NCBI GenBank assembly: GCA_964626565.1 | Contig: CAZVFX010000020.1 | Location: forward strand, 6,152 to 70,151 | Length of the DNA stretch: 64,000 bases | Source of the DNA: an uncultured Myxococcales bacterium | GTDB lineage: Bacteria > Myxococcota_A > UBA9042 > CAIXZC01 | Direction: 5' to 3' | In this document: in pieces, positions 1 to 64,000 of the stretch | Layout of the letters: each line of letters starts with the position of its first letter | Position numbering within the stretch: the stretch's first letter is position 1 | Position numbers and translations under genes: made by a program | The notes under the pieces: generated by a model | Seen by the model: only the letters and a program-made list of their open reading frames with translations | What the model was told of the DNA's origin: nothing | Databases searched by the model: none

Positions 1-312
1 TCCGAAGAAGGTCACCCGGGAAATCGACAGCTCCACCGGCCCCTGGTAGACCTCTCCGGTCTGCCCGTGTTTGATGTACACCTTCATGCGCACCGTCTCA
101 CCGGGTTGCGGGTTGCCCGGGAAAGTAGAAAACGTAACGTCAAATCCTTCCGCATCCGCCTCGATGACCATGGTGGGAATCTGGGGATAATCTTCTGAGT
201 AGAGGTAGTGGGGGAGACCGAGTTGATGGTGGGCTGAAGCAGGTGTGGGGCAGAGCAGCGTCAGGCACAGAATCCCAAACAGCGTCGAGCCGGTCCGGCT
301 AATTTCCGTCAT
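1..312 (-). CDS. Secreted protein of unknown function, 3' end truncated by window edge; last visible gene of the bc/nap operon
   Basis: Not in ORF track (no stop). Hand translation from ATG at 312 (ATGA overlap with napH stop): MTEISRTGSTLFGILCLTLLCPTPASA-HHQLGLPHYLYSEDYPQIPTMVIEADAEGFDVTFSTFPGNPQPGETVRMKVYIKHGQTGEVYQGPVELSISRVTFFG, open to base 1; signal peptide ending ASA. Confidence 0.8.
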   Translation of the reverse strand, partial: MTEISRTGSTLFGILCLTLLCPTPASAHHQLGLPHYLYSEDYPQIPTMVIEADAEGFDVTFSTFPGNPQPGETVRMKVYIKHGQTGEVYQGPVELSISRVTFFG

Positions 313-1190
313 CGTTTCACCCCATAGGCCAACGCACCCGGCTTGCACGCTGAGATGCACAAACCGCACTGATCGCAATCGGGCCCCAGTTCCTGTGTCA
401 TGGGCTGCAAATCGTACGGACAGACAGGGCCACACTCACCGCACTGCTCGCATCGGCGGCCGTCCCTGCTGATCCGCAGCAACCGGAACCGGGACAGGCC
501 CACGTAGACCGCGCCGCCCGGGCAGACGTAACGGCACCACCAGCGGCGCGACAGAATCAGTTCAATGAACAAGATGAGGCCCAGGAACAGCAGGCCGTTG
601 CCCCATACACCGTTGTAGGTCCTATAAAACAGCTCTCTGCTGATCACGGCTGGCGGATAAACCAGTGACAGCACCGGCATCCCCACCAGATACGCCATCA
701 GCAACCCTCCGCCCAGGACCCCGAATTTCATCCGGCCGTGGAACTTGGCATCGAGGGCTGGGTAGCCCAACTTCTCCAACAAAGAACGTAGCCGGTCATT
801 AATCTCCAGCAGCAAACTCATGGGGCACAGCCAACCGCAGTACACCCGCCCCAGAAGCAGAGTCAGCAACACCGGGATCAGCACGGAAAGCAGGAGCGGG
901 AGATACAGGGACATCGAGGTTACGGTGGACTCCACCAATGCCAGAGGGTCGGAGATCTTGTAACCGCCGACGTCGAGGGTCCACACGCTCCCCCGCACCG
1001 TATGAGTCAACTCCACAACCTCCTTGCGATCGCCACCTTTGAACAACGTGTGCAGTGCGGAAAGAAGCACGGATTTCTCAACAAACGCCTCGTCCCTCTG
1101 CTGGACCTTAATGCCATAGAGATTCACCATCGGCACGGCAATGATCAGGATCCAGACTGCCACCTGCACTGTTCGCCGGGCCGCTTGCAC
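309..1190 (-). CDS. napH: NapH/MauN-family membrane ferredoxin (quinol dehydrogenase membrane subunit)
   Basis: TM helices, GRVYCGWLCP and WWCRYVCP motifs, two C-terminal 4Fe-4S motifs (CEQCGECGPVCP, CDQCGLCISACK); directly downstream of napG. Confidence 0.88.
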   Translation of the reverse strand: MQAARRTVQVAVWILIIAVPMVNLYGIKVQQRDEAFVEKSVLLSALHTLFKGGDRKEVVELTHTVRGSVWTLDVGGYKISDPLALVESTVTSMSLYLPLLLSVLIPVLLTLLLGRVYCGWLCPMSLLLEINDRLRSLLEKLGYPALDAKFHGRMKFGVLGGGLLMAYLVGMPVLSLVYPPAVISRELFYRTYNGVWGNGLLFLGLILFIELILSRRWWCRYVCPGGAVYVGLSRFRLLRISRDGRRCEQCGECGPVCPYDLQPMTQELGPDCDQCGLCISACKPGALAYGVKR

Positions 1191-1194
1191 TGCG

Positions 1195-1785
1195 CTACTC
1201 CCTCCCGTCCGCGGTGGGAATCACGCGAATCGCCTGTGGATAGTGATAGCAGATACGCTCACACAGGCCGCACCCTACGCAGTTCTCGGCCACCACCTCT
1301 GGCCGCTCCCAGGCGCCTATGGTAATGGCCTTATTCTGCAAGGGACAAGCCCGGTAGCATATCCCGCAAATGCGGTCGTTGTACGAATAGCAAAGGTCCT
1401 TGTCGATAACAGCTTTGCCCATGCTCACGGTCCGGCCGATAGTCTCCAGGTCGTCGGGGATCGGTTGGATCGCTCCGGAAGGGCACACCTGCGTACACTT
1501 CATACACAAGGTGCAGCCCTGCTCACGGGCGACGATGAATGGTGTCCCCGATTTGGGCCCCGAACCGATATCAAAGAAGTTGAGGCACTGATTGGGGCAA
1601 ACATCGCCGCACAGCCCGCACCGCATGCACTTACGCACAAACTGTTCTTCTTCAAGGGAGCCGGGCGGGCGCAGGAAACGGAGCTTCCCGGGGCCGGGGG
1701 CCCACCGCACCACAGGCAGCAGCCCCAACCCCGCGAGTGCGGCGCCGTACTTGATGAACTGTCGTCGGTCGATTTTTGGTTTCAC
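1195..1785 (-). CDS. napG: NapG/MauM-family periplasmic polyferredoxin
   Basis: Tat motif DRRQFIK, LRPPGS motif, four Cys clusters (CMRCGLCGDVCP, CTLCMKCTQVCP, CGICYRACP, CVGCGLCERICY). Confidence 0.9.
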   Translation of the reverse strand: MKPKIDRRQFIKYGAALAGLGLLPVVRWAPGPGKLRFLRPPGSLEEEQFVRKCMRCGLCGDVCPNQCLNFFDIGSGPKSGTPFIVAREQGCTLCMKCTQVCPSGAIQPIPDDLETIGRTVSMGKAVIDKDLCYSYNDRICGICYRACPLQNKAITIGAWERPEVVAENCVGCGLCERICYHYPQAIRVIPTADGRE

Positions 1786-1788
1786 AAG

Positions 1789-4605
1789 TTAGACCCTGTC
1801 CGGAATCTTCTCCACCCGAGCCGCCAGCTTTTTGAAATCGGCCTGACCCGACACCGGGTCAAACCCACGATGTGCAACCGCATTGACCAGCCAGAAGTTC
1901 TTCTCCGGGTCCGCACTATCAGCTACCGACAGGTTCCACGGAGAGAATAGTTGCCCTTCCACCACCAGGTTTCTGGCCGGCCGCACGCGGCTGTCTAAAC
2001 CAACCGAAACCCGCGCCTCGTAGCTGCCCCTGCGGGTAGACACGCGCACCCAGTCTCCGTCTTTCAGGCCGTGCCGGGAAGCGTCCTGAGAGTGCATTTC
2101 GACGTATTGCTCCAGCACCAGCTTCCGGTTTGTTGGGGACCGGATAGTCTTGGCGGTATGGAAATGCTCATATACAACTCCCAGGTTCAGCCAGAAGGGG
2201 TACCTGTCCTTCGGCACTTCCGCCCCGGGAAGCTTCGCAAAATCAAAGTCGGGCATCTCAGGAGTCAACCCCCAGTCCCTGACTTTGACCAGCAACTCCG
2301 GGTGGTCGATAAGCAGGAAATCCTTGTCCACCCCAACCCTCCGCAAGTCCCCGATTACCTCCGGGTACTTTGAATAGTCCTGCTCGCACAGTTTCATGTT
2401 GGCCTTGCCGTTGGGGGTACGGAACGCCCCGTACGGCTTGTCCGCCCACCCTGCCTCCTGATTCAAGTACCGGCGGGGAGTGCCGCCGGCTCGGGCAATC
2501 TCGGCGGTCGGCGCAGGCCACTGAATGCCGCGCTTTTCCCGGATGACTGTGTAAGGCGACAGTTCCCTCTCTGCAGCCACCTTCACCAACTCCTTCCACA
2601 AACCCCAGAAACCACCCCCTTCCTTGTCCACCCGGGCCACGATCTCGTCGAAGTCGGTATAGGTCTCCCTCAGAATCCCGGAGAAATCGCAATCCGCGCC
2701 CCGGCTGGCCAGGGCCATTTCGATAAACACCTCTTCTACGTTGTAGAAACCCTGCTCGTTCTTGCTGTAGGGGAACATCTTGGTCCCTTCCAGGCCCAGC
2801 ATGTCCGCGATGTGAATCCCCTTGTCCACGACTATGTCCAGGTCGGGGATGCAGTTCGTTGGTGGCTCTGCGGCCTTATCCGTCACGAAGATTCGGCGCT
2901 CCGATTGAATATACGTCCCCCCACACTCCCCCCACGTGGCGGCCGGGAAAACCACATCTGCATACAAGTTGTTCGGTGCGTGTCGGTAGATCTCCTGGAC
3001 CACTACGAACATGTCGTTGAGCGCCGGCCGCACCAGGGTCTTGGTCTCGGGAAGGTCGATATGGGTCGCATAGATAAGGAACATGGCCCTAACTTTGCGC
3101 GGATCCGAGTCGGGCAAGAGGCCTCGCTCCATCATGCCCACGGCAAAACCGTGATTGGTGGAATCGGCGACCTGTTTCAGTCGCTCGGCCGGAATCTTCC
3201 AGACGTCGGAGAACAGCTCGATCCCCTTTTCGTTGTAGCCCCCTTTGCCCTTGAGCCCCTGGTTGAAGGGCAGGCGGCCGGTGAGCCCCCCGGTGAGACG
3301 CTCGCCCATGGCGTTGGGCTGGCCCGTCTGGGAGTGGGGCCCGCACCCGGGGCGGCCGATGTTGCCGGTGAGAAGGTGCAGATTGATTATACTGATCACG
3401 TTGTGCTGTCCGTGGATACTCTGGTTGTAGCCGATTCCCCACCAGGTGAGTACTCCGCCCCTTCCCCGCTCGTTGCCTTTGCGCGTGGCCGCAGCCCACT
3501 CGCCCGCGATCTTCCTCACGAATTCCGTACTCACACCCGTAACCTCCCCGGTCTTCTCCGGGTCGTACCTCGCCTTGATCCCCTCGATGTAAGCCTCGAA
3601 GCCCGACGTGTGCTTCTTCATGAAGTCCCAGGCAATGACGTCCGGATGCTCGGTGAGCAGAACAAACGCAAGGTTGTTCAGCAGAGTGATATCACTGTTC
3701 GGCTGTATCTGCGCATGGTAGGCGTTCTCCTCATAGGCATCCTCGAAACCTTGCACGGTGCCGGTTCGCCTGGGGTCCACCACCATGGTCGGGATTTTCG
3801 CCGACTTCTTGTAGTCGGCTGCCCGCCAGAAGATGATGGGATGAGCTTCCCTGGGGTTATGGCCCCAGAACGAGATAAAATCACACAATTCGACGTCGTC
3901 GTAGCAGGTGGGCGGAGTGTCGGAACCGAGGGTCTTGAAATAGGCGGTGACCGCACTGGTCATGCACATTCTGGCGTTGGCTTCCATGGTGTTGGACGCC
4001 ACCACCGCCTTCATGAACTTGTTCTCCAGATACTGACCCTCGAAGGTCAACTGACCGGAGCCGTAGAGGCCAACGCAGTTGCCGCCGTGGGTTTTCGCCA
4101 GGTGAGCGATCTTGTGGCTTGTCATTTCGCTCGCCGCCTCGTACGGGACCTTCACCCACAAGTCGTCGTCGAAAGCGCCCTTGGTGAGGGACGAAAAGCC
4201 CAGGTCCCCGTGTCCCGGCTTGTTCCACTCTTCCCAAGTGTCTTTTCGCACCAGCACTTCGGACAACCGGTCCACGTAAATCGGCTCGTTGGCCGTCAGT
4301 CCCTTGATGCACTGCATCCCTTTGTTGGTGGGATGGTTTTTGTCCGGCACCATGCCAACTATCTTGCCGTCTTCAACCTGGATCATCGTGCCGCATCCCA
4401 CACCGCAATAGGGGCAGGCGGAAAGGACGTTGCCGCCTCTGCCGGTCTGCACCTGCGCCTTGACAGTTCGCAACTCCTTGTCCTTGCTTCCCCCGCAACC
4501 GATGGTATTCGCCGCAGTAATGCTGGACATCGCTGCCGTAGCTTTTAGGAACTTCCGCCGGGTCAACGTCCAACGCTTCCCGCCATTCTTCTTTCCCTCG
4601 CCCAT
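1789..4605 (-). CDS. napA: Tat-exported bis-MGD molybdoenzyme, periplasmic nitrate reductase catalytic subunit (NapA/NarB-like)
   Basis: TRRKFLK Tat motif; CPYCGVGC...CIKG 4Fe-4S; NARMCMTSAV active-site segment with Cys ligand; GQPNAMG; C-terminal MGD domain (HFHT); adjacent napGH. Confidence 0.85.
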   Translation of the reverse strand: MGEGKKNGGKRWTLTRRKFLKATAAMSSITAANTIGCGGSKDKELRTVKAQVQTGRGGNVLSACPYCGVGCGTMIQVEDGKIVGMVPDKNHPTNKGMQCIKGLTANEPIYVDRLSEVLVRKDTWEEWNKPGHGDLGFSSLTKGAFDDDLWVKVPYEAASEMTSHKIAHLAKTHGGNCVGLYGSGQLTFEGQYLENKFMKAVVASNTMEANARMCMTSAVTAYFKTLGSDTPPTCYDDVELCDFISFWGHNPREAHPIIFWRAADYKKSAKIPTMVVDPRRTGTVQGFEDAYEENAYHAQIQPNSDITLLNNLAFVLLTEHPDVIAWDFMKKHTSGFEAYIEGIKARYDPEKTGEVTGVSTEFVRKIAGEWAAATRKGNERGRGGVLTWWGIGYNQSIHGQHNVISIINLHLLTGNIGRPGCGPHSQTGQPNAMGERLTGGLTGRLPFNQGLKGKGGYNEKGIELFSDVWKIPAERLKQVADSTNHGFAVGMMERGLLPDSDPRKVRAMFLIYATHIDLPETKTLVRPALNDMFVVVQEIYRHAPNNLYADVVFPAATWGECGGTYIQSERRIFVTDKAAEPPTNCIPDLDIVVDKGIHIADMLGLEGTKMFPYSKNEQGFYNVEEVFIEMALASRGADCDFSGILRETYTDFDEIVARVDKEGGGFWGLWKELVKVAAERELSPYTVIREKRGIQWPAPTAEIARAGGTPRRYLNQEAGWADKPYGAFRTPNGKANMKLCEQDYSKYPEVIGDLRRVGVDKDFLLIDHPELLVKVRDWGLTPEMPDFDFAKLPGAEVPKDRYPFWLNLGVVYEHFHTAKTIRSPTNRKLVLEQYVEMHSQDASRHGLKDGDWVRVSTRRGSYEARVSVGLDSRVRPARNLVVEGQLFSPWNLSVADSADPEKNFWLVNAVAHRGFDPVSGQADFKKLAARVEKIPDRV

Positions 4606-4628
4606 CTGAGATCCTCCTATTGTGTGCC

Positions 4629-6677
4629 TCAGTTTGGCCCCGGCCCGGATGAAACCGGATGGTGCCAGGTCCGAACGTAGGCCACGATGTCATTAATCTG
4701 TTCGGCCGAGAGTTCCTCGTATCCCTGGGCCCCTTTCGCCCAGGAACGCATGGCCGTGCCTTGCCTTCCCATGGCGATGGTTGCCTGCAGGAAACCGTTG
4801 GTGGCCGCTTCCAGGAACTCCGGGTTGTTCAACGCCGGGCCGTGCTCGCCTTCCCCATCAACGCCGTGACAACCGGCGCACATCCCCGCGTAAAGGTCTT
4901 TGCCCAACGATGGAGTGCCGGGAGTGATGTTCGTGTGGAGTACTTCCGGTTCGTGATGTTCACGGCTGCGGATAAATGCGACCAGGTCGCCAATCTCGTG
5001 ATCGTGAAGTTGTTCCAGCCCCTGCAGCCGCTTGCCCCAACTCACCATCGCGGTGTCCCGTCTCCCCCGGTAGATGGTCTCCCGGATGTATCCGTCGGAA
5101 GCAGCGGCAAGAAAATCCCTGTTCAGCAGCGCAGGTCCCACCGCACCCTGGCCGTGTTTCCCGTGGCAGCCGGCGCACATTCCTGCGAACATGCTTTCCC
5201 CCTCCTCCGCATCACCTTTGTTCAGTTCGAAGGATGGCAGCGCGGCAGGCACAGTCTGCCACGAGCGCATAAGCGTCAGCAGACCGGCTACTTCCCTGGC
5301 TGAAAGCCCGGACCATGACGGCATGGCCGTGTTCTCCCGTCCATCCACCATGGTCCGGAATAGGAATTTATCTGAGGCGACGGCCAGGAAATCCTGGTTG
5401 TTGAGCGATGGCCCGATACCCCCCTTCCCATCCGGGCCGTGGCAGATGCCGCAGCGAGAAGGATAGAGCCGCCTTCCCAACTCCTCGTCTCCATCGACTG
5501 CAGCCGTCGCCGCGTAACTGGGGGCGACCGGTCTCCAGCTACGCACGTACTCCACCAGGCCGTCCAACTCCGCCTCGGTGAGACCGGCCTGTTCCGCGGT
5601 CCAGGCTGGCATCAACCTGCCGCTGCGACCGTTGCGCACCGTGAGCTTCAGCATCTGTGGAGAAGCCACTGCCAGGAAGTCGGGGCTGTGGAGGGGCGGG
5701 GTGGCTTCCTCGAACTGTCGCAACTCCCTTCCTTCCCCCGCCGCACCGTGACAACTGGAGCAGAGCGCAGCGTAGGCCAGGGCACCGTCCATGGGCCTCC
5801 TCTTTCCCTTGAACTCCGCAATGGAGTCGAGGGACTGATAGAGCGCCGGGAATTCAAGACCTGTGAGCGCCATGGTAAACGAGATGAGAGCGGTCAAGTC
5901 GTCTTCATCGAGGTCGAGGGCAGGCATCTTGCTGCCCGGCGACACACGCTCCGGAGCCACGAAGTGCTCGCGGAGCCACGTCCGCTCCGTACGCTCTCCC
6001 TCCACATGAGTGAAATCGTACTCGTGCTTCGTCTTGAGGCCCTGCCTGGTAAGTTCGGGCCCGAGGGTGCCGCCCGTTCCTCGCACAACGTGACAGCCGA
6101 GGCAACCGTTTTCCAGGAACAACTTCTTTCCCCGGGCCAGTACATCCGCGCCGGGCAGTTCCTGTTGAGGGTCGAATACCGCCATGTGGCATTTGCCACA
6201 GGAAAGCTGTGCATAGGCCATAGGCAACACGGGGTAGTCCCAGTGTATGCCCGGCGACCTCGCGAATGCCTGCCGCCGGCTCAGCGCCCTCCCCTGCCCG
6301 CCATGACACACAGTGCAACCGAACTTCTCGATGGGGTGGTGGAGCAGGTAGTCGCCGCTGTGGGCGCGGTGAGGCAGATCCGCGTCCGCCATGGAAGGAT
6401 TCTCCAGGCCGCCGTGGCACGTAATACAGCGGTCAACTCTCCCCAACTCGGGAAGCAGATTCTGTTGGATGGCGATGGGGAAATCCTCGGCGGCTTCAAT
6501 CTGGGCGTCGGTCTTGGCGGCCGCCCTGAGTTTCTCCTTGAATTCCAAGCGATAGCTCTTCCACTCCCGGAGCGCCAACTCCTCATAAGCGGCCAACCCG
6601 AAGAAGAGGATACAAACCAGGCTGCCGCCGATGGTCACCCACTTATAGAAACGTTCCAGTCGGTGCATGCTTGCCAC
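4629..6677 (-). CDS. Membrane-anchored octaheme cytochrome c (cytochrome c subunit of bc complex)
   Basis: N-terminal TM; eight CxxCH: CITCH, CTVCH, CGKCH, CLGCH, CSSCH, CGICH, CAGCH, CAGCH; GTG start, alternative ATG at 6668. Confidence 0.9.
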   Translation of the reverse strand: MASMHRLERFYKWVTIGGSLVCILFFGLAAYEELALREWKSYRLEFKEKLRAAAKTDAQIEAAEDFPIAIQQNLLPELGRVDRCITCHGGLENPSMADADLPHRAHSGDYLLHHPIEKFGCTVCHGGQGRALSRRQAFARSPGIHWDYPVLPMAYAQLSCGKCHMAVFDPQQELPGADVLARGKKLFLENGCLGCHVVRGTGGTLGPELTRQGLKTKHEYDFTHVEGERTERTWLREHFVAPERVSPGSKMPALDLDEDDLTALISFTMALTGLEFPALYQSLDSIAEFKGKRRPMDGALAYAALCSSCHGAAGEGRELRQFEEATPPLHSPDFLAVASPQMLKLTVRNGRSGRLMPAWTAEQAGLTEAELDGLVEYVRSWRPVAPSYAATAAVDGDEELGRRLYPSRCGICHGPDGKGGIGPSLNNQDFLAVASDKFLFRTMVDGRENTAMPSWSGLSAREVAGLLTLMRSWQTVPAALPSFELNKGDAEEGESMFAGMCAGCHGKHGQGAVGPALLNRDFLAAASDGYIRETIYRGRRDTAMVSWGKRLQGLEQLHDHEIGDLVAFIRSREHHEPEVLHTNITPGTPSLGKDLYAGMCAGCHGVDGEGEHGPALNNPEFLEAATNGFLQATIAMGRQGTAMRSWAKGAQGYEELSAEQINDIVAYVRTWHHPVSSGPGPN

Positions 6678-6683
6678 TCCTCC

Positions 6684-8198
6684 TCAATGCCCGGGCCAGT
6701 GCGCAGGGGACCAGTAGAAATCCCAATTCGGTCCCCTGAAATAGACGCCCATGATGGTCAGGATGATGAAACCCACCAGGAAACAGGTAAACAAGCCAAT
6801 TGCGGCGTCGCGAGTCGACCCGCTCCGCTTGAGCAGAAACAACGACCAGAGCGCATACGCCACGACAATCGCCGACCCTGGATTGATGAAGGTGATAACG
6901 ATCTGAGGAATCTGAGGAATCCAGTCCCTCAGCCAGCCGAATCGGACCGTGAATGCCAGCAGGGCCAAGGTGAAAATGGTGCCGGCCACCACCGAGACCC
7001 CCAGCGCCCTTTTCCCGCTGGGGCCGGTGAACCACTCCCCCACTCCGGCCTCCTCCCGGTCGAGGTAGGGGATCAGCATGAGACCGAGGACAACTACCGT
7101 GGGAATCCCGATACCACCCATGAATGCCGAATATGACACCAATTCCTGCAGTCCGAGGAAATACCACGGCGCCTTAGCCGGATTCTCAGGAATTGCAGGG
7201 TTGGCCAACTCTTTCAGCGGGGCGTCAAAGAAATAGGCCAGAACCATCATCCCACCCAGGCACAGCATAAATACCGCGACTTCAGCCCAGATGGCAGTGG
7301 GCCAGGACATTACGGTGTTGTCCGGCCCGCGATCAAGTTGGGGGGAATCATCCTTCACCAGCTCCATCAGACCATAGGTCTTGCCGGCCTCGGGCGCGCC
7401 CACCGGGTCTTCTCCCTCGTCGTCGGGCCTGCTCAAGCCTCCGTCCTTTCGGATTCGCCAGAAATGCACGCCGATGAGTATGACGCAAGTCAAGGGGAGG
7501 ATCATGACGTGCAGAAGATAGAACCTGGTCAGCGCCTCCTGGCCCACCATGGTTCCGCCGATGAGCACCTCCTTGATCAATCCACCAATATCGAACCAGG
7601 CGGTGATTCCCACGGCATCAGTGAGTTCACGTGGACTGGCCGCGATGTTGGCACCCACGGTAATGGCCCAGTATGCGAGTTGATCCCAGGGGAGCAAATA
7701 GCCGGTGAAGCTCAGCATGAGCGTAACCGCCAGCAGAAGCATCCCGATAACCCAGTTGAATTTTCGCTGCCGCTTGTAGGAGCCGGTGTAGAAGACCCTC
7801 ACCATGTGCAGGAGAACAACCAGCACCATGCCGTGAGCGGCCCATCGATGGATGTTTCGCATGTACCGGCCGGCGCCGACCACGAAGGTGATGTCCTTGA
7901 CATTGTTGTAGGCCAGAGCCGTTGTGGGATTGTAGTAGAACATGAGCATGATGCCGGAGACACACAGCAGTAGAAACAGAAAAAACGACATGAGGCCCAG
8001 GCCCATGGTGAACCACGGTTTGAGGCTGTGTCGGTGAATCCGCACCGAATGGATGTGCAGGAAGAAGTTCTGAAAAATCGCCTGGGACCGCTCCCGGTCA
8101 GACCGGGGCGGCCATGGATGGCGCAGGAGCGAACCGGTGAATGCGCTACCGGCCCCCCTCAGGTTGGAAAAGAATGTCTTCAGTCCATTGTCAGCCAT
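6684..8198 (-). CDS. qcrB: Cytochrome b of Rieske/cytb complex (b6-type N-terminus fused to subunit IV, extra C-terminal TMs)
   Basis: Heme-ligand His pairs in RNIHRWAAHGMVLVVLLHMVRVF and LLHVMILP...GVHFWRIRKDGG; GYLLPWDQLAYWA; Qo-type KAPWYF. Confidence 0.92.
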   Translation of the reverse strand: MADNGLKTFFSNLRGAGSAFTGSLLRHPWPPRSDRERSQAIFQNFFLHIHSVRIHRHSLKPWFTMGLGLMSFFLFLLLCVSGIMLMFYYNPTTALAYNNVKDITFVVGAGRYMRNIHRWAAHGMVLVVLLHMVRVFYTGSYKRQRKFNWVIGMLLLAVTLMLSFTGYLLPWDQLAYWAITVGANIAASPRELTDAVGITAWFDIGGLIKEVLIGGTMVGQEALTRFYLLHVMILPLTCVILIGVHFWRIRKDGGLSRPDDEGEDPVGAPEAGKTYGLMELVKDDSPQLDRGPDNTVMSWPTAIWAEVAVFMLCLGGMMVLAYFFDAPLKELANPAIPENPAKAPWYFLGLQELVSYSAFMGGIGIPTVVVLGLMLIPYLDREEAGVGEWFTGPSGKRALGVSVVAGTIFTLALLAFTVRFGWLRDWIPQIPQIVITFINPGSAIVVAYALWSLFLLKRSGSTRDAAIGLFTCFLVGFIILTIMGVYFRGPNWDFYWSPAHWPGH

Positions 8199-8224
8199 GT
8201 CACCTTCTCCTCCTCACAGTCCGC

Positions 8225-8707
8225 TCATGCAAGGAGCGCGTCATCCCGGCTTACCGTGCGGCCGGCGTCCACAATCAACTGCCCGTCAGGGCTGAGGCTC
8301 ATCTTCAACCAGTCAAGGGCCCTGGGCGCTGGTCCCGACATTACTTCGCCCTCCTCGTCAAAGTTTGACCCATGGCAGGGGCACTTCAACGCACCGTCTC
8401 GCAACGCGACCACACACCCTAGATGGGTGCAGATGGCGGACAAAGCCCTGAAGCCGAAGTGGTCGTTGCGAACAAACACGTTCCGCCCCGGTATCAACGT
8501 GATGGAATCGGGCTGAAAGTCAGCAGGGAATCCCACCTTGAACCGGGTTGAGGGCTCGTTGAGTACTTTGGGTAGAGGAAGCTGCGCCGTCCCCATAAAC
8601 GCCATGCACCCGGCGCCGGCCACCGAGGCGACCGCCAGTTTGCCCAGGAAATCCCGCCGATCCATAATGGTGTCGCCATCCGCTGCCTTGCCTGATTTCT
8701 TGCTCAT
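8225..8707 (-). CDS. qcrA: Rieske 2Fe-2S protein of bc complex
   Basis: Tat motif DRRDFL + TM; CTHLGC and CPCHGS boxes; GPAPRAL. Confidence 0.95.
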
Positions 8708-10584
8708 TTGATAACCTCCTGGAACCGAAAGGACTCCATGGTGATGGCGTCCACCGGGCAGCGCTCAGAGCACAGCCCGCATCGAATACACCGGGTCTCA
8801 TCCTTGATGATCGCGCCTGCTCCTCCCGGCCCCGCATCGCCGTAGCGGGCCGCAACCAGTTGGGCCAGCGACTCATCTCCCTCCAGCCGGCCCACGGACA
8901 CCAGCCGCAAGCAGCGCTCCGGGCATACATCGGCGCATCCGCCACAAAGGATGCAGCGATCGCCGTTGAATATGGTGTTCACCGCGCAATCAAGGCAGCG
9001 AGCGCCTTGCCTTTCCCCCTGCTCCTCTCCGAATCCAAGCTCTACCACCGCCTCCATGGAGCCCTTGCGCTCCTCAGCAGACATGGCCGGAATCTCCTCC
9101 CTCGGCAGGGACTCGAAGCCGGCTTCCCGCGAATAGCCCTTCACCATGGAGTGAACGCATGTCGACTCCAAACCCAGTTCGACTCCGGTGAGGTGCTTGT
9201 AGATGGCACGGGCAGCCTGCTTACCGCTGGCTATGGCGTCAATCATCAGGCCAGGACCCAGGGCTACATCACCAGCCGCAAAGACCCCTTCCCCCCGGGT
9301 CACGACCTTCGTATCGTCCAGTTGCAGCAATCCACGATCGGTCAACTCAACGTCTGCCGCGTCAACGAAAGACAGGTCGACCGTCTGCCCGACGGAAAGA
9401 AAGACCTGGTCAGCCTCCAGAACCATACTTTCGGCTTCATCAAAAACCGGTGCGAAACGGCCGTCATCACCGAAAACCCGAGAGCAACGCACGAACTTCA
9501 CCCCTCGCGCACGCCCCGCATCATCCACCAGGATCTCCCGGGGCCCCCAGGAATTGTGCCTGATGACACCCTCTTCCTCGCCTTCCTCAATCTCCACAGA
9601 ATCAGCGGGCATTTCGTCGAGAGATTCCAAGCTGACCAGATGCACCTGCTGCACACCCGATTGCCGGACCAGGGTCCGGGACACGTCGTAGCCGGTTTGC
9701 CGCACCAGGGTCCGGGCGACATCGTAGGCGACGTTGCCGCCACCGATGACAACCACCTTTTCCCCCAGTTCATGCCCCTGTCCCAACGCTATGTCCCGTA
9801 GCAGGTCGACGCCGCCGATAACCCCAGGAGCATCTATGTTGGGCAACGGAATCTTGCGCGATTTCTTGGCTCCTACAGCGATTAGCACAGCGTCGTGGCT
9901 TTGACGCAGTTCGGCCAAAGTCACGTCCTTTCCCACCGCTACATTGCAGCGGATTTCAGTACCCATGGCCTCAATAACGCTGACCTCCGCGCGAATTAGC
10001 TCCCGCGGCAGACGATACGACGGCACCCCCAGGTACAGCATCCCCGCCGGTACCGGCTCCATTTCGTAGATGACGGGCTTGACGCCCATGAGGCACAGGT
10101 CGTGGGCCGCGGCCAGCCCCGCAGGGCCCGAGCCGATAATGCCCACACTCTTCCCAGACCCTTCCACTGGCAAATCGACGTCATTGAAGTGACGCAGGAG
10201 GTTCTCGGTTACCTCATAATCCGCGCAATCTGCGGCCGCGTCCCAGTTGCGCCGGACGTGGCCCAACTCCTTGCCCCCCTCCAGCCCGGCCTCGGGGCCG
10301 AATCGAGAACTCACAAAACGCTTGAGAGCGCGAATCGAAACTGCCTCATCGATGTCGGCCCGCCGGCAAGCCGCCTCGCAAGGTGCGCCGCAAATGCGAC
10401 CACAAATGGAGGCGAGGGGATTGGGAGCACGGGCAATGAGGTACGCCTTTTCGTAGTCGCCTTGGGCGATGGCCCGCACGTACCCCCTGGAATCGGTGCG
10501 CACCGGGCACTCCGCCTGGCACTTGATCTGTTCCCTCCAATACGCCCGGTCGGGCACCCGCACCGTAAACCTCTCAGCAGCCAT
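8704..10584 (-). CDS. GltD/NfnB-like FAD, NAD(P)-binding Fe-S oxidoreductase with C-terminal ferredoxin domain
   Basis: CQAECP and [15 protein letters not shown] clusters; GSGPAG and GGGNVA dinucleotide motifs; FAAGD; [12 protein letters not shown] and [12 protein letters not shown]; no signal peptide; ATGA overlap with Rieske gene. Confidence 0.9.
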
Positions 10585-10636
10585 GACCGTGTCCCCGTTC
10601 TGCAGTCACCCCCCATCTATCAGATGGGAGTTGTCT

Positions 10637-10665
10637 ATTCTGGCCCCGCAGGGGCCTTTCGTCAA
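10637..10665 (-). promoter_or_regulatory. Candidate sigma70 promoter of the bc/nap operon
   Basis: Minus strand TTGACG-N17-CAGAAT about 50 nt upstream of the ATG at 10584. Confidence 0.4.
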
Positions 10666-10762
10666 CCGCAAGTTGACAAATGGACATGTTTATCCCTAGT
10701 TAGCTACTCAACTGAGCTCTTTCGAGATAGACACGAGGTGCAGCTTGGGAACGATTCAGCCG

Positions 10763-11560
10763 TTAGGCAAGGTCATATACTGCGGTATTTCGGTCATTCA
10801 GGTGAAAAACTAAAGATTCCTTGACCGTCTCGGGGCTGATGGTCGCGGTGATCATCTGCTCGCCGCCTCTGGCTTGCGCGATTACCCGGGCGCAGGGGTC
10901 CACTACCATGGAGTGGCCGAAGTAGTAGTTGCCGTTGGCGTCGGCGCCTACTGAGTTCACTGCGATGAAGTGAATCTGGTTGTCGTAGGCCCTCGCCCGG
11001 TTGGTTAGAGACCAGATGTCGAAGTCACGCAAGAGCGCCGACGGCCGGATCACTACGTCCGCACCCTTCAGCGCCAGAGTCCGCACCAACTCGGGGAAAT
11101 CACCATCGTAGCAGATAACCATCCCGATCTTTGCAAACGGGGTGTCAAAAACCTCAACCTCGGTGCCCGGCGTCGTGTAGATCTGCTCCGTTGGGAAGGG
11201 ATGGGTCTTGCGGTACACGCCGATGATGTTACCGACGTCACCGATGAGAATCGACGCGTTGAAAATTACGCCCCCCGTCCCCTGCTCCCAGATGGGCCAG
11301 ACCACGTGCACGCCGTGGTGGGCCGCCCGTGCCTGAATCGCCTCGGTCCACGCCCCGGGAATCGGTTGCAGCAGCTTCCAGAATTCCTCTTTGGGCATGC
11401 CCGGATGGAAGCCGGTAGTGATGGTTTCGGGAAACACCACCAGGTCCGGCGAATGCTCCGCCACCGCCCGGTCCAGCCAGTCAATGCACTTGGTGATGTT
11501 GGCATCGGCATCCAGCGGCTTCACCGCAAACTGAATGCAGCAGACTTTGAACTCTTTCAT
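10763..11560 (-). CDS. Carbon-nitrogen hydrolase (nitrilase superfamily)
   Basis: Glu-Lys-Cys triad in FPETITTG, YRKTHPF, ICYDGDFPE; start reset to ATG 11560 (MKEFKVCC), just after the cyclase stop. Confidence 0.92.
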   Translation of the reverse strand: MKEFKVCCIQFAVKPLDADANITKCIDWLDRAVAEHSPDLVVFPETITTGFHPGMPKEEFWKLLQPIPGAWTEAIQARAAHHGVHVVWPIWEQGTGGVIFNASILIGDVGNIIGVYRKTHPFPTEQIYTTPGTEVEVFDTPFAKIGMVICYDGDFPELVRTLALKGADVVIRPSALLRDFDIWSLTNRARAYDNQIHFIAVNSVGADANGNYYFGHSMVVDPCARVIAQARGGEQMITATISPETVKESLVFHLNDRNTAVYDLA

Positions 11561-11562
11561 GG

Positions 11563-12327
11563 CTAGTGTTCCTCGAAGGCCACCACCCGGCAGAATGCAG
11601 ACTCGCCATCCACGAACCGCCACGGGAAGCAACCGATCTTGATGCGTTTGTTCAACACCTCGTCGATCTGGCCGCCGATGTTCTCCACGTGAATCACGCC
11701 GTCCGGGAACAACGCCAGGTGCATCAACTGGTAATCTTTGGTGCTGAAGAAATCGTCCAGCCCCTTGCCGTAGTTCTTCTGCAACGCGGCGTCCGCCTCA
11801 ATGGCCAGGTGCGGCATCCAATCCTTGATCTTCGTATTGAACGGATGGTCCGCAGACCCGCAATCGACCCCGATCCACTTGAGCTTCAGGTCCCGCGCCC
11901 AGTCGGCAAATTCCATGGTCGGACCCGGGTGTTTGCACATGTAGCGCACTTCGTCAGCCTCCGGCTGGTCCCACCCGTAACGGTGGTACCCGGTATTAAT
12001 TATAAGAATGTCCCGGGGCTTCACCTCTACCCGATCGGTAATATCTTTCGAAGTGTAGACTCCATAGTCCACCGCGATGTCGGAAAGGTCCACGACTACC
12101 GCGTCGCCGTACAGCTCCTCCAGCGGCAGCGACGCGATGTCCTTGCCCGCACCGTAAAAGTGCAGCGGGCCGTCCAGGTGCGTGCCCACATGATTCGAAG
12201 TGGTGATCAACTGCCCGTTGGCGCCGTTGGGCGCCAGGCGTTTGAAGAATTTTACCTGGAGCGGCTCATAAGTTGGCCACGGCGGAGTCAGGATGCCGCA
12301 TCTTTGTGACAGGTCGTACAGTTTCAT
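11563..12327 (-). CDS. Cyclase / kynurenine-formamidase-family metal hydrolase
   Basis: HVGTHLDGPLHF (HxGTHxDxPxHF), HVENIGG, C-terminal RVVAF. Confidence 0.92.
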   Translation of the reverse strand: MKLYDLSQRCGILTPPWPTYEPLQVKFFKRLAPNGANGQLITTSNHVGTHLDGPLHFYGAGKDIASLPLEELYGDAVVVDLSDIAVDYGVYTSKDITDRVEVKPRDILIINTGYHRYGWDQPEADEVRYMCKHPGPTMEFADWARDLKLKWIGVDCGSADHPFNTKIKDWMPHLAIEADAALQKNYGKGLDDFFSTKDYQLMHLALFPDGVIHVENIGGQIDEVLNKRIKIGCFPWRFVDGESAFCRVVAFEEH

Positions 12328-12339
12328 TCTTTACCCCCT

Positions 12340-13548
12340 CTACTCGCGATAGTCGTTCAGGTTCAACAGCTTCCCGTGGCTTATCACCGCCGCGGGTTCG
12401 GCATGATTACGAAGTGCATCTGTGATGTTGTTTTCCTTCAGCACCACCAGGTGAGCAGTCATTCCCACGTCCAGGCCAAAATCCAATACGTTGATGCACT
12501 TGGCAGCCGCGGTGGTAACCATGTCGTACAGCACATGCATCTCCTCTACGGTGGTCATCCATAGAAGGTGGGAATTCAGAAAGGCCACTTCCAGCATATT
12601 GTTGCGGCCGTACGGGTAGTAAGCGTCGGAGATGTCGTCTTGTCCCAGGCAAACAAGGTTGCCTTCAGCAAGCAGCTCTTTCACCCGGGCGTGAAGCGGC
12701 CCGGTGTGCGGGTCGCTCACAACCCCCATCTTCGCCATCTTCAACAGCGCGGACAGCTTCTGAAAATAGGGAGTTGGATACAGCGCCATGGCCCGGGCGT
12801 GATGGGCCAGCCCCCTTCCCTCCATGCGATTCTCGATAAGCGCGGTGGCCAGCATTTCCGTAGTTTTGAGACCCGCGTCGCCAGCATCATCCACCAACAT
12901 GGAGACGTCAGTGTTAAACTCCTTGGCCAGGGCCACCATCTTGTCCACGTGGTCCTGCTCATCGGCTTCGGTAAACTCGATCCACGGGATGCCGCCAACC
13001 ACGTCAGCGCCCAGCTCCATGGCCTCCCGCACCAGCTCCGCCGTCCCCGGCTCCCGGGCCACGCCATCCTGGGGGAAAGCCACCACCTGCAGGTCAACGA
13101 TCCCCTTGAACTCATCCCGCACCTTCAGCAGCGATTTCAGCCCGATGAGCTGCGCCTTACTGTCGATATCGGCAAACGCCCGAATGTGCAGGTTGCCGTT
13201 GAGCGCCGCCAGCTTCACAGCCCTGCGCACATTGGGCACAATCCACTCTTCGTCGTACTGCTCCTTGACCTTGGCCGCGGACTCGATCGCGGTCATCGCC
13301 TTGCCCATGCCGTCTGCATGGTAGTCGGCCAGCGCGGCTTCGGACATCTTCTCCAGCGTATACACTTTGCACAGGTGCAGGTGAGTGTTCACAAACGACT
13401 CGGTGACCAGCCCGCCTCCCGCATCCACCACTTCCGCGTCCGGTGCCGAAATCCCCTCTTCGATGGCCGCAATCCGGCCGTCATTTATGAGGATGTCCAC
13501 AACTTCGCCGGTGCGACGCAACCGGCCGTTCTTGATGAGAATGCTCAT
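12340..13548 (-). CDS. Metal-dependent amidohydrolase, cytosine/creatinine deaminase-like
   Basis: THLHLCK (HxH), VVAFPQDG, VVGGIP, HHARAM, LGQDDISDAYYPYG, GMTAHLVV. Confidence 0.88.
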   Translation of the reverse strand: MSILIKNGRLRRTGEVVDILINDGRIAAIEEGISAPDAEVVDAGGGLVTESFVNTHLHLCKVYTLEKMSEAALADYHADGMGKAMTAIESAAKVKEQYDEEWIVPNVRRAVKLAALNGNLHIRAFADIDSKAQLIGLKSLLKVRDEFKGIVDLQVVAFPQDGVAREPGTAELVREAMELGADVVGGIPWIEFTEADEQDHVDKMVALAKEFNTDVSMLVDDAGDAGLKTTEMLATALIENRMEGRGLAHHARAMALYPTPYFQKLSALLKMAKMGVVSDPHTGPLHARVKELLAEGNLVCLGQDDISDAYYPYGRNNMLEVAFLNSHLLWMTTVEEMHVLYDMVTTAAAKCINVLDFGLDVGMTAHLVVLKENNITDALRNHAEPAAVISHGKLLNLNDYRE

Positions 13549-13564
13549 TATTTACCCCCCCAAT

Positions 13565-14965
13565 TCATGCCTGGTCTTTTCTGGCAAAAGCTGCGAGCGC
13601 CGCCTCGAACATCTCCCGCGGCGCATACAACAGGCCGGCGCCGACCTGGCCAATGCCCGGCTCTTTGTGCGCGATGCCCGTATTGATAATCGGTGTCGTG
13701 CCCGTCTCCACCACTTTTCGAATGTCCACCCCCACCGGGGTCCCCGCGAAATCCAGCCCGGGCATCTTGTAATGAAGATGCCGGCCGACACAAATTCCAT
13801 ACATCTCACGGGTGTATCTGATCGCGTCCTCCGGCGTGCCACCCACGAACTGCACAATGGCCGGCGCGGACGCCATGGCGAACCCGCCAATACCCGCCAC
13901 CTCCGAAATGGTCGAATCGCCCAGATCCGGATTGGCGTCCTCCTGAGAAAAGCCGGCAAAGAACAGCCCTTCCGGCATGCCCGCCGGCGCGGTGAACCAC
14001 CTGTCTGAAAGACCAGCCACCCTGATGCCGATTTCGGTACCGTTGCGCGCCATGGCGCTCACCAACGTGCTGTTCTCCAACCCCAACACCGTGTCCGCCA
14101 CAGCCTTGCACGCAGCCATTGATACGTTGAGGTAGAAATGCACGTTCCCGGAGATGAACTCGGCTATCTGCCCGATGGTCTTCTTGCGCAAGCCGGTGTT
14201 GAGCATCGCGGCGGTCAAGTCCCGCAGCAGCATGGTGGTAGCAGCCACGTTTCGATTGTGGCACTCATCGCCCATCTGCAACGCCTGGGCGGTGAGGTTC
14301 CTCAGGTTGATACCGCCCGACGCTGCCACAGCCTTCTTCAACGCGGGCGCCAGCACCCTCTCCATCCATTTCAGCCGGCGAATCACTTCAGAGTCGTAGG
14401 CACCGAATCTGAGCACTTTGCCCAGCCCCTCGTTGAGGGTGCAATAGGCGGTGTTTCCGAATGTCTCGTTGCGCACCACCCACACGTACATGGAAGGGGA
14501 AACCACCCCGGCCATAGGGCCGACGGTGGAGTGATGATGACAGGGGACCAACTTCACCCGCCCCTTCGTTACCAGTCGCTCCGCGGCCGCGCACGAGCGC
14601 GCCTTGCCCTCGTACATAAGCGCGCCCATGACTGCTCCCCGCACCGGGCCACACATGGCCTCCCATGCTACCGGCGGACCGGCGTGGAGAATCGTGTCGG
14701 GCGTCATACCGGGGATGACATCGAGCGCTCGCGCCACGTCCACCAGCACAGCTTCACTGTCGATAAGCCGCTTGACCCCTTCCTCGTTGGCCCGGTCGAT
14801 GGCTTCGTGGTCCAGAGAATCCAGCAATTCGGCTGCGGGAAGCGGCGGTTTCCACTCCACCTGCACCGCGGGGACTCCCTGGTGGCGAAGCGATTCACCG
14901 AACGAATCGAGGCCGAACGACACCACCTTGAGATCATCGCCCAGAAGTTTCGCCCACTTGCTCAT
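13565..14965 (-). CDS. yahG: DUF1116 protein, YahG-type (AllG/YlbE paralog family)
   Basis: N-terminal V.QVEWKPP segment as in YahG; ILHAGPP, PCHHHSTVGPMAG, LNEGLGKVLRFGA, GDECHNRN, NPDLGDSTISE, INTGIAHKEPGIGQVGAG. Confidence 0.88.
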   Translation of the reverse strand: MSKWAKLLGDDLKVVSFGLDSFGESLRHQGVPAVQVEWKPPLPAAELLDSLDHEAIDRANEEGVKRLIDSEAVLVDVARALDVIPGMTPDTILHAGPPVAWEAMCGPVRGAVMGALMYEGKARSCAAAERLVTKGRVKLVPCHHHSTVGPMAGVVSPSMYVWVVRNETFGNTAYCTLNEGLGKVLRFGAYDSEVIRRLKWMERVLAPALKKAVAASGGINLRNLTAQALQMGDECHNRNVAATTMLLRDLTAAMLNTGLRKKTIGQIAEFISGNVHFYLNVSMAACKAVADTVLGLENSTLVSAMARNGTEIGIRVAGLSDRWFTAPAGMPEGLFFAGFSQEDANPDLGDSTISEVAGIGGFAMASAPAIVQFVGGTPEDAIRYTREMYGICVGRHLHYKMPGLDFAGTPVGVDIRKVVETGTTPIINTGIAHKEPGIGQVGAGLLYAPREMFEAALAAFARKDQA

Positions 14966-16518
14966 CGCTCACCTCCCCCCGGGGCCAGCTTGCCCCGGGC
15001 GCAAACCAGGGCCGCAAACCGGGCCGCCTGAGCGTTGGAAGGCATAACCACGACACCCATCTCGTTGAGGGCCCGCTTCTGCCGATGATAGCCCTGAGGA
15101 TCGGCGGGCGTGCCGGTGAGGGACGCAACCACCGCCACATCCCTGTCGGTCGCCCTCTTCAATGACGCAGCCATGGCGCCGGCCGGATCGGGATGGGACC
15201 CGTACCCCAGCACCACATCCAGGAGAAGCACGGCAGTCTGCTTGTCTTCAGCTTCCTGAACGATGCGTTGGTTCCTGGATTCGGAATCGATCATCGGGTG
15301 AGGTCGTCCCTGGGTGAATTCATCGTCTCCCAAGTCCACCAGGCAGTGCCCCTGGCTCACTCGGCTGTCGGCAAGTTTCAACCTCGGGTCCAGTGGGATG
15401 TTACTCCACACGTCGCCTACCACTTCGCTGAGCACCAGCATCGCTTCGTCACACAACGTTCCGCCCGTAAACAAACCGCGAATATACCGGCGCCGGGTCG
15501 CCAGATTGGAACCAAGCGCCTCGGACAAAGCCAGCGTTTCCGCATCAATGCCGGAGCTGCGGGTCAGCGTCTTTTCGCCCCGGCTCCACGCCACGGACAC
15601 CAGCGCCGCCTCTTCAAGTGACGACGCAAAGCGCACCCGCCGGCTACCCCTTCCGGGCCGCTGTCCCAGGAAGTTCACCACGTACCGTTTTTTGCCTCTC
15701 CCGAGCTCCTCTAGGATGAGATTCGCGACATCGTCATCGGGAGGCTTCGACACCAGGCAGATCACCTTGGTTGCCGGATCGGCCTCCAGACGCCGGATCC
15801 CTTCGAGCATGGTCAGCCCACCAACCTCCACAGACAGGTCGCGTCCCCCGGTGCCGATGGCCTGGGAGACGCCTGCGCCTTCCCGATCAATGAGACAGGA
15901 AACCTCCTGGAGGCCGGTGCCCGCGGCGGCCACAATGCCGATATATCCGCGCCGCACCACATTGGCGAAACCGATGGCGATTCCATCCACAATTGCCGTG
16001 CCGCAGTCCGGCCCCATCACGAGCAGACCTTTGTCCGCACCCAGCCTTTTCAACTCGATTTCATCGGCCACCGGCACATTGTCACTGAAGATAAATACGT
16101 TGAGGCCCGCATCCAAGGCCCGCCGGGCTTCCCGTTTCACGTACGGGCCCGGAATGGAGAATAACGCCAGGTTGGCGCCGGGCAACAACTCCCGGGCGGA
16201 TTCCAAACCTGCGGGCCGATGCGCGGTACCTTCCCTACGCTCATTGCGCCCCTGCAGCAACCGGTCCGCTTCATCCGCAGCCCGTTCTCCGGCCTCATCA
16301 TCAAGAGCCGAAATGCACAGGACAAGGTCGTTGGCCCCCGCCGCGGCCGCTTCCGGAGCCAACATGCCCGCGTCCGACAGCAGCTTGAGGTTCGCCGGCG
16401 TCCCCATGACGCAAGCCACTTCATCCACTCCTTCCAACGCCCTCACCGCAGCCGCGATGGTCATTAGAAACACCGAATCCTGGTACATGTTCTTCTTGAC
16501 GACGTTGTGCAAAACCAT
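14962..16518 (-). CDS. fdrA: FdrA/YahF-family acyl-CoA-synthetase-like protein
   Basis: YQDSVFLM, FSDNV, MGPDCGTA, GTGGRDLS, GLFTGGTL, GRPHPMID (phospho-His); start reset to ATG 16518 with GAGGG RBS. Confidence 0.92.
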   Translation of the reverse strand: MVLHNVVKKNMYQDSVFLMTIAAAVRALEGVDEVACVMGTPANLKLLSDAGMLAPEAAAAGANDLVLCISALDDEAGERAADEADRLLQGRNERREGTAHRPAGLESARELLPGANLALFSIPGPYVKREARRALDAGLNVFIFSDNVPVADEIELKRLGADKGLLVMGPDCGTAIVDGIAIGFANVVRRGYIGIVAAAGTGLQEVSCLIDREGAGVSQAIGTGGRDLSVEVGGLTMLEGIRRLEADPATKVICLVSKPPDDDVANLILEELGRGKKRYVVNFLGQRPGRGSRRVRFASSLEEAALVSVAWSRGEKTLTRSSGIDAETLALSEALGSNLATRRRYIRGLFTGGTLCDEAMLVLSEVVGDVWSNIPLDPRLKLADSRVSQGHCLVDLGDDEFTQGRPHPMIDSESRNQRIVQEAEDKQTAVLLLDVVLGYGSHPDPAGAMAASLKRATDRDVAVVASLTGTPADPQGYHRQKRALNEMGVVVMPSNAQAARFAALVCARGKLAPGGGER

Positions 16519-16582
16519 GCTGGTCACCCTCGGAGCCTTGGGAGTGTTTCCGGCGCCCGCGTTTTGACTCCGTTCAGTAAAC

Positions 16583-16611
16583 TTCCCAACGTTTGGCAAG
16601 TCAAGTAGAAT
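16583..16611 (+). promoter_or_regulatory. Candidate sigma70 promoter for the Sel1 lipoprotein gene
   Basis: TTCCCA-N17-TAGAAT in the divergent intergenic gap. Confidence 0.35.
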
Positions 16612-16659
16612 CGATCTGACATGTTTGTATCAGGCGCGTGCCCCCGCGAGGTGAGTTCA

Positions 16660-17415
16660 ATGGCGTTATCCCTAGACAGACCTAGCCGGCGATTGACCTT
16701 TGTCATGCTCCTCGCCGGCTTGACCCTCGGTATTGCCGGCTGCAAGAAGAAGACGCCCGCGGCGCCCGCACCCACAGCCCAGGCGGTAGAAACAGCTCCT
16801 GTGGCAAAGGTCCCCGAGGTCGTTCAACCGCTCCGGAGCCCTGATACCCGTTCGAAACAGCCAACCTCCGCCGACGCACACGTGGCGCCAAAACCGATCG
16901 ACAAAACGGCCTTGAGAGCGACCCTGGCCGCAGACGAAAAGAGCTGTGAAGCGGGGGACGGAGCTGCCTGCGTCAGAGCCGCTGACACTTATGGCACCGT
17001 GAACAAACACATTGACGAAGTCTTTATGGCCTACCTGAATCACCGAGCCTGCTCGGGAGGAGCGCTCGAAGCGTGTAACAAGTTGGGCGACTTGCTGGAG
17101 GAAGGCACGCCGGAAGTACCCGGGGCCCGTTCCCGGTTCGACGACATGTGCAAACACGACAACCTCAACGGCTGTTACGCGCTGGCAGGCATCGAGATGG
17201 GATTCTACGGAGGTGGCCAGGATATGGCCGCGGCCGAAAAGAAGCTGCGGAAACTGTGCGACCGCGGACTCGGAGTCGCGTGCCACGACCTCGCGGTCTT
17301 TTTTGCAATCACCGCCGAAGGCCTCCCGGACGTCGATGCAGCCGTTCCGCTGCTGATCAAATCATGTGAGGCGGGCTGGCCCGCCGCGTGCAAGGCGCTC
17401 TCAGGCGAAGAATAG
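16660..17415 (+). CDS. Lipoprotein with Cys-rich Sel1/Hcp-like repeats
   Basis: GAGGTG RBS before ATG 16660; lipobox IAGC; Pro/Ala linker; five Cx7C repeats such as CEAGDGAAC, CDRGLGVAC, CEAGWPAAC. Confidence 0.8.
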   Translation: MALSLDRPSRRLTFVMLLAGLTLGIAGCKKKTPAAPAPTAQAVETAPVAKVPEVVQPLRSPDTRSKQPTSADAHVAPKPIDKTALRATLAADEKSCEAGDGAACVRAADTYGTVNKHIDEVFMAYLNHRACSGGALEACNKLGDLLEEGTPEVPGARSRFDDMCKHDNLNGCYALAGIEMGFYGGGQDMAAAEKKLRKLCDRGLGVACHDLAVFFAITAEGLPDVDAAVPLLIKSCEAGWPAACKALSGEE

Positions 17416-17426
17416 GAGCGCTCCGA

Positions 17427-19808
17427 CTATCTCAGCACCCAGGTTCTGGAGCCGTGCTTCACCTTGATACCAAAGCCGTTGAACCCGGGAAGGAGGTTCA
17501 CCAGGGGCGGCGATTTGCGCTGACCGGAGGCCTTGTCCAACGTTACCTTCCTCATGCCCAGGTCGTAGATGACCCGGTAGACCGCATCCCCCAGGTCAAC
17601 TTTGCGGGGGAACACCCGGTCGAGCCAGGACCGCACCCCGTCCGGCAGAGCAGGAGCAAGAAAGTCAGCTTCGGACAAGAGCTGCAAATCCGCCCCGCTC
17701 TCCACGCCCAGCTCCGACACCCGCTCCAGAACCCATTCATCGATGACCGGCACCGCCTTGTGGTCATCGGGCAGTTCGACCGGTTCCTCCAGGAACTCGG
17801 GTGCCAGGTTGCTCCTCCGCAGCCTCAAGTAGAGTACCAGTGCATCCAGCCGGTCCACTGTTTCCGCCAGGGCGCGGGGAAACAGCCTTCCCTCAACGAA
17901 GAGCCTGGCGATGGCTCCGCAGGCCAACTCTCCTTCCGGCATCTCCTCGCGTTTCTCCAACACCCTGCCTGCGTAGACTCGGTCCACCACTGCAAAAGCC
18001 TTGCCCCTGTCAACAATGACCCTTCCTACCGAGTCATCTCCCAGTCCCGCTTCCACGAGCCAGGTGAGGGGCATGGGCATGGCCACGCTGGCGATGAGGG
18101 AGGTCTTGCGGTGACCGACCCCGATTGCCCTCACCTCCAGGGCTGCCAGCGCGTCCACTTTGTCCTCGTTAACTGCGCTCTCCCGGGCCAGCATTATTTC
18201 CGTCCCACCGTTGGCCCAGGCCACCCCTTTCTTGCGACGCCGGGCAATATAGGCGCAACGGCTATCAGCACGCAGTGCGGCCATGGCCAGGGCCTTTCTG
18301 TCGGGAGACCTGTCCATGTTTCCGGCCCCCTTCAGGCCGAAAGCCTGACGCAACCGCTTCCGCGCGGAGCGAGCTTCCTGGAGCGAAAACCGTGAGAGTC
18401 CGTGACGGCCCGGCTGCCCTTCCCTGACGGCCCGGATCAAAGCGACCGCATCACATCCGCCCGCCTTGAGGTCGTCCTCCTTTTCGTCGCTGCCGGGACG
18501 GCCGGTAAACATGATGCGACCCACTGAAAGTGCGGCAGCCAGGTCCAATGCGTCATCCAGGCAGCCCAGCCCCTTTGCCTCCACCAGAAGATTGCCGAGG
18601 AAAGGGTCCAAAGGCAGGCTGAAAAGCGACCTGCCACGGTCGGTGACAACCCGGTCTTCCAGTGCCCCCAGCGCGGTGAGGTCTCCCACCGCGGAAGCCA
18701 CCGCGAAATCTGGAGGCGGGTCCAGGAATCTCAGCTCGTCAACCCGCACTCCGCATGAAGCAGAAGCAAGTACCAGGGGCACCAGCGATTCCCGGCGCAT
18801 CTCGGGCGGGGTGATTTCAGTGAGCCGGGCATCTTTGCTCCACAATCGGAAGCACACACCGGGCGCGGTCCGGCCCGCTCTCCCCGCGCGCTGCTCAGAG
18901 CTGTCGGCAGCAACCGGAACCAGGGTCAGGTAACCCCGTCCGTTGTGGTAGCGAGTGCGGCGCACCAACCCCGAATCCACCACCACCCCTACCCCGGGGA
19001 TTGTGATGGAGGTTTCCGCCACGTTGGTGGACAGAATCACCCGCCGCTTGGGGCCGGGTTGAAAAATGCGGCTCTGGTCCTTCAATGTCAGGCCGCCGTG
19101 TACCTGGAGCACTTCGAGATTCTTGAACGCGGCCAACGCCTGGGCGGCTTTGGCGATTTCTCCCTTGCCCGGCAGGAAAACGAGGAGGTCCCCCGGTATT
19201 TCAGACGACGCCCTCACCGCCGCGCGAATTCGGTCCTCCAACCCGCGCACTTCGGGCAGAAACGCCTCACCCGCCAGGTGGCGAGCAGCAACCGGGAACT
19301 GCCTGCCTTCCGCGGCCAGGTGCACACCTCCCAGATACCCGGCAACCCGGTCGCCGTCCAAAGTCGCGGACATCACGGCCAGCCGCCCATCGTACGAGTG
19401 TAAAAGCAGGGCCAGGATCAAGTCGACATCCAGCCGTCGCTCGTGGAATTCGTCCAGGATAACGGTGCCGAAGTCCAGCGTTCTGCCACCCGCCAGCCAC
19501 GCCAGCACAACGCCGGGCGTGGCGAACAGAATCTGCGTGTCTGCCGACGTCCGGTTGTCGTCTCTAACGCTGTAGCCGACCTTCCGGCCCAGCGGGACCC
19601 CTTCCAGTTCCGCCACCCGCGCGGCCAGCCCCCGGCAAGCAACCCGCCGCGGCTCCACCACCAACACCCGTCCGCCATCCACACACCAACGCGGCACCTG
19701 GGTGGATTTCCCCGACCCGGTAGGCGCGGTAATCACCACCGGCCCTGCACCGAGACACTGCAGCAATTCAGGCCGTAGCGGTTCTATCGGTAATTCAGAG
19801 CTAGTCAT
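17427..19808 (-). CDS. hrpB: ATP-dependent DEAH-box RNA helicase, HrpB family
   Basis: APTGSGKST, LDEFHER, MSATLD, STNVAETSITIPG, QRAGRAGR; start taken at ATG 19808. Confidence 0.9.
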   Translation of the reverse strand: MTSSELPIEPLRPELLQCLGAGPVVITAPTGSGKSTQVPRWCVDGGRVLVVEPRRVACRGLAARVAELEGVPLGRKVGYSVRDDNRTSADTQILFATPGVVLAWLAGGRTLDFGTVILDEFHERRLDVDLILALLLHSYDGRLAVMSATLDGDRVAGYLGGVHLAAEGRQFPVAARHLAGEAFLPEVRGLEDRIRAAVRASSEIPGDLLVFLPGKGEIAKAAQALAAFKNLEVLQVHGGLTLKDQSRIFQPGPKRRVILSTNVAETSITIPGVGVVVDSGLVRRTRYHNGRGYLTLVPVAADSSEQRAGRAGRTAPGVCFRLWSKDARLTEITPPEMRRESLVPLVLASASCGVRVDELRFLDPPPDFAVASAVGDLTALGALEDRVVTDRGRSLFSLPLDPFLGNLLVEAKGLGCLDDALDLAAALSVGRIMFTGRPGSDEKEDDLKAGGCDAVALIRAVREGQPGRHGLSRFSLQEARSARKRLRQAFGLKGAGNMDRSPDRKALAMAALRADSRCAYIARRRKKGVAWANGGTEIMLARESAVNEDKVDALAALEVRAIGVGHRKTSLIASVAMPMPLTWLVEAGLGDDSVGRVIVDRGKAFAVVDRVYAGRVLEKREEMPEGELACGAIARLFVEGRLFPRALAETVDRLDALVLYLRLRRSNLAPEFLEEPVELPDDHKAVPVIDEWVLERVSELGVESGADLQLLSEADFLAPALPDGVRSWLDRVFPRKVDLGDAVYRVIYDLGMRKVTLDKASGQRKSPPLVNLLPGFNGFGIKVKHGSRTWVLR

Positions 19809-21618
19809 ACTCCGGCACACAGTCGGCGAGGTTCTGCTTGATATCGATGATGTTGTACATCAACTCGAGGAGATCGTCCGGATCAAGGTCGCTGGCGTGA
19901 TAGTAGGACCCGCCGCCATCCTCGGCGATCTGCTTGTTGGTATGCGCTCCGTCGCCCTGGGACAGGTCAATGACGTGGGTAGTGACCATAATCGGATCGC
20001 CATGATAGTCGTCCAGTCGCCACGGTGTATCGGTGTTGTACGGCTCCGAGCCACCGGTGTAAGGGTGAGGATAACCTTTGCACACCCCGCCTTGGCAGGT
20101 GGCGCCGTCGAAGCAGTCGTCGTCGATGTCACACCCGAGGCCGTAGCGGAACCGCTTGGCCTGAATACGCGGATTAAAGAAGTCGGAAAGCTCTGTGGGC
20201 GGCTCCTCTACGCCGTCGGTAAACAGGAGGATCATGTTGGTTCTGCACGGACCGAAGGGGTCCTTGCATTTGCCGTCCTTGCAATAGTAGTTGCGGCTGC
20301 CGCAATCCTCGTCGGTTTCGCACGACTTGCCGTTGATGACTACCTGCTTGCGATACACTTCACCGGCGTAGAACATGGACCGGCCCAGTGGTGTGTTGCC
20401 CAGCGCTCTGAGTTCCGGGTCGGTGTGATACCAGCACACCTTCGCACCCGCGTCCGGGTCATTGGCGCAGAAACCGCCCGGACAATCGGGGTGACTGGTG
20501 CACGGCTCAGCGGTGGGCCCTACCGCCTCATCAAAATTGACCCACTTCTGAGCCAACCCGAAGTTGTCCTCGGCAAAGGTCTTGGGGAAAGGCACGCACA
20601 TGATTTCATGGAGATATTTCTCAAAGTAGCTATTCTCTCCAGTGACATGTGAACCGTCATCGCCGGTCATGTAGTTGGAGTCAGCGAAACCGAGCCCATA
20701 CCAGCCCCGCCCCATGGAGAACAGGTCGTTGCAAGAGGTCACCGGCGGGTGTTTGATGCGGTCCGCGAAGCGGGTCAGTACGAGGCTGAACGCCTTTAGT
20801 TGCTCCGACTGGAAGAACTTATTGAACACGTACTTAGACATCCCGAGTTTGGACTGCGGGCAGTTGGCATCTTCGCACTGTGGGAACGGCTGGGCCGAAC
20901 AGCCACCGGGGCAGATACAAGGCACGGTATCCAGGAAGCCCATGGACGCCATTGAGCCCGACGTGTCGAATATCACCAGGAGATTGTGGTCGATGAGTTC
21001 GCATTCATCCTCGAAGCAGCCCATACCGGGCGGACAAGGCGCAGTGATGTGACCCGAACCGTTGGGCAGGCACTGGACTTTCAGCCCGTTCTCACAGTGG
21101 TATTCACCCGGATTGCACAGAGTTTGGAGGCACTCACCACCCCAGCAGCCAAAACCCTCGGAACATGCAGTTTCGTCCCACGCTTCGCCGTCGTCCAGGC
21201 AGGCCGCGGCCAGCAGCGGATCCAGGCACTTCTTTTCGCCCGGAATGCAGAACGTGGTTACGCACATGTCCTCCTTGCACCATTGACCCTGAATTGGGCA
21301 GTCATCATCCACCATGCAGTAGAGGCATTGGCCTGAATCCTCGTCGCAATAGCCGGGCGGGCAGCCAAAGGGGCAGAGGCCCAGGTCGGGCTGAGAAATA
21401 TCCGGGATGGTCTCGGTCGCATCTCCGGGTTCAGGCACGTCGGCGGTTACCTCCGGGAGGGTCAAATCCGCGCCCACCTGGTCGCCTGAGACGGTCTCCA
21501 GGTCCCCGCCCGCGGTGGAGTCTGAAGTTGTGTCGCCGGCTGCGCCGCTGGTGCTGCAGGCCATAAGACAGAGCGCCAGGGACAACAGGCAGCCCGTTAC
21601 CATTCTCCAATCGGTCAT
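19801..21618 (-). CDS. Cys-rich VWA-domain lipoprotein (CglB-like architecture)
   Basis: Lipobox LMAC; acidic linker; Cys-rich repeats; MIDAS DTSGS, TPLG, FTDG. Confidence 0.78.
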   Translation of the reverse strand: MTDWRMVTGCLLSLALCLMACSTSGAAGDTTSDSTAGGDLETVSGDQVGADLTLPEVTADVPEPGDATETIPDISQPDLGLCPFGCPPGYCDEDSGQCLYCMVDDDCPIQGQWCKEDMCVTTFCIPGEKKCLDPLLAAACLDDGEAWDETACSEGFGCWGGECLQTLCNPGEYHCENGLKVQCLPNGSGHITAPCPPGMGCFEDECELIDHNLLVIFDTSGSMASMGFLDTVPCICPGGCSAQPFPQCEDANCPQSKLGMSKYVFNKFFQSEQLKAFSLVLTRFADRIKHPPVTSCNDLFSMGRGWYGLGFADSNYMTGDDGSHVTGENSYFEKYLHEIMCVPFPKTFAEDNFGLAQKWVNFDEAVGPTAEPCTSHPDCPGGFCANDPDAGAKVCWYHTDPELRALGNTPLGRSMFYAGEVYRKQVVINGKSCETDEDCGSRNYYCKDGKCKDPFGPCRTNMILLFTDGVEEPPTELSDFFNPRIQAKRFRYGLGCDIDDDCFDGATCQGGVCKGYPHPYTGGSEPYNTDTPWRLDDYHGDPIMVTTHVIDLSQGDGAHTNKQIAEDGGGSYYHASDLDPDDLLELMYNIIDIKQNLADCVPEYD

Positions 21619-21782
21619 CCCATCCTCCGAAATCAGGGTGGCCCTAGTATACAGAAAGTGTTGCGACCCACCAACATGCTTTCATTCTTGCAAAATCCCC
21701 CCAGTATTGCTTTACTAGTCTGCAGGACTCCGAATCCCGGCAACGGGCAGAGCCAAACATATAGGCCACGAGGTGAAAGAGA

Positions 21783-24700
21783 TTGTCCCCCACGGACAAA
21801 CATAGGACCCACGAGGAGTTGCTCAGGGAATTCCGGCGCCTGCGGGACCGCGTAGCGGAACTGGAGCACTCCGAATCCCGGGAATTGGCGGTGGTTCATC
21901 GTATCACCGAGATTTTTCTGTCTACGCCAGATGAAGCGATGTACGGCGAAGTTCTCGCCGTCATTCTTGAAGCTCTGGACAGCAAGCACGGAGTCTTCGG
22001 TTACGTCGATGAACAGGGAGATCTGGTTTGTCCGTCCATGACGCGAGAAGTTTGGACTCAATGCCAGGTAGGCGACAAGGACATCAGATTCCCTCGAGAG
22101 CAGTGGGGCGGAATCTGGGGCGAAGCTCTAAGGACGGGAAAAAGCGCTTACTCCAACGAACCCTTCGACGTGCCGGAGGGGCACGTCCCCATCGCCCGAA
22201 CCATTGACGCGCCCATCGTCCACGGCGGCAAGCCCATCGGCAATCTGATGGTCGCAAACAAGTCCATCGACTATGACGATGCAGATCTCGTGTTTCTTGA
22301 ACGCATTGCCGACCACATTGCGCCGGTTCTTTTCGCACGTTTGCAGCGGGAACAGCAAGCGGTCCGCAGGGAGCAGGCAGAAGCCGCAGTGCAGCAGAGT
22401 GAAGAGCGCTTTCAGGACCTGGTGGAAAACGTCTTCGACTGGGTCTGGGAGGTGGACGAGGACGGAAGATACACTTACGTCAGCCCGCTCATCAATGAGT
22501 TGCTGGGCTTGAAGCCCGAGGAAGTATTGGGCAAGACGCCCTTCGACCTGATGCCTCCCGGAGAAGCGGAGCGGTTGGCGGACACTTTCGCTCGCATGGT
22601 GGCCGAACAAAGACCGCTGGTCGCGCTGGAGAACATCAACATCCACAAGGATGGGAGACTCATCGTCCTCGAAACGAGCGGCGTACCCTTCTACGACTCA
22701 AAGGGCAAATTCAAAGGCTATCGCGGCGTTGACCGGGACGTCACGCAGCGCAAGAACATGGAAAACGAGTTGCGCCGTTCCCGGGAGAACCTCGAAGAGA
22801 TCGTTGAGGAGCGCACCGCGGACCTCCAAATGGTAATCAATCAACTCCGGCTGGAGGTGGACACCAGGGAGAAGGTCCAGTCCGAGCTTTCAGGATCCGA
22901 GGAAAAATTCCATTCGCTGTACCAGGTGATGGCCGAGAGTGTGTGCCTGCACGAAGTGATCTACAATACCGCGGGAAAAGCCATAGACTACCGCATTCTC
23001 GACGTCAATCCGAAATACGAAGAGATCACCGGGCTGACTGCCGAAAAGGCTGCCGGAACCCTGGCTTCGGAACTCTACGGCACGGGCGACCCGCCATATC
23101 TGGAGCTGTACGCAAAGGTAGCGGATTCCCGGGAGCCCACCTACTTCGAGACCTATTTTCCGCCCATGGACAAGCACTTCGGCATCTCGGTATCATCACC
23201 AGCCAAGGGGCAGTTCGCCACCATTTTCACCGACATCAGCCCCATCAAGAAGGCGATGCAGGCTCTGGAAGAGGGCGAAGCGCGTTTCAAAGCGATGTTC
23301 GAAAACATGAGTAACGCGGTGGCCACCTACGAGGCAGTCGACGATGGTGAAGATTTCGTTTTCTTAGGTTTCAACCGGTCAGCCGAGAAGATGGACGGTG
23401 TGCCTCGCAAGGACCTTTTAGGCAAGCGAGTGACCGAAGTGTTTCCCGGGGTGAAGGACCTCGGCCTGTTCGACGTCTTTCAACGGGTATGGCGAACCGG
23501 CAACAGTGAGAATCATCCGGTCTCATTTTACCAGGATAAGCGGCTGGAAGGCTGGCGGGAGAACTTCGTCTATAAACTGCCCAGCGGTGAGGTGGTTGCG
23601 ATCTATCAGGACGTCACCGACCGCAAGCGAGCCGAAATCGCACTGGCAGGAGAAAAGGAGCGCCTCGCGGTCACGTTGCGTTCCATCGGAGACGGGCTCA
23701 TAGCTACCGATACCACGGGCAACATCCTCCTGATCAACAGAGTCGCTGAGCAGCTAACCGGATGGGACCGGGAGGACGCGGTCGGACGGCAGTTGAGCGA
23801 AGTGTTCAGGATCGTCAACGAAAAGACCCGTCAACCGTGTAAAAGCCCGGTAGAGCAGGTACTTGAAACGGGCAATGTTGTGGGCCTTGAGAATCACACG
23901 ATACTCATCGCCAGGAATGGAGACGAGCGGGTCGTTGCCGACAGCGGCGCTCCGGTTCGGGATGAGAACAGTGAGATCATCGGCGTCGTTTTGGTGTTCA
24001 GGGACGTGACCGAACAGATCGCTCTGGAAGAAGATCTCCAGCGCATGCAGAAGCTGGAATCGGTGGGAGTGTTGGCAGGCGGCATCGCCCATGACTTCAA
24101 CAACCTGCTCACCGCGATTCTGGGTTACGTCAGCCTGGCCAAGCTTTCGGCCCGGCCGGGAGACCGCCAGCATGACCGACTGGAGCAGGCGGAGAAGGCT
24201 GCAATGAGGGCCCGTGACCTGACCCAACAACTACTCACTTTCGCTAAGGGTGGTGCGCCGGTGAAGAAGGCAGCCTCGCTGGCCGAACTCACCCAGGACG
24301 CGGCCAGCTTCGCGCTCACCGGCTCCAACGTCGGCTGCGAATTCGACCTGGCCCCGGACCTGTGGACCATTCAGATCGACCCCGGCCAGATAAGCCAGGT
24401 AGTCAACAACCTCATCATCAATGCCAACCAGGCCATGCCCGAGGGAGGTATTGTGGAGGTCGCGGCCCGGAATCTGACGGTGGAGTTGGGCCACACTTCT
24501 CCGCTGCCCGCCGGGCGGTATGTCCGGCTCACCGTCAAAGATCACGGAATCGGAATTCCGCCCGACCATATTCCCAACGTTTTCGACCCGTACTTCACCA
24601 CCAAACAGAAGGGTAGCGGTCTGGGATTGGCCGTCTGCTACTCCATCGTGAGAGCCCACGAGGGTCTGATCTTTGCTGACTCCAATTTGGGTGAAGGTAC

Positions 24701-25163
24701 GACCTTTGATGTTTACCTTCCCGCCGGTGAGGCCGACCAGTTGGGCATGGACCTGGACGAGGCCCTCCCCTTGCAAGGGAGCGGCCGTATCCTCGTCATG
24801 GATGATGAAGAAGCGATCCGCAGCCTGGCCCACAATATGCTGTCATTCCTCGGCTACAAGGCAGATTGCGTCGCAGACGGTAAGGAAGCGATCAGGCTGT
24901 TCCGTGAGGCGCACCGGGCGGGTACCAGCTACGCCGCGGTGATTCTCGACCTCACCGTGCCCGGGGGAACAGGCGGCGTCAAAACTCTTCGGACGCTGAA
25001 AACTATCGACCCACAAGTCAAGGCCATAGTCTCGAGTGGCTACTCCAACGACCCGGTGATGGCAGATTTCAAAGCACACGGCTTTCTCGCCGCGGTCCCC
25101 AAGCCGTACCGGGTGCGCGACCTCGGAGAGGCTGTCTACTCCATAGTCATGCTTGATAGTTGA
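21783..25163 (+). CDS. Cytoplasmic hybrid histidine kinase (GAF, 4 PAS, HisKA, HATPase, REC)
   Basis: GAGGTG RBS, TTG start; GAF LMVANK; PAS/PAC repeats; GGIAHDFNNLL H-box; PYFTTK, GSGLGL; receiver MDDE...LDLTVPG. Confidence 0.93.
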   Translation: MSPTDKHRTHEELLREFRRLRDRVAELEHSESRELAVVHRITEIFLSTPDEAMYGEVLAVILEALDSKHGVFGYVDEQGDLVCPSMTREVWTQCQVGDKDIRFPREQWGGIWGEALRTGKSAYSNEPFDVPEGHVPIARTIDAPIVHGGKPIGNLMVANKSIDYDDADLVFLERIADHIAPVLFARLQREQQAVRREQAEAAVQQSEERFQDLVENVFDWVWEVDEDGRYTYVSPLINELLGLKPEEVLGKTPFDLMPPGEAERLADTFARMVAEQRPLVALENINIHKDGRLIVLETSGVPFYDSKGKFKGYRGVDRDVTQRKNMENELRRSRENLEEIVEERTADLQMVINQLRLEVDTREKVQSELSGSEEKFHSLYQVMAESVCLHEVIYNTAGKAIDYRILDVNPKYEEITGLTAEKAAGTLASELYGTGDPPYLELYAKVADSREPTYFETYFPPMDKHFGISVSSPAKGQFATIFTDISPIKKAMQALEEGEARFKAMFENMSNAVATYEAVDDGEDFVFLGFNRSAEKMDGVPRKDLLGKRVTEVFPGVKDLGLFDVFQRVWRTGNSENHPVSFYQDKRLEGWRENFVYKLPSGEVVAIYQDVTDRKRAEIALAGEKERLAVTLRSIGDGLIATDTTGNILLINRVAEQLTGWDREDAVGRQLSEVFRIVNEKTRQPCKSPVEQVLETGNVVGLENHTILIARNGDERVVADSGAPVRDENSEIIGVVLVFRDVTEQIALEEDLQRMQKLESVGVLAGGIAHDFNNLLTAILGYVSLAKLSARPGDRQHDRLEQAEKAAMRARDLTQQLLTFAKGGAPVKKAASLAELTQDAASFALTGSNVGCEFDLAPDLWTIQIDPGQISQVVNNLIINANQAMPEGGIVEVAARNLTVELGHTSPLPAGRYVRLTVKDHGIGIPPDHIPNVFDPYFTTKQKGSGLGLAVCYSIVRAHEGLIFADSNLGEGTTFDVYLPAGEADQLGMDLDEALPLQGSGRILVMDDEEAIRSLAHNMLSFLGYKADCVADGKEAIRLFREAHRAGTSYAAVILDLTVPGGTGGVKTLRTLKTIDPQVKAIVSSGYSNDPVMADFKAHGFLAAVPKPYRVRDLGEAVYSIVMLDS

Positions 25164-25221
25164 CATGCTCCCGGAAAACCGTGAACCTTACTGATGGCAA
25201 ACAACGATTGGAGGTATTTTG

Positions 25222-25797
25222 ATGCGAATCTCGGCAACCCTGGCGGCAGTAACCCTGCTCGCCCTCACGCTCAACGGCTGTTTTCTGGAAGACGCGGTGG
25301 AAAAAGCCATCGAGGCCTCTGCCGGATGTACTGAGGATGACTTGGGCAAACTCAACGAACCGGCGCTCCCTAACTGCTCCAAGGCGGTGGCCTGCTGCAA
25401 GTTCATCAAAGGTGAATGCGGCGAAATCACCTTGTTCGACTTTCCGGAAGAGGTTGTCCAGGCTTGCGACGCCAACGAATTGGTACTTTCTGAGTTGATC
25501 GATGAGTATCAAGGCCTGACCGAAGGCGATTGCCCCAAATATCTCAACGACGATGCTTGCACCGAGGGGTTGGACAAGACCAAGGAGAACTACCGCGAGG
25601 TGGTGGACCTGGGCAAGGTGGACAAAGCTGCGGCCGGCGCTCCGAGTTGCAAGTTGATTATCGAGGAGACGGTGGTGCCGCTGAACGAAGGTCTGGGTAG
25701 CCAGGCGAAGTACCTCCCCACCGCGTGCGAAAACGTAGCCGGAGTGATATCCGAAGGCTATGACGACATAAGCGAAGAGACAGGCGACTCCCGCTAG
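25222..25797 (+). CDS. Small acidic Cys-rich lipoprotein, unknown function
   Basis: GGAGGT RBS 6 nt before ATG 25222; lipobox LNGC; ten further Cys. Confidence 0.75.
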   Translation: MRISATLAAVTLLALTLNGCFLEDAVEKAIEASAGCTEDDLGKLNEPALPNCSKAVACCKFIKGECGEITLFDFPEEVVQACDANELVLSELIDEYQGLTEGDCPKYLNDDACTEGLDKTKENYREVVDLGKVDKAAAGAPSCKLIIEETVVPLNEGLGSQAKYLPTACENVAGVISEGYDDISEETGDSR

Positions 25798-25968
25798 CTT
25801 CCGGATACCCCCCCAACACAACATCAAGTAGCCTGCGGCCGGCACGGGGCACCATATGGTGTGTCTGCCCCTTCAGCCATCGATTCGCGGATCTGCGCGT
25901 GGTTCCTCAGTTTGCGGAAAATGCACCCCTGAGGAGACCGTTCTACACCTCCGCAAACCGCTGATTTT

Positions 25969-25991
25969 GGGGCTTTTTAGGCCCCGTTTTT
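25969..25991 (+). terminator. Possible intrinsic terminator
   Basis: GGGGC-tttttag-GCCCC hairpin followed by GTTTTT. Confidence 0.4.
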
Positions 25992-26261
25992 CCACCGCCT
26001 TCACCCCGGCGACTGGCTCGCAAAGCGTGTCACTGTGCGGCCGGGGGACAATCGGACAGCTAACGGAGAAACTGTCGTTTGCGGTTATTGCACTGACTTC
26101 GTCTTCGCCTTCCTGAGAATAAGTGAGGCCCATAATCCAATAATATCAAGCTGTAATACGCAGGCCGATTTCGCAGCGTTGACAACCCCCGGACCTTCTG
26201 CAATGTTCCGGGCTGGAACTGGATGCAAACCGCATTCACAGCACAAAAGGGGGACTGGCGA

Positions 26262-26966
26262 ATGAGACGGAAGAAGGTAGTCATTGTGGAAGGCATCATC
26301 GGCGCGGGCAAGAGCGTCTTGACCCAGGAATTGGGCCAGGCGTTGGGCGAAAAGACGCTGGTGCTCATGGAGCCTGATGAGCAGGACGACTCCAACCCCT
26401 ACCTTTCCGACTTCTACTCCGACGCCCGCCGTTGGGCCTTCATCATGCAGGCTCACCTGCTCCAGGCCCGCTATCGTATGCACCTCCACGCCCAGTGGCA
26501 TGCAATGAGCAACAACGGTCATGCCATTCTCGACCGCAGTTACTTCGGCGACACCTGCTTTGCCCGACTCCAGGTGGCGCACGGCTCCATGTCCAAACGT
26601 GAGTTCGAGACCTACCAGAACCTCTATCACGCCATGACCGCAAGTGTGCTGCTTCCAAACGTCTGTGTGCGCCTCCTCGTGGGTCCGGAAATCGCCAACC
26701 AGCGCATCGGCCGCAGGATGGAAGACCGCGAAGGCCGCAAGTGCGAACAGGCCATCGACCTCCAGTACCTGCGAGACCTGGACCGGGAGATCTCCCATAT
26801 GACCGGCGTCTTGCGCCAGCTTGGCGTCACCGTCATCGACATGCCCTGGGACGTAGACCGGGAAACGGTTGAATCCCGCCGCAGCGCAGTGGAAAGCCTC
26901 GCTTCCCGCATTGATGAGCTGGAAGCTCCCGACTTCTTCCTGGATCTTCACCGTCGGACCATCTAA
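26262..26966 (+). CDS. Deoxynucleoside kinase family protein
   Basis: P-loop VEGIIGAGKS, EP...NPYLSDFYSDARRWAF, LDRSYFGD; start taken at ATG 26262. Confidence 0.9.
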   Translation: MRRKKVVIVEGIIGAGKSVLTQELGQALGEKTLVLMEPDEQDDSNPYLSDFYSDARRWAFIMQAHLLQARYRMHLHAQWHAMSNNGHAILDRSYFGDTCFARLQVAHGSMSKREFETYQNLYHAMTASVLLPNVCVRLLVGPEIANQRIGRRMEDREGRKCEQAIDLQYLRDLDREISHMTGVLRQLGVTVIDMPWDVDRETVESRRSAVESLASRIDELEAPDFFLDLHRRTI

Positions 26967-26986
26967 CCCGACTCTCTCCCACGGCC

Positions 26987-27124
26987 GTTCCTGCGCATCG
27001 CAGGCCCCTCGCTCGCTCTCGGGGTACTAAAGCTGTTCCTGTGCATCGCAGGCCCCTCGCTCGCTCTCGGGGTACCAAAGCTGTTCCTGTGCATCGCAGG
27101 CCCCTCGCTCGCTCTCGGGGTACT
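26987..27124. repeat. Intergenic 48-bp tandem repeat, about 2.9 copies, each with two hairpins
   Basis: Unit GTTCCTGYGCATCGCAGGCCCCTCGCTCGCTCTCGGGGTACYAAAGCT starting at 26987, 27035, 27083; no spacers. Confidence 0.95.
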
Positions 27125-27192
27125 GTTTTGTGTATCGCCCGATGCTGATGTATTGTGGATAGGTCTGCAACTCGACCGCGATTGGGCGCAAG

Positions 27193-30100
27193 ATGGAGAA
27201 GAAGGAACAGGCAGGGCTTCACGACCGGCAACTACTGTTCGGCGTGTTGTGCATTCAGGCGGGCTTCCTGAAGCCTGAGCAGTTCCTCGAAGAAGCCGCA
27301 GCCTGGGCAGTCGATCCCTCACGGCCCCTTGTGAAACGCCTGTCGGAGCGAAAGCTCATCAGCCCCATGGACCTTGAGCTGGTGCAATCCCTCGTTGCAC
27401 GCGCGGTGATGGCACACGGAGGGGATGTGCGTGCATCCCTGGAGTCTTTCGGCGGGCAACGGGTTGTGGCCGAGTCCTTCGGCCCCTCGTTGTCCGAAGA
27501 GACCCCGTCAGAGACGTGGAACGTCTCCACCATGGGTGCCCCTCTCATGGAGCAGAAGGCGATGTCCGAGGAGACCACCGCCGAGCTTGTCGAGCCCGAC
27601 AGCATGGAGCTGGTGACCGACGAAGACGAGGGACGCTACGGATACCTCAGCCGTAGCGCGCTCTACGAACGGGAAGAGCACAGCGACACGGTGAAGACCG
27701 AAAGCGCCGAGCTGGGTCGGGGCGGCATGGGAAGGGTGCTGCTGGTCCACGACAAGTACCTGGGCCGGGACATTGCCATCAAAGAGCTACTCTATTCCGG
27801 GGGATCCACAGCCAAGGCAGGCACCCCTCGCTACGGGCCTGACTCGCCAGCTTCAGCATCCGCCAATATGATGGAGAGGTTTCTGCGCGAGGCCAGGGTT
27901 ACCGGCCAATTGGAGCACCCTTCCATCGTACCGGTCTACGAACTGGGCAGGCGACGCGACGGCACCTTGTACTACGCTATGAGATTGGTTCGGGGGAGGA
28001 CACTGGCAGAAGCAATTAACGACTGCAAATCGCTTCCTCAACGACTGATGTTGCTTTCCCACGTCGGCGACCTGTGCAACGCCATCGCTTATGCTCACAG
28101 CCGGGGAGTGATCAATCGCGACATCAAGCCCCAGAACGTGATGGTCGGGGAGTTTGGTGAAACGGTAGTCCTCGACTGGGGGCTGGCCAAGGTCGTGGGG
28201 CAGCAAGACCTGCGGCGCACCGATCTCGCCCGGAGTATTGCGGTGGTGGATGCCGGAGCCGCGGGCAAAACGGTAGCTCAGTTTCTCGGCACACCCAACT
28301 ACATGCCTCCGGAGCAGGCTTGGGGCAAACTGGAGGACGTGGACGAACGCTCCGACGTCTGGTCAATCGGCGCGGTGTTGTACGAGGTGCTCACCGGGCA
28401 ACCTCCCTTTCACGGCAGCAACGCGATGGAGATCATGGTTCGGGTGCGGGAAGGGGTTGTGGTCCCCGTCGAGGAACTGGAGCCGGACGCGCCGCCCGAC
28501 CTGGCCGCCATCGCGAACCAGTGCCTCGTAGCTTCGCGGAAGGGGCGATACCAGACCGCACGGGAAGTAGCTCACGAAATCGATCGCTATCAGTCGGGCG
28601 CCAGGGTTCACGCTTACGGCTACTCTTCCTGGGAACTGCTGAAACGGTTCATAGCCAAGAACCGTGCGCTGTCGGCCGCCGTGGGCGCCGCGTTCCTGAT
28701 CCTCATCGTCTCCACAGTTCTCATCTGGCAACAGTGGGAGATTGCCGTTGACTCAGAGCAACGGGCGGTTGCCAGCGAGGGCGAAGCACGAATAGCGCTC
28801 GGGCGGGCGGAGCAAAGCGAAGCAGAAGCGCGCACCGCAGAGGGCAAAGCCACTGAAAACGCGCGGCAGGCCAGGAAAGCGAAGGCCAGCGCGCTGCAAA
28901 ACGAGAAGGAGGCGATAGCCGCCCGGGAGCTGTCGGAAAAGAGACGCACCGAGGCGGAAGCGGAGCGCAACCGGGCCATGCAGGCGGAGGAAGAGGCTCG
29001 AATCACCCTGGCGGAGGCTTTTGTGGAGAAGAGCCTCTCCTCATCAGATCAGGGCCTGCACGCGCGTGGGGCTGCGTATGCAGCGCGCGCGTTGGAACTC
29101 ACTGAACGACCCGATGCACGGGGCCGTTTGCTGGAGTTTTCGCTGCACGCGTCATACCCGAAACTGCGCACTGTGATACCCGGTGGGGTAGGCGCGTCCG
29201 GAGGCATGGCGCTGTCTGCTGATGGAGGCAGGCTCGCGGCAGCCGCGGCCGACGGCACCATAACCGTGTTCGGCCTGGCGGAGGGCAAGGAGATTCTCCG
29301 GTTTGACGAACCTTGCGCGGTCCCTCGATCCTTGGCCTATTCCCCGGACGGCAAGACGCTGGTCGCAGGTAGTAACGACGGTCGGGTCTGTGTCCTGGAC
29401 CTGGTGCCGGGCGCGGTCCCCATATCCTTCCGGGCCCACTTCGACTCGGTGCGCACGCTTGCCTACTCGGCTGACGGAAGGGTGCTGGCCACCGCAGGAG
29501 ACGACGCCGCAGTGCGGGTCTGGGATTGCGCCCACTGGACCGAAATCTCGGCCCTGCCCAAGATCCCGGGCAAACTGTCGGCCATGTCGTTGTCCCCGGA
29601 CGGCACACTGCTGGCCACCGCGGACACAGCAGGTACGGTACGCCTTTGGACTGCCGACTCCAACGCCAAGGAACTGGCCTCTTTCGGCGGCTTTGCCGGC
29701 GGAGCGCTGAGCCTTGCCTTCGCACCGGACGGCAGCCTGCTGGCCGCCGGCGGCGCCGACCGTTCGCTCCGACTATATGACGTTGCCGGACGACGTGAGA
29801 CAATCCGGCAGGAAAACCAGGCCGGAGCTGTCTTGTCGCTGGCCTTCGGCCCCGGGGCAGCAACGCTGGCGTCCGGATGCCGTGGCGGGGCGCTCAGCCT
29901 GTGGAGCCTCAGTGGAGCTGAGCGGCCTGCCATGCTTTCCGGTCACTCGGATTCGGTGCACTCGCTGGCCTTCGCTTCTAGCGGAAATCTGGTGGCTTCC
30001 GCCGCAGGTTCAGGAGATGTCCGCCTTTGGAACCCTGCCTTGAAGAAGGAAGAGGCAAGGTTGGGCGGCCACGTTGACAAAGTATCCGCGGTCGCGTTCT

Positions 30101-31926
30101 CCCCTCTGGGAAACACTCTGGCCTCCGGTAGCGCGGATGGAACGGTGCGCCTGTGGGACGCGTTCACCGGCTTTGAAATCAGCCGGCTGCAAGGGCACGC
30201 GGGCAAGGTTTATGCAGTAGCCTTTTCCCCCGACGGTTCCAGCCTCGTATCAGGGGGAGAGGACGGCGCCACTATCTTGTGGGACATCGCGTCGGGCAGC
30301 CCCTCAGCAAGCTGGCCCGGGCCGTCGGGGAAAGTCTATGCGGTGGCGTTCTCGCCCGACGGCCGACTTGTGGCCTCCGCAGATGAGCAGGCCGTGCGCT
30401 TGCGGGACACTTCTACCCGCGCATCGCTAGCGGCATTCCGCGGACACTCAGGCAGAGTGCTTTCCCTGGCGTTTTCAACCGCCGGGCGACTGGCTTCTTC
30501 GGGTGAGGACCAGACGGTGCGCGTCTGGGACCTGGCGACTGGCAGCGAAATGAGTCGCATGGAAGGCCACCAGGGCCGGGTTTACTCAGTGGCCTTCTCC
30601 CCGGACGGACGGCGGCTCGCGTCGGGGAGCGCGGACGGCACCTTGCGGTTGTGGAATGCGACCACCGGGACAGAGACCGCAAAGCTGGAAGGCCATTCTG
30701 GAGCCGTCTATAGCGTGGGTTTCTCTCCCGACGGGCAGACAATCGCGTCGGGCGGATTCGATTCTTCGGTGCGGCTGTGGGACCTCGCCTCCGGCGCAGA
30801 AGTCGCGCGCCTCGCCCACCACCAGAGCTGGGTTCTGTCTCTGGCTTATTCGCCCGATGGAAAGAGCCTGGCGACCGCAGGCGGCGACCGAGCCATACGC
30901 TTGTGGGACACTGGAACCTCCTCCGACCGGGGATGGTTCAAAGGCCATGCCGGAAAAGCCTATTCCGTCGCGTTCTCACCTGACGGAAGGGTTCTGGCTT
31001 CGGGAGGCGGAGACCATAAGGCGAAGTTATGGGACACCGGCAGGGGGTCCGAATTGTCTTCTTTCGAGGGGCACGGCGGTAAGGTGTACGCCACCGCGTT
31101 CTCCCCTTCCGGCAACACTTTTGCATCCGCCGGTGAAGACGGCACGGTACGTATTCGTGACCTGGTGGGCGGCAAGGAGATACTCAACTTCCGGGGCGAT
31201 GACCAGTACGTATGGTCCCTCGCTTTTTCACCCGACGGGGGTACACTGGCCACTTGCGGAGGGTCCAACCTTATTCGATTGTGGGACCCTGTGTCCGGAA
31301 AAGAAAAAGCAACTCTCTCCGGCCCCCAATCCCGGGTTTGGTCCCTCGCTTTTGCTCCTGACGGCAAGACTCTGGTCTCCGGAGACGGGGAGCAGGTAAT
31401 CGCGTTGTGGGATGTCGCCACCGGAAGGGAGACCGGGCGGTTGGAAAGATGCGGAGGCGTAGTCCTCTCTTTGGCCATTTCTCCCGACGGCAAGCGCGTT
31501 GCAGCCGGCTGCATGACCGATACCGTGAAGCTGTGGGATCTTACCTCGGGCAAGGCCAAGGACATCGTCATGGGCGGAGGAAAGGTGTACTCGGTAGCCT
31601 TCGCACCCTCGGGAGATGCTCTGGCGGCCGGGTACTACGATGGTGCGATCCGGCTCTGGGACGTATTGGGCCAACGACCACTGGCCGTAATGACCAAGCA
31701 TGAAAAGGCGGTAGGCGACCTCGCTTTCTCCCCTGACGGCTCCCTCCTCGCCTCCGGCGGAGTAGACGGCCACATCGGCCTGTGGCAACTCGACAACTTG
31801 CGCATCCCCGGGCCGGAATTGGCCCATCGCATCCTCGCAGAGCACAGCCTCGCAGCCGACGGCATCGCCCTGATGCCCGACCCCGCCCGAACGTTGGGCC
31901 GCTTTGTTTGGACTGACGGCAGATAG
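27193..31926 (+). CDS. Hanks-type Ser/Thr kinase + hydrophobic helix + coiled coil + 21 WD40 repeats
   Basis: GRGGMG, IAIKE, NRDIKPQN, DWGLAK, GTPNYMPPEQ; AAVGAAFLILIVSTVLIW segment; A/E/R-rich coil; WD40 repeats counted by hand. Confidence 0.93.
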   Translation: MEKKEQAGLHDRQLLFGVLCIQAGFLKPEQFLEEAAAWAVDPSRPLVKRLSERKLISPMDLELVQSLVARAVMAHGGDVRASLESFGGQRVVAESFGPSLSEETPSETWNVSTMGAPLMEQKAMSEETTAELVEPDSMELVTDEDEGRYGYLSRSALYEREEHSDTVKTESAELGRGGMGRVLLVHDKYLGRDIAIKELLYSGGSTAKAGTPRYGPDSPASASANMMERFLREARVTGQLEHPSIVPVYELGRRRDGTLYYAMRLVRGRTLAEAINDCKSLPQRLMLLSHVGDLCNAIAYAHSRGVINRDIKPQNVMVGEFGETVVLDWGLAKVVGQQDLRRTDLARSIAVVDAGAAGKTVAQFLGTPNYMPPEQAWGKLEDVDERSDVWSIGAVLYEVLTGQPPFHGSNAMEIMVRVREGVVVPVEELEPDAPPDLAAIANQCLVASRKGRYQTAREVAHEIDRYQSGARVHAYGYSSWELLKRFIAKNRALSAAVGAAFLILIVSTVLIWQQWEIAVDSEQRAVASEGEARIALGRAEQSEAEARTAEGKATENARQARKAKASALQNEKEAIAARELSEKRRTEAEAERNRAMQAEEEARITLAEAFVEKSLSSSDQGLHARGAAYAARALELTERPDARGRLLEFSLHASYPKLRTVIPGGVGASGGMALSADGGRLAAAAADGTITVFGLAEGKEILRFDEPCAVPRSLAYSPDGKTLVAGSNDGRVCVLDLVPGAVPISFRAHFDSVRTLAYSADGRVLATAGDDAAVRVWDCAHWTEISALPKIPGKLSAMSLSPDGTLLATADTAGTVRLWTADSNAKELASFGGFAGGALSLAFAPDGSLLAAGGADRSLRLYDVAGRRETIRQENQAGAVLSLAFGPGAATLASGCRGGALSLWSLSGAERPAMLSGHSDSVHSLAFASSGNLVASAAGSGDVRLWNPALKKEEARLGGHVDKVSAVAFSPLGNTLASGSADGTVRLWDAFTGFEISRLQGHAGKVYAVAFSPDGSSLVSGGEDGATILWDIASGSPSASWPGPSGKVYAVAFSPDGRLVASADEQAVRLRDTSTRASLAAFRGHSGRVLSLAFSTAGRLASSGEDQTVRVWDLATGSEMSRMEGHQGRVYSVAFSPDGRRLASGSADGTLRLWNATTGTETAKLEGHSGAVYSVGFSPDGQTIASGGFDSSVRLWDLASGAEVARLAHHQSWVLSLAYSPDGKSLATAGGDRAIRLWDTGTSSDRGWFKGHAGKAYSVAFSPDGRVLASGGGDHKAKLWDTGRGSELSSFEGHGGKVYATAFSPSGNTFASAGEDGTVRIRDLVGGKEILNFRGDDQYVWSLAFSPDGGTLATCGGSNLIRLWDPVSGKEKATLSGPQSRVWSLAFAPDGKTLVSGDGEQVIALWDVATGRETGRLERCGGVVLSLAISPDGKRVAAGCMTDTVKLWDLTSGKAKDIVMGGGKVYSVAFAPSGDALAAGYYDGAIRLWDVLGQRPLAVMTKHEKAVGDLAFSPDGSLLASGGVDGHIGLWQLDNLRIPGPELAHRILAEHSLAADGIALMPDPARTLGRFVWTDGR

Positions 31927-31932
31927 CCGTCC

Positions 31933-34038
31933 CTAAGGATCCGCCTCAACCGGCGGTTCGCCCTGAACCACTTTGTAGCGGTGGTTGCCGGCTACCTGGA
32001 ACTGCTGGATGGTGAGGTCCTGGTCGGGCCAGCGGATGGTTACTTCAGCCAGGCATTCGTCGCCCAGGCCGAAGTGCTGGACAAAGTCCCGCTGCGTGCC
32101 GAAATGCCCGTGGCCGCCGTCTACTTCCCACTTGCGGGTGACACCGTCCGGAGTGGCCACTGATATTTGCGCCCCGATGGCGGAACGGTTGGAGCCGTCG
32201 GCCCCCTCAACACTGATCTGCAGCCAGTTGCCCGCATCACCCAGGATGTTCTCGAACAAACGCACCTGCAACGTCTCGTAACAGTCGTCCAGGTACTGGC
32301 CGCCGCACCGCATCTTGGAGTGCCCCACCAGCACGTCCAGGTCTCCGTCGCGGTCAAAGTCCGCCGCGGTGACGCCGTGGTTTCTCAAATGCTCAAAAAA
32401 GTCCTCTGTGCCTACCTCCAGGAACGTCTCCGCCGATTCCTGGTGATACAAGTGGGCGAGGGTGTACGGGTAGTCGGAGGAAGCGACGTGAATGTCCAGC
32501 CAACCGTCGTTGTCGAAGTCAAACACCGTGTTGGTCATGTCACCATCATCCCACACCGGCCCGGGCTCCCCGTCCCCGTTGATGTCCGGGTGCAATTTGG
32601 TAAGCCCTGTAACCTCATTCCCCGGCCGCTCGAACCTCACGTCCGCTTCACCGGTGTTCACCACCAACTCCGCCGGGTCGGAACTGGAGCCCACATCCCA
32701 GTGCACAATTTCGCCGGTCATCAGGTCGATGAACCCGTCGTTGTTCACATCCGCACAGGTGGTGGTCGCGCTGTTGCCGGCCAAACGCCACGGCTCCCGG
32801 TCTGTCGCATGATTCCAGCGGAACGCATCCGCATCCACCTGACACTTGATCCACGTGGGCCCCGGCACACCCTCGCACTCATCATCTTCAGGGTGCAGCT
32901 TGCACCAGCACTGGGCCGACTCGTTGTCGCTCCAGTCCATTCGGTCGTCGTAGGCGTAACCGGAGTACACGGACACATTCTCGTAAGTAACCGAACCCGA
33001 CTTTCCGGACACCCCCTGCCACAGATGATTGGGGCACCTTCCATACGATGCGGTTAGCAACTCAGGCACGCCGTCATTGTTCAGGTCACACGCGGTAGAC
33101 CCCCACGCCCACGAATGGCCCAGCCCATTATTGAGATTGTCGGGCGGCAGCAGCCACGGCTTCGTTTCGATTCCGGTCTGTTTGGAGACATCGGTGAAAG
33201 CCCCGGTACCATCCCCCTTGAACAGCTTGTCCGGAAGCGGCTGGTTCGTGCCGCCCACCATGTTGTTTACCGTCCAGATATCAAGGAACCCATCCCTGTC
33301 GAAATCCACCAGCGTGACTCCTGCCGGCACCGTGTACATCCCTTCCTGCCGGTATCCGTTCTCCTGCGGCCCCAGCGAAAAAGTGCCGTCGCCGTTGTTC
33401 AGGAACACTTCAGAGGTTTCGATCACGGTTTTAGGATCGTGAACTGTATTCGCCATCACGAAATCCACATCGCCGTCGTTGTCCAGGTCCCCGGCCGCGA
33501 GCACTTCACCCGGTCGACCCAGAGTGTCGTCGGTTCCATACCTCGTCTGCACAATGCCCGACGCTTGTGTAGCGTCTTCGAATTTCCCCGTCCCCGTATT
33601 GCGCAGCAACCAGAACGACCTGTCGCCACCGGGAGAAAAATCATCCACGCCGCCGCCCCAACGAACAATCAAGTCGGTCCAGCCGTCGCCGTCGTAGTCG
33701 GTCGCGTTGATCCGGAAGCCCTGCACCGCAATGTCGATGAGCCCCCACTCCGCAGTGACTTCCTTGAAGATCTTTACCCCGGGAGACCAGAGGGTTCCCG
33801 GGTTGGGCGTGCACTCCACAGGCGGAGGCCCAACGTCGGCCTCGACCTCTGCCGGGAGGACATCGTCCGGATCCACCACGTCCGCGGGTTCGATGTCACT
33901 CGAGTCGACATCGCCAGGTTGGGTGGACGCGTCGGGAGACGAAGACTCCGGGGTCACGTCCGACGCCTCCCCACCATCGCCGTTGCCGCAGGAAGCAGCC
34001 CAGATCACTACAAACAACAAGAGTGACAACTGTTTCAT
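31933..34038 (-). CDS. CRTAC1-family lipoprotein (FG-GAP repeats + ASPIC/UnbV)
   Basis: Lipobox AASC; DYDGDG, DLDNDGDVD, DFDRDG, DVNNDG, DFDNDG loops; C-terminal VDGGHGHFGTQ...HFGLG. Confidence 0.88.
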   Translation of the reverse strand: MKQLSLLLFVVIWAASCGNGDGGEASDVTPESSSPDASTQPGDVDSSDIEPADVVDPDDVLPAEVEADVGPPPVECTPNPGTLWSPGVKIFKEVTAEWGLIDIAVQGFRINATDYDGDGWTDLIVRWGGGVDDFSPGGDRSFWLLRNTGTGKFEDATQASGIVQTRYGTDDTLGRPGEVLAAGDLDNDGDVDFVMANTVHDPKTVIETSEVFLNNGDGTFSLGPQENGYRQEGMYTVPAGVTLVDFDRDGFLDIWTVNNMVGGTNQPLPDKLFKGDGTGAFTDVSKQTGIETKPWLLPPDNLNNGLGHSWAWGSTACDLNNDGVPELLTASYGRCPNHLWQGVSGKSGSVTYENVSVYSGYAYDDRMDWSDNESAQCWCKLHPEDDECEGVPGPTWIKCQVDADAFRWNHATDREPWRLAGNSATTTCADVNNDGFIDLMTGEIVHWDVGSSSDPAELVVNTGEADVRFERPGNEVTGLTKLHPDINGDGEPGPVWDDGDMTNTVFDFDNDGWLDIHVASSDYPYTLAHLYHQESAETFLEVGTEDFFEHLRNHGVTAADFDRDGDLDVLVGHSKMRCGGQYLDDCYETLQVRLFENILGDAGNWLQISVEGADGSNRSAIGAQISVATPDGVTRKWEVDGGHGHFGTQRDFVQHFGLGDECLAEVTIRWPDQDLTIQQFQVAGNHRYKVVQGEPPVEADP

Positions 34039-34057
34039 AAGCTACCTCGACTAAACG

Positions 34058-35230
34058 TTAGATCGATCCCATCTCGCCCGGCCCGTCCAGCGCTTCCTCG
34101 TCGTGCGCCGGTCCGTCCTTGTAGTCTGCTTCGCCTAATTCCGGATGCTCAATGGCGGGGATGTAGCGACGATAGAGCCTGGAGCCGGCATGGAGCACGA
34201 ACAAGGGGATGGCGACAAAGTAGGCCGCGTAGTTGGCCAATGAGACCAGGTAGTAGGAAAGGTCTGAATAGCTTCCCGCCATGCCGGCCGCCCAGGGCAT
34301 CACCACGTTGGCTTCTGCCGTGTATACAATGCAGTTCCACAAGATGATGGCGATGCAACAGTAGTTCAGCGTGATATTGCCTAAGACGCTGGCTGCATGG
34401 GTCCACTTGAACCCGCTGGATCGATTATCGGAAAACGGCCAGAAAAGCACTGACCCAAGCACCCCGAACTGGTCCACGAAAGTGTGCCCCCAGAATGACA
34501 GGGTAATGATGCCGAACAGGGTCAATGCCATGGGTGCCGTAAACGCTGCCGCCCCCGCGCCGGACATCGCCCCGAACAGCGCGTAAATCAGATAACCGAG
34601 AACACCGCAAAGCAGGCCCACGAAGGGACTGTGCGCCCAGGTGCGGTGCCAGGGGATGAAGTCCATTCGGACGTAGTCATCCACCGGCACGAACGAAAAA
34701 TCGGGGCCGGAGAAGATGGCTACCTCGGTCTTGGCGTGGTACGGATTGTTCATCTTCGCTTTGAAGGGCGCCTCGGCGTACAGTTGCTCCTTGGGAACAT
34801 CGGGGAGCGACCGGGGCAGATGCCCGCCGCCGCCCATGGTCTGGCCCATGGTCTTCAGCGGCCCGATCTGCGCGATCACCTTCCTGTTTTCCTGGTCGAT
34901 GCGAATGGAGTAGGTGCGATGATAGTTGGCCGACACTTTCAACGTGTGGAGTTTGACTCGCACAGTCTTCTGTTGGTCGGCCGCCTCATCCACCGCTTTC
35001 GCCACCAACTCCGCAATGGGCCGGGCATCCAGATTGTCCAGGTCCGGAGTCACCGTGTATTCGTGCTTCCACAGGTAACGGCAGATGCGAAAATCCAAGG
35101 TGTCGGGAAGCAGGCCGAAAGCGCCTCCCGCCAGCAGGATAAAGGAGTTTTCCTCCAGGGTCGCCCGCATCGCTTCGGGGAAACAGGTTGCCACCGCCAT
35201 TCCGGTGAGGAAATGTCCGATTCCTTTCAT
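34058..35230 (-). CDS. YdjM-like membrane metal-dependent hydrolase with soluble insertion
   Basis: GGAGGT RBS before ATG 35230; GHF, LLPDTLDF, WHRTWAHS, GHTFVDQFG, LFWPF; about 120-aa insert between PD and HR motifs. Confidence 0.8.
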   Translation of the reverse strand: MKGIGHFLTGMAVATCFPEAMRATLEENSFILLAGGAFGLLPDTLDFRICRYLWKHEYTVTPDLDNLDARPIAELVAKAVDEAADQQKTVRVKLHTLKVSANYHRTYSIRIDQENRKVIAQIGPLKTMGQTMGGGGHLPRSLPDVPKEQLYAEAPFKAKMNNPYHAKTEVAIFSGPDFSFVPVDDYVRMDFIPWHRTWAHSPFVGLLCGVLGYLIYALFGAMSGAGAAAFTAPMALTLFGIITLSFWGHTFVDQFGVLGSVLFWPFSDNRSSGFKWTHAASVLGNITLNYCCIAIILWNCIVYTAEANVVMPWAAGMAGSYSDLSYYLVSLANYAAYFVAIPLFVLHAGSRLYRRYIPAIEHPELGEADYKDGPAHDEEALDGPGEMGSI

Positions 35231-35241
35231 TTCTCCACCTC

Positions 35242-36582
35242 CTACAAGAAGCCGAGCCAGCGGGCCACATCGGGCCCGAAGCCGGACATATTCAAGCACA
35301 TTGGAACAAGAAGGCAGGCCAGCAGATTGATGCGCCGGCTATGCCACAAATTGGGAACCATGCCGATCACCGTGGACACCGCAAGGATGATGAGACCCTG
35401 CCAACTGGTGATCGCAGCTACCAGTCCGATCATGATGATCATGCCGAAAAACGAAATCCACTTGTAGTTGATCTTCCTGGCGATCCAGATAGCCATGCGA
35501 GAGTACCAGAAAACCAGGAGGAACGAAATGGCTCCGGTGAGCACGATGATACCGGCGATGCTGAGGAACTGGGCGTAGGTCTCCGGTACAAAGAAGAGGC
35601 TGATGTTGATGGCAGCCCCACCCCGGCGCAGGAACACGCCGGGCATGAAGAAGAAGAGCAGGGTGCCGACGTAATACATCACCCTTCCTGCACCGCCTCC
35701 GATAATGAACTGCCGGTCGCCGCCGGTTACCGTGGCATGCCCGGTGAGCAGTAAGGCCGGACCCGGCGTAATCGCTGGCGTGAAGCCGGCGAAGATCCCC
35801 GCCAACAGACCCGACGCGCTGCCTCGCACCACGTCCTCGGTATACAACTCCACCGACTTGGCCACGTGTTGCGGCGGATTCTTCACCGTGGCCAGCAGAG
35901 TCAAGAGCTGGCTCGGAATGGCGAACAACCCCACAAACACCGGCATCAGCGACTGGAAGGTCGCGTCGGTGGGGATGATGGTACGATAGAAAATGAACAT
36001 GCCCAGAAGACTCGCCAGCGCGAAACTTACGTAGCCCATACAGATGGGGATCCACCCATCCAGGATTCGTTTCAGCGCCGTAGGCGCGGTGCCCGGGTCT
36101 TTGGGCCACTCAGTCATGAGCAGAAACACGATCACCGCACCGGCAATCCAGTACAGGTGCGGCCGCAGCAGGTCCCTGAAAAACACGGCCACCGGCTGAC
36201 CAAAGGTAGGGAAGAAAAGGCCGATTACCAGAATCGCCACCAGCGAGCCCACGGAACCCAGAATCACAGCCTCATGCCCCCGCCGCTCGTATAGGAATTT
36301 CTCATGCGGCAACATGATATATCGATACGAATCATCACACGGCTGGAAGAACTGTGACGAGATGGTGAACAAGAGCGAAAAACCCACCACCAACCCGATG
36401 AGGAACGAAGTCAGCAGCATCGGGTCCAGCCCCGAGAAGAAGTGATACACCGCAAACACAATGGTCATGGTGATCGCAATGACGTTGTAGATGTGCAAGC
36501 CCGGAATAAGTGAGGCGATCGCGGAAATCCCTACCCCCACCAGAGCCAGCACAATACTCATGAACAAGAGGCTAAGTTCCAT
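35242..36582 (-). CDS. DUF112 / archaeal-type TctA-family multi-pass membrane protein
   Basis: SLIPGLHIYNV and MLPHEKFLYERRGHEAVILGSVGS resemble the DUF112 signature; many TMs; TAATG coupling to upstream gene. Confidence 0.75.
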   Translation of the reverse strand: MELSLLFMSIVLALVGVGISAIASLIPGLHIYNVIAITMTIVFAVYHFFSGLDPMLLTSFLIGLVVGFSLLFTISSQFFQPCDDSYRYIMLPHEKFLYERRGHEAVILGSVGSLVAILVIGLFFPTFGQPVAVFFRDLLRPHLYWIAGAVIVFLLMTEWPKDPGTAPTALKRILDGWIPICMGYVSFALASLLGMFIFYRTIIPTDATFQSLMPVFVGLFAIPSQLLTLLATVKNPPQHVAKSVELYTEDVVRGSASGLLAGIFAGFTPAITPGPALLLTGHATVTGGDRQFIIGGGAGRVMYYVGTLLFFFMPGVFLRRGGAAINISLFFVPETYAQFLSIAGIIVLTGAISFLLVFWYSRMAIWIARKINYKWISFFGMIIMIGLVAAITSWQGLIILAVSTVIGMVPNLWHSRRINLLACLLVPMCLNMSGFGPDVARWLGFL

Positions 36583-37166
36583 TACTCACCTCCCTTGTCG
36601 TCGGGGGGCATCGTCGGCGCACCGGCTGGGATTATCTCCAACATCGAACTTGTGTTGACGGTCAGGAGTTGAAAACCCTTCCCTGCGTGAAAAGTGCCTT
36701 CAACATTCACCAGATCTCCCTTTACCGGCACCCGCTTCTCCTGCTCCAGGGTGTAGTAGATTGGGCCCTCTACCTTCACCTTCAGGCCGAACTTGTTCGC
36801 TTCCGTGCCGTCGGAAAGCCAGAAAGTGTAGATGTCCGACGCCTTGTAAGGAGTCCGGACCATCTGCGTCTTGGTGACCTTTCCTTCCACCCGGAAGTGC
36901 TGGAATGCATCCTTCACATCCAGATCAGATATCTTCGCCACCGGCGAGCCGACCATCCCGGCTGCAACCAGGAGCACCACTCCCAGCGCGAGGATGAATA
37001 ACGCGCATTTCATGAGCGTCGTTTCCTTGACCCGCTTGTCCGGGGATGTCGCGCTGCAGCAGTAGTAGCACACCTCCACCGGCTCAATGGACGCACCGCA
37101 ACTCGGACAGGGCAACAATCCCCCACCCCCGCCGTGCGCACCGCCTTCTGCTTTGGATTCCTGCAT
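36582..37166 (-). CDS. Zn-ribbon + single TM + OB-fold protein
   Basis: CPSC...CYYCC, TM, then RVEGKV...FWLSDGT...GDLVNVEG OB-fold pattern. Confidence 0.72.
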   Translation of the reverse strand: MQESKAEGGAHGGGGGLLPCPSCGASIEPVEVCYYCCSATSPDKRVKETTLMKCALFILALGVVLLVAAGMVGSPVAKISDLDVKDAFQHFRVEGKVTKTQMVRTPYKASDIYTFWLSDGTEANKFGLKVKVEGPIYYTLEQEKRVPVKGDLVNVEGTFHAGKGFQLLTVNTSSMLEIIPAGAPTMPPDDKGGE

Positions 37167-37187
37167 ATTGTTCTCCGCTCGTAGCAG

Positions 37188-38141
37188 CTACTTTCTCAGT
37201 TCCAAAATCTCGATTTCTCCGGGGTCCGCCAGATGCAGCCGCCACCCCTTGGCGAAACTTGAATCCTGGTAGCGCAAGGCACCCGTCACGCTGATTCGCG
37301 CGCCGTTGGGAGGCGCACCTCCCCACTCCAGGTCTGTCGGCAGGATCGCACCAGCCAACTCCAGCACAGTCCACGGGATAACCACATCGAGGTTGGCCCA
37401 CCTGCCGTCGATCTTACCCGCTGACAATCTGATCTTGGCTTCGTAGTTCTTGTAGGTCTTGCCGTCTTTCTTCTTACCTTCCCTCCGGACGTAGTTTCGG
37501 TACACCTTGCCAACCACCCGGACCCGATCGAATTCGTTGAAGTCGTCCCTTCCCGCGGTCGCAATCTCCCGGGGCCTGTAGTCAGCCAGGGGAGGCGGCC
37601 GTGTGATGGTCAACTCTTCGGGAGCCCCAACGATGAGCGAGTGACGGTGCATGCGGATCTGGAAGTTCCCCATCACATGCACCCGATCTCCTACCGCCGG
37701 GATCTTGCCCGCCTTGACGATGCGCCGGGTCGCGTCCTCGTAGGTCTTCACCCGGGTACGTGCACTGCCGTCGTCAAGACAGAATTGCAGAGTGCCCGCA
37801 GTGGGGTCGTCAGAGCCGGAAGCATGATAGAGCCGGGGAGTGTCGCAAACGACCCCTTCCAACTGGACGTAGGCAAAATTGCTCTGCTCTGTCAGAGACG
37901 CCACCTTCACCAGGGGATTCCCGATGGTCTTGCCCAGATGCGCCAACACAAAAATGCCGATAATCCCAATAATCGGAGACGCATACTTGGTCACCCGGAG
38001 GATCATCCGCTTGTTGTGATGCGCGCGGCAGTAGGGGCAGAACTCCAAGGGTCCCACATACCGCTTGCACTTCGGGCAGTTGGTGTAGTCGTTTGAATGG
38101 CTTAGGGTGTAAGGCTCAATTCCGGGCGGTGGGCCGGTCAT
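37188..38141 (-). CDS. Zn-ribbon + single TM + two OB-fold domains
   Basis: GGAGGT RBS before ATG 38141; CPKC...CPYC, TM, VQLEGVV...LDDGS...GDRVHVMG and RVRVVGKV...GARISVTG. Confidence 0.72.
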   Translation of the reverse strand: MTGPPPGIEPYTLSHSNDYTNCPKCKRYVGPLEFCPYCRAHHNKRMILRVTKYASPIIGIIGIFVLAHLGKTIGNPLVKVASLTEQSNFAYVQLEGVVCDTPRLYHASGSDDPTAGTLQFCLDDGSARTRVKTYEDATRRIVKAGKIPAVGDRVHVMGNFQIRMHRHSLIVGAPEELTITRPPPLADYRPREIATAGRDDFNEFDRVRVVGKVYRNYVRREGKKKDGKTYKNYEAKIRLSAGKIDGRWANLDVVIPWTVLELAGAILPTDLEWGGAPPNGARISVTGALRYQDSSFAKGWRLHLADPGEIEILELRK

Positions 38142-38242
38142 GCCAGCTACCTCCATCATATGAATCAGGGATCAGAAAGGCCTTTCGAGTACAACAGGCA
38201 GCAGGTACAAAGTCAAGGACTTCCGTGTGCGCGCCCGCGGAC

Positions 38243-38271
38243 TTGAATCGAGGGCCGGAAGTTGCCATTAT
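38243..38271 (+). promoter_or_regulatory. Candidate sigma70 promoter of the B12-rSAM/LuxEC operon
   Basis: TTGAAT-N17-CATTAT with extended -10 TG at 38263-38264. Confidence 0.5.
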
Positions 38272-38300
38272 CATCACTGATCGCAACGGAGGCTACTGCC

Positions 38301-39953
38301 TTGAACACAATGTTGCTCCACGTGCCGAAACTGGAGGACTACTACCTCCCGTTCGGCCGTTACATGAACGTCAACTACATGCCCATGGGGCTCCTTGGCC
38401 TGGCCCGACATTTGAAGCAGAACGGGCACGATGTAGAGGTGCTCCACGCAGGCGTCGAGAAGATACTCGACCCGGACTGGCGCATTGCTGATGAGATCGC
38501 CGATTTGGACGTAAAGGCGGTAGGCTTGACGCTGTTCTGGCACTACCAATCCTACGACGTCGCCCAGGCGATCCGCCGCCTGAAACAGGCCCGGCCCGAC
38601 CTCTTCATCTTCCTGGGCGGCATCACCGCATCATACTTCGCCGACGATATTCTGAAGACCCTGCCTGAAGCCGACGCAGTGGTGATGGGCGAAGGGTTCG
38701 ATTCGACCTTAGGGCTGCTGGCCGGACTGGAAGCCGGCGGTGATCTCTCCGGAGTCCCCAACCTGGTGTGGCGCCGCGCCGGAAAGGTAGTGGTCAATCC
38801 CGACCGCCTGCAGCATCCCCAGCAACTGTTCGACAGCCTCTCCTTTGCCGATTTCTCCCCCATGCGGCACCACGACACCTACATCCGACAATTCGGTTTC
38901 CCCCTGGCCTACTCCTGGGAACGAACGCCGGAAGAAAACCGGCAGTTGATGACCATGGGACGCAGTTTCTTTCCTCTGTATGTCGGCAGCGGCTGCAACA
39001 CAGCGTGCTCTTACTGCTGTGGCAACACGGCCACGTTGAAACGAATTAACGGCGGCCACCGCCTCATGTGGCGCTCCCACGACGCGGTGTTGCGCGATGT
39101 AAAAACCGCTCTGGACTTTGGCTATCGCACCATGGCGCTGTGCTTCGACCCCATCCCCGGCACCGGGCCCTATTATGCCGAGCTGTTCCGCCGCTGGAAG
39201 AAGGAGACCCCCGAGGCCGACTTGTACTTCGAATGCTGGGGCTTGCCCGAACCCGATTTTGTGACTGCGTTTGCCGATTGCTTCGAGCCGCCCCATTCAT
39301 ACCTGGCGCTCTCCCCCGACTCTGGAAGCGAGATGGTCCGCCGCAAAAACAAGGGCAATTTTTACACCAACAGCCAGTTCTTCGAGTGTGCGGACAGTCT
39401 CGTGCAGCACGACATCCAGATGGACGTCTTCTTCTCCCTCGGCTTTCCCGGGGAAAACATCGCCCGGGCGCTGGAGACCCGGGACATGATCCGCAAGGTC
39501 TCCGACGGCTACCCCAACGTGCGCAGACTCATGACCTGGGCGGTGCAGTTGGAGCCGGGCTCACTTCAGTTCGAGAATCCCGATCATTGGGGCATCGTCA
39601 CCAACCGAAAGACTTTTGACGATTACGTCAACCTCCACGGATCCCGCGGCGACGCCTACTCGATCCTGGGCTACAAGATCCGGGACTTCTTCGGCGATGA
39701 GCGGGATCATTGCTCCATCGAAGAATTCGAGGAGCATTTCCAGCATTTCAAGTGCATGGAATTCTGCTTTCTTAGCAAGGACCCCCGGGTGTATAATGAT
39801 CCCGGAATGGGACGGGCGGAGTGCCTCCGGCGGCGCGACGCTCTGGCCGGGCGACGGGGGGCGGAATCGCCGACTCAAGAGATCAGCGCAACCTATAGCT
39901 GCCGGCAGGCGACGGGGGACGAACGCCCCCGGACTCCCCGGGTAGAGATATGA
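38301..39953 (+). CDS. Cobalamin-binding radical SAM enzyme
   Basis: GGAGG RBS before TTG 38301; B12 domain (PMGLLGLA, GGITAS, GEG); CNTACSYC; SPDSGSE; FSLGFPGE. Confidence 0.9.
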   Translation: MNTMLLHVPKLEDYYLPFGRYMNVNYMPMGLLGLARHLKQNGHDVEVLHAGVEKILDPDWRIADEIADLDVKAVGLTLFWHYQSYDVAQAIRRLKQARPDLFIFLGGITASYFADDILKTLPEADAVVMGEGFDSTLGLLAGLEAGGDLSGVPNLVWRRAGKVVVNPDRLQHPQQLFDSLSFADFSPMRHHDTYIRQFGFPLAYSWERTPEENRQLMTMGRSFFPLYVGSGCNTACSYCCGNTATLKRINGGHRLMWRSHDAVLRDVKTALDFGYRTMALCFDPIPGTGPYYAELFRRWKKETPEADLYFECWGLPEPDFVTAFADCFEPPHSYLALSPDSGSEMVRRKNKGNFYTNSQFFECADSLVQHDIQMDVFFSLGFPGENIARALETRDMIRKVSDGYPNVRRLMTWAVQLEPGSLQFENPDHWGIVTNRKTFDDYVNLHGSRGDAYSILGYKIRDFFGDERDHCSIEEFEEHFQHFKCMEFCFLSKDPRVYNDPGMGRAECLRRRDALAGRRGAESPTQEISATYSCRQATGDERPRTPRVEI

Positions 39954-41143
39954 AGATAACCATCATCGATAGCACCCTGAGGGAAGGAGAACAAACGCCG
40001 GGGGTGGCCTTTACCGCCGAGGAGAAGGTGGAGATAGTTCGCCTGCTTGCCGACGCAGGCGTGACCCACTTCGACGCAGCCACTGCGGAGTCCTCCGACG
40101 AGGATGCGCACTTCATTGCCATGGCCATGGACCAGGTGCCGGACGTCAAGTTGGGAGTAAGCTGCCGGTTGCGGCCGTCAGCACTACGCCTGGCCGCCGC
40201 CACCGGGGCCGCAGACCTGTTCGTGATCGTCCCCACCAGCGACATTCACCTTGAGAAACGGCTGCGCATGAGCCAATCGGACCTGCTCGAAGAATTGACC
40301 GGTGCCATCGCGGACAGGCCCGACCCGTGTCCGCGGATCAACATCGCGCTGGAAGATGCATTTCGCACTACCCCATATTTCATCCTGCAATGCATCGAAA
40401 AAGCCCTCGAAGCCGGGGCGACCCGATTCTTCGTCTCGGACACCGTGGGCACCACAACTCCCCGCGGAGTGCGCAGGATGGTGCGCACCGTGATGAGCGA
40501 ATTCCGCGACAGAATCGAACTGGGCACCCACTTCCACAACGACTTCGGCCTGGCCACCGCCAACACCCTGGCCGCCCTAGAGGAGGGAGCCACCCTTCCC
40601 ACCGCATCGGTAAATGGCCTCGGCGAAAGGGCCGGTATCGCTGACCTCGCTCAGGTTGCGGCCTCAGCCAGGAAGCTGCTCGGCGCGACCCACACGGTTC
40701 GCCTTGACCGGATGCGGGCCGTAAGCACGCAACTCGCCCGCCTCACCGGGATAACGGTCTCTCAAAACTCCCCCATCACCGGTCACAACGCGTTCCAGCA
40801 CACCTCCGGAATCCACGTCCACGGTATGCTTATCGATCCCGCCACCTACGAGGCGTTGGACGGCCAGTGCTTCGGTGCAAAGACGGAGTTGATACTGGGA
40901 AAACAGTCCGGCCGCCATCACCTGCGACACTTGTTGGATGAAGCAGGATTGGAGGCCCCGGACGACCTGGTGGAGGCTCTGCTCCAGCAGGTCAAGGCAG
41001 AGGCCGCCAACCCGCGCCGCCGAGAAGCGCTGCGCGCTTTCTCGGATCGTTTCGACGACCTCAACAAAAGAGTGCTGCCAGTGGACTGGAGTCTGCTGCT
41101 GGAGTGGCTGAAACGACGGGCAGGCAAAACCACGGAGAGTTGA
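39950..41143 (+). CDS. Homocitrate/isopropylmalate-synthase-like DRE-TIM enzyme without regulatory domain
   Basis: DSTLREGEQ, SDTVG, HFHNDFGLATAN, NGLGERAG, HTSGIHVHG, LGKQSGR. Confidence 0.88.
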   Translation: MKITIIDSTLREGEQTPGVAFTAEEKVEIVRLLADAGVTHFDAATAESSDEDAHFIAMAMDQVPDVKLGVSCRLRPSALRLAAATGAADLFVIVPTSDIHLEKRLRMSQSDLLEELTGAIADRPDPCPRINIALEDAFRTTPYFILQCIEKALEAGATRFFVSDTVGTTTPRGVRRMVRTVMSEFRDRIELGTHFHNDFGLATANTLAALEEGATLPTASVNGLGERAGIADLAQVAASARKLLGATHTVRLDRMRAVSTQLARLTGITVSQNSPITGHNAFQHTSGIHVHGMLIDPATYEALDGQCFGAKTELILGKQSGRHHLRHLLDEAGLEAPDDLVEALLQQVKAEAANPRRREALRAFSDRFDDLNKRVLPVDWSLLLEWLKRRAGKTTES

Positions 41144-41144
41144 C

Positions 41145-42314
41145 TTGACGCTGTTCGACAACATCTGGAGCGGACACTGCACCGGAAAGAAGGACGGCGT
41201 CTACGAACAGTTGCGCGTCGACCTCGTCTATGGTCACGAAGGGACGTTGGCCCTCTGCCTTGAACAACTGAAGAAATATGACGGGCCCAAAATGGCCCCG
41301 GAACAGCTCTTCTTTGTGGTGGACCATTTCTCTCCGCCCTCCTCCGGCCCCTTCGCCGACATCGTCCGCGATCTTTCCACCTTCTGCTCCCAGCGGCAGA
41401 TTTCGCTCCGGATGCACGAGGGGATCGGGCACCGGCTCATGCTGGAAGACGAAAGAGTGCAGCCGGGCATGCTGGTCGTCGGCGCGGATTCCCACACGAC
41501 CACCATCGGCGGCAAAGGGGCGCTGGGGATAGGCCTTGGCTCTTCCGACGTCCTCGCCGTGCTCATGACCGGCACCGTGTGGCTGAAACGCCCCCCGGTG
41601 GCCGCAGTGCGCCTGCATGGAGAACTGCCCCCGGGGGTGGAGGCCAAGGACGCAGTACTCCAACTGCTGGCCGACCACGGCCAGGGCGGCTTCCTCGGTG
41701 AAGTTGTTGAATATCAGGACGACTCCACTGCCGGACTCGCGCTCGAACAGCGGGCCGTGTTGACCAACATGTGCGTGGAAATGGGCGCAGTATCGGCCCT
41801 GGTAAGCAATTGCACCCCCGACGGCTCCGCGCGCAAACTCGATCTCGACCTGTCGGGACTTTCGCCTCTGGTAGCGCGCCCCGGGGCTCCCGATAATGTG
41901 ACACCCGCGAAACAACTTGGCGACGTGACAATAGACACCGCCATGGTGGGCTCTTGCGCCGCGGGTGGATTGTCGGATCTGGAGACCGCAGCCAGACTCC
42001 TTGCCGGGCGCAAGGTCGCGCCGGGCACCAACCTGCTGGTCACCCCCGCAACCAGGCGGATACTTATAACAGCAGTTGAAAAAGGGATCATCTCGACCTT
42101 GCTTGAAGCCGGCGCAGTCTTGCTCAATCCGTCCTGCGGCGCCTGCGGCGGCATCGACAAGGGGATCCCCGCAGTGGGAGAAACGGTAATCACAACCGCA
42201 CCCCGAAACTACGGCTCCAGGGCGCGGGTCGGCTCCAAGGTCTACCTGGCCTCTACCGCCACCACCGTAGCCAGCGCGTTGGCAGGCACCATTTGCCCGG
42301 GCGGAGGGTCGTGA
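41145..42314 (+). CDS. Two-subunit aconitase-family dehydratase, large subunit (LeuC/HacA-like)
   Basis: VVDH, GIGH, GADSHTTT, three cluster Cys (GSC, SCGAC), TAPRNY. Confidence 0.88.
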   Translation: MTLFDNIWSGHCTGKKDGVYEQLRVDLVYGHEGTLALCLEQLKKYDGPKMAPEQLFFVVDHFSPPSSGPFADIVRDLSTFCSQRQISLRMHEGIGHRLMLEDERVQPGMLVVGADSHTTTIGGKGALGIGLGSSDVLAVLMTGTVWLKRPPVAAVRLHGELPPGVEAKDAVLQLLADHGQGGFLGEVVEYQDDSTAGLALEQRAVLTNMCVEMGAVSALVSNCTPDGSARKLDLDLSGLSPLVARPGAPDNVTPAKQLGDVTIDTAMVGSCAAGGLSDLETAARLLAGRKVAPGTNLLVTPATRRILITAVEKGIISTLLEAGAVLLNPSCGACGGIDKGIPAVGETVITTAPRNYGSRARVGSKVYLASTATTVASALAGTICPGGGS

Positions 42315-42315
42315 A

Positions 42316-42801
42316 ATGATCATCGAGGCCAGAGCACTGGTATTGGGAGACAACGTCAACACCGACCTGTTGCACCCCCCGGCATTCTACTCCACCGACG
42401 ACAAGACTGCGGCCAGGGGAGCCTTCGCCGGCCTGGACCTGGACAGAGCAGCCCTGGGCCCGCCCCCTTACGTCATACTGGCGGGGAAGAACTTCGGGTG
42501 CGGATCCAGCCGGGAGTCGACCATGAGGGCGCTGAAAACCGCCGGCCTGGTGGCCATCGCGGCGCGGTCTTTCGCCCACATCTTCCACCGCACCGCGACA
42601 AACCTGGGCGTACCAGCCCTCGTCATCCGGGGAAACCCGGTGGCAACAAAGACCGGGGCCAGCGTCGCTTTCGACTCCGAGCTGTGGACGGTACGCTTCG
42701 AAGGCGCCACAACCGTCCCACCCGAACCCTTTGAACAACAGCTACTGGCAGCCGGCGGCCTCGAGAACCTCCTCGCCGGCAAGGATTGGCAATGGGAATA
42801 G
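42316..42801 (+). CDS. Two-subunit aconitase-family dehydratase, small subunit (LeuD/HacB-like)
   Basis: GDNVNTD, AGKNFGCGSSRE, SFAHIFHR, AAGGLEN. Confidence 0.9.
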   Translation: MIIEARALVLGDNVNTDLLHPPAFYSTDDKTAARGAFAGLDLDRAALGPPPYVILAGKNFGCGSSRESTMRALKTAGLVAIAARSFAHIFHRTATNLGVPALVIRGNPVATKTGASVAFDSELWTVRFEGATTVPPEPFEQQLLAAGGLENLLAGKDWQWE

Positions 42802-44024
42802 ATACCGCACACCAGGCTCCGGCCAACTACGACGTCGCAGTAATCGGCGGCGGAGTGGCGGGGTTGAGCGCAGCGATAAGAGTCCGCTTCGTCAAGGCGA
42901 TGGAGGCGCTGCCGTTGTCGGTAGTCGTTTTCGAGTGCTCCAAGCCGGGGGGCCTCGTAAGGGTTGGTCAGCAGAGATACGTGACAGGGCCCTCCTTCAA
43001 ACTGGATGCGGACAACATTCTCGGCGACCTGATGGGAGACGTTGAGCAATATGAAATCCCCATCCTCCGCACCAGGATAACTGCTGTGGAGCAGGCGGGT
43101 AAGAAATTCGTATTGCACGGGGAAGACGGCTCCCACACCACTGCGCTCAGCGTCGTAGTAGCCACCGGCTCAAGGCCGTTGTGTAACGAGCTGGAGTTTC
43201 TGGGCGACGGCGTGTTCATCACCTACAAAGGGCTCAGTTTCCTACCGCTGATCCTCGACGAAGCGGTGAAGACCGCGGGGGGAAAGCCTGTCGCAGTGGT
43301 GACCAACCGGCGCATCGGCGCCCTGTTGCCCCTGTTTGGCAACCGGACCGCAGACTTCCTCTATCTGCTTTTTCCACCTGCGGCCGAATCGGGAGGATTG
43401 AAGATGCCGGGGAGGACCTTGGACATCGCCGGTTTTGAAGTCCGCAAAGTCGACGGCGGCTTTGAGCTGGAAGTGCGCTCGAGGTCGGGGGAGACTTCTG
43501 TGGAAAAGTGCGGCGCGGTGCTGCTGGACTACGTTTCGTTCCAAACCGAACCGTCCCTGCCTTCGCTCGACGTCCCGATCCGCCTCGGCCCCACCGGTGC
43601 GCCGGTGGTGGACTCTTTCCTGGCCAGCAGCGTCCCCGGCCTCTATTTCGCCGGTGACGTTACCTGCCGATACGCCAACACCGCGGCCGCCATTTCCGAC
43701 GGCGTCCTGGCAGGTTTCGGCGCCTACTCCCACGCCTATCGGACCCTGTTCGGCCACTCGCCGCCCCTCTTTGCATACCGGGCTCCGGAGAGCCCCGGGC
43801 AGTTCCTCGCCGGGGAATTGCCCAACCTCTCAGACGGGCATTTGATCAGGTGGCTGCAAACCCCATCCCAGGGGCACCCGCTAAGAGCCTGTGACGGCTC
43901 CACACTGGCCGAAGCTTCCCGGGACTCGGGGCTGACTGTTTCCCGGGTGAAAGACCTTGTGCTCGACGCGATCAGGGACAAACGCCTCACCGTCTACCCG
44001 CCGCAAACCTCCGGGGGAAACTGA
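42792..44024 (+). CDS. TrxB-fold FAD-binding protein lacking the redox CxxC
   Basis: IGGGVAG, VVATG, GLYFAGD; no CxxC and no second GGG motif; C-terminal extension; ATG 42792. Confidence 0.75.
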   Translation: MGIDTAHQAPANYDVAVIGGGVAGLSAAIRVRFVKAMEALPLSVVVFECSKPGGLVRVGQQRYVTGPSFKLDADNILGDLMGDVEQYEIPILRTRITAVEQAGKKFVLHGEDGSHTTALSVVVATGSRPLCNELEFLGDGVFITYKGLSFLPLILDEAVKTAGGKPVAVVTNRRIGALLPLFGNRTADFLYLLFPPAAESGGLKMPGRTLDIAGFEVRKVDGGFELEVRSRSGETSVEKCGAVLLDYVSFQTEPSLPSLDVPIRLGPTGAPVVDSFLASSVPGLYFAGDVTCRYANTAAAISDGVLAGFGAYSHAYRTLFGHSPPLFAYRAPESPGQFLAGELPNLSDGHLIRWLQTPSQGHPLRACDGSTLAEASRDSGLTVSRVKDLVLDAIRDKRLTVYPPQTSGGN

Positions 44025-45136
44025 TGACCCCGGGCAAACTAGCTGACGAACGGGCCGAAATCGCGGCTCAACTGCGTGCCGCCATCGGAGGCGACGACTG
44101 GAACGAAAAGCAGTTCAACTCGCTCGCGTTAGCCTTGTTTGCCCATCAGTATGAACATATGGCGGCCTATGGCAGACTGTGCGACAGTCGCGGGATTTCG
44201 CCGGCAACCTTGCGCCAATGGCGGCAGATACCGGCCGTCCCAACCACCCTGTTCAAGCAAACAAGCCTGGCCTGCGGCCCCCCCGAACAGATCGCAGCAG
44301 TGTTCAGCACCAGCGGCACCAGTGAAGGGCCGGCCAAGGGAAAGTCACACTTCTCCCTCGACGGCCTGGCGCTCATGAGGAAGAGCATTCTGGTCAACGC
44401 TCGAAAGATGCTCTTTCCCGATATCGACAAAATGCACATCCTGGTGCTGGCGCCCTCGCCCGAGCTGGCCCCCCAGATGATCATGGCCTGGGGTATGGCC
44501 CGGCTGCTGGAGCAATGGGGAACCGACGAAAGCCGCTTCCTGGTAAACAAGGATGGACTCGACGTGCCCACCCTCATGTCGCTCCTGCGTCGGTTCTCCA
44601 AGGCGTCGGAGCCGGTTACCCTCATCGGCGCATCCTTCGGCTTCGTGAACCTCCTCGAAGCGCTCAAAGCCAAGGAGCTGTCGTTCTCCTTGCCCGCAGG
44701 CTCGCGCATAATGGACGCGGGCGGGTACAAAGGACGCTCCCGGGAACTCACCAGGGCCGAACTCGAGCAACTTTTCCTCGATGGTTTCGGGGTCCCGTCC
44801 CACCAGGCCGTGAACCTGCTCGGGATGACCGAGCTTGCGTCCCAATTCTACGACAACTCCCTCGTCCGCTCCGCAGGGGAAGGTGTTGGTCTACAAAACC
44901 CGGAGTGGACTCGCACCAGGGTGGTGGACCCCATGACCGGCGAGGAGATGCCGGCAGGAGAAGAAGGGGTCTTGTGCCACATGGACCTGGCAAACCTCGA
45001 TACCCCCATGCACGTACTCACCGACGACCTCGGCGTCGCCGGCAATGACCGTTTCAAAGTGCAGGGAAGACTCAACGCAGACGACTCCAGGGGGTGTTCC
45101 CTCACCGTTGACGAACTGACGCGGAGCCGACCATGA
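44024..45136 (+). CDS. LuxE-family acyl-protein synthetase
   Basis: PTTLFK, FSTSGTS, GGYKG, GMTEL, C-terminal RGCSL acyl-acceptor Cys; TGATG coupling. Confidence 0.88.
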   Translation: MTPGKLADERAEIAAQLRAAIGGDDWNEKQFNSLALALFAHQYEHMAAYGRLCDSRGISPATLRQWRQIPAVPTTLFKQTSLACGPPEQIAAVFSTSGTSEGPAKGKSHFSLDGLALMRKSILVNARKMLFPDIDKMHILVLAPSPELAPQMIMAWGMARLLEQWGTDESRFLVNKDGLDVPTLMSLLRRFSKASEPVTLIGASFGFVNLLEALKAKELSFSLPAGSRIMDAGGYKGRSRELTRAELEQLFLDGFGVPSHQAVNLLGMTELASQFYDNSLVRSAGEGVGLQNPEWTRTRVVDPMTGEEMPAGEEGVLCHMDLANLDTPMHVLTDDLGVAGNDRFKVQGRLNADDSRGCSLTVDELTRSRP

Positions 45137-46485
45137 ACGCCGATTTCCCCACCTCCTGGCTGCCTCCGGATCTGGGGACAGACCTCTCGTCTCTCGACGC
45201 CATCATGGCCGCAATGGCCGCCCGAAAGGAACGCCTCACGGCGCTGCCGGTTCAGCGCATCATCGATGCACTGGACGCCACCTCGAAAGAGTGGCTTCAG
45301 CCGGATGATCCACGCCGCGACAAACTGGTGGCCGCCATCTCGGCCGCTACCGGAGTGTCACCGCAAATGGTGGCAATCTCCATTCGCCTGGAAATGGAAA
45401 GCTCTCTCGGACCACATCTCCTCGCCGCGCTGAAAAACGAAATCGGCAACCCTTCCTACCTGGATCTCTTTGCGCCAAACACCCTGCTGGCCGGCGAGAC
45501 TCTTGCCCTAGGTCCTAACCTGGTGGGCGGGATCGTGTCGTCCAACATCCCCGCTTTGCCACACCTCACCGTCATGCGGAGCCTGCTCGTGAAGGCGCCC
45601 TGCGTGGTGAAGTCGTCCAAGGACGAGCCCCTCTTTCTCCCTGCCTACCTGCAGAGCCTGTGGGAAGTGGACCCGGAGGTGGGCGGATGTGCAGCCGCGG
45701 TGAGTTTCGGAAGGGAGCAGACCGAACTGCTGGACACCTTCCTTGACGCCATCGACTTCCTCATCGCTTACGGAGGATTGGACGCCATCGCGGGCCTACG
45801 CAAGAAGTGGCCCGAAAGTTCCCGCACACTCTACCACGGCCACAAGCTGGGCTTTGGCATCGTAACAGCCGAAGCGTTGGGGACAGACCTCATGGATCTG
45901 GCCGCAAAAATCGCCTGGGACGTGGTGCTCTTCGACCAGGAAGCGTGCCTCGCTCCCCACGTTGTTTTTGTCGAAGCAAGTCGAACGGACACACAGTCGT
46001 TAGGGGAAAAGGTGGCCGCGGCCATGGAGAAGCTGGCCGCTGAGTTGCCTCCGGCCAAACGCTCTCTCTCCGCCAGGCTGGCAGTACGGCAAGAGCTGGA
46101 CTCCCTGGCCGCACTCGACCAGACAGCAAAGGTCTGTCCCGCGGGCAGCTTCGAGAACGGCGTGGTGGTAGTTCAGGAAGCCGATACTTTTCACCCTTCC
46201 CCGCTCGGCCGGTTCGTCAGATTGGTGCCCGTAAGATCCCTGGACGCCGCCTTGGAACTCGTCAGGCCCTTGCAAGGTCTACTGCAAAACGCATCCATCG
46301 CATGCCCCGACGAATCACGCCGCCGCCACATCGCCACCGCCCTGGCCCGGGAAGGAGTCGCCAGGGTCTGTCCCCCCGGCAACATGGGCACCCCTTCCAT
46401 GATGTGGCATCATGACGGCTTTCCGTGCATATCCAAAATGCTCACGTTTTGCGATTGGGAAACCGGGGTACATCACCAGGACTAG
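45133..46485 (+). CDS. LuxC-family acyl-CoA/acyl-protein reductase
   Basis: SSNIP, VVKSS, IAYGG, FDQEACLAPH catalytic Cys, WHHDG; ATGA coupling. Confidence 0.88.
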   Translation: MNADFPTSWLPPDLGTDLSSLDAIMAAMAARKERLTALPVQRIIDALDATSKEWLQPDDPRRDKLVAAISAATGVSPQMVAISIRLEMESSLGPHLLAALKNEIGNPSYLDLFAPNTLLAGETLALGPNLVGGIVSSNIPALPHLTVMRSLLVKAPCVVKSSKDEPLFLPAYLQSLWEVDPEVGGCAAAVSFGREQTELLDTFLDAIDFLIAYGGLDAIAGLRKKWPESSRTLYHGHKLGFGIVTAEALGTDLMDLAAKIAWDVVLFDQEACLAPHVVFVEASRTDTQSLGEKVAAAMEKLAAELPPAKRSLSARLAVRQELDSLAALDQTAKVCPAGSFENGVVVVQEADTFHPSPLGRFVRLVPVRSLDAALELVRPLQGLLQNASIACPDESRRRHIATALAREGVARVCPPGNMGTPSMMWHHDGFPCISKMLTFCDWETGVHHQD

Positions 46486-48695
46486 TGCGAATTGAGTGAG
46501 CCGAACTGCGGTTCGACCTGCAGGCCCACTGCGAAACCGGGCCGCAACGACATGTACTGGCCGTCGGAAGTGGTGTCTTCCCACCAGACATAGTCCAGGC
46601 CCGCGGTCGCGTCCGCGTCGGTTTTGGAGAAGTTCACCGTGGGGCCGGCATACAGCGACACCCAGTCAAACAGCCGCACGCCCAGCACCGCGCGGAATTT
46701 CGACACAAAGCTGGGGTCGTCCCAGTCGTTGGAGTGGAAATGGGACTGCTGCATCAAGTCCAGTTCGACCCACACCGGGTCGAAGTCGAAGTGCCCGCCC
46801 AGGCCGATAACCGGCGCAACGATCTCCTCTTCTTCCCGAGGATCCCAACCGATGCCGAGGGTGGTGTAAAAAACCTTACTGCCCATTTTGATGCCAGCGT
46901 TGGTGGGCATGGTGTCGCTGCCCCAAAACGTCGGGGTAAGGATGCCGTCTCCCGCGTAGTTGATAACGCCGATGGGTACGCTGTTGCCCATCTTCGGCGC
47001 CACGTTCACGACTCCGATCATGGCTCCGGACATTTCCCCGGAGTAGTTCACAACTCCCAACTGGGCGCCGCTGGCCTCCCCGGACGTAATGTTCACCGTG
47101 CCGGCCTGGAAGCCGCTCATGGACCCGGCGTAGTTGGCCGCGCCGGCAGCCTGGAAGCCGCTCATCCTGCCGATAGTAAGGGAGGCGCCGCCCGCGGCCT
47201 GGAACCCCTCGAAATTCCGCTTGGTGAGCACGCCGCCACCGGCAGCCTGGAAACCGCCAAAATCCCCGAGGACAACGCTGCCGCCGCCATTGGCCTGCAT
47301 GCCTTCGAAATTCCCACCCGCAACACTGAGGGTCCCCGCAGCTTGAAATCCGGAGACGCGACCCCGAGTGTAGTTGAAGGTCGACGCCAATTGTGCACCG
47401 GAAGCGTCACCCTCCCGAATCGCGCCCACTCCAGAAAACTCCGCACCTTCCAGGTAGTCGCCCCAGCCCAACAGCAGGTTGAAGGCCCAGTTATTGACCG
47501 TCGGCCCGTCCGCGCGGGGGTCAGTGCTGAGACCGGGAACGATAGTGAGGGTCACCGGGACCTTCTTTGCACCGGAAGCACTCACTGACGGGACGCCGCC
47601 CCGGCTTACGGTCATCTCCCGCTCCACCGGCTCGAGAGCCGCAACCGCCAGCGTCGTCTTGGCCCCCTTCTTGAGGGTGAAGGTGCCTTTGCTCAATTTC
47701 ATAGGCTGCTCAACGGTAAGCGAGTACTCGCCCGGCTCAATGCCGAAGCTCATGGGGCGTCCCGCAGGCTTGTTGATCTCCGCCACCAGGTGTCCGGCCG
47801 AGTCCCGGATAAACAGCCGCCCTTCCAACTCGTCGGGCAGCAACAGCAGGGCCGACGTGCCGTGGAGGTCGGTGAGCACCACGTCCCCGGCACCGGTGAG
47901 TTGAAAATCGTAAGACGGATGCTGCGCGCCCGCAGTGGTGGACTCGGTGCGGGCCAGGGTCTCGTTGAAAGCGTACTGGTACGCCTCGTTCAGCGTCACC
48001 TTGCCGTCCCTGCTGATGTCCGCCGCACCTCTTAGCCCCGAAACCATGTAGTGCGTAAAGAAGGAGCCCCCTACCCGGTCCGATTCCTGGGCCGCTTCGT
48101 CCGCCGATGAAGAAGTAAGAAATGCATGGCCCTTCACCTGGGATGATTCATCCACCAGGAAGGGCGCCCGCCACTGGCCGCCCTTGCGCCGGGTGAGCGC
48201 GCCGGATGCGCAGGAATCAAGCATGGCGATGCGCACGTCGGCAGGCAATCCGTCCAGCGCGGCACGGACCTCTTTGTAGGTGTAGAGCTCCCCGTTCAGC
48301 AGCAGCCCTTTTTCGTCGGAGTGGCCCGAGTAGTAAAACACCACCTCCAACCGGGCGCCCGAGTCTTTGGCAGCAACCAGCCGCCTCTTCATGTTCGTGA
48401 ACCCCTTCACCAACTCCCCACGGCTGGGATCCTTGAGCAAGATCTTGTCGCCGGGCGCCACACCTCCCAGCTCCCCGAGGACCCTGGAAAAAGCTGTGGC
48501 ATCGGTGCCCGCGTACAGCAGCCGCACCCGGTCCTTACCGCCGAAATTGGCTCCTGCAGCCAGCAGAAACCGCCGCAAGGTCACTTTTCCACCCGACGAC
48601 TCGTCACCGACAGCCGGTTTCGAGTACGCAAAGACGGTAAGCAGGCAAGCCACACTCAGTACACTGTATAAAAACCCTTTCACGAATGTTCTCAT
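46482..48695 (-). CDS. Secreted caspase-family (C14) protein with Gly-rich surface repeats and C-terminal beta-rich domain
   Basis: Signal peptide; YSGHSD and LDSCASG His-Cys dyad; GSFFTHYMVSGLRGAAD; repeated GFQAAG/GAQLG..N units. Confidence 0.85.
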   Translation of the reverse strand: MRTFVKGFLYSVLSVACLLTVFAYSKPAVGDESSGGKVTLRRFLLAAGANFGGKDRVRLLYAGTDATAFSRVLGELGGVAPGDKILLKDPSRGELVKGFTNMKRRLVAAKDSGARLEVVFYYSGHSDEKGLLLNGELYTYKEVRAALDGLPADVRIAMLDSCASGALTRRKGGQWRAPFLVDESSQVKGHAFLTSSSADEAAQESDRVGGSFFTHYMVSGLRGAADISRDGKVTLNEAYQYAFNETLARTESTTAGAQHPSYDFQLTGAGDVVLTDLHGTSALLLLPDELEGRLFIRDSAGHLVAEINKPAGRPMSFGIEPGEYSLTVEQPMKLSKGTFTLKKGAKTTLAVAALEPVEREMTVSRGGVPSVSASGAKKVPVTLTIVPGLSTDPRADGPTVNNWAFNLLLGWGDYLEGAEFSGVGAIREGDASGAQLASTFNYTRGRVSGFQAAGTLSVAGGNFEGMQANGGGSVVLGDFGGFQAAGGGVLTKRNFEGFQAAGGASLTIGRMSGFQAAGAANYAGSMSGFQAGTVNITSGEASGAQLGVVNYSGEMSGAMIGVVNVAPKMGNSVPIGVINYAGDGILTPTFWGSDTMPTNAGIKMGSKVFYTTLGIGWDPREEEEIVAPVIGLGGHFDFDPVWVELDLMQQSHFHSNDWDDPSFVSKFRAVLGVRLFDWVSLYAGPTVNFSKTDADATAGLDYVWWEDTTSDGQYMSLRPGFAVGLQVEPQFGSLNSH

Positions 48696-49510
48696 GGGGT
48701 GATCCCTCCGTCGTCCTTTCTCAGGAGCAGCTCTATCTGCTCCTGCCCTTCTTCCGAAACCAGCGCTTCCGTTGCGCGGTTCGCAAGGTCCCCCGCGCTG
48801 CGAAGGATATCCTCAACGACCAACGGCTCCCGCGAAGCCACCAGGATAAACCGTTCGAATGCCGGCGCATCGTCCAACTCATACGAGCGGTGCAAAGTCA
48901 CCGCCCCGCCCAACTCCAGTTTCGTCGACCCGTGGGGTGTTTCCGGAAAATGCAATGTCACACTGCCCCGGCCATCGATAGAGATGAGCACGCCGTATCG
49001 GGCATCCCCCGCCCGATACTTCACCTGCAGCAAGTCCCCTTGCGCAACCAGGTCGCCATCATCCAACTGCTCGTCATCACCGTCCCGTTCTCTAAAGACC
49101 ATCAACTGGGGTTTTCCTTTCACGCGTTCGGTTTCGGAACCGTACGCAGGCGGGTGCGGCGTGTGGTTTACAACCTTCTTGTGCACTTCGACTTTGTGGG
49201 TCTCAGGAACCGCCACCCAAACAACGACTGCAAGCGCGGCCGCAGCCAACGGTGCCGCGGGGATCCACCACCGCACCGGATTGGTCACCCGTCCTTTCGA
49301 CGCCATACTGCCTTCGATGCGCGCAGCCATTGAGCGCGGTGCATATCGCTTGAGGATCTCCTCGTTGGAATCCTCAAGAGCGGACAGGCGCTCCTTCCCT
49401 CCCGGCTCCGCGTCCAGCCTCGACCGCACGGCAGCGGCCTCCGCCTCGGGCAGTTCGCCCAGGGCCAGGCGTTCCAACAGCAGGTCGGGAACTCGGATAA
49501 CGCGCCTCAT
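48692..49510 (-). CDS. Putative single-pass anti-sigma factor with DUF4384-like extracytoplasmic domain
   Basis: LLERLALGEL N-terminal anti-sigma-like helices without Zn Cys; TM; GDLLQVKY...LISIDGRG...LHFP; ATGA coupling to sigma and caspase genes. Confidence 0.75.
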   Translation of the reverse strand: MRRVIRVPDLLLERLALGELPEAEAAAVRSRLDAEPGGKERLSALEDSNEEILKRYAPRSMAARIEGSMASKGRVTNPVRWWIPAAPLAAAALAVVVWVAVPETHKVEVHKKVVNHTPHPPAYGSETERVKGKPQLMVFRERDGDDEQLDDGDLVAQGDLLQVKYRAGDARYGVLISIDGRGSVTLHFPETPHGSTKLELGGAVTLHRSYELDDAPAFERFILVASREPLVVEDILRSAGDLANRATEALVSEEGQEQIELLLRKDDGGITP

Positions 49511-50013
49511 GCCGACACCTCTTCCAACTCGGCAAGCCTTCCCCTGAGCGTGCGCCAGCGCGTGCGCACACCCGCTACCCCCAGACCCCCCACCCCCGCC
49601 CCCACCACCAACCGCACCCCCGCCAGAAGATGGAGTACAGCAATGGTCCTGGTGGAAGGTTTCTCGCGAGCGAAGATCCGCTGGAGGAAGGTCCGAGCTT
49701 CGGCCCTTCCCGCCGGCTCATCACAAGCAGCAATCCGGTCCAGCAGTTCAGCTCCCGGGTCTTCCGGATGCCGGCGCCGGGAACGGATCCGATTGAGGCA
49801 CACGTTGGTGGCGACCCGGTAGAGCAGACTGGAAGGGGCATCCCCCGTCAGCCTGTCCCTGGCCCGCAACACCTGCACAAACGTGTCCTGCATCGCATCC
49901 ACCGCGAGTTCCTCCTCTTTCAACAGTTGGCGGCATCTCCTGAGCACCATTGGCCCAAACCGCCGGTATAGACCTTCAACGTCAACGGACAAGGCATCTC
50001 CCCCTGTCAACAT
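49507..50013 (-). CDS. ECF RNA polymerase sigma factor (region 4 sequence suspect, see findings)
   Basis: Region 2 LYRRFGPMVLRRC...DAMQDTF...LYRVATNVCLNRIR; possible TTG start at 49992. Confidence 0.88.
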   Translation of the reverse strand: MLTGGDALSVDVEGLYRRFGPMVLRRCRQLLKEEELAVDAMQDTFVQVLRARDRLTGDAPSSLLYRVATNVCLNRIRSRRRHPEDPGAELLDRIAACDEPAGRAEARTFLQRIFAREKPSTRTIAVLHLLAGVRLVVGAGVGGLGVAGVRTRWRTLRGRLAELEEVSA

Positions 50014-50095
50014 TCACTGCAACACCGGACACTGTATGAAGTGTTACCTGAAAAGCGGTTTGGGGGCAAACAAGCCGCCCCAGCCCCCGCATCCA

Positions 50096-50313
50096 GCACC
50101 ATTCGTTACCCCAACTGCTGACCGAGCTCCGATCCGCGCGTATGGCACCCGTCTGCATCGAGGCGAGGGAGGGGCTGCGTCACACCACCTCCGACAGGAA
50201 CAAAGGCGTATCATCACATCCGGCGCAGCGCAGCCCCTCCCTCGCCTCGACAGTAGAATGTGCCTGAAGATGATGTCAGATCCTCGGTCAGCAGTTGGGG
50301 TAACGAATGGTGC
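50096..50313. repeat. 218-bp element with nested perfect inverted repeats (31 bp outer, 22 bp inner)
   Basis: 50096-50126 is the exact reverse complement of 50283-50313; 50158-50179 is the exact reverse complement of 50229-50250. Confidence 0.95.
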
Positions 50314-50353
50314 CGAGCGCGATGACCTGAGGAAGATGCGACTGGCGAGGGCG

Positions 50354-50611
50354 CTACAGCCCTTCGGCAGATTCGGCCATCTTGTCGCCGAAGCCGTCCC
50401 GAACCTTGATTAGGTTTTCACCCTCCGGAGGCGCCAGCAGGGGGACCTCTTCGACCGATGGGCCGGTGGCCTCAACACCGATTTTGCCTTCCTCGATGTT
50501 CAGCACCTGGGTTACTCCTTCCTCGCCCTTCTTGTCTTCGGCCAGAAGAGGGCTGGCGGAAACAAACGCCAAGCCAACTACCACTGCAATTAGGACCGTG
50601 ACTGCTCTCAT
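50354..50611 (-). CDS. cglF: Small exported protein resembling adventurous-gliding protein CglF/GltF
   Basis: AGGAG RBS before ATG 50611; signal peptide ending LLA; C-terminus ENLIKVRDGFGDKMAESAEGL fits the NLIxxRxxFxDKxxxSxxxL pattern I recall for CglF. Confidence 0.6.
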   Translation of the reverse strand: MRAVTVLIAVVVGLAFVSASPLLAEDKKGEEGVTQVLNIEEGKIGVEATGPSVEEVPLLAPPEGENLIKVRDGFGDKMAESAEGL

Positions 50612-50722
50612 GATACTCCTCCCGGAAGGTCTTACACCAACGGCGACCGCGTACGAGCCACATTGGCTCGACACCGAAATATATGATACGTTCCGTAGAG
50701 TCAAAAGTTCGGAATAAATACC

Positions 50723-52162
50723 ATGGTCGCGTCAATATCAGTGGATCCGGTCGTCATCTCCATCGTCGCGGTCTACTTGAGCGTCATGCTGTTTATCGGC
50801 TGGTACGCTTCGAAGAAGATCAAGAAGAGCGAGGATTTTCTGGTCGCGGGAAGACGGCTGGGACCGATCATGATGGCAGGCACCCTGGCCGCGACCGAGG
50901 TTGGTGGCGGCAGTTCCATGGGAGTCGCGGAGAAAGCGTACGGAGAGTGGGGTATGTCCGCGGCCTGGTACGTCCTGGCCATGACCATCACTTTCCTGGT
51001 TCTTGCTTTCGTGGCCCCGCGCCTGCGGGCCGCCCTGGTGAAGACCGTCCCGGAGTTCTTTACCCGTCGGTACGGCGGTTCGTCCGGCATGCTGACCGCG
51101 ATCATAATGATCCTTCCATTGGTGGGCCTCACTGCAATCCAGATGATCGCGTCGGCAGTGGTGCTCTCGGTGATGACGGGCCTGGAATACCAGACTGCGG
51201 CAGTGCTGGTCTGCGTGGTGGTCACCGTCTATTCGGTGCTCGGCGGGCTGTGGAGCGTGACACTCACCGATGTAGTCCAGTGGGGCCTCATTGTGGTGGG
51301 ACTCATGGTCGCGATTCCCTTTGCCCTGGACGCGGCCGGAGGCTGGGACCGGGTAGTCGCCACGGTGCCGCCCGCGAAACTCAGCATGACCGAAGGGATC
51401 GGGACCGGCACCATAATCTCGCTGGTCATCATGTACATCGCTTCGTTTGCAGTGGGCCAGGAGGCTGTGCAACGCTACTACGCAGCGAAAGACGGGCGCG
51501 CAGCAAAGCTGGGGTCGCTGTACGCGGGAATCGTCTATCTGGTGTTCGCTTGCGTCCCCGCAATCTTAGGCGTCATCGCATTCAGCATGGTGCAACAGGG
51601 AGTGATGGATGCAACGCTCATCGAAGCCCACGGCACCCGGTACGTACTGCCGGTCCTAGCCGCCAACGTCATGCCGTCGTGGCTGGTAGGGATCGTCTTT
51701 GCCGCACTTATCTCGGCCACCATGTCGTCCGCGGATTCGGACCTGCTAGCCGCAGGCTCCATCTTCTCCAACGACATCTACGCCCGCGTTTTCCGCCGCA
51801 ACGCCACGGACAAAGAACTGCTGTTGGTTACCCGGATTACAATGGTAGCGGTTGCAATCCTCGCCCTGGGTGTAGCGCTCACCAACACCAAGAACATGAT
51901 CGCCATCCTCATGTTCTCATTCACCCTACGCGCGGGCGGATCATTCTTCCCCTATGTCCTGGGACATTACTGGAAGCGCGCCTCCCTCCCCGCGGCCCTG
52001 GCGTCCATCATCCTCGGCAGCGCCACCGTAATCCTCGTTGAACAAGAGTTCATCCCCTGCTTCGGCCTGGACGCCATCATCCCCGGCCTGGCCATCAGCC
52101 TCATCGCTTTTGTCACCGCCACCTGGGCCTGGCCGGCCGCCGTTGACGAGCCGCAAAAGTAA
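50723..52162 (+). CDS. Sodium:solute symporter (SSS) family transporter
   Basis: DFLVAGRRLG, ATEVGGG, TVPEFFTRRY, GGLWSVTLTDVVQ, QRYYAAKD, SATMSSADS; about 13 TMs. Confidence 0.93.
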   Translation: MVASISVDPVVISIVAVYLSVMLFIGWYASKKIKKSEDFLVAGRRLGPIMMAGTLAATEVGGGSSMGVAEKAYGEWGMSAAWYVLAMTITFLVLAFVAPRLRAALVKTVPEFFTRRYGGSSGMLTAIIMILPLVGLTAIQMIASAVVLSVMTGLEYQTAAVLVCVVVTVYSVLGGLWSVTLTDVVQWGLIVVGLMVAIPFALDAAGGWDRVVATVPPAKLSMTEGIGTGTIISLVIMYIASFAVGQEAVQRYYAAKDGRAAKLGSLYAGIVYLVFACVPAILGVIAFSMVQQGVMDATLIEAHGTRYVLPVLAANVMPSWLVGIVFAALISATMSSADSDLLAAGSIFSNDIYARVFRRNATDKELLLVTRITMVAVAILALGVALTNTKNMIAILMFSFTLRAGGSFFPYVLGHYWKRASLPAALASIILGSATVILVEQEFIPCFGLDAIIPGLAISLIAFVTATWAWPAAVDEPQK

Positions 52163-52190
52163 ATGAGCGGGCCCCGAGCTAGGCGCCGAT

Positions 52191-52220
52191 TTGAATTATC
52201 CGGACCCAGGTCCGTATAAT
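52191..52220 (+). promoter_or_regulatory. Candidate sigma70 promoter for peptide/SPASM locus
   Basis: TTGAAT-N18-TATAAT followed by AGGAGG RBS at 52241. Confidence 0.55.
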
Positions 52221-52252
52221 GGAAGCCACATCAGGCTTCAAGGAGGCAGTTG

Positions 52253-52513
52253 ATGACTTCCCCACGTTACCCCACCAGGCAGGAAGCTCGCTCCCTGCTG
52301 GATAAGATGCGAAAGATATCCGCGGGCAAAATCGCGGGTGCTTCGTTGCTGGCGCTGGCGGCACTTGCGCCCCGCTGCGGCGGCGCGGCCTACAACATGA
52401 AACCGTACGAGTCGTACGACATGGAGGCGGACAAGCGGCAGCCGCCCGCACAGGAAACATCGGGCACCGATGAATCCACCGCAGATGCGGAACGGAAAAA
52501 GACCGCGGACTAG
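52253..52513 (+). CDS. Small protein, candidate substrate of the adjacent radical SAM enzyme
   Basis: AGGAGG RBS; 86 aa MTSPRYPTRQEARSLLDKMRKISAGKIAGASLLALAALAPRCGGAAYNMKPYESYDMEADK...; stop 7 nt before rSAM ATG. Confidence 0.7.
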   Translation: MTSPRYPTRQEARSLLDKMRKISAGKIAGASLLALAALAPRCGGAAYNMKPYESYDMEADKRQPPAQETSGTDESTADAERKKTAD

Positions 52514-52520
52514 CACGCCC

Positions 52521-53621
52521 ATGCAAAGCGTCCTCTTCCTCACCCGGCGGTGTAATTTTCGCTGCACCTACTGTTATGAATTCCCTTCCGGGTCTTCGAG
52601 TCCCCAGGTCGACATGACGGTGGAGACCTTGCACAAAGCCATCGACTGGACCATTGACAACTCTTGCGATTCAGCGGGCTTCGGCCTGTTCGGCGGAGAG
52701 CCACTGCTGGCCTGGGACCTGCTGCCCGAAACGGTCGAATACGCCACCGCAAAGGGTGCGGCGGCCGGCTGTGACGTGGCTTTCTCCCTGTCCACCAACG
52801 GCTCCCTCGTTACCTCGGAAAGGGCCGAGTTCCTGGCGGCCCATCCTTTCGTGATCCAGTACAGCCTGGACGGCAACCAGCAGATGCACGACATCCATCG
52901 GGTAACGATGGGCGGCAGTGGGACTTTCGCCACGGTTGAAGCGGGCCTCGGGCAGTTGCTAAGCCGGAATGTGCCGGTAGATGTGGTGTGTGTAGTTACT
53001 CCGGAAAACGTCTCTTTCCTGCCGGAAGCAATCGACTATCTGGCGGGCGTGCAGAAGCTGGAAAATGTGTCCCTCAACATCTCCTACCTGGCGGATTGGA
53101 CCAAGGATGCGCTGGAAACTCTTGAGCGTTCGTTGGGCCTGGCTGCAGACCGGGTGGTGGACAGCTATCGCCGCGCAATCCCGCTGAACATAAACGCTTT
53201 CGACGAGAAAATCCGCACCTGGGTTGACGGCGGGTACGGAGCCCACCAGTTCTGCCCTTTCGGAGAAGGCAAGGTCGCGGTCGACGTCGGCGGCGACATC
53301 TACCCGTGCGACCGCATCGCCGGCGACGGCTCCAACCGGGAGATGATCATCGGCCACGTTGACACCGGCATCGAGTTCGACAAGGTCGTCCGCTTGCGCA
53401 AATCAGCGGGAACGGAAAAACCGGACTGCCCGGGCTGCCCCATTCGCGGCCGCTGCCGCCACTGGTGCGGCTGCGTAAACTACGAGGCCGCGGGCGACGT
53501 TGGCTCGGTATCCGATTTGTTTTGTTTCACCGAACGGCTCAAGGTAGGATTGGCTGATCGGGTGGCCGAAACCCTGTTCGCCGAGCGTAACCCGGCATTC
53601 TTGTCACGGTTCTACGGCTAG
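52521..53621 (+). CDS. Radical SAM/SPASM-domain maturase
   Basis: CNFRCTYC, FGGEPLL, STNGSL, SLDG; SPASM CPFG...IYPC, CPGCPIRGRCRHWCGC...C; start reset to ATG 52521. Confidence 0.92.
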   Translation: MQSVLFLTRRCNFRCTYCYEFPSGSSSPQVDMTVETLHKAIDWTIDNSCDSAGFGLFGGEPLLAWDLLPETVEYATAKGAAAGCDVAFSLSTNGSLVTSERAEFLAAHPFVIQYSLDGNQQMHDIHRVTMGGSGTFATVEAGLGQLLSRNVPVDVVCVVTPENVSFLPEAIDYLAGVQKLENVSLNISYLADWTKDALETLERSLGLAADRVVDSYRRAIPLNINAFDEKIRTWVDGGYGAHQFCPFGEGKVAVDVGGDIYPCDRIAGDGSNREMIIGHVDTGIEFDKVVRLRKSAGTEKPDCPGCPIRGRCRHWCGCVNYEAAGDVGSVSDLFCFTERLKVGLADRVAETLFAERNPAFLSRFYG

Positions 53622-53646
53622 GCTGCCTCCCAGTAACTCAGTTCCG

Positions 53647-55059
53647 GTGTACGCAATGGTAGGAAAGTCGTGCCTGTTTCTCGTGATTCTGCTGTCAATC
53701 AGTTCGCTCTCTACTGCCGAACAACCCGGACCCCCGGTCAAACAGCCGGCTCCCTACGTCGACCTGGTCAAGGACATGCGGGCCGCGGGATTGATCGGCA
53801 TGGACGCGTACTCGATGCTCGCACAACTCACCGCCCTGGGCCCCCGACTGGGCGGCTCACCCGGGGCTGAACGCGCAGTGGAATTCACCCGCGAGCTCAT
53901 GTTGAAGAACGGGTTTGAGAACGTTCATCTCGAAGAGGTGACCGTGCGCCGTTGGGAACGTGGCCCGCAGGAAACTGCGGTTCTTGCAAGCGGCACCGGG
54001 AAAGAGCAAACAACACTCAGCATCGCTGCCCTCGGCGGCAGCGTAGCCACCCCCGAGGAGGGATTAACTGCCGGCGTAATCGAGGTAAAAAGCCTGGAGG
54101 AAGCTGACAAGTTGGGTGACAGAGCCAAGGGTAAGATCATCTTCTTCAACCGGCCCATGGACCCCACGCACCTCAACACTTTTGACGCGTACGGCGGGGC
54201 CGCGGACCAGCGGGTCCACGGCGCCAGCCGTGGGGCCAAGGTTGGAGCGGTAGCCGTGCTCGTGCGTTCCCTTACCATGCTGCCCGACGATAATCCCCAC
54301 ACGGGCGTCATGAAATATGCAGAAGGGGTCCCGAAGATCCCCACGGCAGCCTTGGGGATCAAGAGCGCGGAACTGCTTAGCCGGCGCCTCCAGTCCGACC
54401 CCGATGCCACGGTCACCATCAAGATGGAATGCCGGGATTTGGGCGACGTGGTGTCGCACAACGTTGTGGGCCAGCTCACCGGCACTGAGCTCCCCGCGGA
54501 AGTTGTCGTATTGGGCGGGCACCTGGACGCCTGGGATCTCGGTCCCGGGGCACACGACGACGGTGCGGGGTGCATTCAGTCCATTGAAGCGCTCCGCATC
54601 ATCCAGTCCCTCGGTCTGAAACCCCGCCGTACCATCCGGGCCGTTATGTTCATGGACGAAGAGTTCGGCGGAACGGGCGGGCGCGCGTATGCGGGGGATC
54701 AAAAAAGAAAGAAGGAAAAACACATCGCAGCCATCGAGTCGGACCGGGGCGGATTCATACCCCTCGGTTTCAACGTACGGGGAGATGACGGGAAGGTAGC
54801 GTCTGTGGCTCGCTGGCTCCCTTCCCTCGAAGAAGCGGGAATCGTCTGGGTGAAGCATGGATACGGGGGGGTGGATATCAACCCGCTCCACGATACCGGC
54901 ACTCTCACCATCGGATTGGTGCCCGATTCCCAGCGCTACTTCGACGTCCACCACAGCGCCAATGATGTCATGGAGACCGTAAACCCGAGGGAACTGGAAC
55001 TGGGCGCCGTGGCCATGGCTGCGCTGGCCTACATACTGTCCGAAGAAGGGGTGGAATGA
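53647..55059 (+). CDS. Secreted M28 metallopeptidase with PA domain (carboxypeptidase Q-like)
   Basis: Signal peptide; GHLDAWD, AHDDGAG, MDEE, IESD, HHSAND; alternative ATG 53656. Confidence 0.9.
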   Translation: MYAMVGKSCLFLVILLSISSLSTAEQPGPPVKQPAPYVDLVKDMRAAGLIGMDAYSMLAQLTALGPRLGGSPGAERAVEFTRELMLKNGFENVHLEEVTVRRWERGPQETAVLASGTGKEQTTLSIAALGGSVATPEEGLTAGVIEVKSLEEADKLGDRAKGKIIFFNRPMDPTHLNTFDAYGGAADQRVHGASRGAKVGAVAVLVRSLTMLPDDNPHTGVMKYAEGVPKIPTAALGIKSAELLSRRLQSDPDATVTIKMECRDLGDVVSHNVVGQLTGTELPAEVVVLGGHLDAWDLGPGAHDDGAGCIQSIEALRIIQSLGLKPRRTIRAVMFMDEEFGGTGGRAYAGDQKRKKEKHIAAIESDRGGFIPLGFNVRGDDGKVASVARWLPSLEEAGIVWVKHGYGGVDINPLHDTGTLTIGLVPDSQRYFDVHHSANDVMETVNPRELELGAVAMAALAYILSEEGVE

Positions 55060-56231
55060 GAACGTCGACACGACTGGTGAGCGCAGCTCTGTCCCTCCTG
55101 CTGTTGTGCCCTGCATGCGCGGATCGGGAGCCGGCGCCGGCGCCCCCCGCCCCGGGGGAGCAGGCGCCCCCCCGGGAGGACGTTCAGTGCGTCGAATTGG
55201 ACGAATCGAAAGCGAGCCGGTTTGTGGCGCTATCGCTTCACTGCGTGGACCGAGAATTCCCCAACAAGCCGTCCAACGTTGTGGATGGGGACGACACGGT
55301 GAGGCCGCCCCGGGAATTGACGCCTGCCTTTTACGGCTGCTTCGACTGGCACTCCGCGGTCCACGGCCACTGGGCCATGGTGAGGGTGTTGAAGCGCTAC
55401 CCCGGCATCAGCGAGGCCGCCGAGATTCGCGCCGCGCTGGACCGCCACCTCACACCCGAACTGATTCAGAAGGAGGTGGAGTACTTCACCGCGTCACGGA
55501 ACAAGACTTTCGAGCGCCCCTACGGCTGGGGCTGGCTGCTGCGGCTGGCCGCAGAGTTGCACTCCTTCGAGGATCCCGATGCCAAACGCTGGTATGCGGC
55601 CCTGAAGCCGTTGGCCGCCCTGCTGGCCGATCGGACGAAGGCATATCTTACAGTGCTGTCATCCCCGATCCGAGCGGGCACCCATCCCAACACCGCGTTC
55701 GCCCTGGTCCACATGTGGGATTATGCCCGCCAGGTCGGGGACGGGGGGCTGGAAAAAGCCATTGCGGAGGCGGCGAAGCGGTTCTACCTGGAAGACCGCA
55801 GCTGCCCAACGGAATACGAGCCGTCGGGCGAAGATTTCATCTCGCCGTGCCTGGCCGAGGCTGACATTATGCGACGGGTGTTGAAGCCGGTCGAGTTCTC
55901 TGCCTGGCTCGCAGACTTCCTCCCCGATCCTTCCAGCTCAGAATTCGGCCCGCTGCGCAACCCGCCGGAGGTGCGAGACCGAAGAGACCCGAAAATCGGG
56001 CACTTGATCGGCCTCGATTTTCAGCGGGCCTGGGCCTTCAACGGCCTGGCCGCCGACCTGCCGGAAGGGGACTCACGGAGGGAACAGTTTTCCAAACTGT
56101 CCCGGCTTCATTGCAAGGCCGGTGTGGACCTGATGTTCGACAGCGGCTACGGCGGCAGCCACTGGCTCGCCTCGTTCGCACTCTACCAGCTTACAGAGGT
56201 GGGTGTTGGTGGGAAAATTACTCCCCGATGA
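55056..56231 (+). CDS. DUF2891-family exported protein/lipoprotein
   Basis: FYGCFDWHSAVHGHW, FERPYGWGWLL, HPNTAF, EPSGEDFISPCLAEA, YGGSHWLASFA. Confidence 0.85.
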   Translation: MRTSTRLVSAALSLLLLCPACADREPAPAPPAPGEQAPPREDVQCVELDESKASRFVALSLHCVDREFPNKPSNVVDGDDTVRPPRELTPAFYGCFDWHSAVHGHWAMVRVLKRYPGISEAAEIRAALDRHLTPELIQKEVEYFTASRNKTFERPYGWGWLLRLAAELHSFEDPDAKRWYAALKPLAALLADRTKAYLTVLSSPIRAGTHPNTAFALVHMWDYARQVGDGGLEKAIAEAAKRFYLEDRSCPTEYEPSGEDFISPCLAEADIMRRVLKPVEFSAWLADFLPDPSSSEFGPLRNPPEVRDRRDPKIGHLIGLDFQRAWAFNGLAADLPEGDSRREQFSKLSRLHCKAGVDLMFDSGYGGSHWLASFALYQLTEVGVGGKITPR

Positions 56232-58740
56232 CGCCGGCGTAGCGCATGGCCCAGTAGGGCAGCAGCCAGGCCATGGGGCCCTGAACTCCGGTGCCGTTGC
56301 CCCCGTCGTATTTGACGTGCAGATTGCCGTTCCACCAGACAGTGCGAATCTCATCGTAGGGAAACACTGTGGCGAACTGGGGGTCGTCGAAACGGTCGTC
56401 AGGCCAATCCGCGGCGTCCATGCGATGGCTGTTGTCCATTTCGAAGATGCGCTGGTCAAAGGGCATCTCCCGAAGGCTCTGGAGCGCAGGCTCCATCTCG
56501 GTGTGCTCGAAACCAGCCAGCAACGCCACGTACGCGGTCCACAGCGGGTTTCGCTCCACCTTTTCCCACTCGTATAAGAAGAGCAGGCTGTCGATCCAGA
56601 TCTGCCGGCGGTCGTCGTCGGGCTCGTAGCGGATAAGCGTGTTGTACGCCATCATGGCCAACTCGTGGTCCGAGTGATTCATGAAAGACGGGTTGGTGAT
56701 GGTGTACGTATCTTCGTGGGGCATGGCCACCTGATCGTACTTGTGCACCGTGACCAGCTCTTCGTAGGCATCAAAAAACTTCTGGTCACCCGTGATGTGC
56801 CAGGCGCCCAGCAAGTGCCCCAGGATCTCGATGGAGTTCAGCCACCCTTCCCCATGCCACGAGCCGATGCAGAACGATACCGCCTCCACCTTGTTCTCCG
56901 CCTCGTCTGCGGCTTCAATGCACGCGTCCATACCGTCGGCCGCGGCCCCGATGCGCTCCGGGTACCAGTGCCCATGCCCGGTTTTCACACCGTCCAGATC
57001 TATCAGCTTGTAGTCGTTGTCGACAAGGTAGGATGCCGCAAGCCAGACGCGATCGGCCAACTCCTGGCGCTCCTCGTCTGTCTTCGCACACAGGTCGTAG
57101 AACAAAGGATAGCCGTAGAAATGCCCGGCATACTCATCGGAAGAGGTGTCGTCCTTCCAGTAGTAGTCGTGCCCCTCGTAGTTGACCAGGTGCCAGTTCT
57201 CCTGGGGAATCTTGTTGTCGTAGACGCCGCCCTCGTCGTCCCGGACCAGTGACCGGGTGATAAAGCCGGTCTGTTTTCCTTCCTCGGCGAAGCTGATCGC
57301 GGGGATGTCCACCTGCAAATACATGACATCGGTAGCCTTGCGGGCTTTGTCGTAGTAGTACTCGTCGCCGGTGGCCGCGTACGCGTAACACCACGCCCCA
57401 ATTTGCATCTGGGTCCACAGCCCGTCGTTGTCCTTGTCGCTGACGAACCAGGAGGTAGGCTCCCACGGATCGTCGGTCCAGGCGTCGGAAGGGACAAACC
57501 CGTCCATGCGCCAGAAGTGCTCGTCCTGCAGCTCTTCCATATGCTGCGCCTTCTCCGCCAGGGTGCGGCTTACCCACTCGATGCGGCTGATGCCGGCAGG
57601 AGTCCCCAGCCAGATCCGCCCCTGGTCATCGACGGCTGCGGCATTGACCTGGTTATGGGGCAGCCAGCGCTGAGAGGTGTAGTGATCGAGCCTCGCAAAT
57701 GCCTTGCCACCGGCAAACGGCTCTTCCAGCGCACTAGCGCCGATACCGTGGGCCAGCACCAGACGGCCACCACCGAGAGCCAGTCCCCGCACATCGTGGT
57801 ACGGGATGCTGCCTACCCCGGGCTCCACGATCTGGACATCGCCCGCTTCAATTCTGGCGATGCCGGTTGCTGCTCCCGCCAGCACAGCTCCATCCGGGGC
57901 CGCCAGCACTGAGCGGACATCGTCATCGGATATGGGGTGCGAGGCCAGCACGTCGCCATCCCAGGAATGCAGTCCGGCATCGGTGGCGAGCCATAGCACC
58001 CCCTCAGCGTCCTCAGCCAGACCTCGGATCTCCATACCTTGCAACTGTCCGCCACCAACCTCAGCAAACCCCGGGTCGAGGCTACCTTTCTCGAGGGCGA
58101 ACAGCCCGCCGGCCGCGGTCCCCACAAAGATCTCCGCTGCGCCCAATTCCACCGCGGTCAGAGCAGGGCCCGGACTGTACACGAAGTCGGTTTGTTGTGA
58201 GCCGGTATTGTGGTAACCCACGCGGGTGGCCGTCGCAAAGATGAGGGTTCCGTCCTCATCCAGAGTGCGGGCGATGTCCACCACCGGTTCCGACACTCCC
58301 GCCGGAATATATGCGGCCTCAAACTTACCGGTATCTTCGTCAAACCTGTACACCCCGTCGGCAGTACCGGCCCACGTCTCCCCGCCGGCTGCAGACAGAC
58401 AGCGAACATCAAGGGAAGGCAAGGTCTCAACCGTCCGATACATGGTCCGCTCATCCATGAGGTACGGGTCCGATGCCTTGGCCAACTCCGGGCTGTCTTC
58501 CTTGTGAAAGAACGCTGGGTCGGGATAGACAAAGGGCACGTCCGCGGGCGGAGCATCAACCGTCTCTTCCGGAGGTTGCACGTCCGCACCCGTATCCGCA
58601 GGCAGTTCCGCACCCGCGTCCGCGAGCAGATCCGCAAGCAGCTCGACCCCACCTGCATCCGCCACGTCAGTTGCCCCTCCTCCACCAGAGGAGCAAGCCA
58701 ACAACGCACAACCTGCCAGAATAATCAGCACTGGTCTCAT
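56218..58740 (-). CDS. Large lipoprotein: ligand-binding beta-propeller + helical hydrolase-like C-terminal domain
   Basis: Lipobox LLAC; repeats ETWAGTADG, VLWLATDAG, RIWLGTPAG; C-terminal DNDGLWT, DTSSDE, NHSDHEL, WLLPYW. Confidence 0.7.
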   Translation of the reverse strand: MRPVLIILAGCALLACSSGGGGATDVADAGGVELLADLLADAGAELPADTGADVQPPEETVDAPPADVPFVYPDPAFFHKEDSPELAKASDPYLMDERTMYRTVETLPSLDVRCLSAAGGETWAGTADGVYRFDEDTGKFEAAYIPAGVSEPVVDIARTLDEDGTLIFATATRVGYHNTGSQQTDFVYSPGPALTAVELGAAEIFVGTAAGGLFALEKGSLDPGFAEVGGGQLQGMEIRGLAEDAEGVLWLATDAGLHSWDGDVLASHPISDDDVRSVLAAPDGAVLAGAATGIARIEAGDVQIVEPGVGSIPYHDVRGLALGGGRLVLAHGIGASALEEPFAGGKAFARLDHYTSQRWLPHNQVNAAAVDDQGRIWLGTPAGISRIEWVSRTLAEKAQHMEELQDEHFWRMDGFVPSDAWTDDPWEPTSWFVSDKDNDGLWTQMQIGAWCYAYAATGDEYYYDKARKATDVMYLQVDIPAISFAEEGKQTGFITRSLVRDDEGGVYDNKIPQENWHLVNYEGHDYYWKDDTSSDEYAGHFYGYPLFYDLCAKTDEERQELADRVWLAASYLVDNDYKLIDLDGVKTGHGHWYPERIGAAADGMDACIEAADEAENKVEAVSFCIGSWHGEGWLNSIEILGHLLGAWHITGDQKFFDAYEELVTVHKYDQVAMPHEDTYTITNPSFMNHSDHELAMMAYNTLIRYEPDDDRRQIWIDSLLFLYEWEKVERNPLWTAYVALLAGFEHTEMEPALQSLREMPFDQRIFEMDNSHRMDAADWPDDRFDDPQFATVFPYDEIRTVWWNGNLHVKYDGGNGTGVQGPMAWLLPYWAMRYAGVIGE

Positions 58741-58768
58741 GGTCTCACCTGTCGAATTTTGTGTTTCG

Positions 58769-58826
58769 GCTCACAGCTCAAAGCTCACTGCTCACAGCCC
58801 AAAGCCCAAGACTCACAGCTCACAGC
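58769..58826. repeat. Intergenic heptamer tandem repeat, consensus GCTCACA x8
   Basis: gctcaca gctcaaa gctcact gctcaca gcccaaa gcccaag actcaca gctcaca gc. Confidence 0.9.
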
Positions 58827-58832
58827 CGCCTA

Positions 58833-61800
58833 TTAGTCGCAGTGAGAGCCCAGCCCGTCCAGAGTGTCCTTGGGGAAGATCTCCCATTCCATCGCCGGGT
58901 CGAAATCATCGCCGCCGTTGGAATCTCCGGAGCTGACCAGGCAGGTGCGCCGCAAGGTCATATCCTTGGTGGAAACGATGCCGCCCGCACCGGTCCAGGC
59001 TTCACCAGGGTCTTCGCCTATCTTGCCAATGATATCCGCGGGCTGTCCCAGGCAATCCAGAGCCACCGCATCATTACCGGTAAAATTGATGTTCCCGGAG
59101 GTCTGGTCACAGGCACTGTCGTCGGAGATGCTGGGATTGCAGACTACATAGGTGCCGCCGCCCCCAATAGGAACCGCATTCAGCGCCACGGTCTTGGATA
59201 TGGTGGGAGAACCGTTGGTGAACACCAGGATCGCACACTGAGACAGATCAAACTGGCCTTGACCGGCATAGTAGATCTCAAGGGCTTTGTTGTAAGAACC
59301 GCCTTCGATATACTCGCTGAAGAAGAGGGCGGGTCCGGAAGGTCCGCCGCCCTGTCCGATATAGCTGAACGGGGCCGCGCTGCCCTGCTGGTCGAGGATG
59401 GGATCGCCGTTGTAGACGTATGGGCCGGCCATGATGCCCAGCTCGCCCGGGTCATAGGCAACTTCGAAGTCAACGTTTACCGTCTCCCCGTCACCCACGG
59501 TGCCGGAGGGGATGGTGCCCACAAACTCGTCGTTGTTGTTTATGTCCGCGTTGAAAGTCATCGCCACCGTATCAGGTTCCTGCTGGCCCTGCACGGTGTA
59601 AAGCATGGTGGCCTTGATGCCCGCGCCCGGCCCGCCCGCCTCGGTCACATTGGGCATGTAGATCTGCAGATATATGTCGAGGGGCTGACTGCCCGGGAAA
59701 GGCAGCCCCGTGGTGGGCCACACGTCGCCGGCCCACTCCACCTCGCAAAGGTCGGGAATGGCGTCCTGGTCGTTGTCCAAGGCGTCGTCTCCCAGCGGGC
59801 AGACATCAGCGGAATCGGGCACGCCGTCCTGGTCGGTATCCACGCAGGGCGCCGCATCCACACAATCCTCGTCGACGCAGTCGAACTTGCCGTCGTCGTC
59901 GTTGTCCAACTCGTCGTCACATTCGATTTCGCCGCAACCGTCGATGCCCTGACAGACCGGGTCATCGCAGTCAGTGAGCCCGTTGTCGTCGTCGTCCTCC
60001 TGGTTGCTGCAGTCTGTTTCCACGCACAGGTCGTTGGGGGCTCCGGGCGTACCGCCGTCGCCGTCACCGAACGTCGTGGTTGAGGGGCACCAGAAGGCGG
60101 AGTCGTTGTTGGAGGTGGAGTCGGTGGCGTCCACAGCCAACTGCAGGCTGGAGCCGTTGGGTATGGTCCAGAAGCCTTCCGGCGCATACACTACCTCATC
60201 GGCTACCACTTCTCCGAATGAGAGAATGATCTCGTCTTCATCATTGGCCAGGGTGAAGCCGGAGTACACGTAATCGATGGGCGCGCCGCCGTTGACCTGC
60301 TTGTCATCGTTGCGGCCCAACACCAGGTACTGGTCCGGCGCAATGACCAACGAGCTTTCCACGGTGAACTCGTTGTTGCCGAAGTCCATCACGGTCATCC
60401 CCTTCAGTTCATACTCGATCTCGGACGCGTTGTAGATTTCGAACCACTCCTTCTGGGAGTCGGTGCCGGTGGGGTTGGCCATGATCTCGGTGATCACCAG
60501 GTCTCCCGGCTCGGGAACAGGAAGACACTCGGGCGCTTCGGAGCAGTCGTCGACGTCATCGCAGTCGGTGAGCCCATCACAGTCGTTGTCCGTTTCGTCG
60601 GTGCAATCCATTTCCGCCTGGCAGTTGGAATCATCAGCACACAGCGGATCGCAGCAGTCCACCAGGTCGTCGCCGTTGTCATCCTGGTCGTTGCCGCAAT
60701 CTTCGCAAATCCAGTCGCCGGACTCGCACTGGCCGTTGACACAGACGTCGCCGTCGGTGCATTCCTCGGCGTCACTGCAGTCGATGTCCAGGTTGGTGGT
60801 TTCGCACCCGGCGTCGGGGTTGCACACGTTTCCCGTGCACTGATTCTGGTCGTCGCAGAATCCGTCGTTGGGAGCGTTGACCACCACGTCGTTCTCTTCG
60901 TCGCAGGAGTCGTCGGTGCAGTCGATCTGGTCATCAATCTCCGGGACCGGGCCATCCTCGCAGATACCGGTATCCGAGGCGCAGGTTTCAAGGCCGTTGC
61001 AGAAGACGCCGTCGTCGCACACTTTCTCGGTGCCGCCGCATTCCCCGTCAGCGCAAATGTCGTCATAGGTGCACAGGTCGAGGTCGTCGCACCCCAGGGT
61101 GTTGTCCGTGTATTGGCACCCATCGGTAAGGTGACAGGAATCGTCGGTGCAGACGTTGGCATCGTCGCAATGCACGTCATTGGGGGTGTTCACCACCTGG
61201 TCGTTGTCCTCGTCGCAGGAATCGTCGGTGCACGCCACCAGGTCATCCAGTTCCGGCGCTTCGCCGTCCAGGCAGTCCTCGATGGCATCGCAGTACTCTT
61301 CGCCGTTGCACCACAACGTGTCGTCGCACAGGGTATCGTCGGCCTCATGCACCACAACGTCATTCTCTTCGTCGCAGGAATCCACGGTGCACACCACCAG
61401 GTCATCCAACTCCGGCGGCTCACCATCCAGGCACCCTTCAACATCGTCGCAGTACTCCTCGCCGTCGCAGAAAGTAGCATTGTCGCAGAGCAGGTCCGAC
61501 GCGGTGTGGGTTACGACGTCATTTTCCTCGTCGCACTCATCTTCGGTGCAGTCCACCAGGTCGTCCAGTTCGGGCGGTGTACCTTCAATGCAACCCAGTT
61601 CAACATCACAAACCTCGGGGCCGTTGCAGAACTCACCATCATCGCAGAAGTCGGAGTCAGGCTCGTTGACCACCACATCGTTCTCTTCGTCGCATGAGTC
61701 GATGGTGCACTCCAGCTCGTCGTCTATGACCGGTTCCTCGCCGTCCAGGCAACCTTCCGCTGCGTCGCACACTTCGGCGCCGTTGCACCACAGTGCGTCA

Positions 61801-63074
61801 TCGCAGGCGGTGTGGTCGAGCTCGTTGACCACCACGTCGTTCTCTTCATCGCAGGAGTCCACGGTGCAATCCACCAGGTCGTCCACTACCGGCGCTTCCC
61901 CTTCCAGGCAGCCGCTGGCCGCGTCGCAAGTCTCCAGCCCGTTGCAGAAGTCGCCGTCATCGCAAACCACCGGTTCACTGATGCACTCACCACCGTCGTC
62001 GTTGACATCGCAGATGTCCACGGTGCAGGCGTCGGCGTCGTCGCACAATGCGTCGGTGGCCACATGGACTATCATGTCCGACTCTTCGTCGCACTCCTCA
62101 ACTGTGCAATCGACAAGGTCATCGTCTACGGGAACCGGCCCCTCGAGGCAATCCCCGGTGTCGGGGTCGCACGTTTCCAGGCCGTTGCAGAACTCACCGT
62201 CGTCGCACACCACGTCGTCGGCCAGGCATTCGCCGGCCACGCAAGTGTCGTCTTCGGTGCAATTATCACCGTCGTCGCACTCCACGTCGTCCAGGTTGGT
62301 GTCCTGGCAACCTTCCTCAGCGTCGCACACGTTGGTGGTGCACATGTTGCCGTCGTCGCACGCATCGTCATCGGGCGTGTGGACAACTTCGTCCTCGTCT
62401 TCATCGCATTCGTCCACGGTGCACTCGACGCCGTCATCAATCTCGGGCACATCCTCGGCCACGCAGTCGCCGGTTTCGCCGTCGCAAACCTCGAGGCCGT
62501 TGCACCACAATTCGTCGTCACAGATTATCGGTGCGCCGCCGCACTCCTTGTCCGCACATTGGTCGTTTTCGGTACAAAGGTCACCGTCGTCACAGGCAGC
62601 ATCGTTGGCCAGCGCCTTGCAGCCGCCCATTTCGGGGTCGCACACGTTGTCGGTGCACTCGTTACCGTCATCGCACCCTACGTCGTCGGGGGTGTGGGTA
62701 ATCTCGTTGGTGGCTTCATTACATTCGTCCACCGTGCACGATACGCCGTCGTCCAGTTCCGGCGGCGTTGTGCCTGCACACTCACCGGTCGCAGGGTCGC
62801 AAGTCTCAACGCCGTTACAGAACAGGTCGTCGTCACACTCTTTGGCCGTGCCCTCGCACACGCCGTCAGCGTTGCAGGTGTCGCCCTCGGTACAGGGGTC
62901 TCCGTCGTCGCACGCATCACCCTCCACACACACATCGATGCCGGCATCGCCGCCCGCATCCTCGGTAGCAACAGCATCCTTGTCGTCGTCGCCGCCCCCG
63001 CCCCCACAACCGGCAGGAAGTGCAGTGAACATCACCAACGCAGCCAGCACGGCAAACAGTTTAAGACTTCTCAT
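58833..63074 (-). CDS. Giant Cys/Asp-rich repeat surface lipoprotein with two lamin-tail domains
   Basis: Lipobox PAGC; nine CDDxxxCNGxExCD-type units; DxDxDG calcium-type loops; LTDs LVITEIMANP...EWFEIYN and LFFSEYIEGGSYNKALEIY. Confidence 0.88.
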   Translation of the reverse strand: MRSLKLFAVLAALVMFTALPAGCGGGGGDDDKDAVATEDAGGDAGIDVCVEGDACDDGDPCTEGDTCNADGVCEGTAKECDDDLFCNGVETCDPATGECAGTTPPELDDGVSCTVDECNEATNEITHTPDDVGCDDGNECTDNVCDPEMGGCKALANDAACDDGDLCTENDQCADKECGGAPIICDDELWCNGLEVCDGETGDCVAEDVPEIDDGVECTVDECDEDEDEVVHTPDDDACDDGNMCTTNVCDAEEGCQDTNLDDVECDDGDNCTEDDTCVAGECLADDVVCDDGEFCNGLETCDPDTGDCLEGPVPVDDDLVDCTVEECDEESDMIVHVATDALCDDADACTVDICDVNDDGGECISEPVVCDDGDFCNGLETCDAASGCLEGEAPVVDDLVDCTVDSCDEENDVVVNELDHTACDDALWCNGAEVCDAAEGCLDGEEPVIDDELECTIDSCDEENDVVVNEPDSDFCDDGEFCNGPEVCDVELGCIEGTPPELDDLVDCTEDECDEENDVVTHTASDLLCDNATFCDGEEYCDDVEGCLDGEPPELDDLVVCTVDSCDEENDVVVHEADDTLCDDTLWCNGEEYCDAIEDCLDGEAPELDDLVACTDDSCDEDNDQVVNTPNDVHCDDANVCTDDSCHLTDGCQYTDNTLGCDDLDLCTYDDICADGECGGTEKVCDDGVFCNGLETCASDTGICEDGPVPEIDDQIDCTDDSCDEENDVVVNAPNDGFCDDQNQCTGNVCNPDAGCETTNLDIDCSDAEECTDGDVCVNGQCESGDWICEDCGNDQDDNGDDLVDCCDPLCADDSNCQAEMDCTDETDNDCDGLTDCDDVDDCSEAPECLPVPEPGDLVITEIMANPTGTDSQKEWFEIYNASEIEYELKGMTVMDFGNNEFTVESSLVIAPDQYLVLGRNDDKQVNGGAPIDYVYSGFTLANDEDEIILSFGEVVADEVVYAPEGFWTIPNGSSLQLAVDATDSTSNNDSAFWCPSTTTFGDGDGGTPGAPNDLCVETDCSNQEDDDDNGLTDCDDPVCQGIDGCGEIECDDELDNDDDGKFDCVDEDCVDAAPCVDTDQDGVPDSADVCPLGDDALDNDQDAIPDLCEVEWAGDVWPTTGLPFPGSQPLDIYLQIYMPNVTEAGGPGAGIKATMLYTVQGQQEPDTVAMTFNADINNNDEFVGTIPSGTVGDGETVNVDFEVAYDPGELGIMAGPYVYNGDPILDQQGSAAPFSYIGQGGGPSGPALFFSEYIEGGSYNKALEIYYAGQGQFDLSQCAILVFTNGSPTISKTVALNAVPIGGGGTYVVCNPSISDDSACDQTSGNINFTGNDAVALDCLGQPADIIGKIGEDPGEAWTGAGGIVSTKDMTLRRTCLVSSGDSNGGDDFDPAMEWEIFPKDTLDGLGSHCD

Positions 63075-63246
63075 ATGGTCCCCCGTTTATTTAGCGACCC
63101 GCCCATGGGCGAGCCCGAATTAACAAGATCAGTACTACTACGATCGACAAGGAGTGTATTTATTTCGGTATCAGTTGGCAAGCGGTTAGCTGGCCTCTTC
63201 AAGTAGCACAGTCGCCGCTCTTGCATTTGGCTTAGATATTGAGTCA

Positions 63247-63270
63247 AATTACTCATGGCATTGAGTAATT
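63247..63270. promoter_or_regulatory. Palindrome upstream of the AAA+ ATPase gene, possible operator
   Basis: AATTACTCA-tggcat-TGAGTAATT, ending 15 nt before the ATG. Confidence 0.4.
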
Positions 63271-63285
63271 GGTGCGGGAGGTGCT

Positions 63286-64000
63286 ATGTTTCGTCGAGAA
63301 ATGGCTGAGACTCTTGAGCAGAGACTCACGGAATCCAGGCAGTTCATCCAGGTTCTGGTCGGCCCTCGCCAGACGGGCAAGACCACTATCGCAAGACAGG
63401 TGATGAAGCACTTGACCGTTCCGGTTCGCTACGCGACCGCTGACGAACCGGCCCTGAAACAAGCGGGCTGGATGGAACAACAGTGGGAACTGGCGAGACT
63501 TACGGCAAAACCCGACGGAGTACTCATTCTCGATGAGATTCACAAGTTGCCGGGGTGGGCCGAAACCGTCAAGCGCTTGTGGGATGCCGACTCCATGGCC
63601 GCCGGCGGATTGCGGGTTGTCTTGCTGGGCTCCTCGCCATTGCTGATGCAGAAAGGTCTGACGGAGTCCTTGGCCGGCCGATTCGAGCTGATCAGAGTCC
63701 CACACTGGGACTTTGACGAGATGTCCCAGGCGTTCGGCTACACCTTTGAAGAATATGTGGTGCTCGGAGGGTACCCGGGGGCAGCCTCCCTGCGAGAGGA
63801 CTTTGCCCGCTGGCGAAGCTACATACTCGACGCCTTGGTGGAGACGGCCATCTCCCGGGACATTCTGTTGATGACTCGGGTTGACAAACCTGCGCTCCTG
63901 CGGAGGACCTATGAGCTGGCGTGTGCACATTCCGGACAGATTCTCTCCTTCCAGAAAATGGTAGGCCAACTGCAGGACGCCGGCAACACGACAACCATCG
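63286..64000 (+). CDS. AAA+ ATPase (AAA_14/DUF4143 family), 3' truncated by window edge
   Basis: Not in ORF track (no stop). GGAGGT RBS; MFRREMAETLEQRL...VGPRQTGKTT, LDEIHK, LLGSS, ESLAGRFE. Confidence 0.9.
   Translation, partial: MFRREMAETLEQRLTESRQFIQVLVGPRQTGKTTIARQVMKHLTVPVRYATADEPALKQAGWMEQQWELARLTAKPDGVLILDEIHKLPGWAETVKRLWDADSMAAGGLRVVLLGSSPLLMQKGLTESLAGRFELIRVPHWDFDEMSQAFGYTFEEYVVLGGYPGAASLREDFARWRSYILDALVETAISRDILLMTRVDKPALLRRTYELACAHSGQILSFQKMVGQLQDAGNTTTI

Follow-up and report, generated by a model that had tools for sequence, protein, structure and literature searches.

This study indicates that seven genes on the plus strand of the window analyzed (the whole stretch of DNA, 64 kb) are best explained as a self-contained biosynthetic module that is passed on as one unit among uncultured bacteria, by both inheritance and transfer. 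With moderate confidence, we propose that the module converts central metabolites into a small, branched, C-methylated acid-aldehyde by a six-step scheme using all seven gene products.

Gene Organization

ORF calling and Pfam analysis showed that positions 38301–46485 are filled by seven translationally coupled ORFs, as follows:

38301..39953, + strand: g1, cobalamin-binding radical SAM (rSAM) enzyme, 550 aa (PF02310, 57 bits; PF04055, 47 bits)
39950..41143, + strand: g2, HCS/IPMS-family (DRE-TIM) acetyl-CoA:2-oxoacid Claisen synthase, 397 aa (HMGL-like, 206 bits; HCS_D2, 71.6 bits)
41145..42314, + strand: g3, aconitase-family dehydratase large subunit (LeuC/HacA type), 389 aa (Aconitase, 243 bits)
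42316..42801, + strand: g4, aconitase-family dehydratase small subunit (LeuD/HacB type), 161 aa (Aconitase_C, 45.5 bits)
42792..44024, + strand: g5, cluster-specific flavoprotein with thioredoxin-reductase fold, 410 aa (Pyr_redox_2, 55 bits)
44024..45136, + strand: g6, LuxE-type acyl-protein synthetase (adenylating), 370 aa (LuxE, 97.4 bits)
45133..46485, + strand: g7, LuxC-type acyl-thioester reductase (aldehyde-forming), 450 aa (LuxC, 233 bits)

All of these Pfam matches (B12-binding and Radical_SAM in g1) exceeded the gathering scores, and a second, independent gene caller, run on the source metagenome contigs, gave the same seven genes with the g1 start at TTG 38301 (550 aa). The g1/g2 and g6/g7 junctions are 4-nt overlaps (39950–39953 and 45133–45136), g4/g5 overlap by 10 nt (42792–42801) and g5/g6 by 1 nt (44024), and the g2/g3 and g3/g4 junctions are 1-nt gaps. 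The Pfam results and independent gene calls therefore bear out the earlier note, which had described a seven-gene operon of a B12 radical SAM enzyme, synthase, isomerase, flavoprotein, LuxE, and LuxC, and the measured junctions agree with its statement that all of them overlap or are 1 nt. Its observation that LeuB/AksF, luxAB/luxD, nif, and PEP mutase are missing also stood, as Iso_dh (LeuB/AksF), luciferase, LuxD, nif, and PEP-mutase domains were found neither among the ORFs scanned in the 64-kb window nor within the annotated ±10 kb of four homologous clusters.

The good sigma70-like promoter that had been claimed was not recovered: a consensus scan of 37900–46800 with a threshold of 9/12 matches found no sigma70-type promoter, and the best candidate read by eye is weak. 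The start signals upstream of g1 are the following:

38243..38271, + strand: candidate promoter, TTGAAT (38243–38248)-N17-CATTAT (38266–38271), 8/12 matches; plausible, not strong
38288..38292, + strand: GGAGG ribosome-binding site, 8 nt 5' of the g1 TTG start, which the gene caller places equivalently

Co-Conservation of the Gene Set

With the rSAM enzyme as the sole query, 80 related loci were retrieved, and 28 of them, all metagenome-assembled and belonging to several phyla, contained the complete seven-gene set; approximately 14 further loci were cut by contig ends. For rSAM relatives of at least 44% identity, the synthase gene adjoins in every case where the contig permits. The set is kept together in at least four gene orders. 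In all of them, LuxE is immediately preceded by the flavoprotein gene (insertions part the pair in locus L018). The flavoprotein gene usually comes after the small-subunit gene, while the position of the rSAM gene shifts. In one lineage (P0101), the dehydratase small subunit and the flavoprotein are naturally fused. Sequence identities vary together across the seven families (Spearman 0.54–0.85 between their identity matrices). ORF clustering across the related loci revealed neither a conserved eighth gene nor a conserved flanking gene, and the genomic surroundings vary from locus to locus.

The co-occurrence check thus came out in favor of co-conservation, and the objection that the gene set might not be co-conserved fails because the seven genes travel jointly across phyla, in several orders and with one fusion. 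These comparisons support a dedicated pathway operon rather than leucine or lysine housekeeping. Among 185,579 species genomes, the cluster was found in metagenome-assembled genomes (MAGs) only, and literature searches found no published account of the seven-gene combination, in line with the earlier note, which had not recognized it as described.

Features of the Encoded Enzymes

The synthase g2 carries no regulatory (LeuA) domain by Pfam and falls below the cut-off for all NCBIfam equivalogs (e.g., TIGR00973, 230.9 vs. 598.7; TIGR02660, 299 vs. 462.9), and its best PDB match is 6ktq, the HCS of S. acidocaldarius. The catalytic residues R11, E12, T165, H194, and H196 are retained. At the positions equivalent to the 2-oxoglutarate ligands H72/R133/S135, g2 has G69/N131/A133, and among 39 family members, the TtHCS ligands H72, R133, S135, and D92 correspond to G, a variable residue, V or A, and F, respectively. 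Residue mapping gave an apolar pocket; the mapping to MtIPMS/LiCMS positions was based partly on literature residue numbers.

In g3 (NF001614 score of 326 vs. a cut-off of 385), the GSCAxG and PSCGACGG motifs keep their cluster cysteines across 36 sequences. The best PDB match of g4 is 2pkp, the homoaconitase small subunit MJ1271 of M. jannaschii; its GSSRE motif is retained, AFYS stands in place of the YLRT specificity loop (YFFS in the family consensus), and the arginine of the homoaconitase loop is missing. Since both this arginine and the residues that bind the 2-oxoglutarate distal carboxylate are missing, the intermediate is probably an alkylmalate-type dicarboxylate, not a tricarboxylate.

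The flavoprotein g5 carries an additional C-terminal domain of approximately 75 aa, and the best Foldseek matches of its AF2 model (pLDDT 84) were low-Mr TrxR and TrxR-type FNR. The alignment contained no CxxC redox disulfide and no recognizable NAD(P)H site, the place of the GGGNxA motif being occupied by VAVVTNRRIG. The family is small, as 41 library representatives alone, among 1.84 billion, reach E ≤ 1e-30.

In g6, alignment to 7xc6_E showed K236 and R349 to be the counterparts of the LuxE pair K238/R355, and C358 (in RGCSLT) that of the acylated Cys364; all three are conserved in 30 sequences. Likewise, Cys272 of g7 (FDQEAC) aligns with the acylated Cys of YDQQAC in 7xc6_A and is conserved in 33 sequences.

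The rSAM enzyme g1 has a CX3CX2C motif and a conserved C-terminal CX3CX18C motif, with invariant cysteines at 229/233/236 and 482/486/505 (numbering from Met 38310). Its best NCBIfam match, TIGR04190, scored 152.6 vs. a cut-off of 500, and a PDB sequence search gave zero matches. The top folds matching its AF2 model (pLDDT 93) by Foldseek were TsrM, MgmA, CysS, and TokK (E 1e-20 to 1e-14), and OxsB and AprD4 were also among the matches.

Proposed Pathway

In the proposed scheme, g2 would join acetyl-CoA to an uncharged (aliphatic or otherwise neutral) 2-oxoacid to yield a 2-alkylmalate; the catalytic residues for this step are in place, and the substrate class is read from the pocket residues. 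The LeuCD/HacAB-type Fe-S dehydratase g3/g4, identified by family and catalytic motifs, would then dehydrate or isomerize the 2-alkylmalate via an alkylmaleate. Because of the gene adjacency and the one natural fusion, g5 is placed directly on the dehydratase product, where it would most likely reduce the alkylmaleate double bond to give an alkylsuccinate or otherwise oxidize the hydroxyl of a 3-alkylmalate. Subsequently, g6 would adenylate one carboxylate and hold the thioester on its C-terminal cysteine, and g7 would receive the acyl group and reduce it with NAD(P)H to the aldehyde; here the catalytic residues are present, and the Lux fatty acid reductase provides the analogy for the chemistry. 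The rSAM enzyme g1, which has the fold of known C-methyltransferases, would methylate an unactivated carbon, at a stage not set by gene order because the position of g1 in the cluster varies.

The expected product would be an alkylmalate or alkylsuccinate semialdehyde-type compound, which might serve as a signal, a cofactor precursor, or a building block of a polysaccharide or lipid. No conserved aldehyde-consuming enzyme was found in or beside the clusters. The pathway suggested in the earlier note is thus partly supported: 2-oxoacid condensation and isomerization, aldehyde formation by LuxE/LuxC, and modification by the B12 rSAM enzyme fit the retained residues and the methyltransferase-like fold, whereas the polycarboxylate is doubtful, since the synthase and small-subunit residues oppose a distal carboxylate and a dicarboxylate of the alkylmalate or alkylsuccinate type is more likely.

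Alternative Explanations

The main rival, which we regard as unlikely, is a lipid pathway with long-chain substrates, in which LuxE/LuxC would form a fatty or branched aldehyde, the rSAM enzyme would methylate the chain, and a head group or starter unit of the alkylcitrate or alkylmalate type, destined for a membrane or secreted lipid, would come from the synthase and dehydratase. More distantly related rSAM/LuxE/LuxC trios (identities of 36–39%, 39–40%, and 32%, respectively) lie on one strand in four uncharacterized clusters of Thermodesulfobacteriota type (L040, L041, L050, and L091), together with FabA/ApeP-like, SDR, U32, MMPL (exporter), phytoene-desaturase-like, LpxL-like, FabD-like, and further rSAM genes; we take these to resemble clusters formerly proposed for ladderane-like lipids. 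The earlier note had missed these lipid-type surroundings, which hint at lipid-like rather than small polar substrates. The apolar g2 pocket and the use of myristate by the characterized LuxCE pair point the same way. However, an ACP, ketosynthase, acyltransferase, or exporter never occurs within the seven-gene set or conserved beside it, g4 is nearest to archaeal short-substrate enzymes, and there is no evident supply of long-chain 2-oxoacids.

Two further explanations concern single enzymes of the scheme. It is quite unlikely that g5 is a dedicated reductase feeding electrons to the [4Fe-4S] cluster and cob(II)alamin of the rSAM enzyme rather than a pathway catalyst, in which case a methylated 2- or 3-alkylmalate semialdehyde would be formed. 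Each turnover of a class B methylase requires two electrons, and the structural neighbors of g5 include TrxR-type ferredoxin/flavodoxin-NADP+ reductases (2zbw, 3ab1, 6gas, and 8c3m), but g5 has no NAD(P)H-binding motif, its natural fusion is to the dehydratase small subunit and not to the rSAM enzyme, its gene keeps its place next to those of LuxE and the small subunit as the rSAM gene changes position, and the lipid-type clusters, with up to three B12 rSAM genes, have no g5 homologue. A non-methylating g1, catalyzing a radical rearrangement, dehydration, or C–C bond formation on a hydroxy-acid or aldehyde intermediate like OxsB, AprD4, or BchE, appears distinctly improbable. Cobalamin rSAM enzymes also carry out non-methylating reactions, the OxsB and AprD4 folds were matched, an auxiliary cluster, unusual in class B methylases, could be bound by the three additional invariant cysteines at the C terminus, and g1 lies below all NCBIfam methylase cut-offs; on the other hand, B12-binding rSAM enzymes most commonly act as methylases, and every one of the best structural matches by E-value is a methyltransferase. 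Close to refuted is the view that g2, g3, and g4 perform housekeeping 2-oxoacid elongation as the host's leuA/leuCD (or cimA, or lysine HCS/HacAB) and merely lie beside unrelated genes: although all three come from these superfamilies and retain the catalytic residues, and no other leu genes were found in the 64-kb window, the equivalog scores are far under the cut-offs, the LeuA regulatory domain, LeuB, and the 2-oxoglutarate ligands are missing, linkage to the rSAM, flavoprotein, LuxE, and LuxC genes is strict across phyla, and the tiny flavoprotein family and MAG-only occurrence make the cluster far too rare for an essential pathway.

Comparison with Known Systems

The leucine/isoleucine module (LeuA or CimA, LeuCD, and LeuB) likewise uses an HMGL/DRE-TIM Claisen synthase followed by a two-subunit aconitase-type isomerase, and the apolar g2 pocket and arginine-free g4 loop recall isopropylmalate/citramalate enzymes. 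The seven-gene set differs by having no beta-decarboxylating dehydrogenase or LeuA regulatory domain, by missing all equivalog cut-offs, and by its strict linkage to four additional enzymes. The alpha-aminoadipate lysine and coenzyme B pathways (HCS/AksA, HacAB/AksDE, HICDH/AksF; Lys2 or LysZ/LysY) provide the best PDB matches of g2 and g4, and lysine biosynthesis also activates a carboxylate with ATP and reduces it to a semialdehyde; in contrast, g2 does not have H72, R133, and S135 of TtHCS, g4 does not have the HacB loop arginine, and neither a dehydrogenase, an aminotransferase, nor a LysW-type carrier belongs to the set. Phosphinothricin/FR-900098-type pathways (the synthase Pms or FrbC, aconitase, and the B12 rSAM P-methyltransferase PhpK) similarly combine an HCS-like synthase, an aconitase, and a cobalamin radical SAM methylase, whereas no PEP mutase or phosphonate genes were found in the window or related loci, and g1 scored 30 vs. 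the PhpK family cut-off of 600.

The class B methyltransferases TsrM, MgmA, CysS, and TokK share with g1 the N-terminal B12-binding domain, the CX3CX2C radical SAM core, and the fold; identity is 12–16%, and g1 has the extra conserved CX3CX18C motif. The Thermodesulfobacteriota lipid-type clusters have the rSAM, LuxE, and LuxC trio in common with the seven-gene set, and lipid-type genes replace the synthase, dehydratase, and flavoprotein. In the Lux fatty acid reductase complex (LuxC, LuxD, and LuxE), the same Pfam families, K/R pair, and acylated Cys residues occur, and the LuxE and LuxC genes are also neighboring and overlapping. The present cluster has no LuxD or luciferase, g6 and g7 are far below the Lux NCBIfam equivalog cut-offs (93.5 vs. 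550 for LuxE; 77.6 vs. 750 for LuxC), and both resemble the solved P. phosphoreum chains (7xc6) only distantly in sequence (85.2 bits for g7 to LuxC; 47.9 bits for g6 to LuxE). To our knowledge, the sole characterized LuxE/LuxC pair acts on long-chain fatty acids, while the predicted substrate of g6/g7 would be other than a plain fatty acid.

Gene organization of the operon

The comparison of genomes demonstrated that the operon at 38301-46485 of the forward strand forms a unit of seven genes and requires no further conserved gene, and alignments indicated that it encodes five enzyme types in which the predicted catalytic residues are intact. The genes, as obtained from the ORF listing, are as follows:

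38301-39953, + strand: g1, cobalamin (B12)-binding radical SAM (rSAM) enzyme
39950-41143, + strand: g2, synthase
41145-42314, + strand: g3, dehydratase large subunit
42316-42801, + strand: g4, dehydratase small subunit
42792-44024, + strand: g5, flavoprotein
44024-45136, + strand: g6, LuxE
45133-46485, + strand: g7, LuxC

At all junctions, neighbouring genes overlap by 1-10 nt or lie 1 nt apart, in agreement with the tight packing claimed in the earlier note, and independent gene calls on the metagenome contigs carrying this sequence gave the same seven genes. Both these calls and the sequence place the start of g1 at TTG 38301, preceded by GGAGG. From g1 to g7, the Pfam domains were B12-binding with Radical_SAM, HMGL-like with HCS_D2, Aconitase, Aconitase_C, Pyr_redox_2, LuxE, and LuxC, all above their gathering scores. 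The absences that had been claimed, namely those of a LeuB/AksF-type dehydrogenase, luxAB/luxD, nif genes, and PEP mutase, were borne out in all ORFs scanned in the 64-kb window.

The claim of a good promoter fared worse, as a consensus scan of the operon region reported no sigma70 promoter; the best candidate found by eye was TTGAAT-N17-CATTAT at 38243-38271, with 8/12 matches. Terminator-like sites occurred at chance level only in a scan of the operon region, and no riboswitch or other RNA was matched by Rfam anywhere in the 64-kb window. The G+C content of the operon is that of its flanks.

Other genes observed in the window are listed below:

309-10584, - strand: respiratory-type row with two 4Fe-4S proteins, 938-aa molybdopterin oxidoreductase, 682-aa multi-haem cytochrome c, cytochrome b, Rieske protein, and GltD-like Fer4_20/Pyr_redox_2 protein
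10763-16599, - strand: row of CN_hydrolase, amidohydrolase, AllG (oxamate carbamoyltransferase subunit), and CoA-ligase-domain genes, resembling part of a purine/allantoin-oxamate degradation cluster
21783-25163: PAS/GAF hybrid histidine kinase
27193-31926, + strand: 1577-aa protein containing about 16 WD40 repeats
35242-38159, - strand, divergent from the operon: TctA-family tricarboxylate-transporter gene, 194-aa ORF, and 323-aa ORF without a Pfam match
46482-50013, - strand: ECF-type sigma factor, weak DUF4384-like protein, and 737-aa caspase-domain (Peptidase_C14) protein with a repetitive C-terminal half
52470-56231, + strand: second, unrelated radical SAM gene (Radical_SAM and Fer4_12), followed by M28 peptidase and DUF2891 protein

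Large WD40-repeat proteins are typical of large-genome Myxococcota-like bacteria. The caspase gene is convergent with luxC, and their stop regions share 4 nt. Both the upstream Tct-like transporter and the downstream caspase/ECF-sigma genes were ruled out as members of the cluster, since they are conserved in same-species contigs only and are absent from the other loci.

Conservation of the seven-gene unit

An alignment of 24 rSAM relatives was used as the query to retrieve related loci from one-genome-per-species bacterial and archaeal contigs, and the 80 loci retrieved were all from metagenome-assembled genomes. A tblastn search of these loci with the seven operon proteins and eight others encoded in the flanks located the complete seven-gene set in 28 of the 80 and a consistent partial set, interrupted by a contig end, in about 14 more. 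Where the rSAM relatives share at least 44% identity, the synthase adjoins in every case in which the contig permits it. The flanking genes of the window did not recur in the 80 loci, apart from one weak FG-GAP match, and all-versus-all clustering of the ORFs in these loci revealed no eighth gene (dehydrogenase, aminotransferase, or exporter) conserved with the set. According to the record titles, complete sets occur in Myxococcota/Polyangia, Gemmatimonadota, Hydrogenedentota, Wallbacteria, and Thermodesulfobacteriota, with some bin labels being doubtful, and a partial set occurs in Binatia; many legacy "Deltaproteobacteria" and unclassified bins are also among the carriers.

The set is kept together in at least four gene orders. 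The rSAM gene stands first in the window and in most loci, and three of the loci retrieved (L013, L034, L037) have the order synthase-dehydratase-rSAM-flavoprotein-LuxE-LuxC. In four others (L035, L036, L057, L068), the order is synthase-dehydratase-flavoprotein-LuxE-x-LuxC-rSAM, and in L010 the flavoprotein-LuxE-LuxC genes lie upstream of rSAM-synthase-dehydratase. The gene x, found in this one branch of the family (L036:7030-8466 and the three further loci), encodes a protein that combines an adenylate/guanylate cyclase domain with an RDD membrane domain. Together with one natural fusion of g4- and g5-type proteins, these data clearly established the co-conservation that had been proposed as a check. 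The pairwise-identity matrices of the seven families in 23 loci correlated with Spearman coefficients of 0.54-0.85, which fits inheritance of the seven genes as a unit, with shared phylogeny by itself yielding some correlation.

The annotated contexts vary between loci, with ribosomal and Obg genes in one and with glycosyltransferases and a sulfotransferase some kb from the cluster in another. On a marine metagenome contig (L087:1-13983), the seven genes are situated in a same-strand polysaccharide locus, flanked on both sides by genes of this kind (a Wzx-like/Polysacc_synt flippase-like gene, GT4, and GT2), hinting at glycan decoration as a possible role of the product at that locus. A peptidase-U32-family gene lies directly 3' of LuxC in one seven-gene cluster (L086:11484-12659), and in nine other loci, for example at L040:8505-9818, a U32 gene stands ahead of the rSAM homologue; U32 proteins include O2-independent hydroxylases. 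As no cultured carrier was found, the metabolite would be out of reach of ordinary culture-based screening.

Predicted functions of the encoded enzymes

The best PDB match of g2 was the homocitrate synthase (HCS) of S. acidocaldarius (6ktq, 208 bits); isopropylmalate synthases and the Thermus HCS (TtHCS) came next. Retained in g2 are the catalytic residue R11, the metal ligands E12, H194, and H196, and T165, which correspond to R12, E13, H195, H197, and T166 of TtHCS, respectively; in 39 g2-family sequences, the Arg, the Thr, and both His are invariant, and the Glu is retained in 36 and replaced by Asp in 3. The TtHCS residues H72, R133, and S135, numbered as checked on the 2ztj alignment, are reportedly ligands of the C5 (distal) carboxylate of 2-oxoglutarate. 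In the g2 family, H72 is replaced by G (33/39) or A, R133 by N, E, H, or Q across the 39 sequences, and S135 by V (33/39) or A. Additionally, TtHCS D92 is replaced by F (37/39), and the position equivalent to IPMS Asn250 is F or Y. The substrate pocket of g2, as predicted from these replacements, is apolar.

The HMGL-like (2-259) and HCS_D2 (276-353) domains account for most of g2, which ends at residue 397, and Pfam detected no LeuA_dimer regulatory domain at its C-terminus. Its scores were below every NCBIfam equivalog for LeuA, CimA, NifV, and lysine HCS, falling short by a factor of about 2: 230.9 bits with LeuA TIGR00973 (cut-off 598.7), below the cut-off with the remaining LeuA models also, and 299 vs 462.9 and 276.5 vs 413.55 with the HCS models TIGR02660 and TIGR02146, respectively. 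No Iso_dh (LeuB) domain was seen in the window ORFs scanned or in the annotated related loci.

In the dehydratase, the three cluster cysteines of g3 (GSCAxG, PSCGACGG) and the catalytic serine motif GCGSSRE of g4 are conserved in 35-36 sequences. The small subunit is closest to that of the M. jannaschii homoaconitase (2pkp), and both window subunits scored below the cut-offs of the NCBIfam homoaconitase/isopropylmalate isomerase subfamily models. The specificity loop of the small subunit is said to be YLRT in the MJ1271 homoaconitase and YLVY in the MJ1277 isomerase. In g4, this loop is AFYS, with YFFS as the family consensus, so that it contains no Arg and is neither YLRT nor YLVY. As the 2-oxoglutarate ligands are lost in g2 and the loop Arg is lost in g4, the synthase and the isomerase agree on an uncharged R group. 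The R group of the 2-oxoacid is thus probably uncharged, and the intermediate probably an alkylmalate-type dicarboxylate and no tricarboxylate.

The radical SAM enzyme g1 matches the class B cobalamin rSAM methyltransferases in its domains, its CX3CX2C motif, and its predicted fold. PF02310 and PF04055 were above their cut-offs, C229/C233/C236 are invariant, and the best Foldseek matches of the AlphaFold model (pLDDT 93) were the cobalamin rSAM methyltransferases TsrM, MgmA, CysS, and TokK, with MiaB, AprD4, and OxsB lower. By sequence, g1 had no match in the PDB, and its relationship to the uncharacterised TIGR04190 family (Ta0216 family B12/rSAM; 152.6 bits, cut-off 500) is no more than distant. 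Three further invariant C-terminal cysteines at 482, 486, and 505 (CX3CX18C, numbered from 38310) possibly make up an auxiliary Fe-S or zinc site; such extra cysteines are unusual for cobalamin rSAM methylases.

Concerning g5, the AlphaFold model (pLDDT 84) has the two-domain fold of low-Mr thioredoxin reductases and TrxR-type FNR, to which a C-terminal domain of about 75 residues is added, and Foldseek gave E-values of 1e-18 to 3cty, 2zbw, and 7jyp. The FAD-site motifs GxGxxG and GD are present in the alignment; the redox-active CxxC is absent from 20 of the 20 aligned family sequences, and in the second domain VAVVTNRRIG occupies the place of the NADPH-binding GGGxxA/HRR motif. As judged from these motifs, g5 is not a thioredoxin reductase and shows no clear sign of being an NAD(P)H enzyme, and it scored 54 bits with TIGR01292 (cut-off 343). 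Only 41 representatives of its family were present at E<=1e-30 among 1.84 billion 50%-identity representatives, with a sharp fall to ordinary TrxR-like proteins in a word-indexed search, and no copies were found on sequenced plasmids; the family is thus very small and close to cluster-specific. The flavoprotein is tied genetically to the dehydratase small subunit and LuxE, and once physically: P0101, a related protein of 605 aa encoded on a 36566-base contig, is the natural fusion of the dehydratase small subunit with the flavoprotein, in which about 60 residues link the two parts.

In the solved LuxC-LuxE complex (7xc6), the LuxE chain carries the pair K238 and R355 and the acylated Cys364, which is the cysteine of the motif TRxxKGCxLS (PMC9157457). 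In the alignment with this structure, g6 has K236 and R349 as the equivalent Lys/Arg pair and C358, in its C-terminal RGCSLT, as the equivalent cysteine, and C272 of g7 in FDQEAC aligns to the acylated Cys of LuxC in YDQQAC. These acylation/adenylation residues are conserved in 30-33 family members. Scores with the Lux NCBIfam equivalogs were 93.5 vs 550 (NF052244) and 77.6 vs 750 (NF052251).

Proposed pathway and alternatives

The overall scheme that we propose, leading from an alkylmalate to a LuxE/LuxC-derived aldehyde with methylation by the rSAM enzyme, draws on residue comparisons and structure models, and we give it an even chance of being correct. Acetyl-CoA and an uncharged 2-oxoacid would be condensed to 2-alkylmalate, from which the dehydratase g3/g4 would form alkylmaleate or 3-alkylmalate. 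The flavoprotein g5 would act on the dehydratase product, preferably by double-bond reduction to alkylsuccinate; this is preferred because a carboxylate is what the enzymes that follow use, and an implausible 2-oxoaldehyde would result from a 2-oxoacid. LuxE (g6) would then adenylate one carboxylate and carry the acyl group as a thioester, and LuxC (g7) would convert the thioester to an aldehyde. The rSAM enzyme g1 would C-methylate an unactivated carbon, at a stage that is left open because the position of the rSAM gene varies. CysS and TokK act on thioester-tethered substrates, and therefore a LuxE-bound intermediate is one possible substrate of g1. We are less sure of the g5 reaction and of when methylation takes place than of the overall scheme.

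A further proposal, which we regard as rather doubtful, is that the route is unprecedented in having an rSAM enzyme that C-methylates a primary-metabolite-like dicarboxylate, a dehydratase-flavoprotein complex, and a LuxE/LuxC pair that reduces a short dicarboxylate in place of a fatty acid, with a product that would be either new or a known essential compound made by an alternative route. One purely speculative example is the sequence from pyruvate through citramalate, 3-methylmalate, and 3,3-dimethylmalate to aldopantoate, which would be a folate-independent path to pantoate; the known catabolism of pantoate runs through this sequence in the opposite direction.

The housekeeping synthesis of Leu or Lys was rejected as very unlikely on the scores, the absent domains, the lost ligands, and the strict linkage of the genes, and a phosphonate (phosphinothricin-type) pathway was likewise rejected, as the window and the annotated related loci contain no PEP mutase domain and the score with PhpK TIGR04479 was 30 vs 600. 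The window pathway may also handle hydrophobic, lipid-like substrates, since relatives of rSAM, LuxE, and LuxC (about 37-39%, 39-40%, and 32% identity, respectively) sit in a distinct conserved cluster in Thermodesulfobacteriota-type bins (L040, L041, L050, L091). This second cluster type (L040:2819-20107, L091:1-18882; also L041, L042, L044, and L050) includes genes for a FabA/ApeP-like dehydratase, SDR, DUF3592, U32, an MMPL transporter, a phytoene-desaturase-like flavoprotein, LpxL-like and FabD-like acyltransferases, and ATP-grasp or BcrAD-type/DUF2229 proteins, with up to three B12 rSAM genes. By its gene content it looks like an uncharacterised lipid pathway sharing the rSAM/LuxE/LuxC trio, and the presence of the trio there shows that it is a reusable sub-module. 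The seven-gene set, however, is without any ACP, ketosynthase, acyltransferase, or exporter, which speaks against lipid-like substrates.

If the proposed dicarboxylate scheme is true, carboxylate reduction of the LuxE/LuxC type would extend to substrates other than fatty acids, a dehydratase of the aconitase family would work together with a flavoprotein, fused with it in one lineage, and cobalamin radical SAM enzymes would gain a new substrate class. The product would be a new metabolite of uncultured Myxococcota-like, Gemmatimonadota, Hydrogenedentota, and sulfate-reducer-related bacteria. As only seven genes and central metabolites as input are involved, the scheme is amenable to a direct test by gene synthesis and expression.

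Comparison with known systems

The operon has its first two steps in common with the 2-oxoacid elongation of Leu, Ile, Lys, and coenzyme B, and its LuxE/LuxC reductase in common with the lux system, and it also includes a class B radical SAM enzyme. Phosphonate pathways have a similar synthase-aconitase-PhpK combination, but the operon is without the accompanying phosphonate genes. In the membership tests, the cluster as a whole fell outside each of these named pathways. A full-text literature search, the incomplete coverage of which makes this absence of evidence only, found no published description of the gene combination. The operon is an assembly of known enzyme families in a new arrangement, joining the opening of 2-oxoacid elongation, a lux-type reductase, and a class B radical SAM enzyme.
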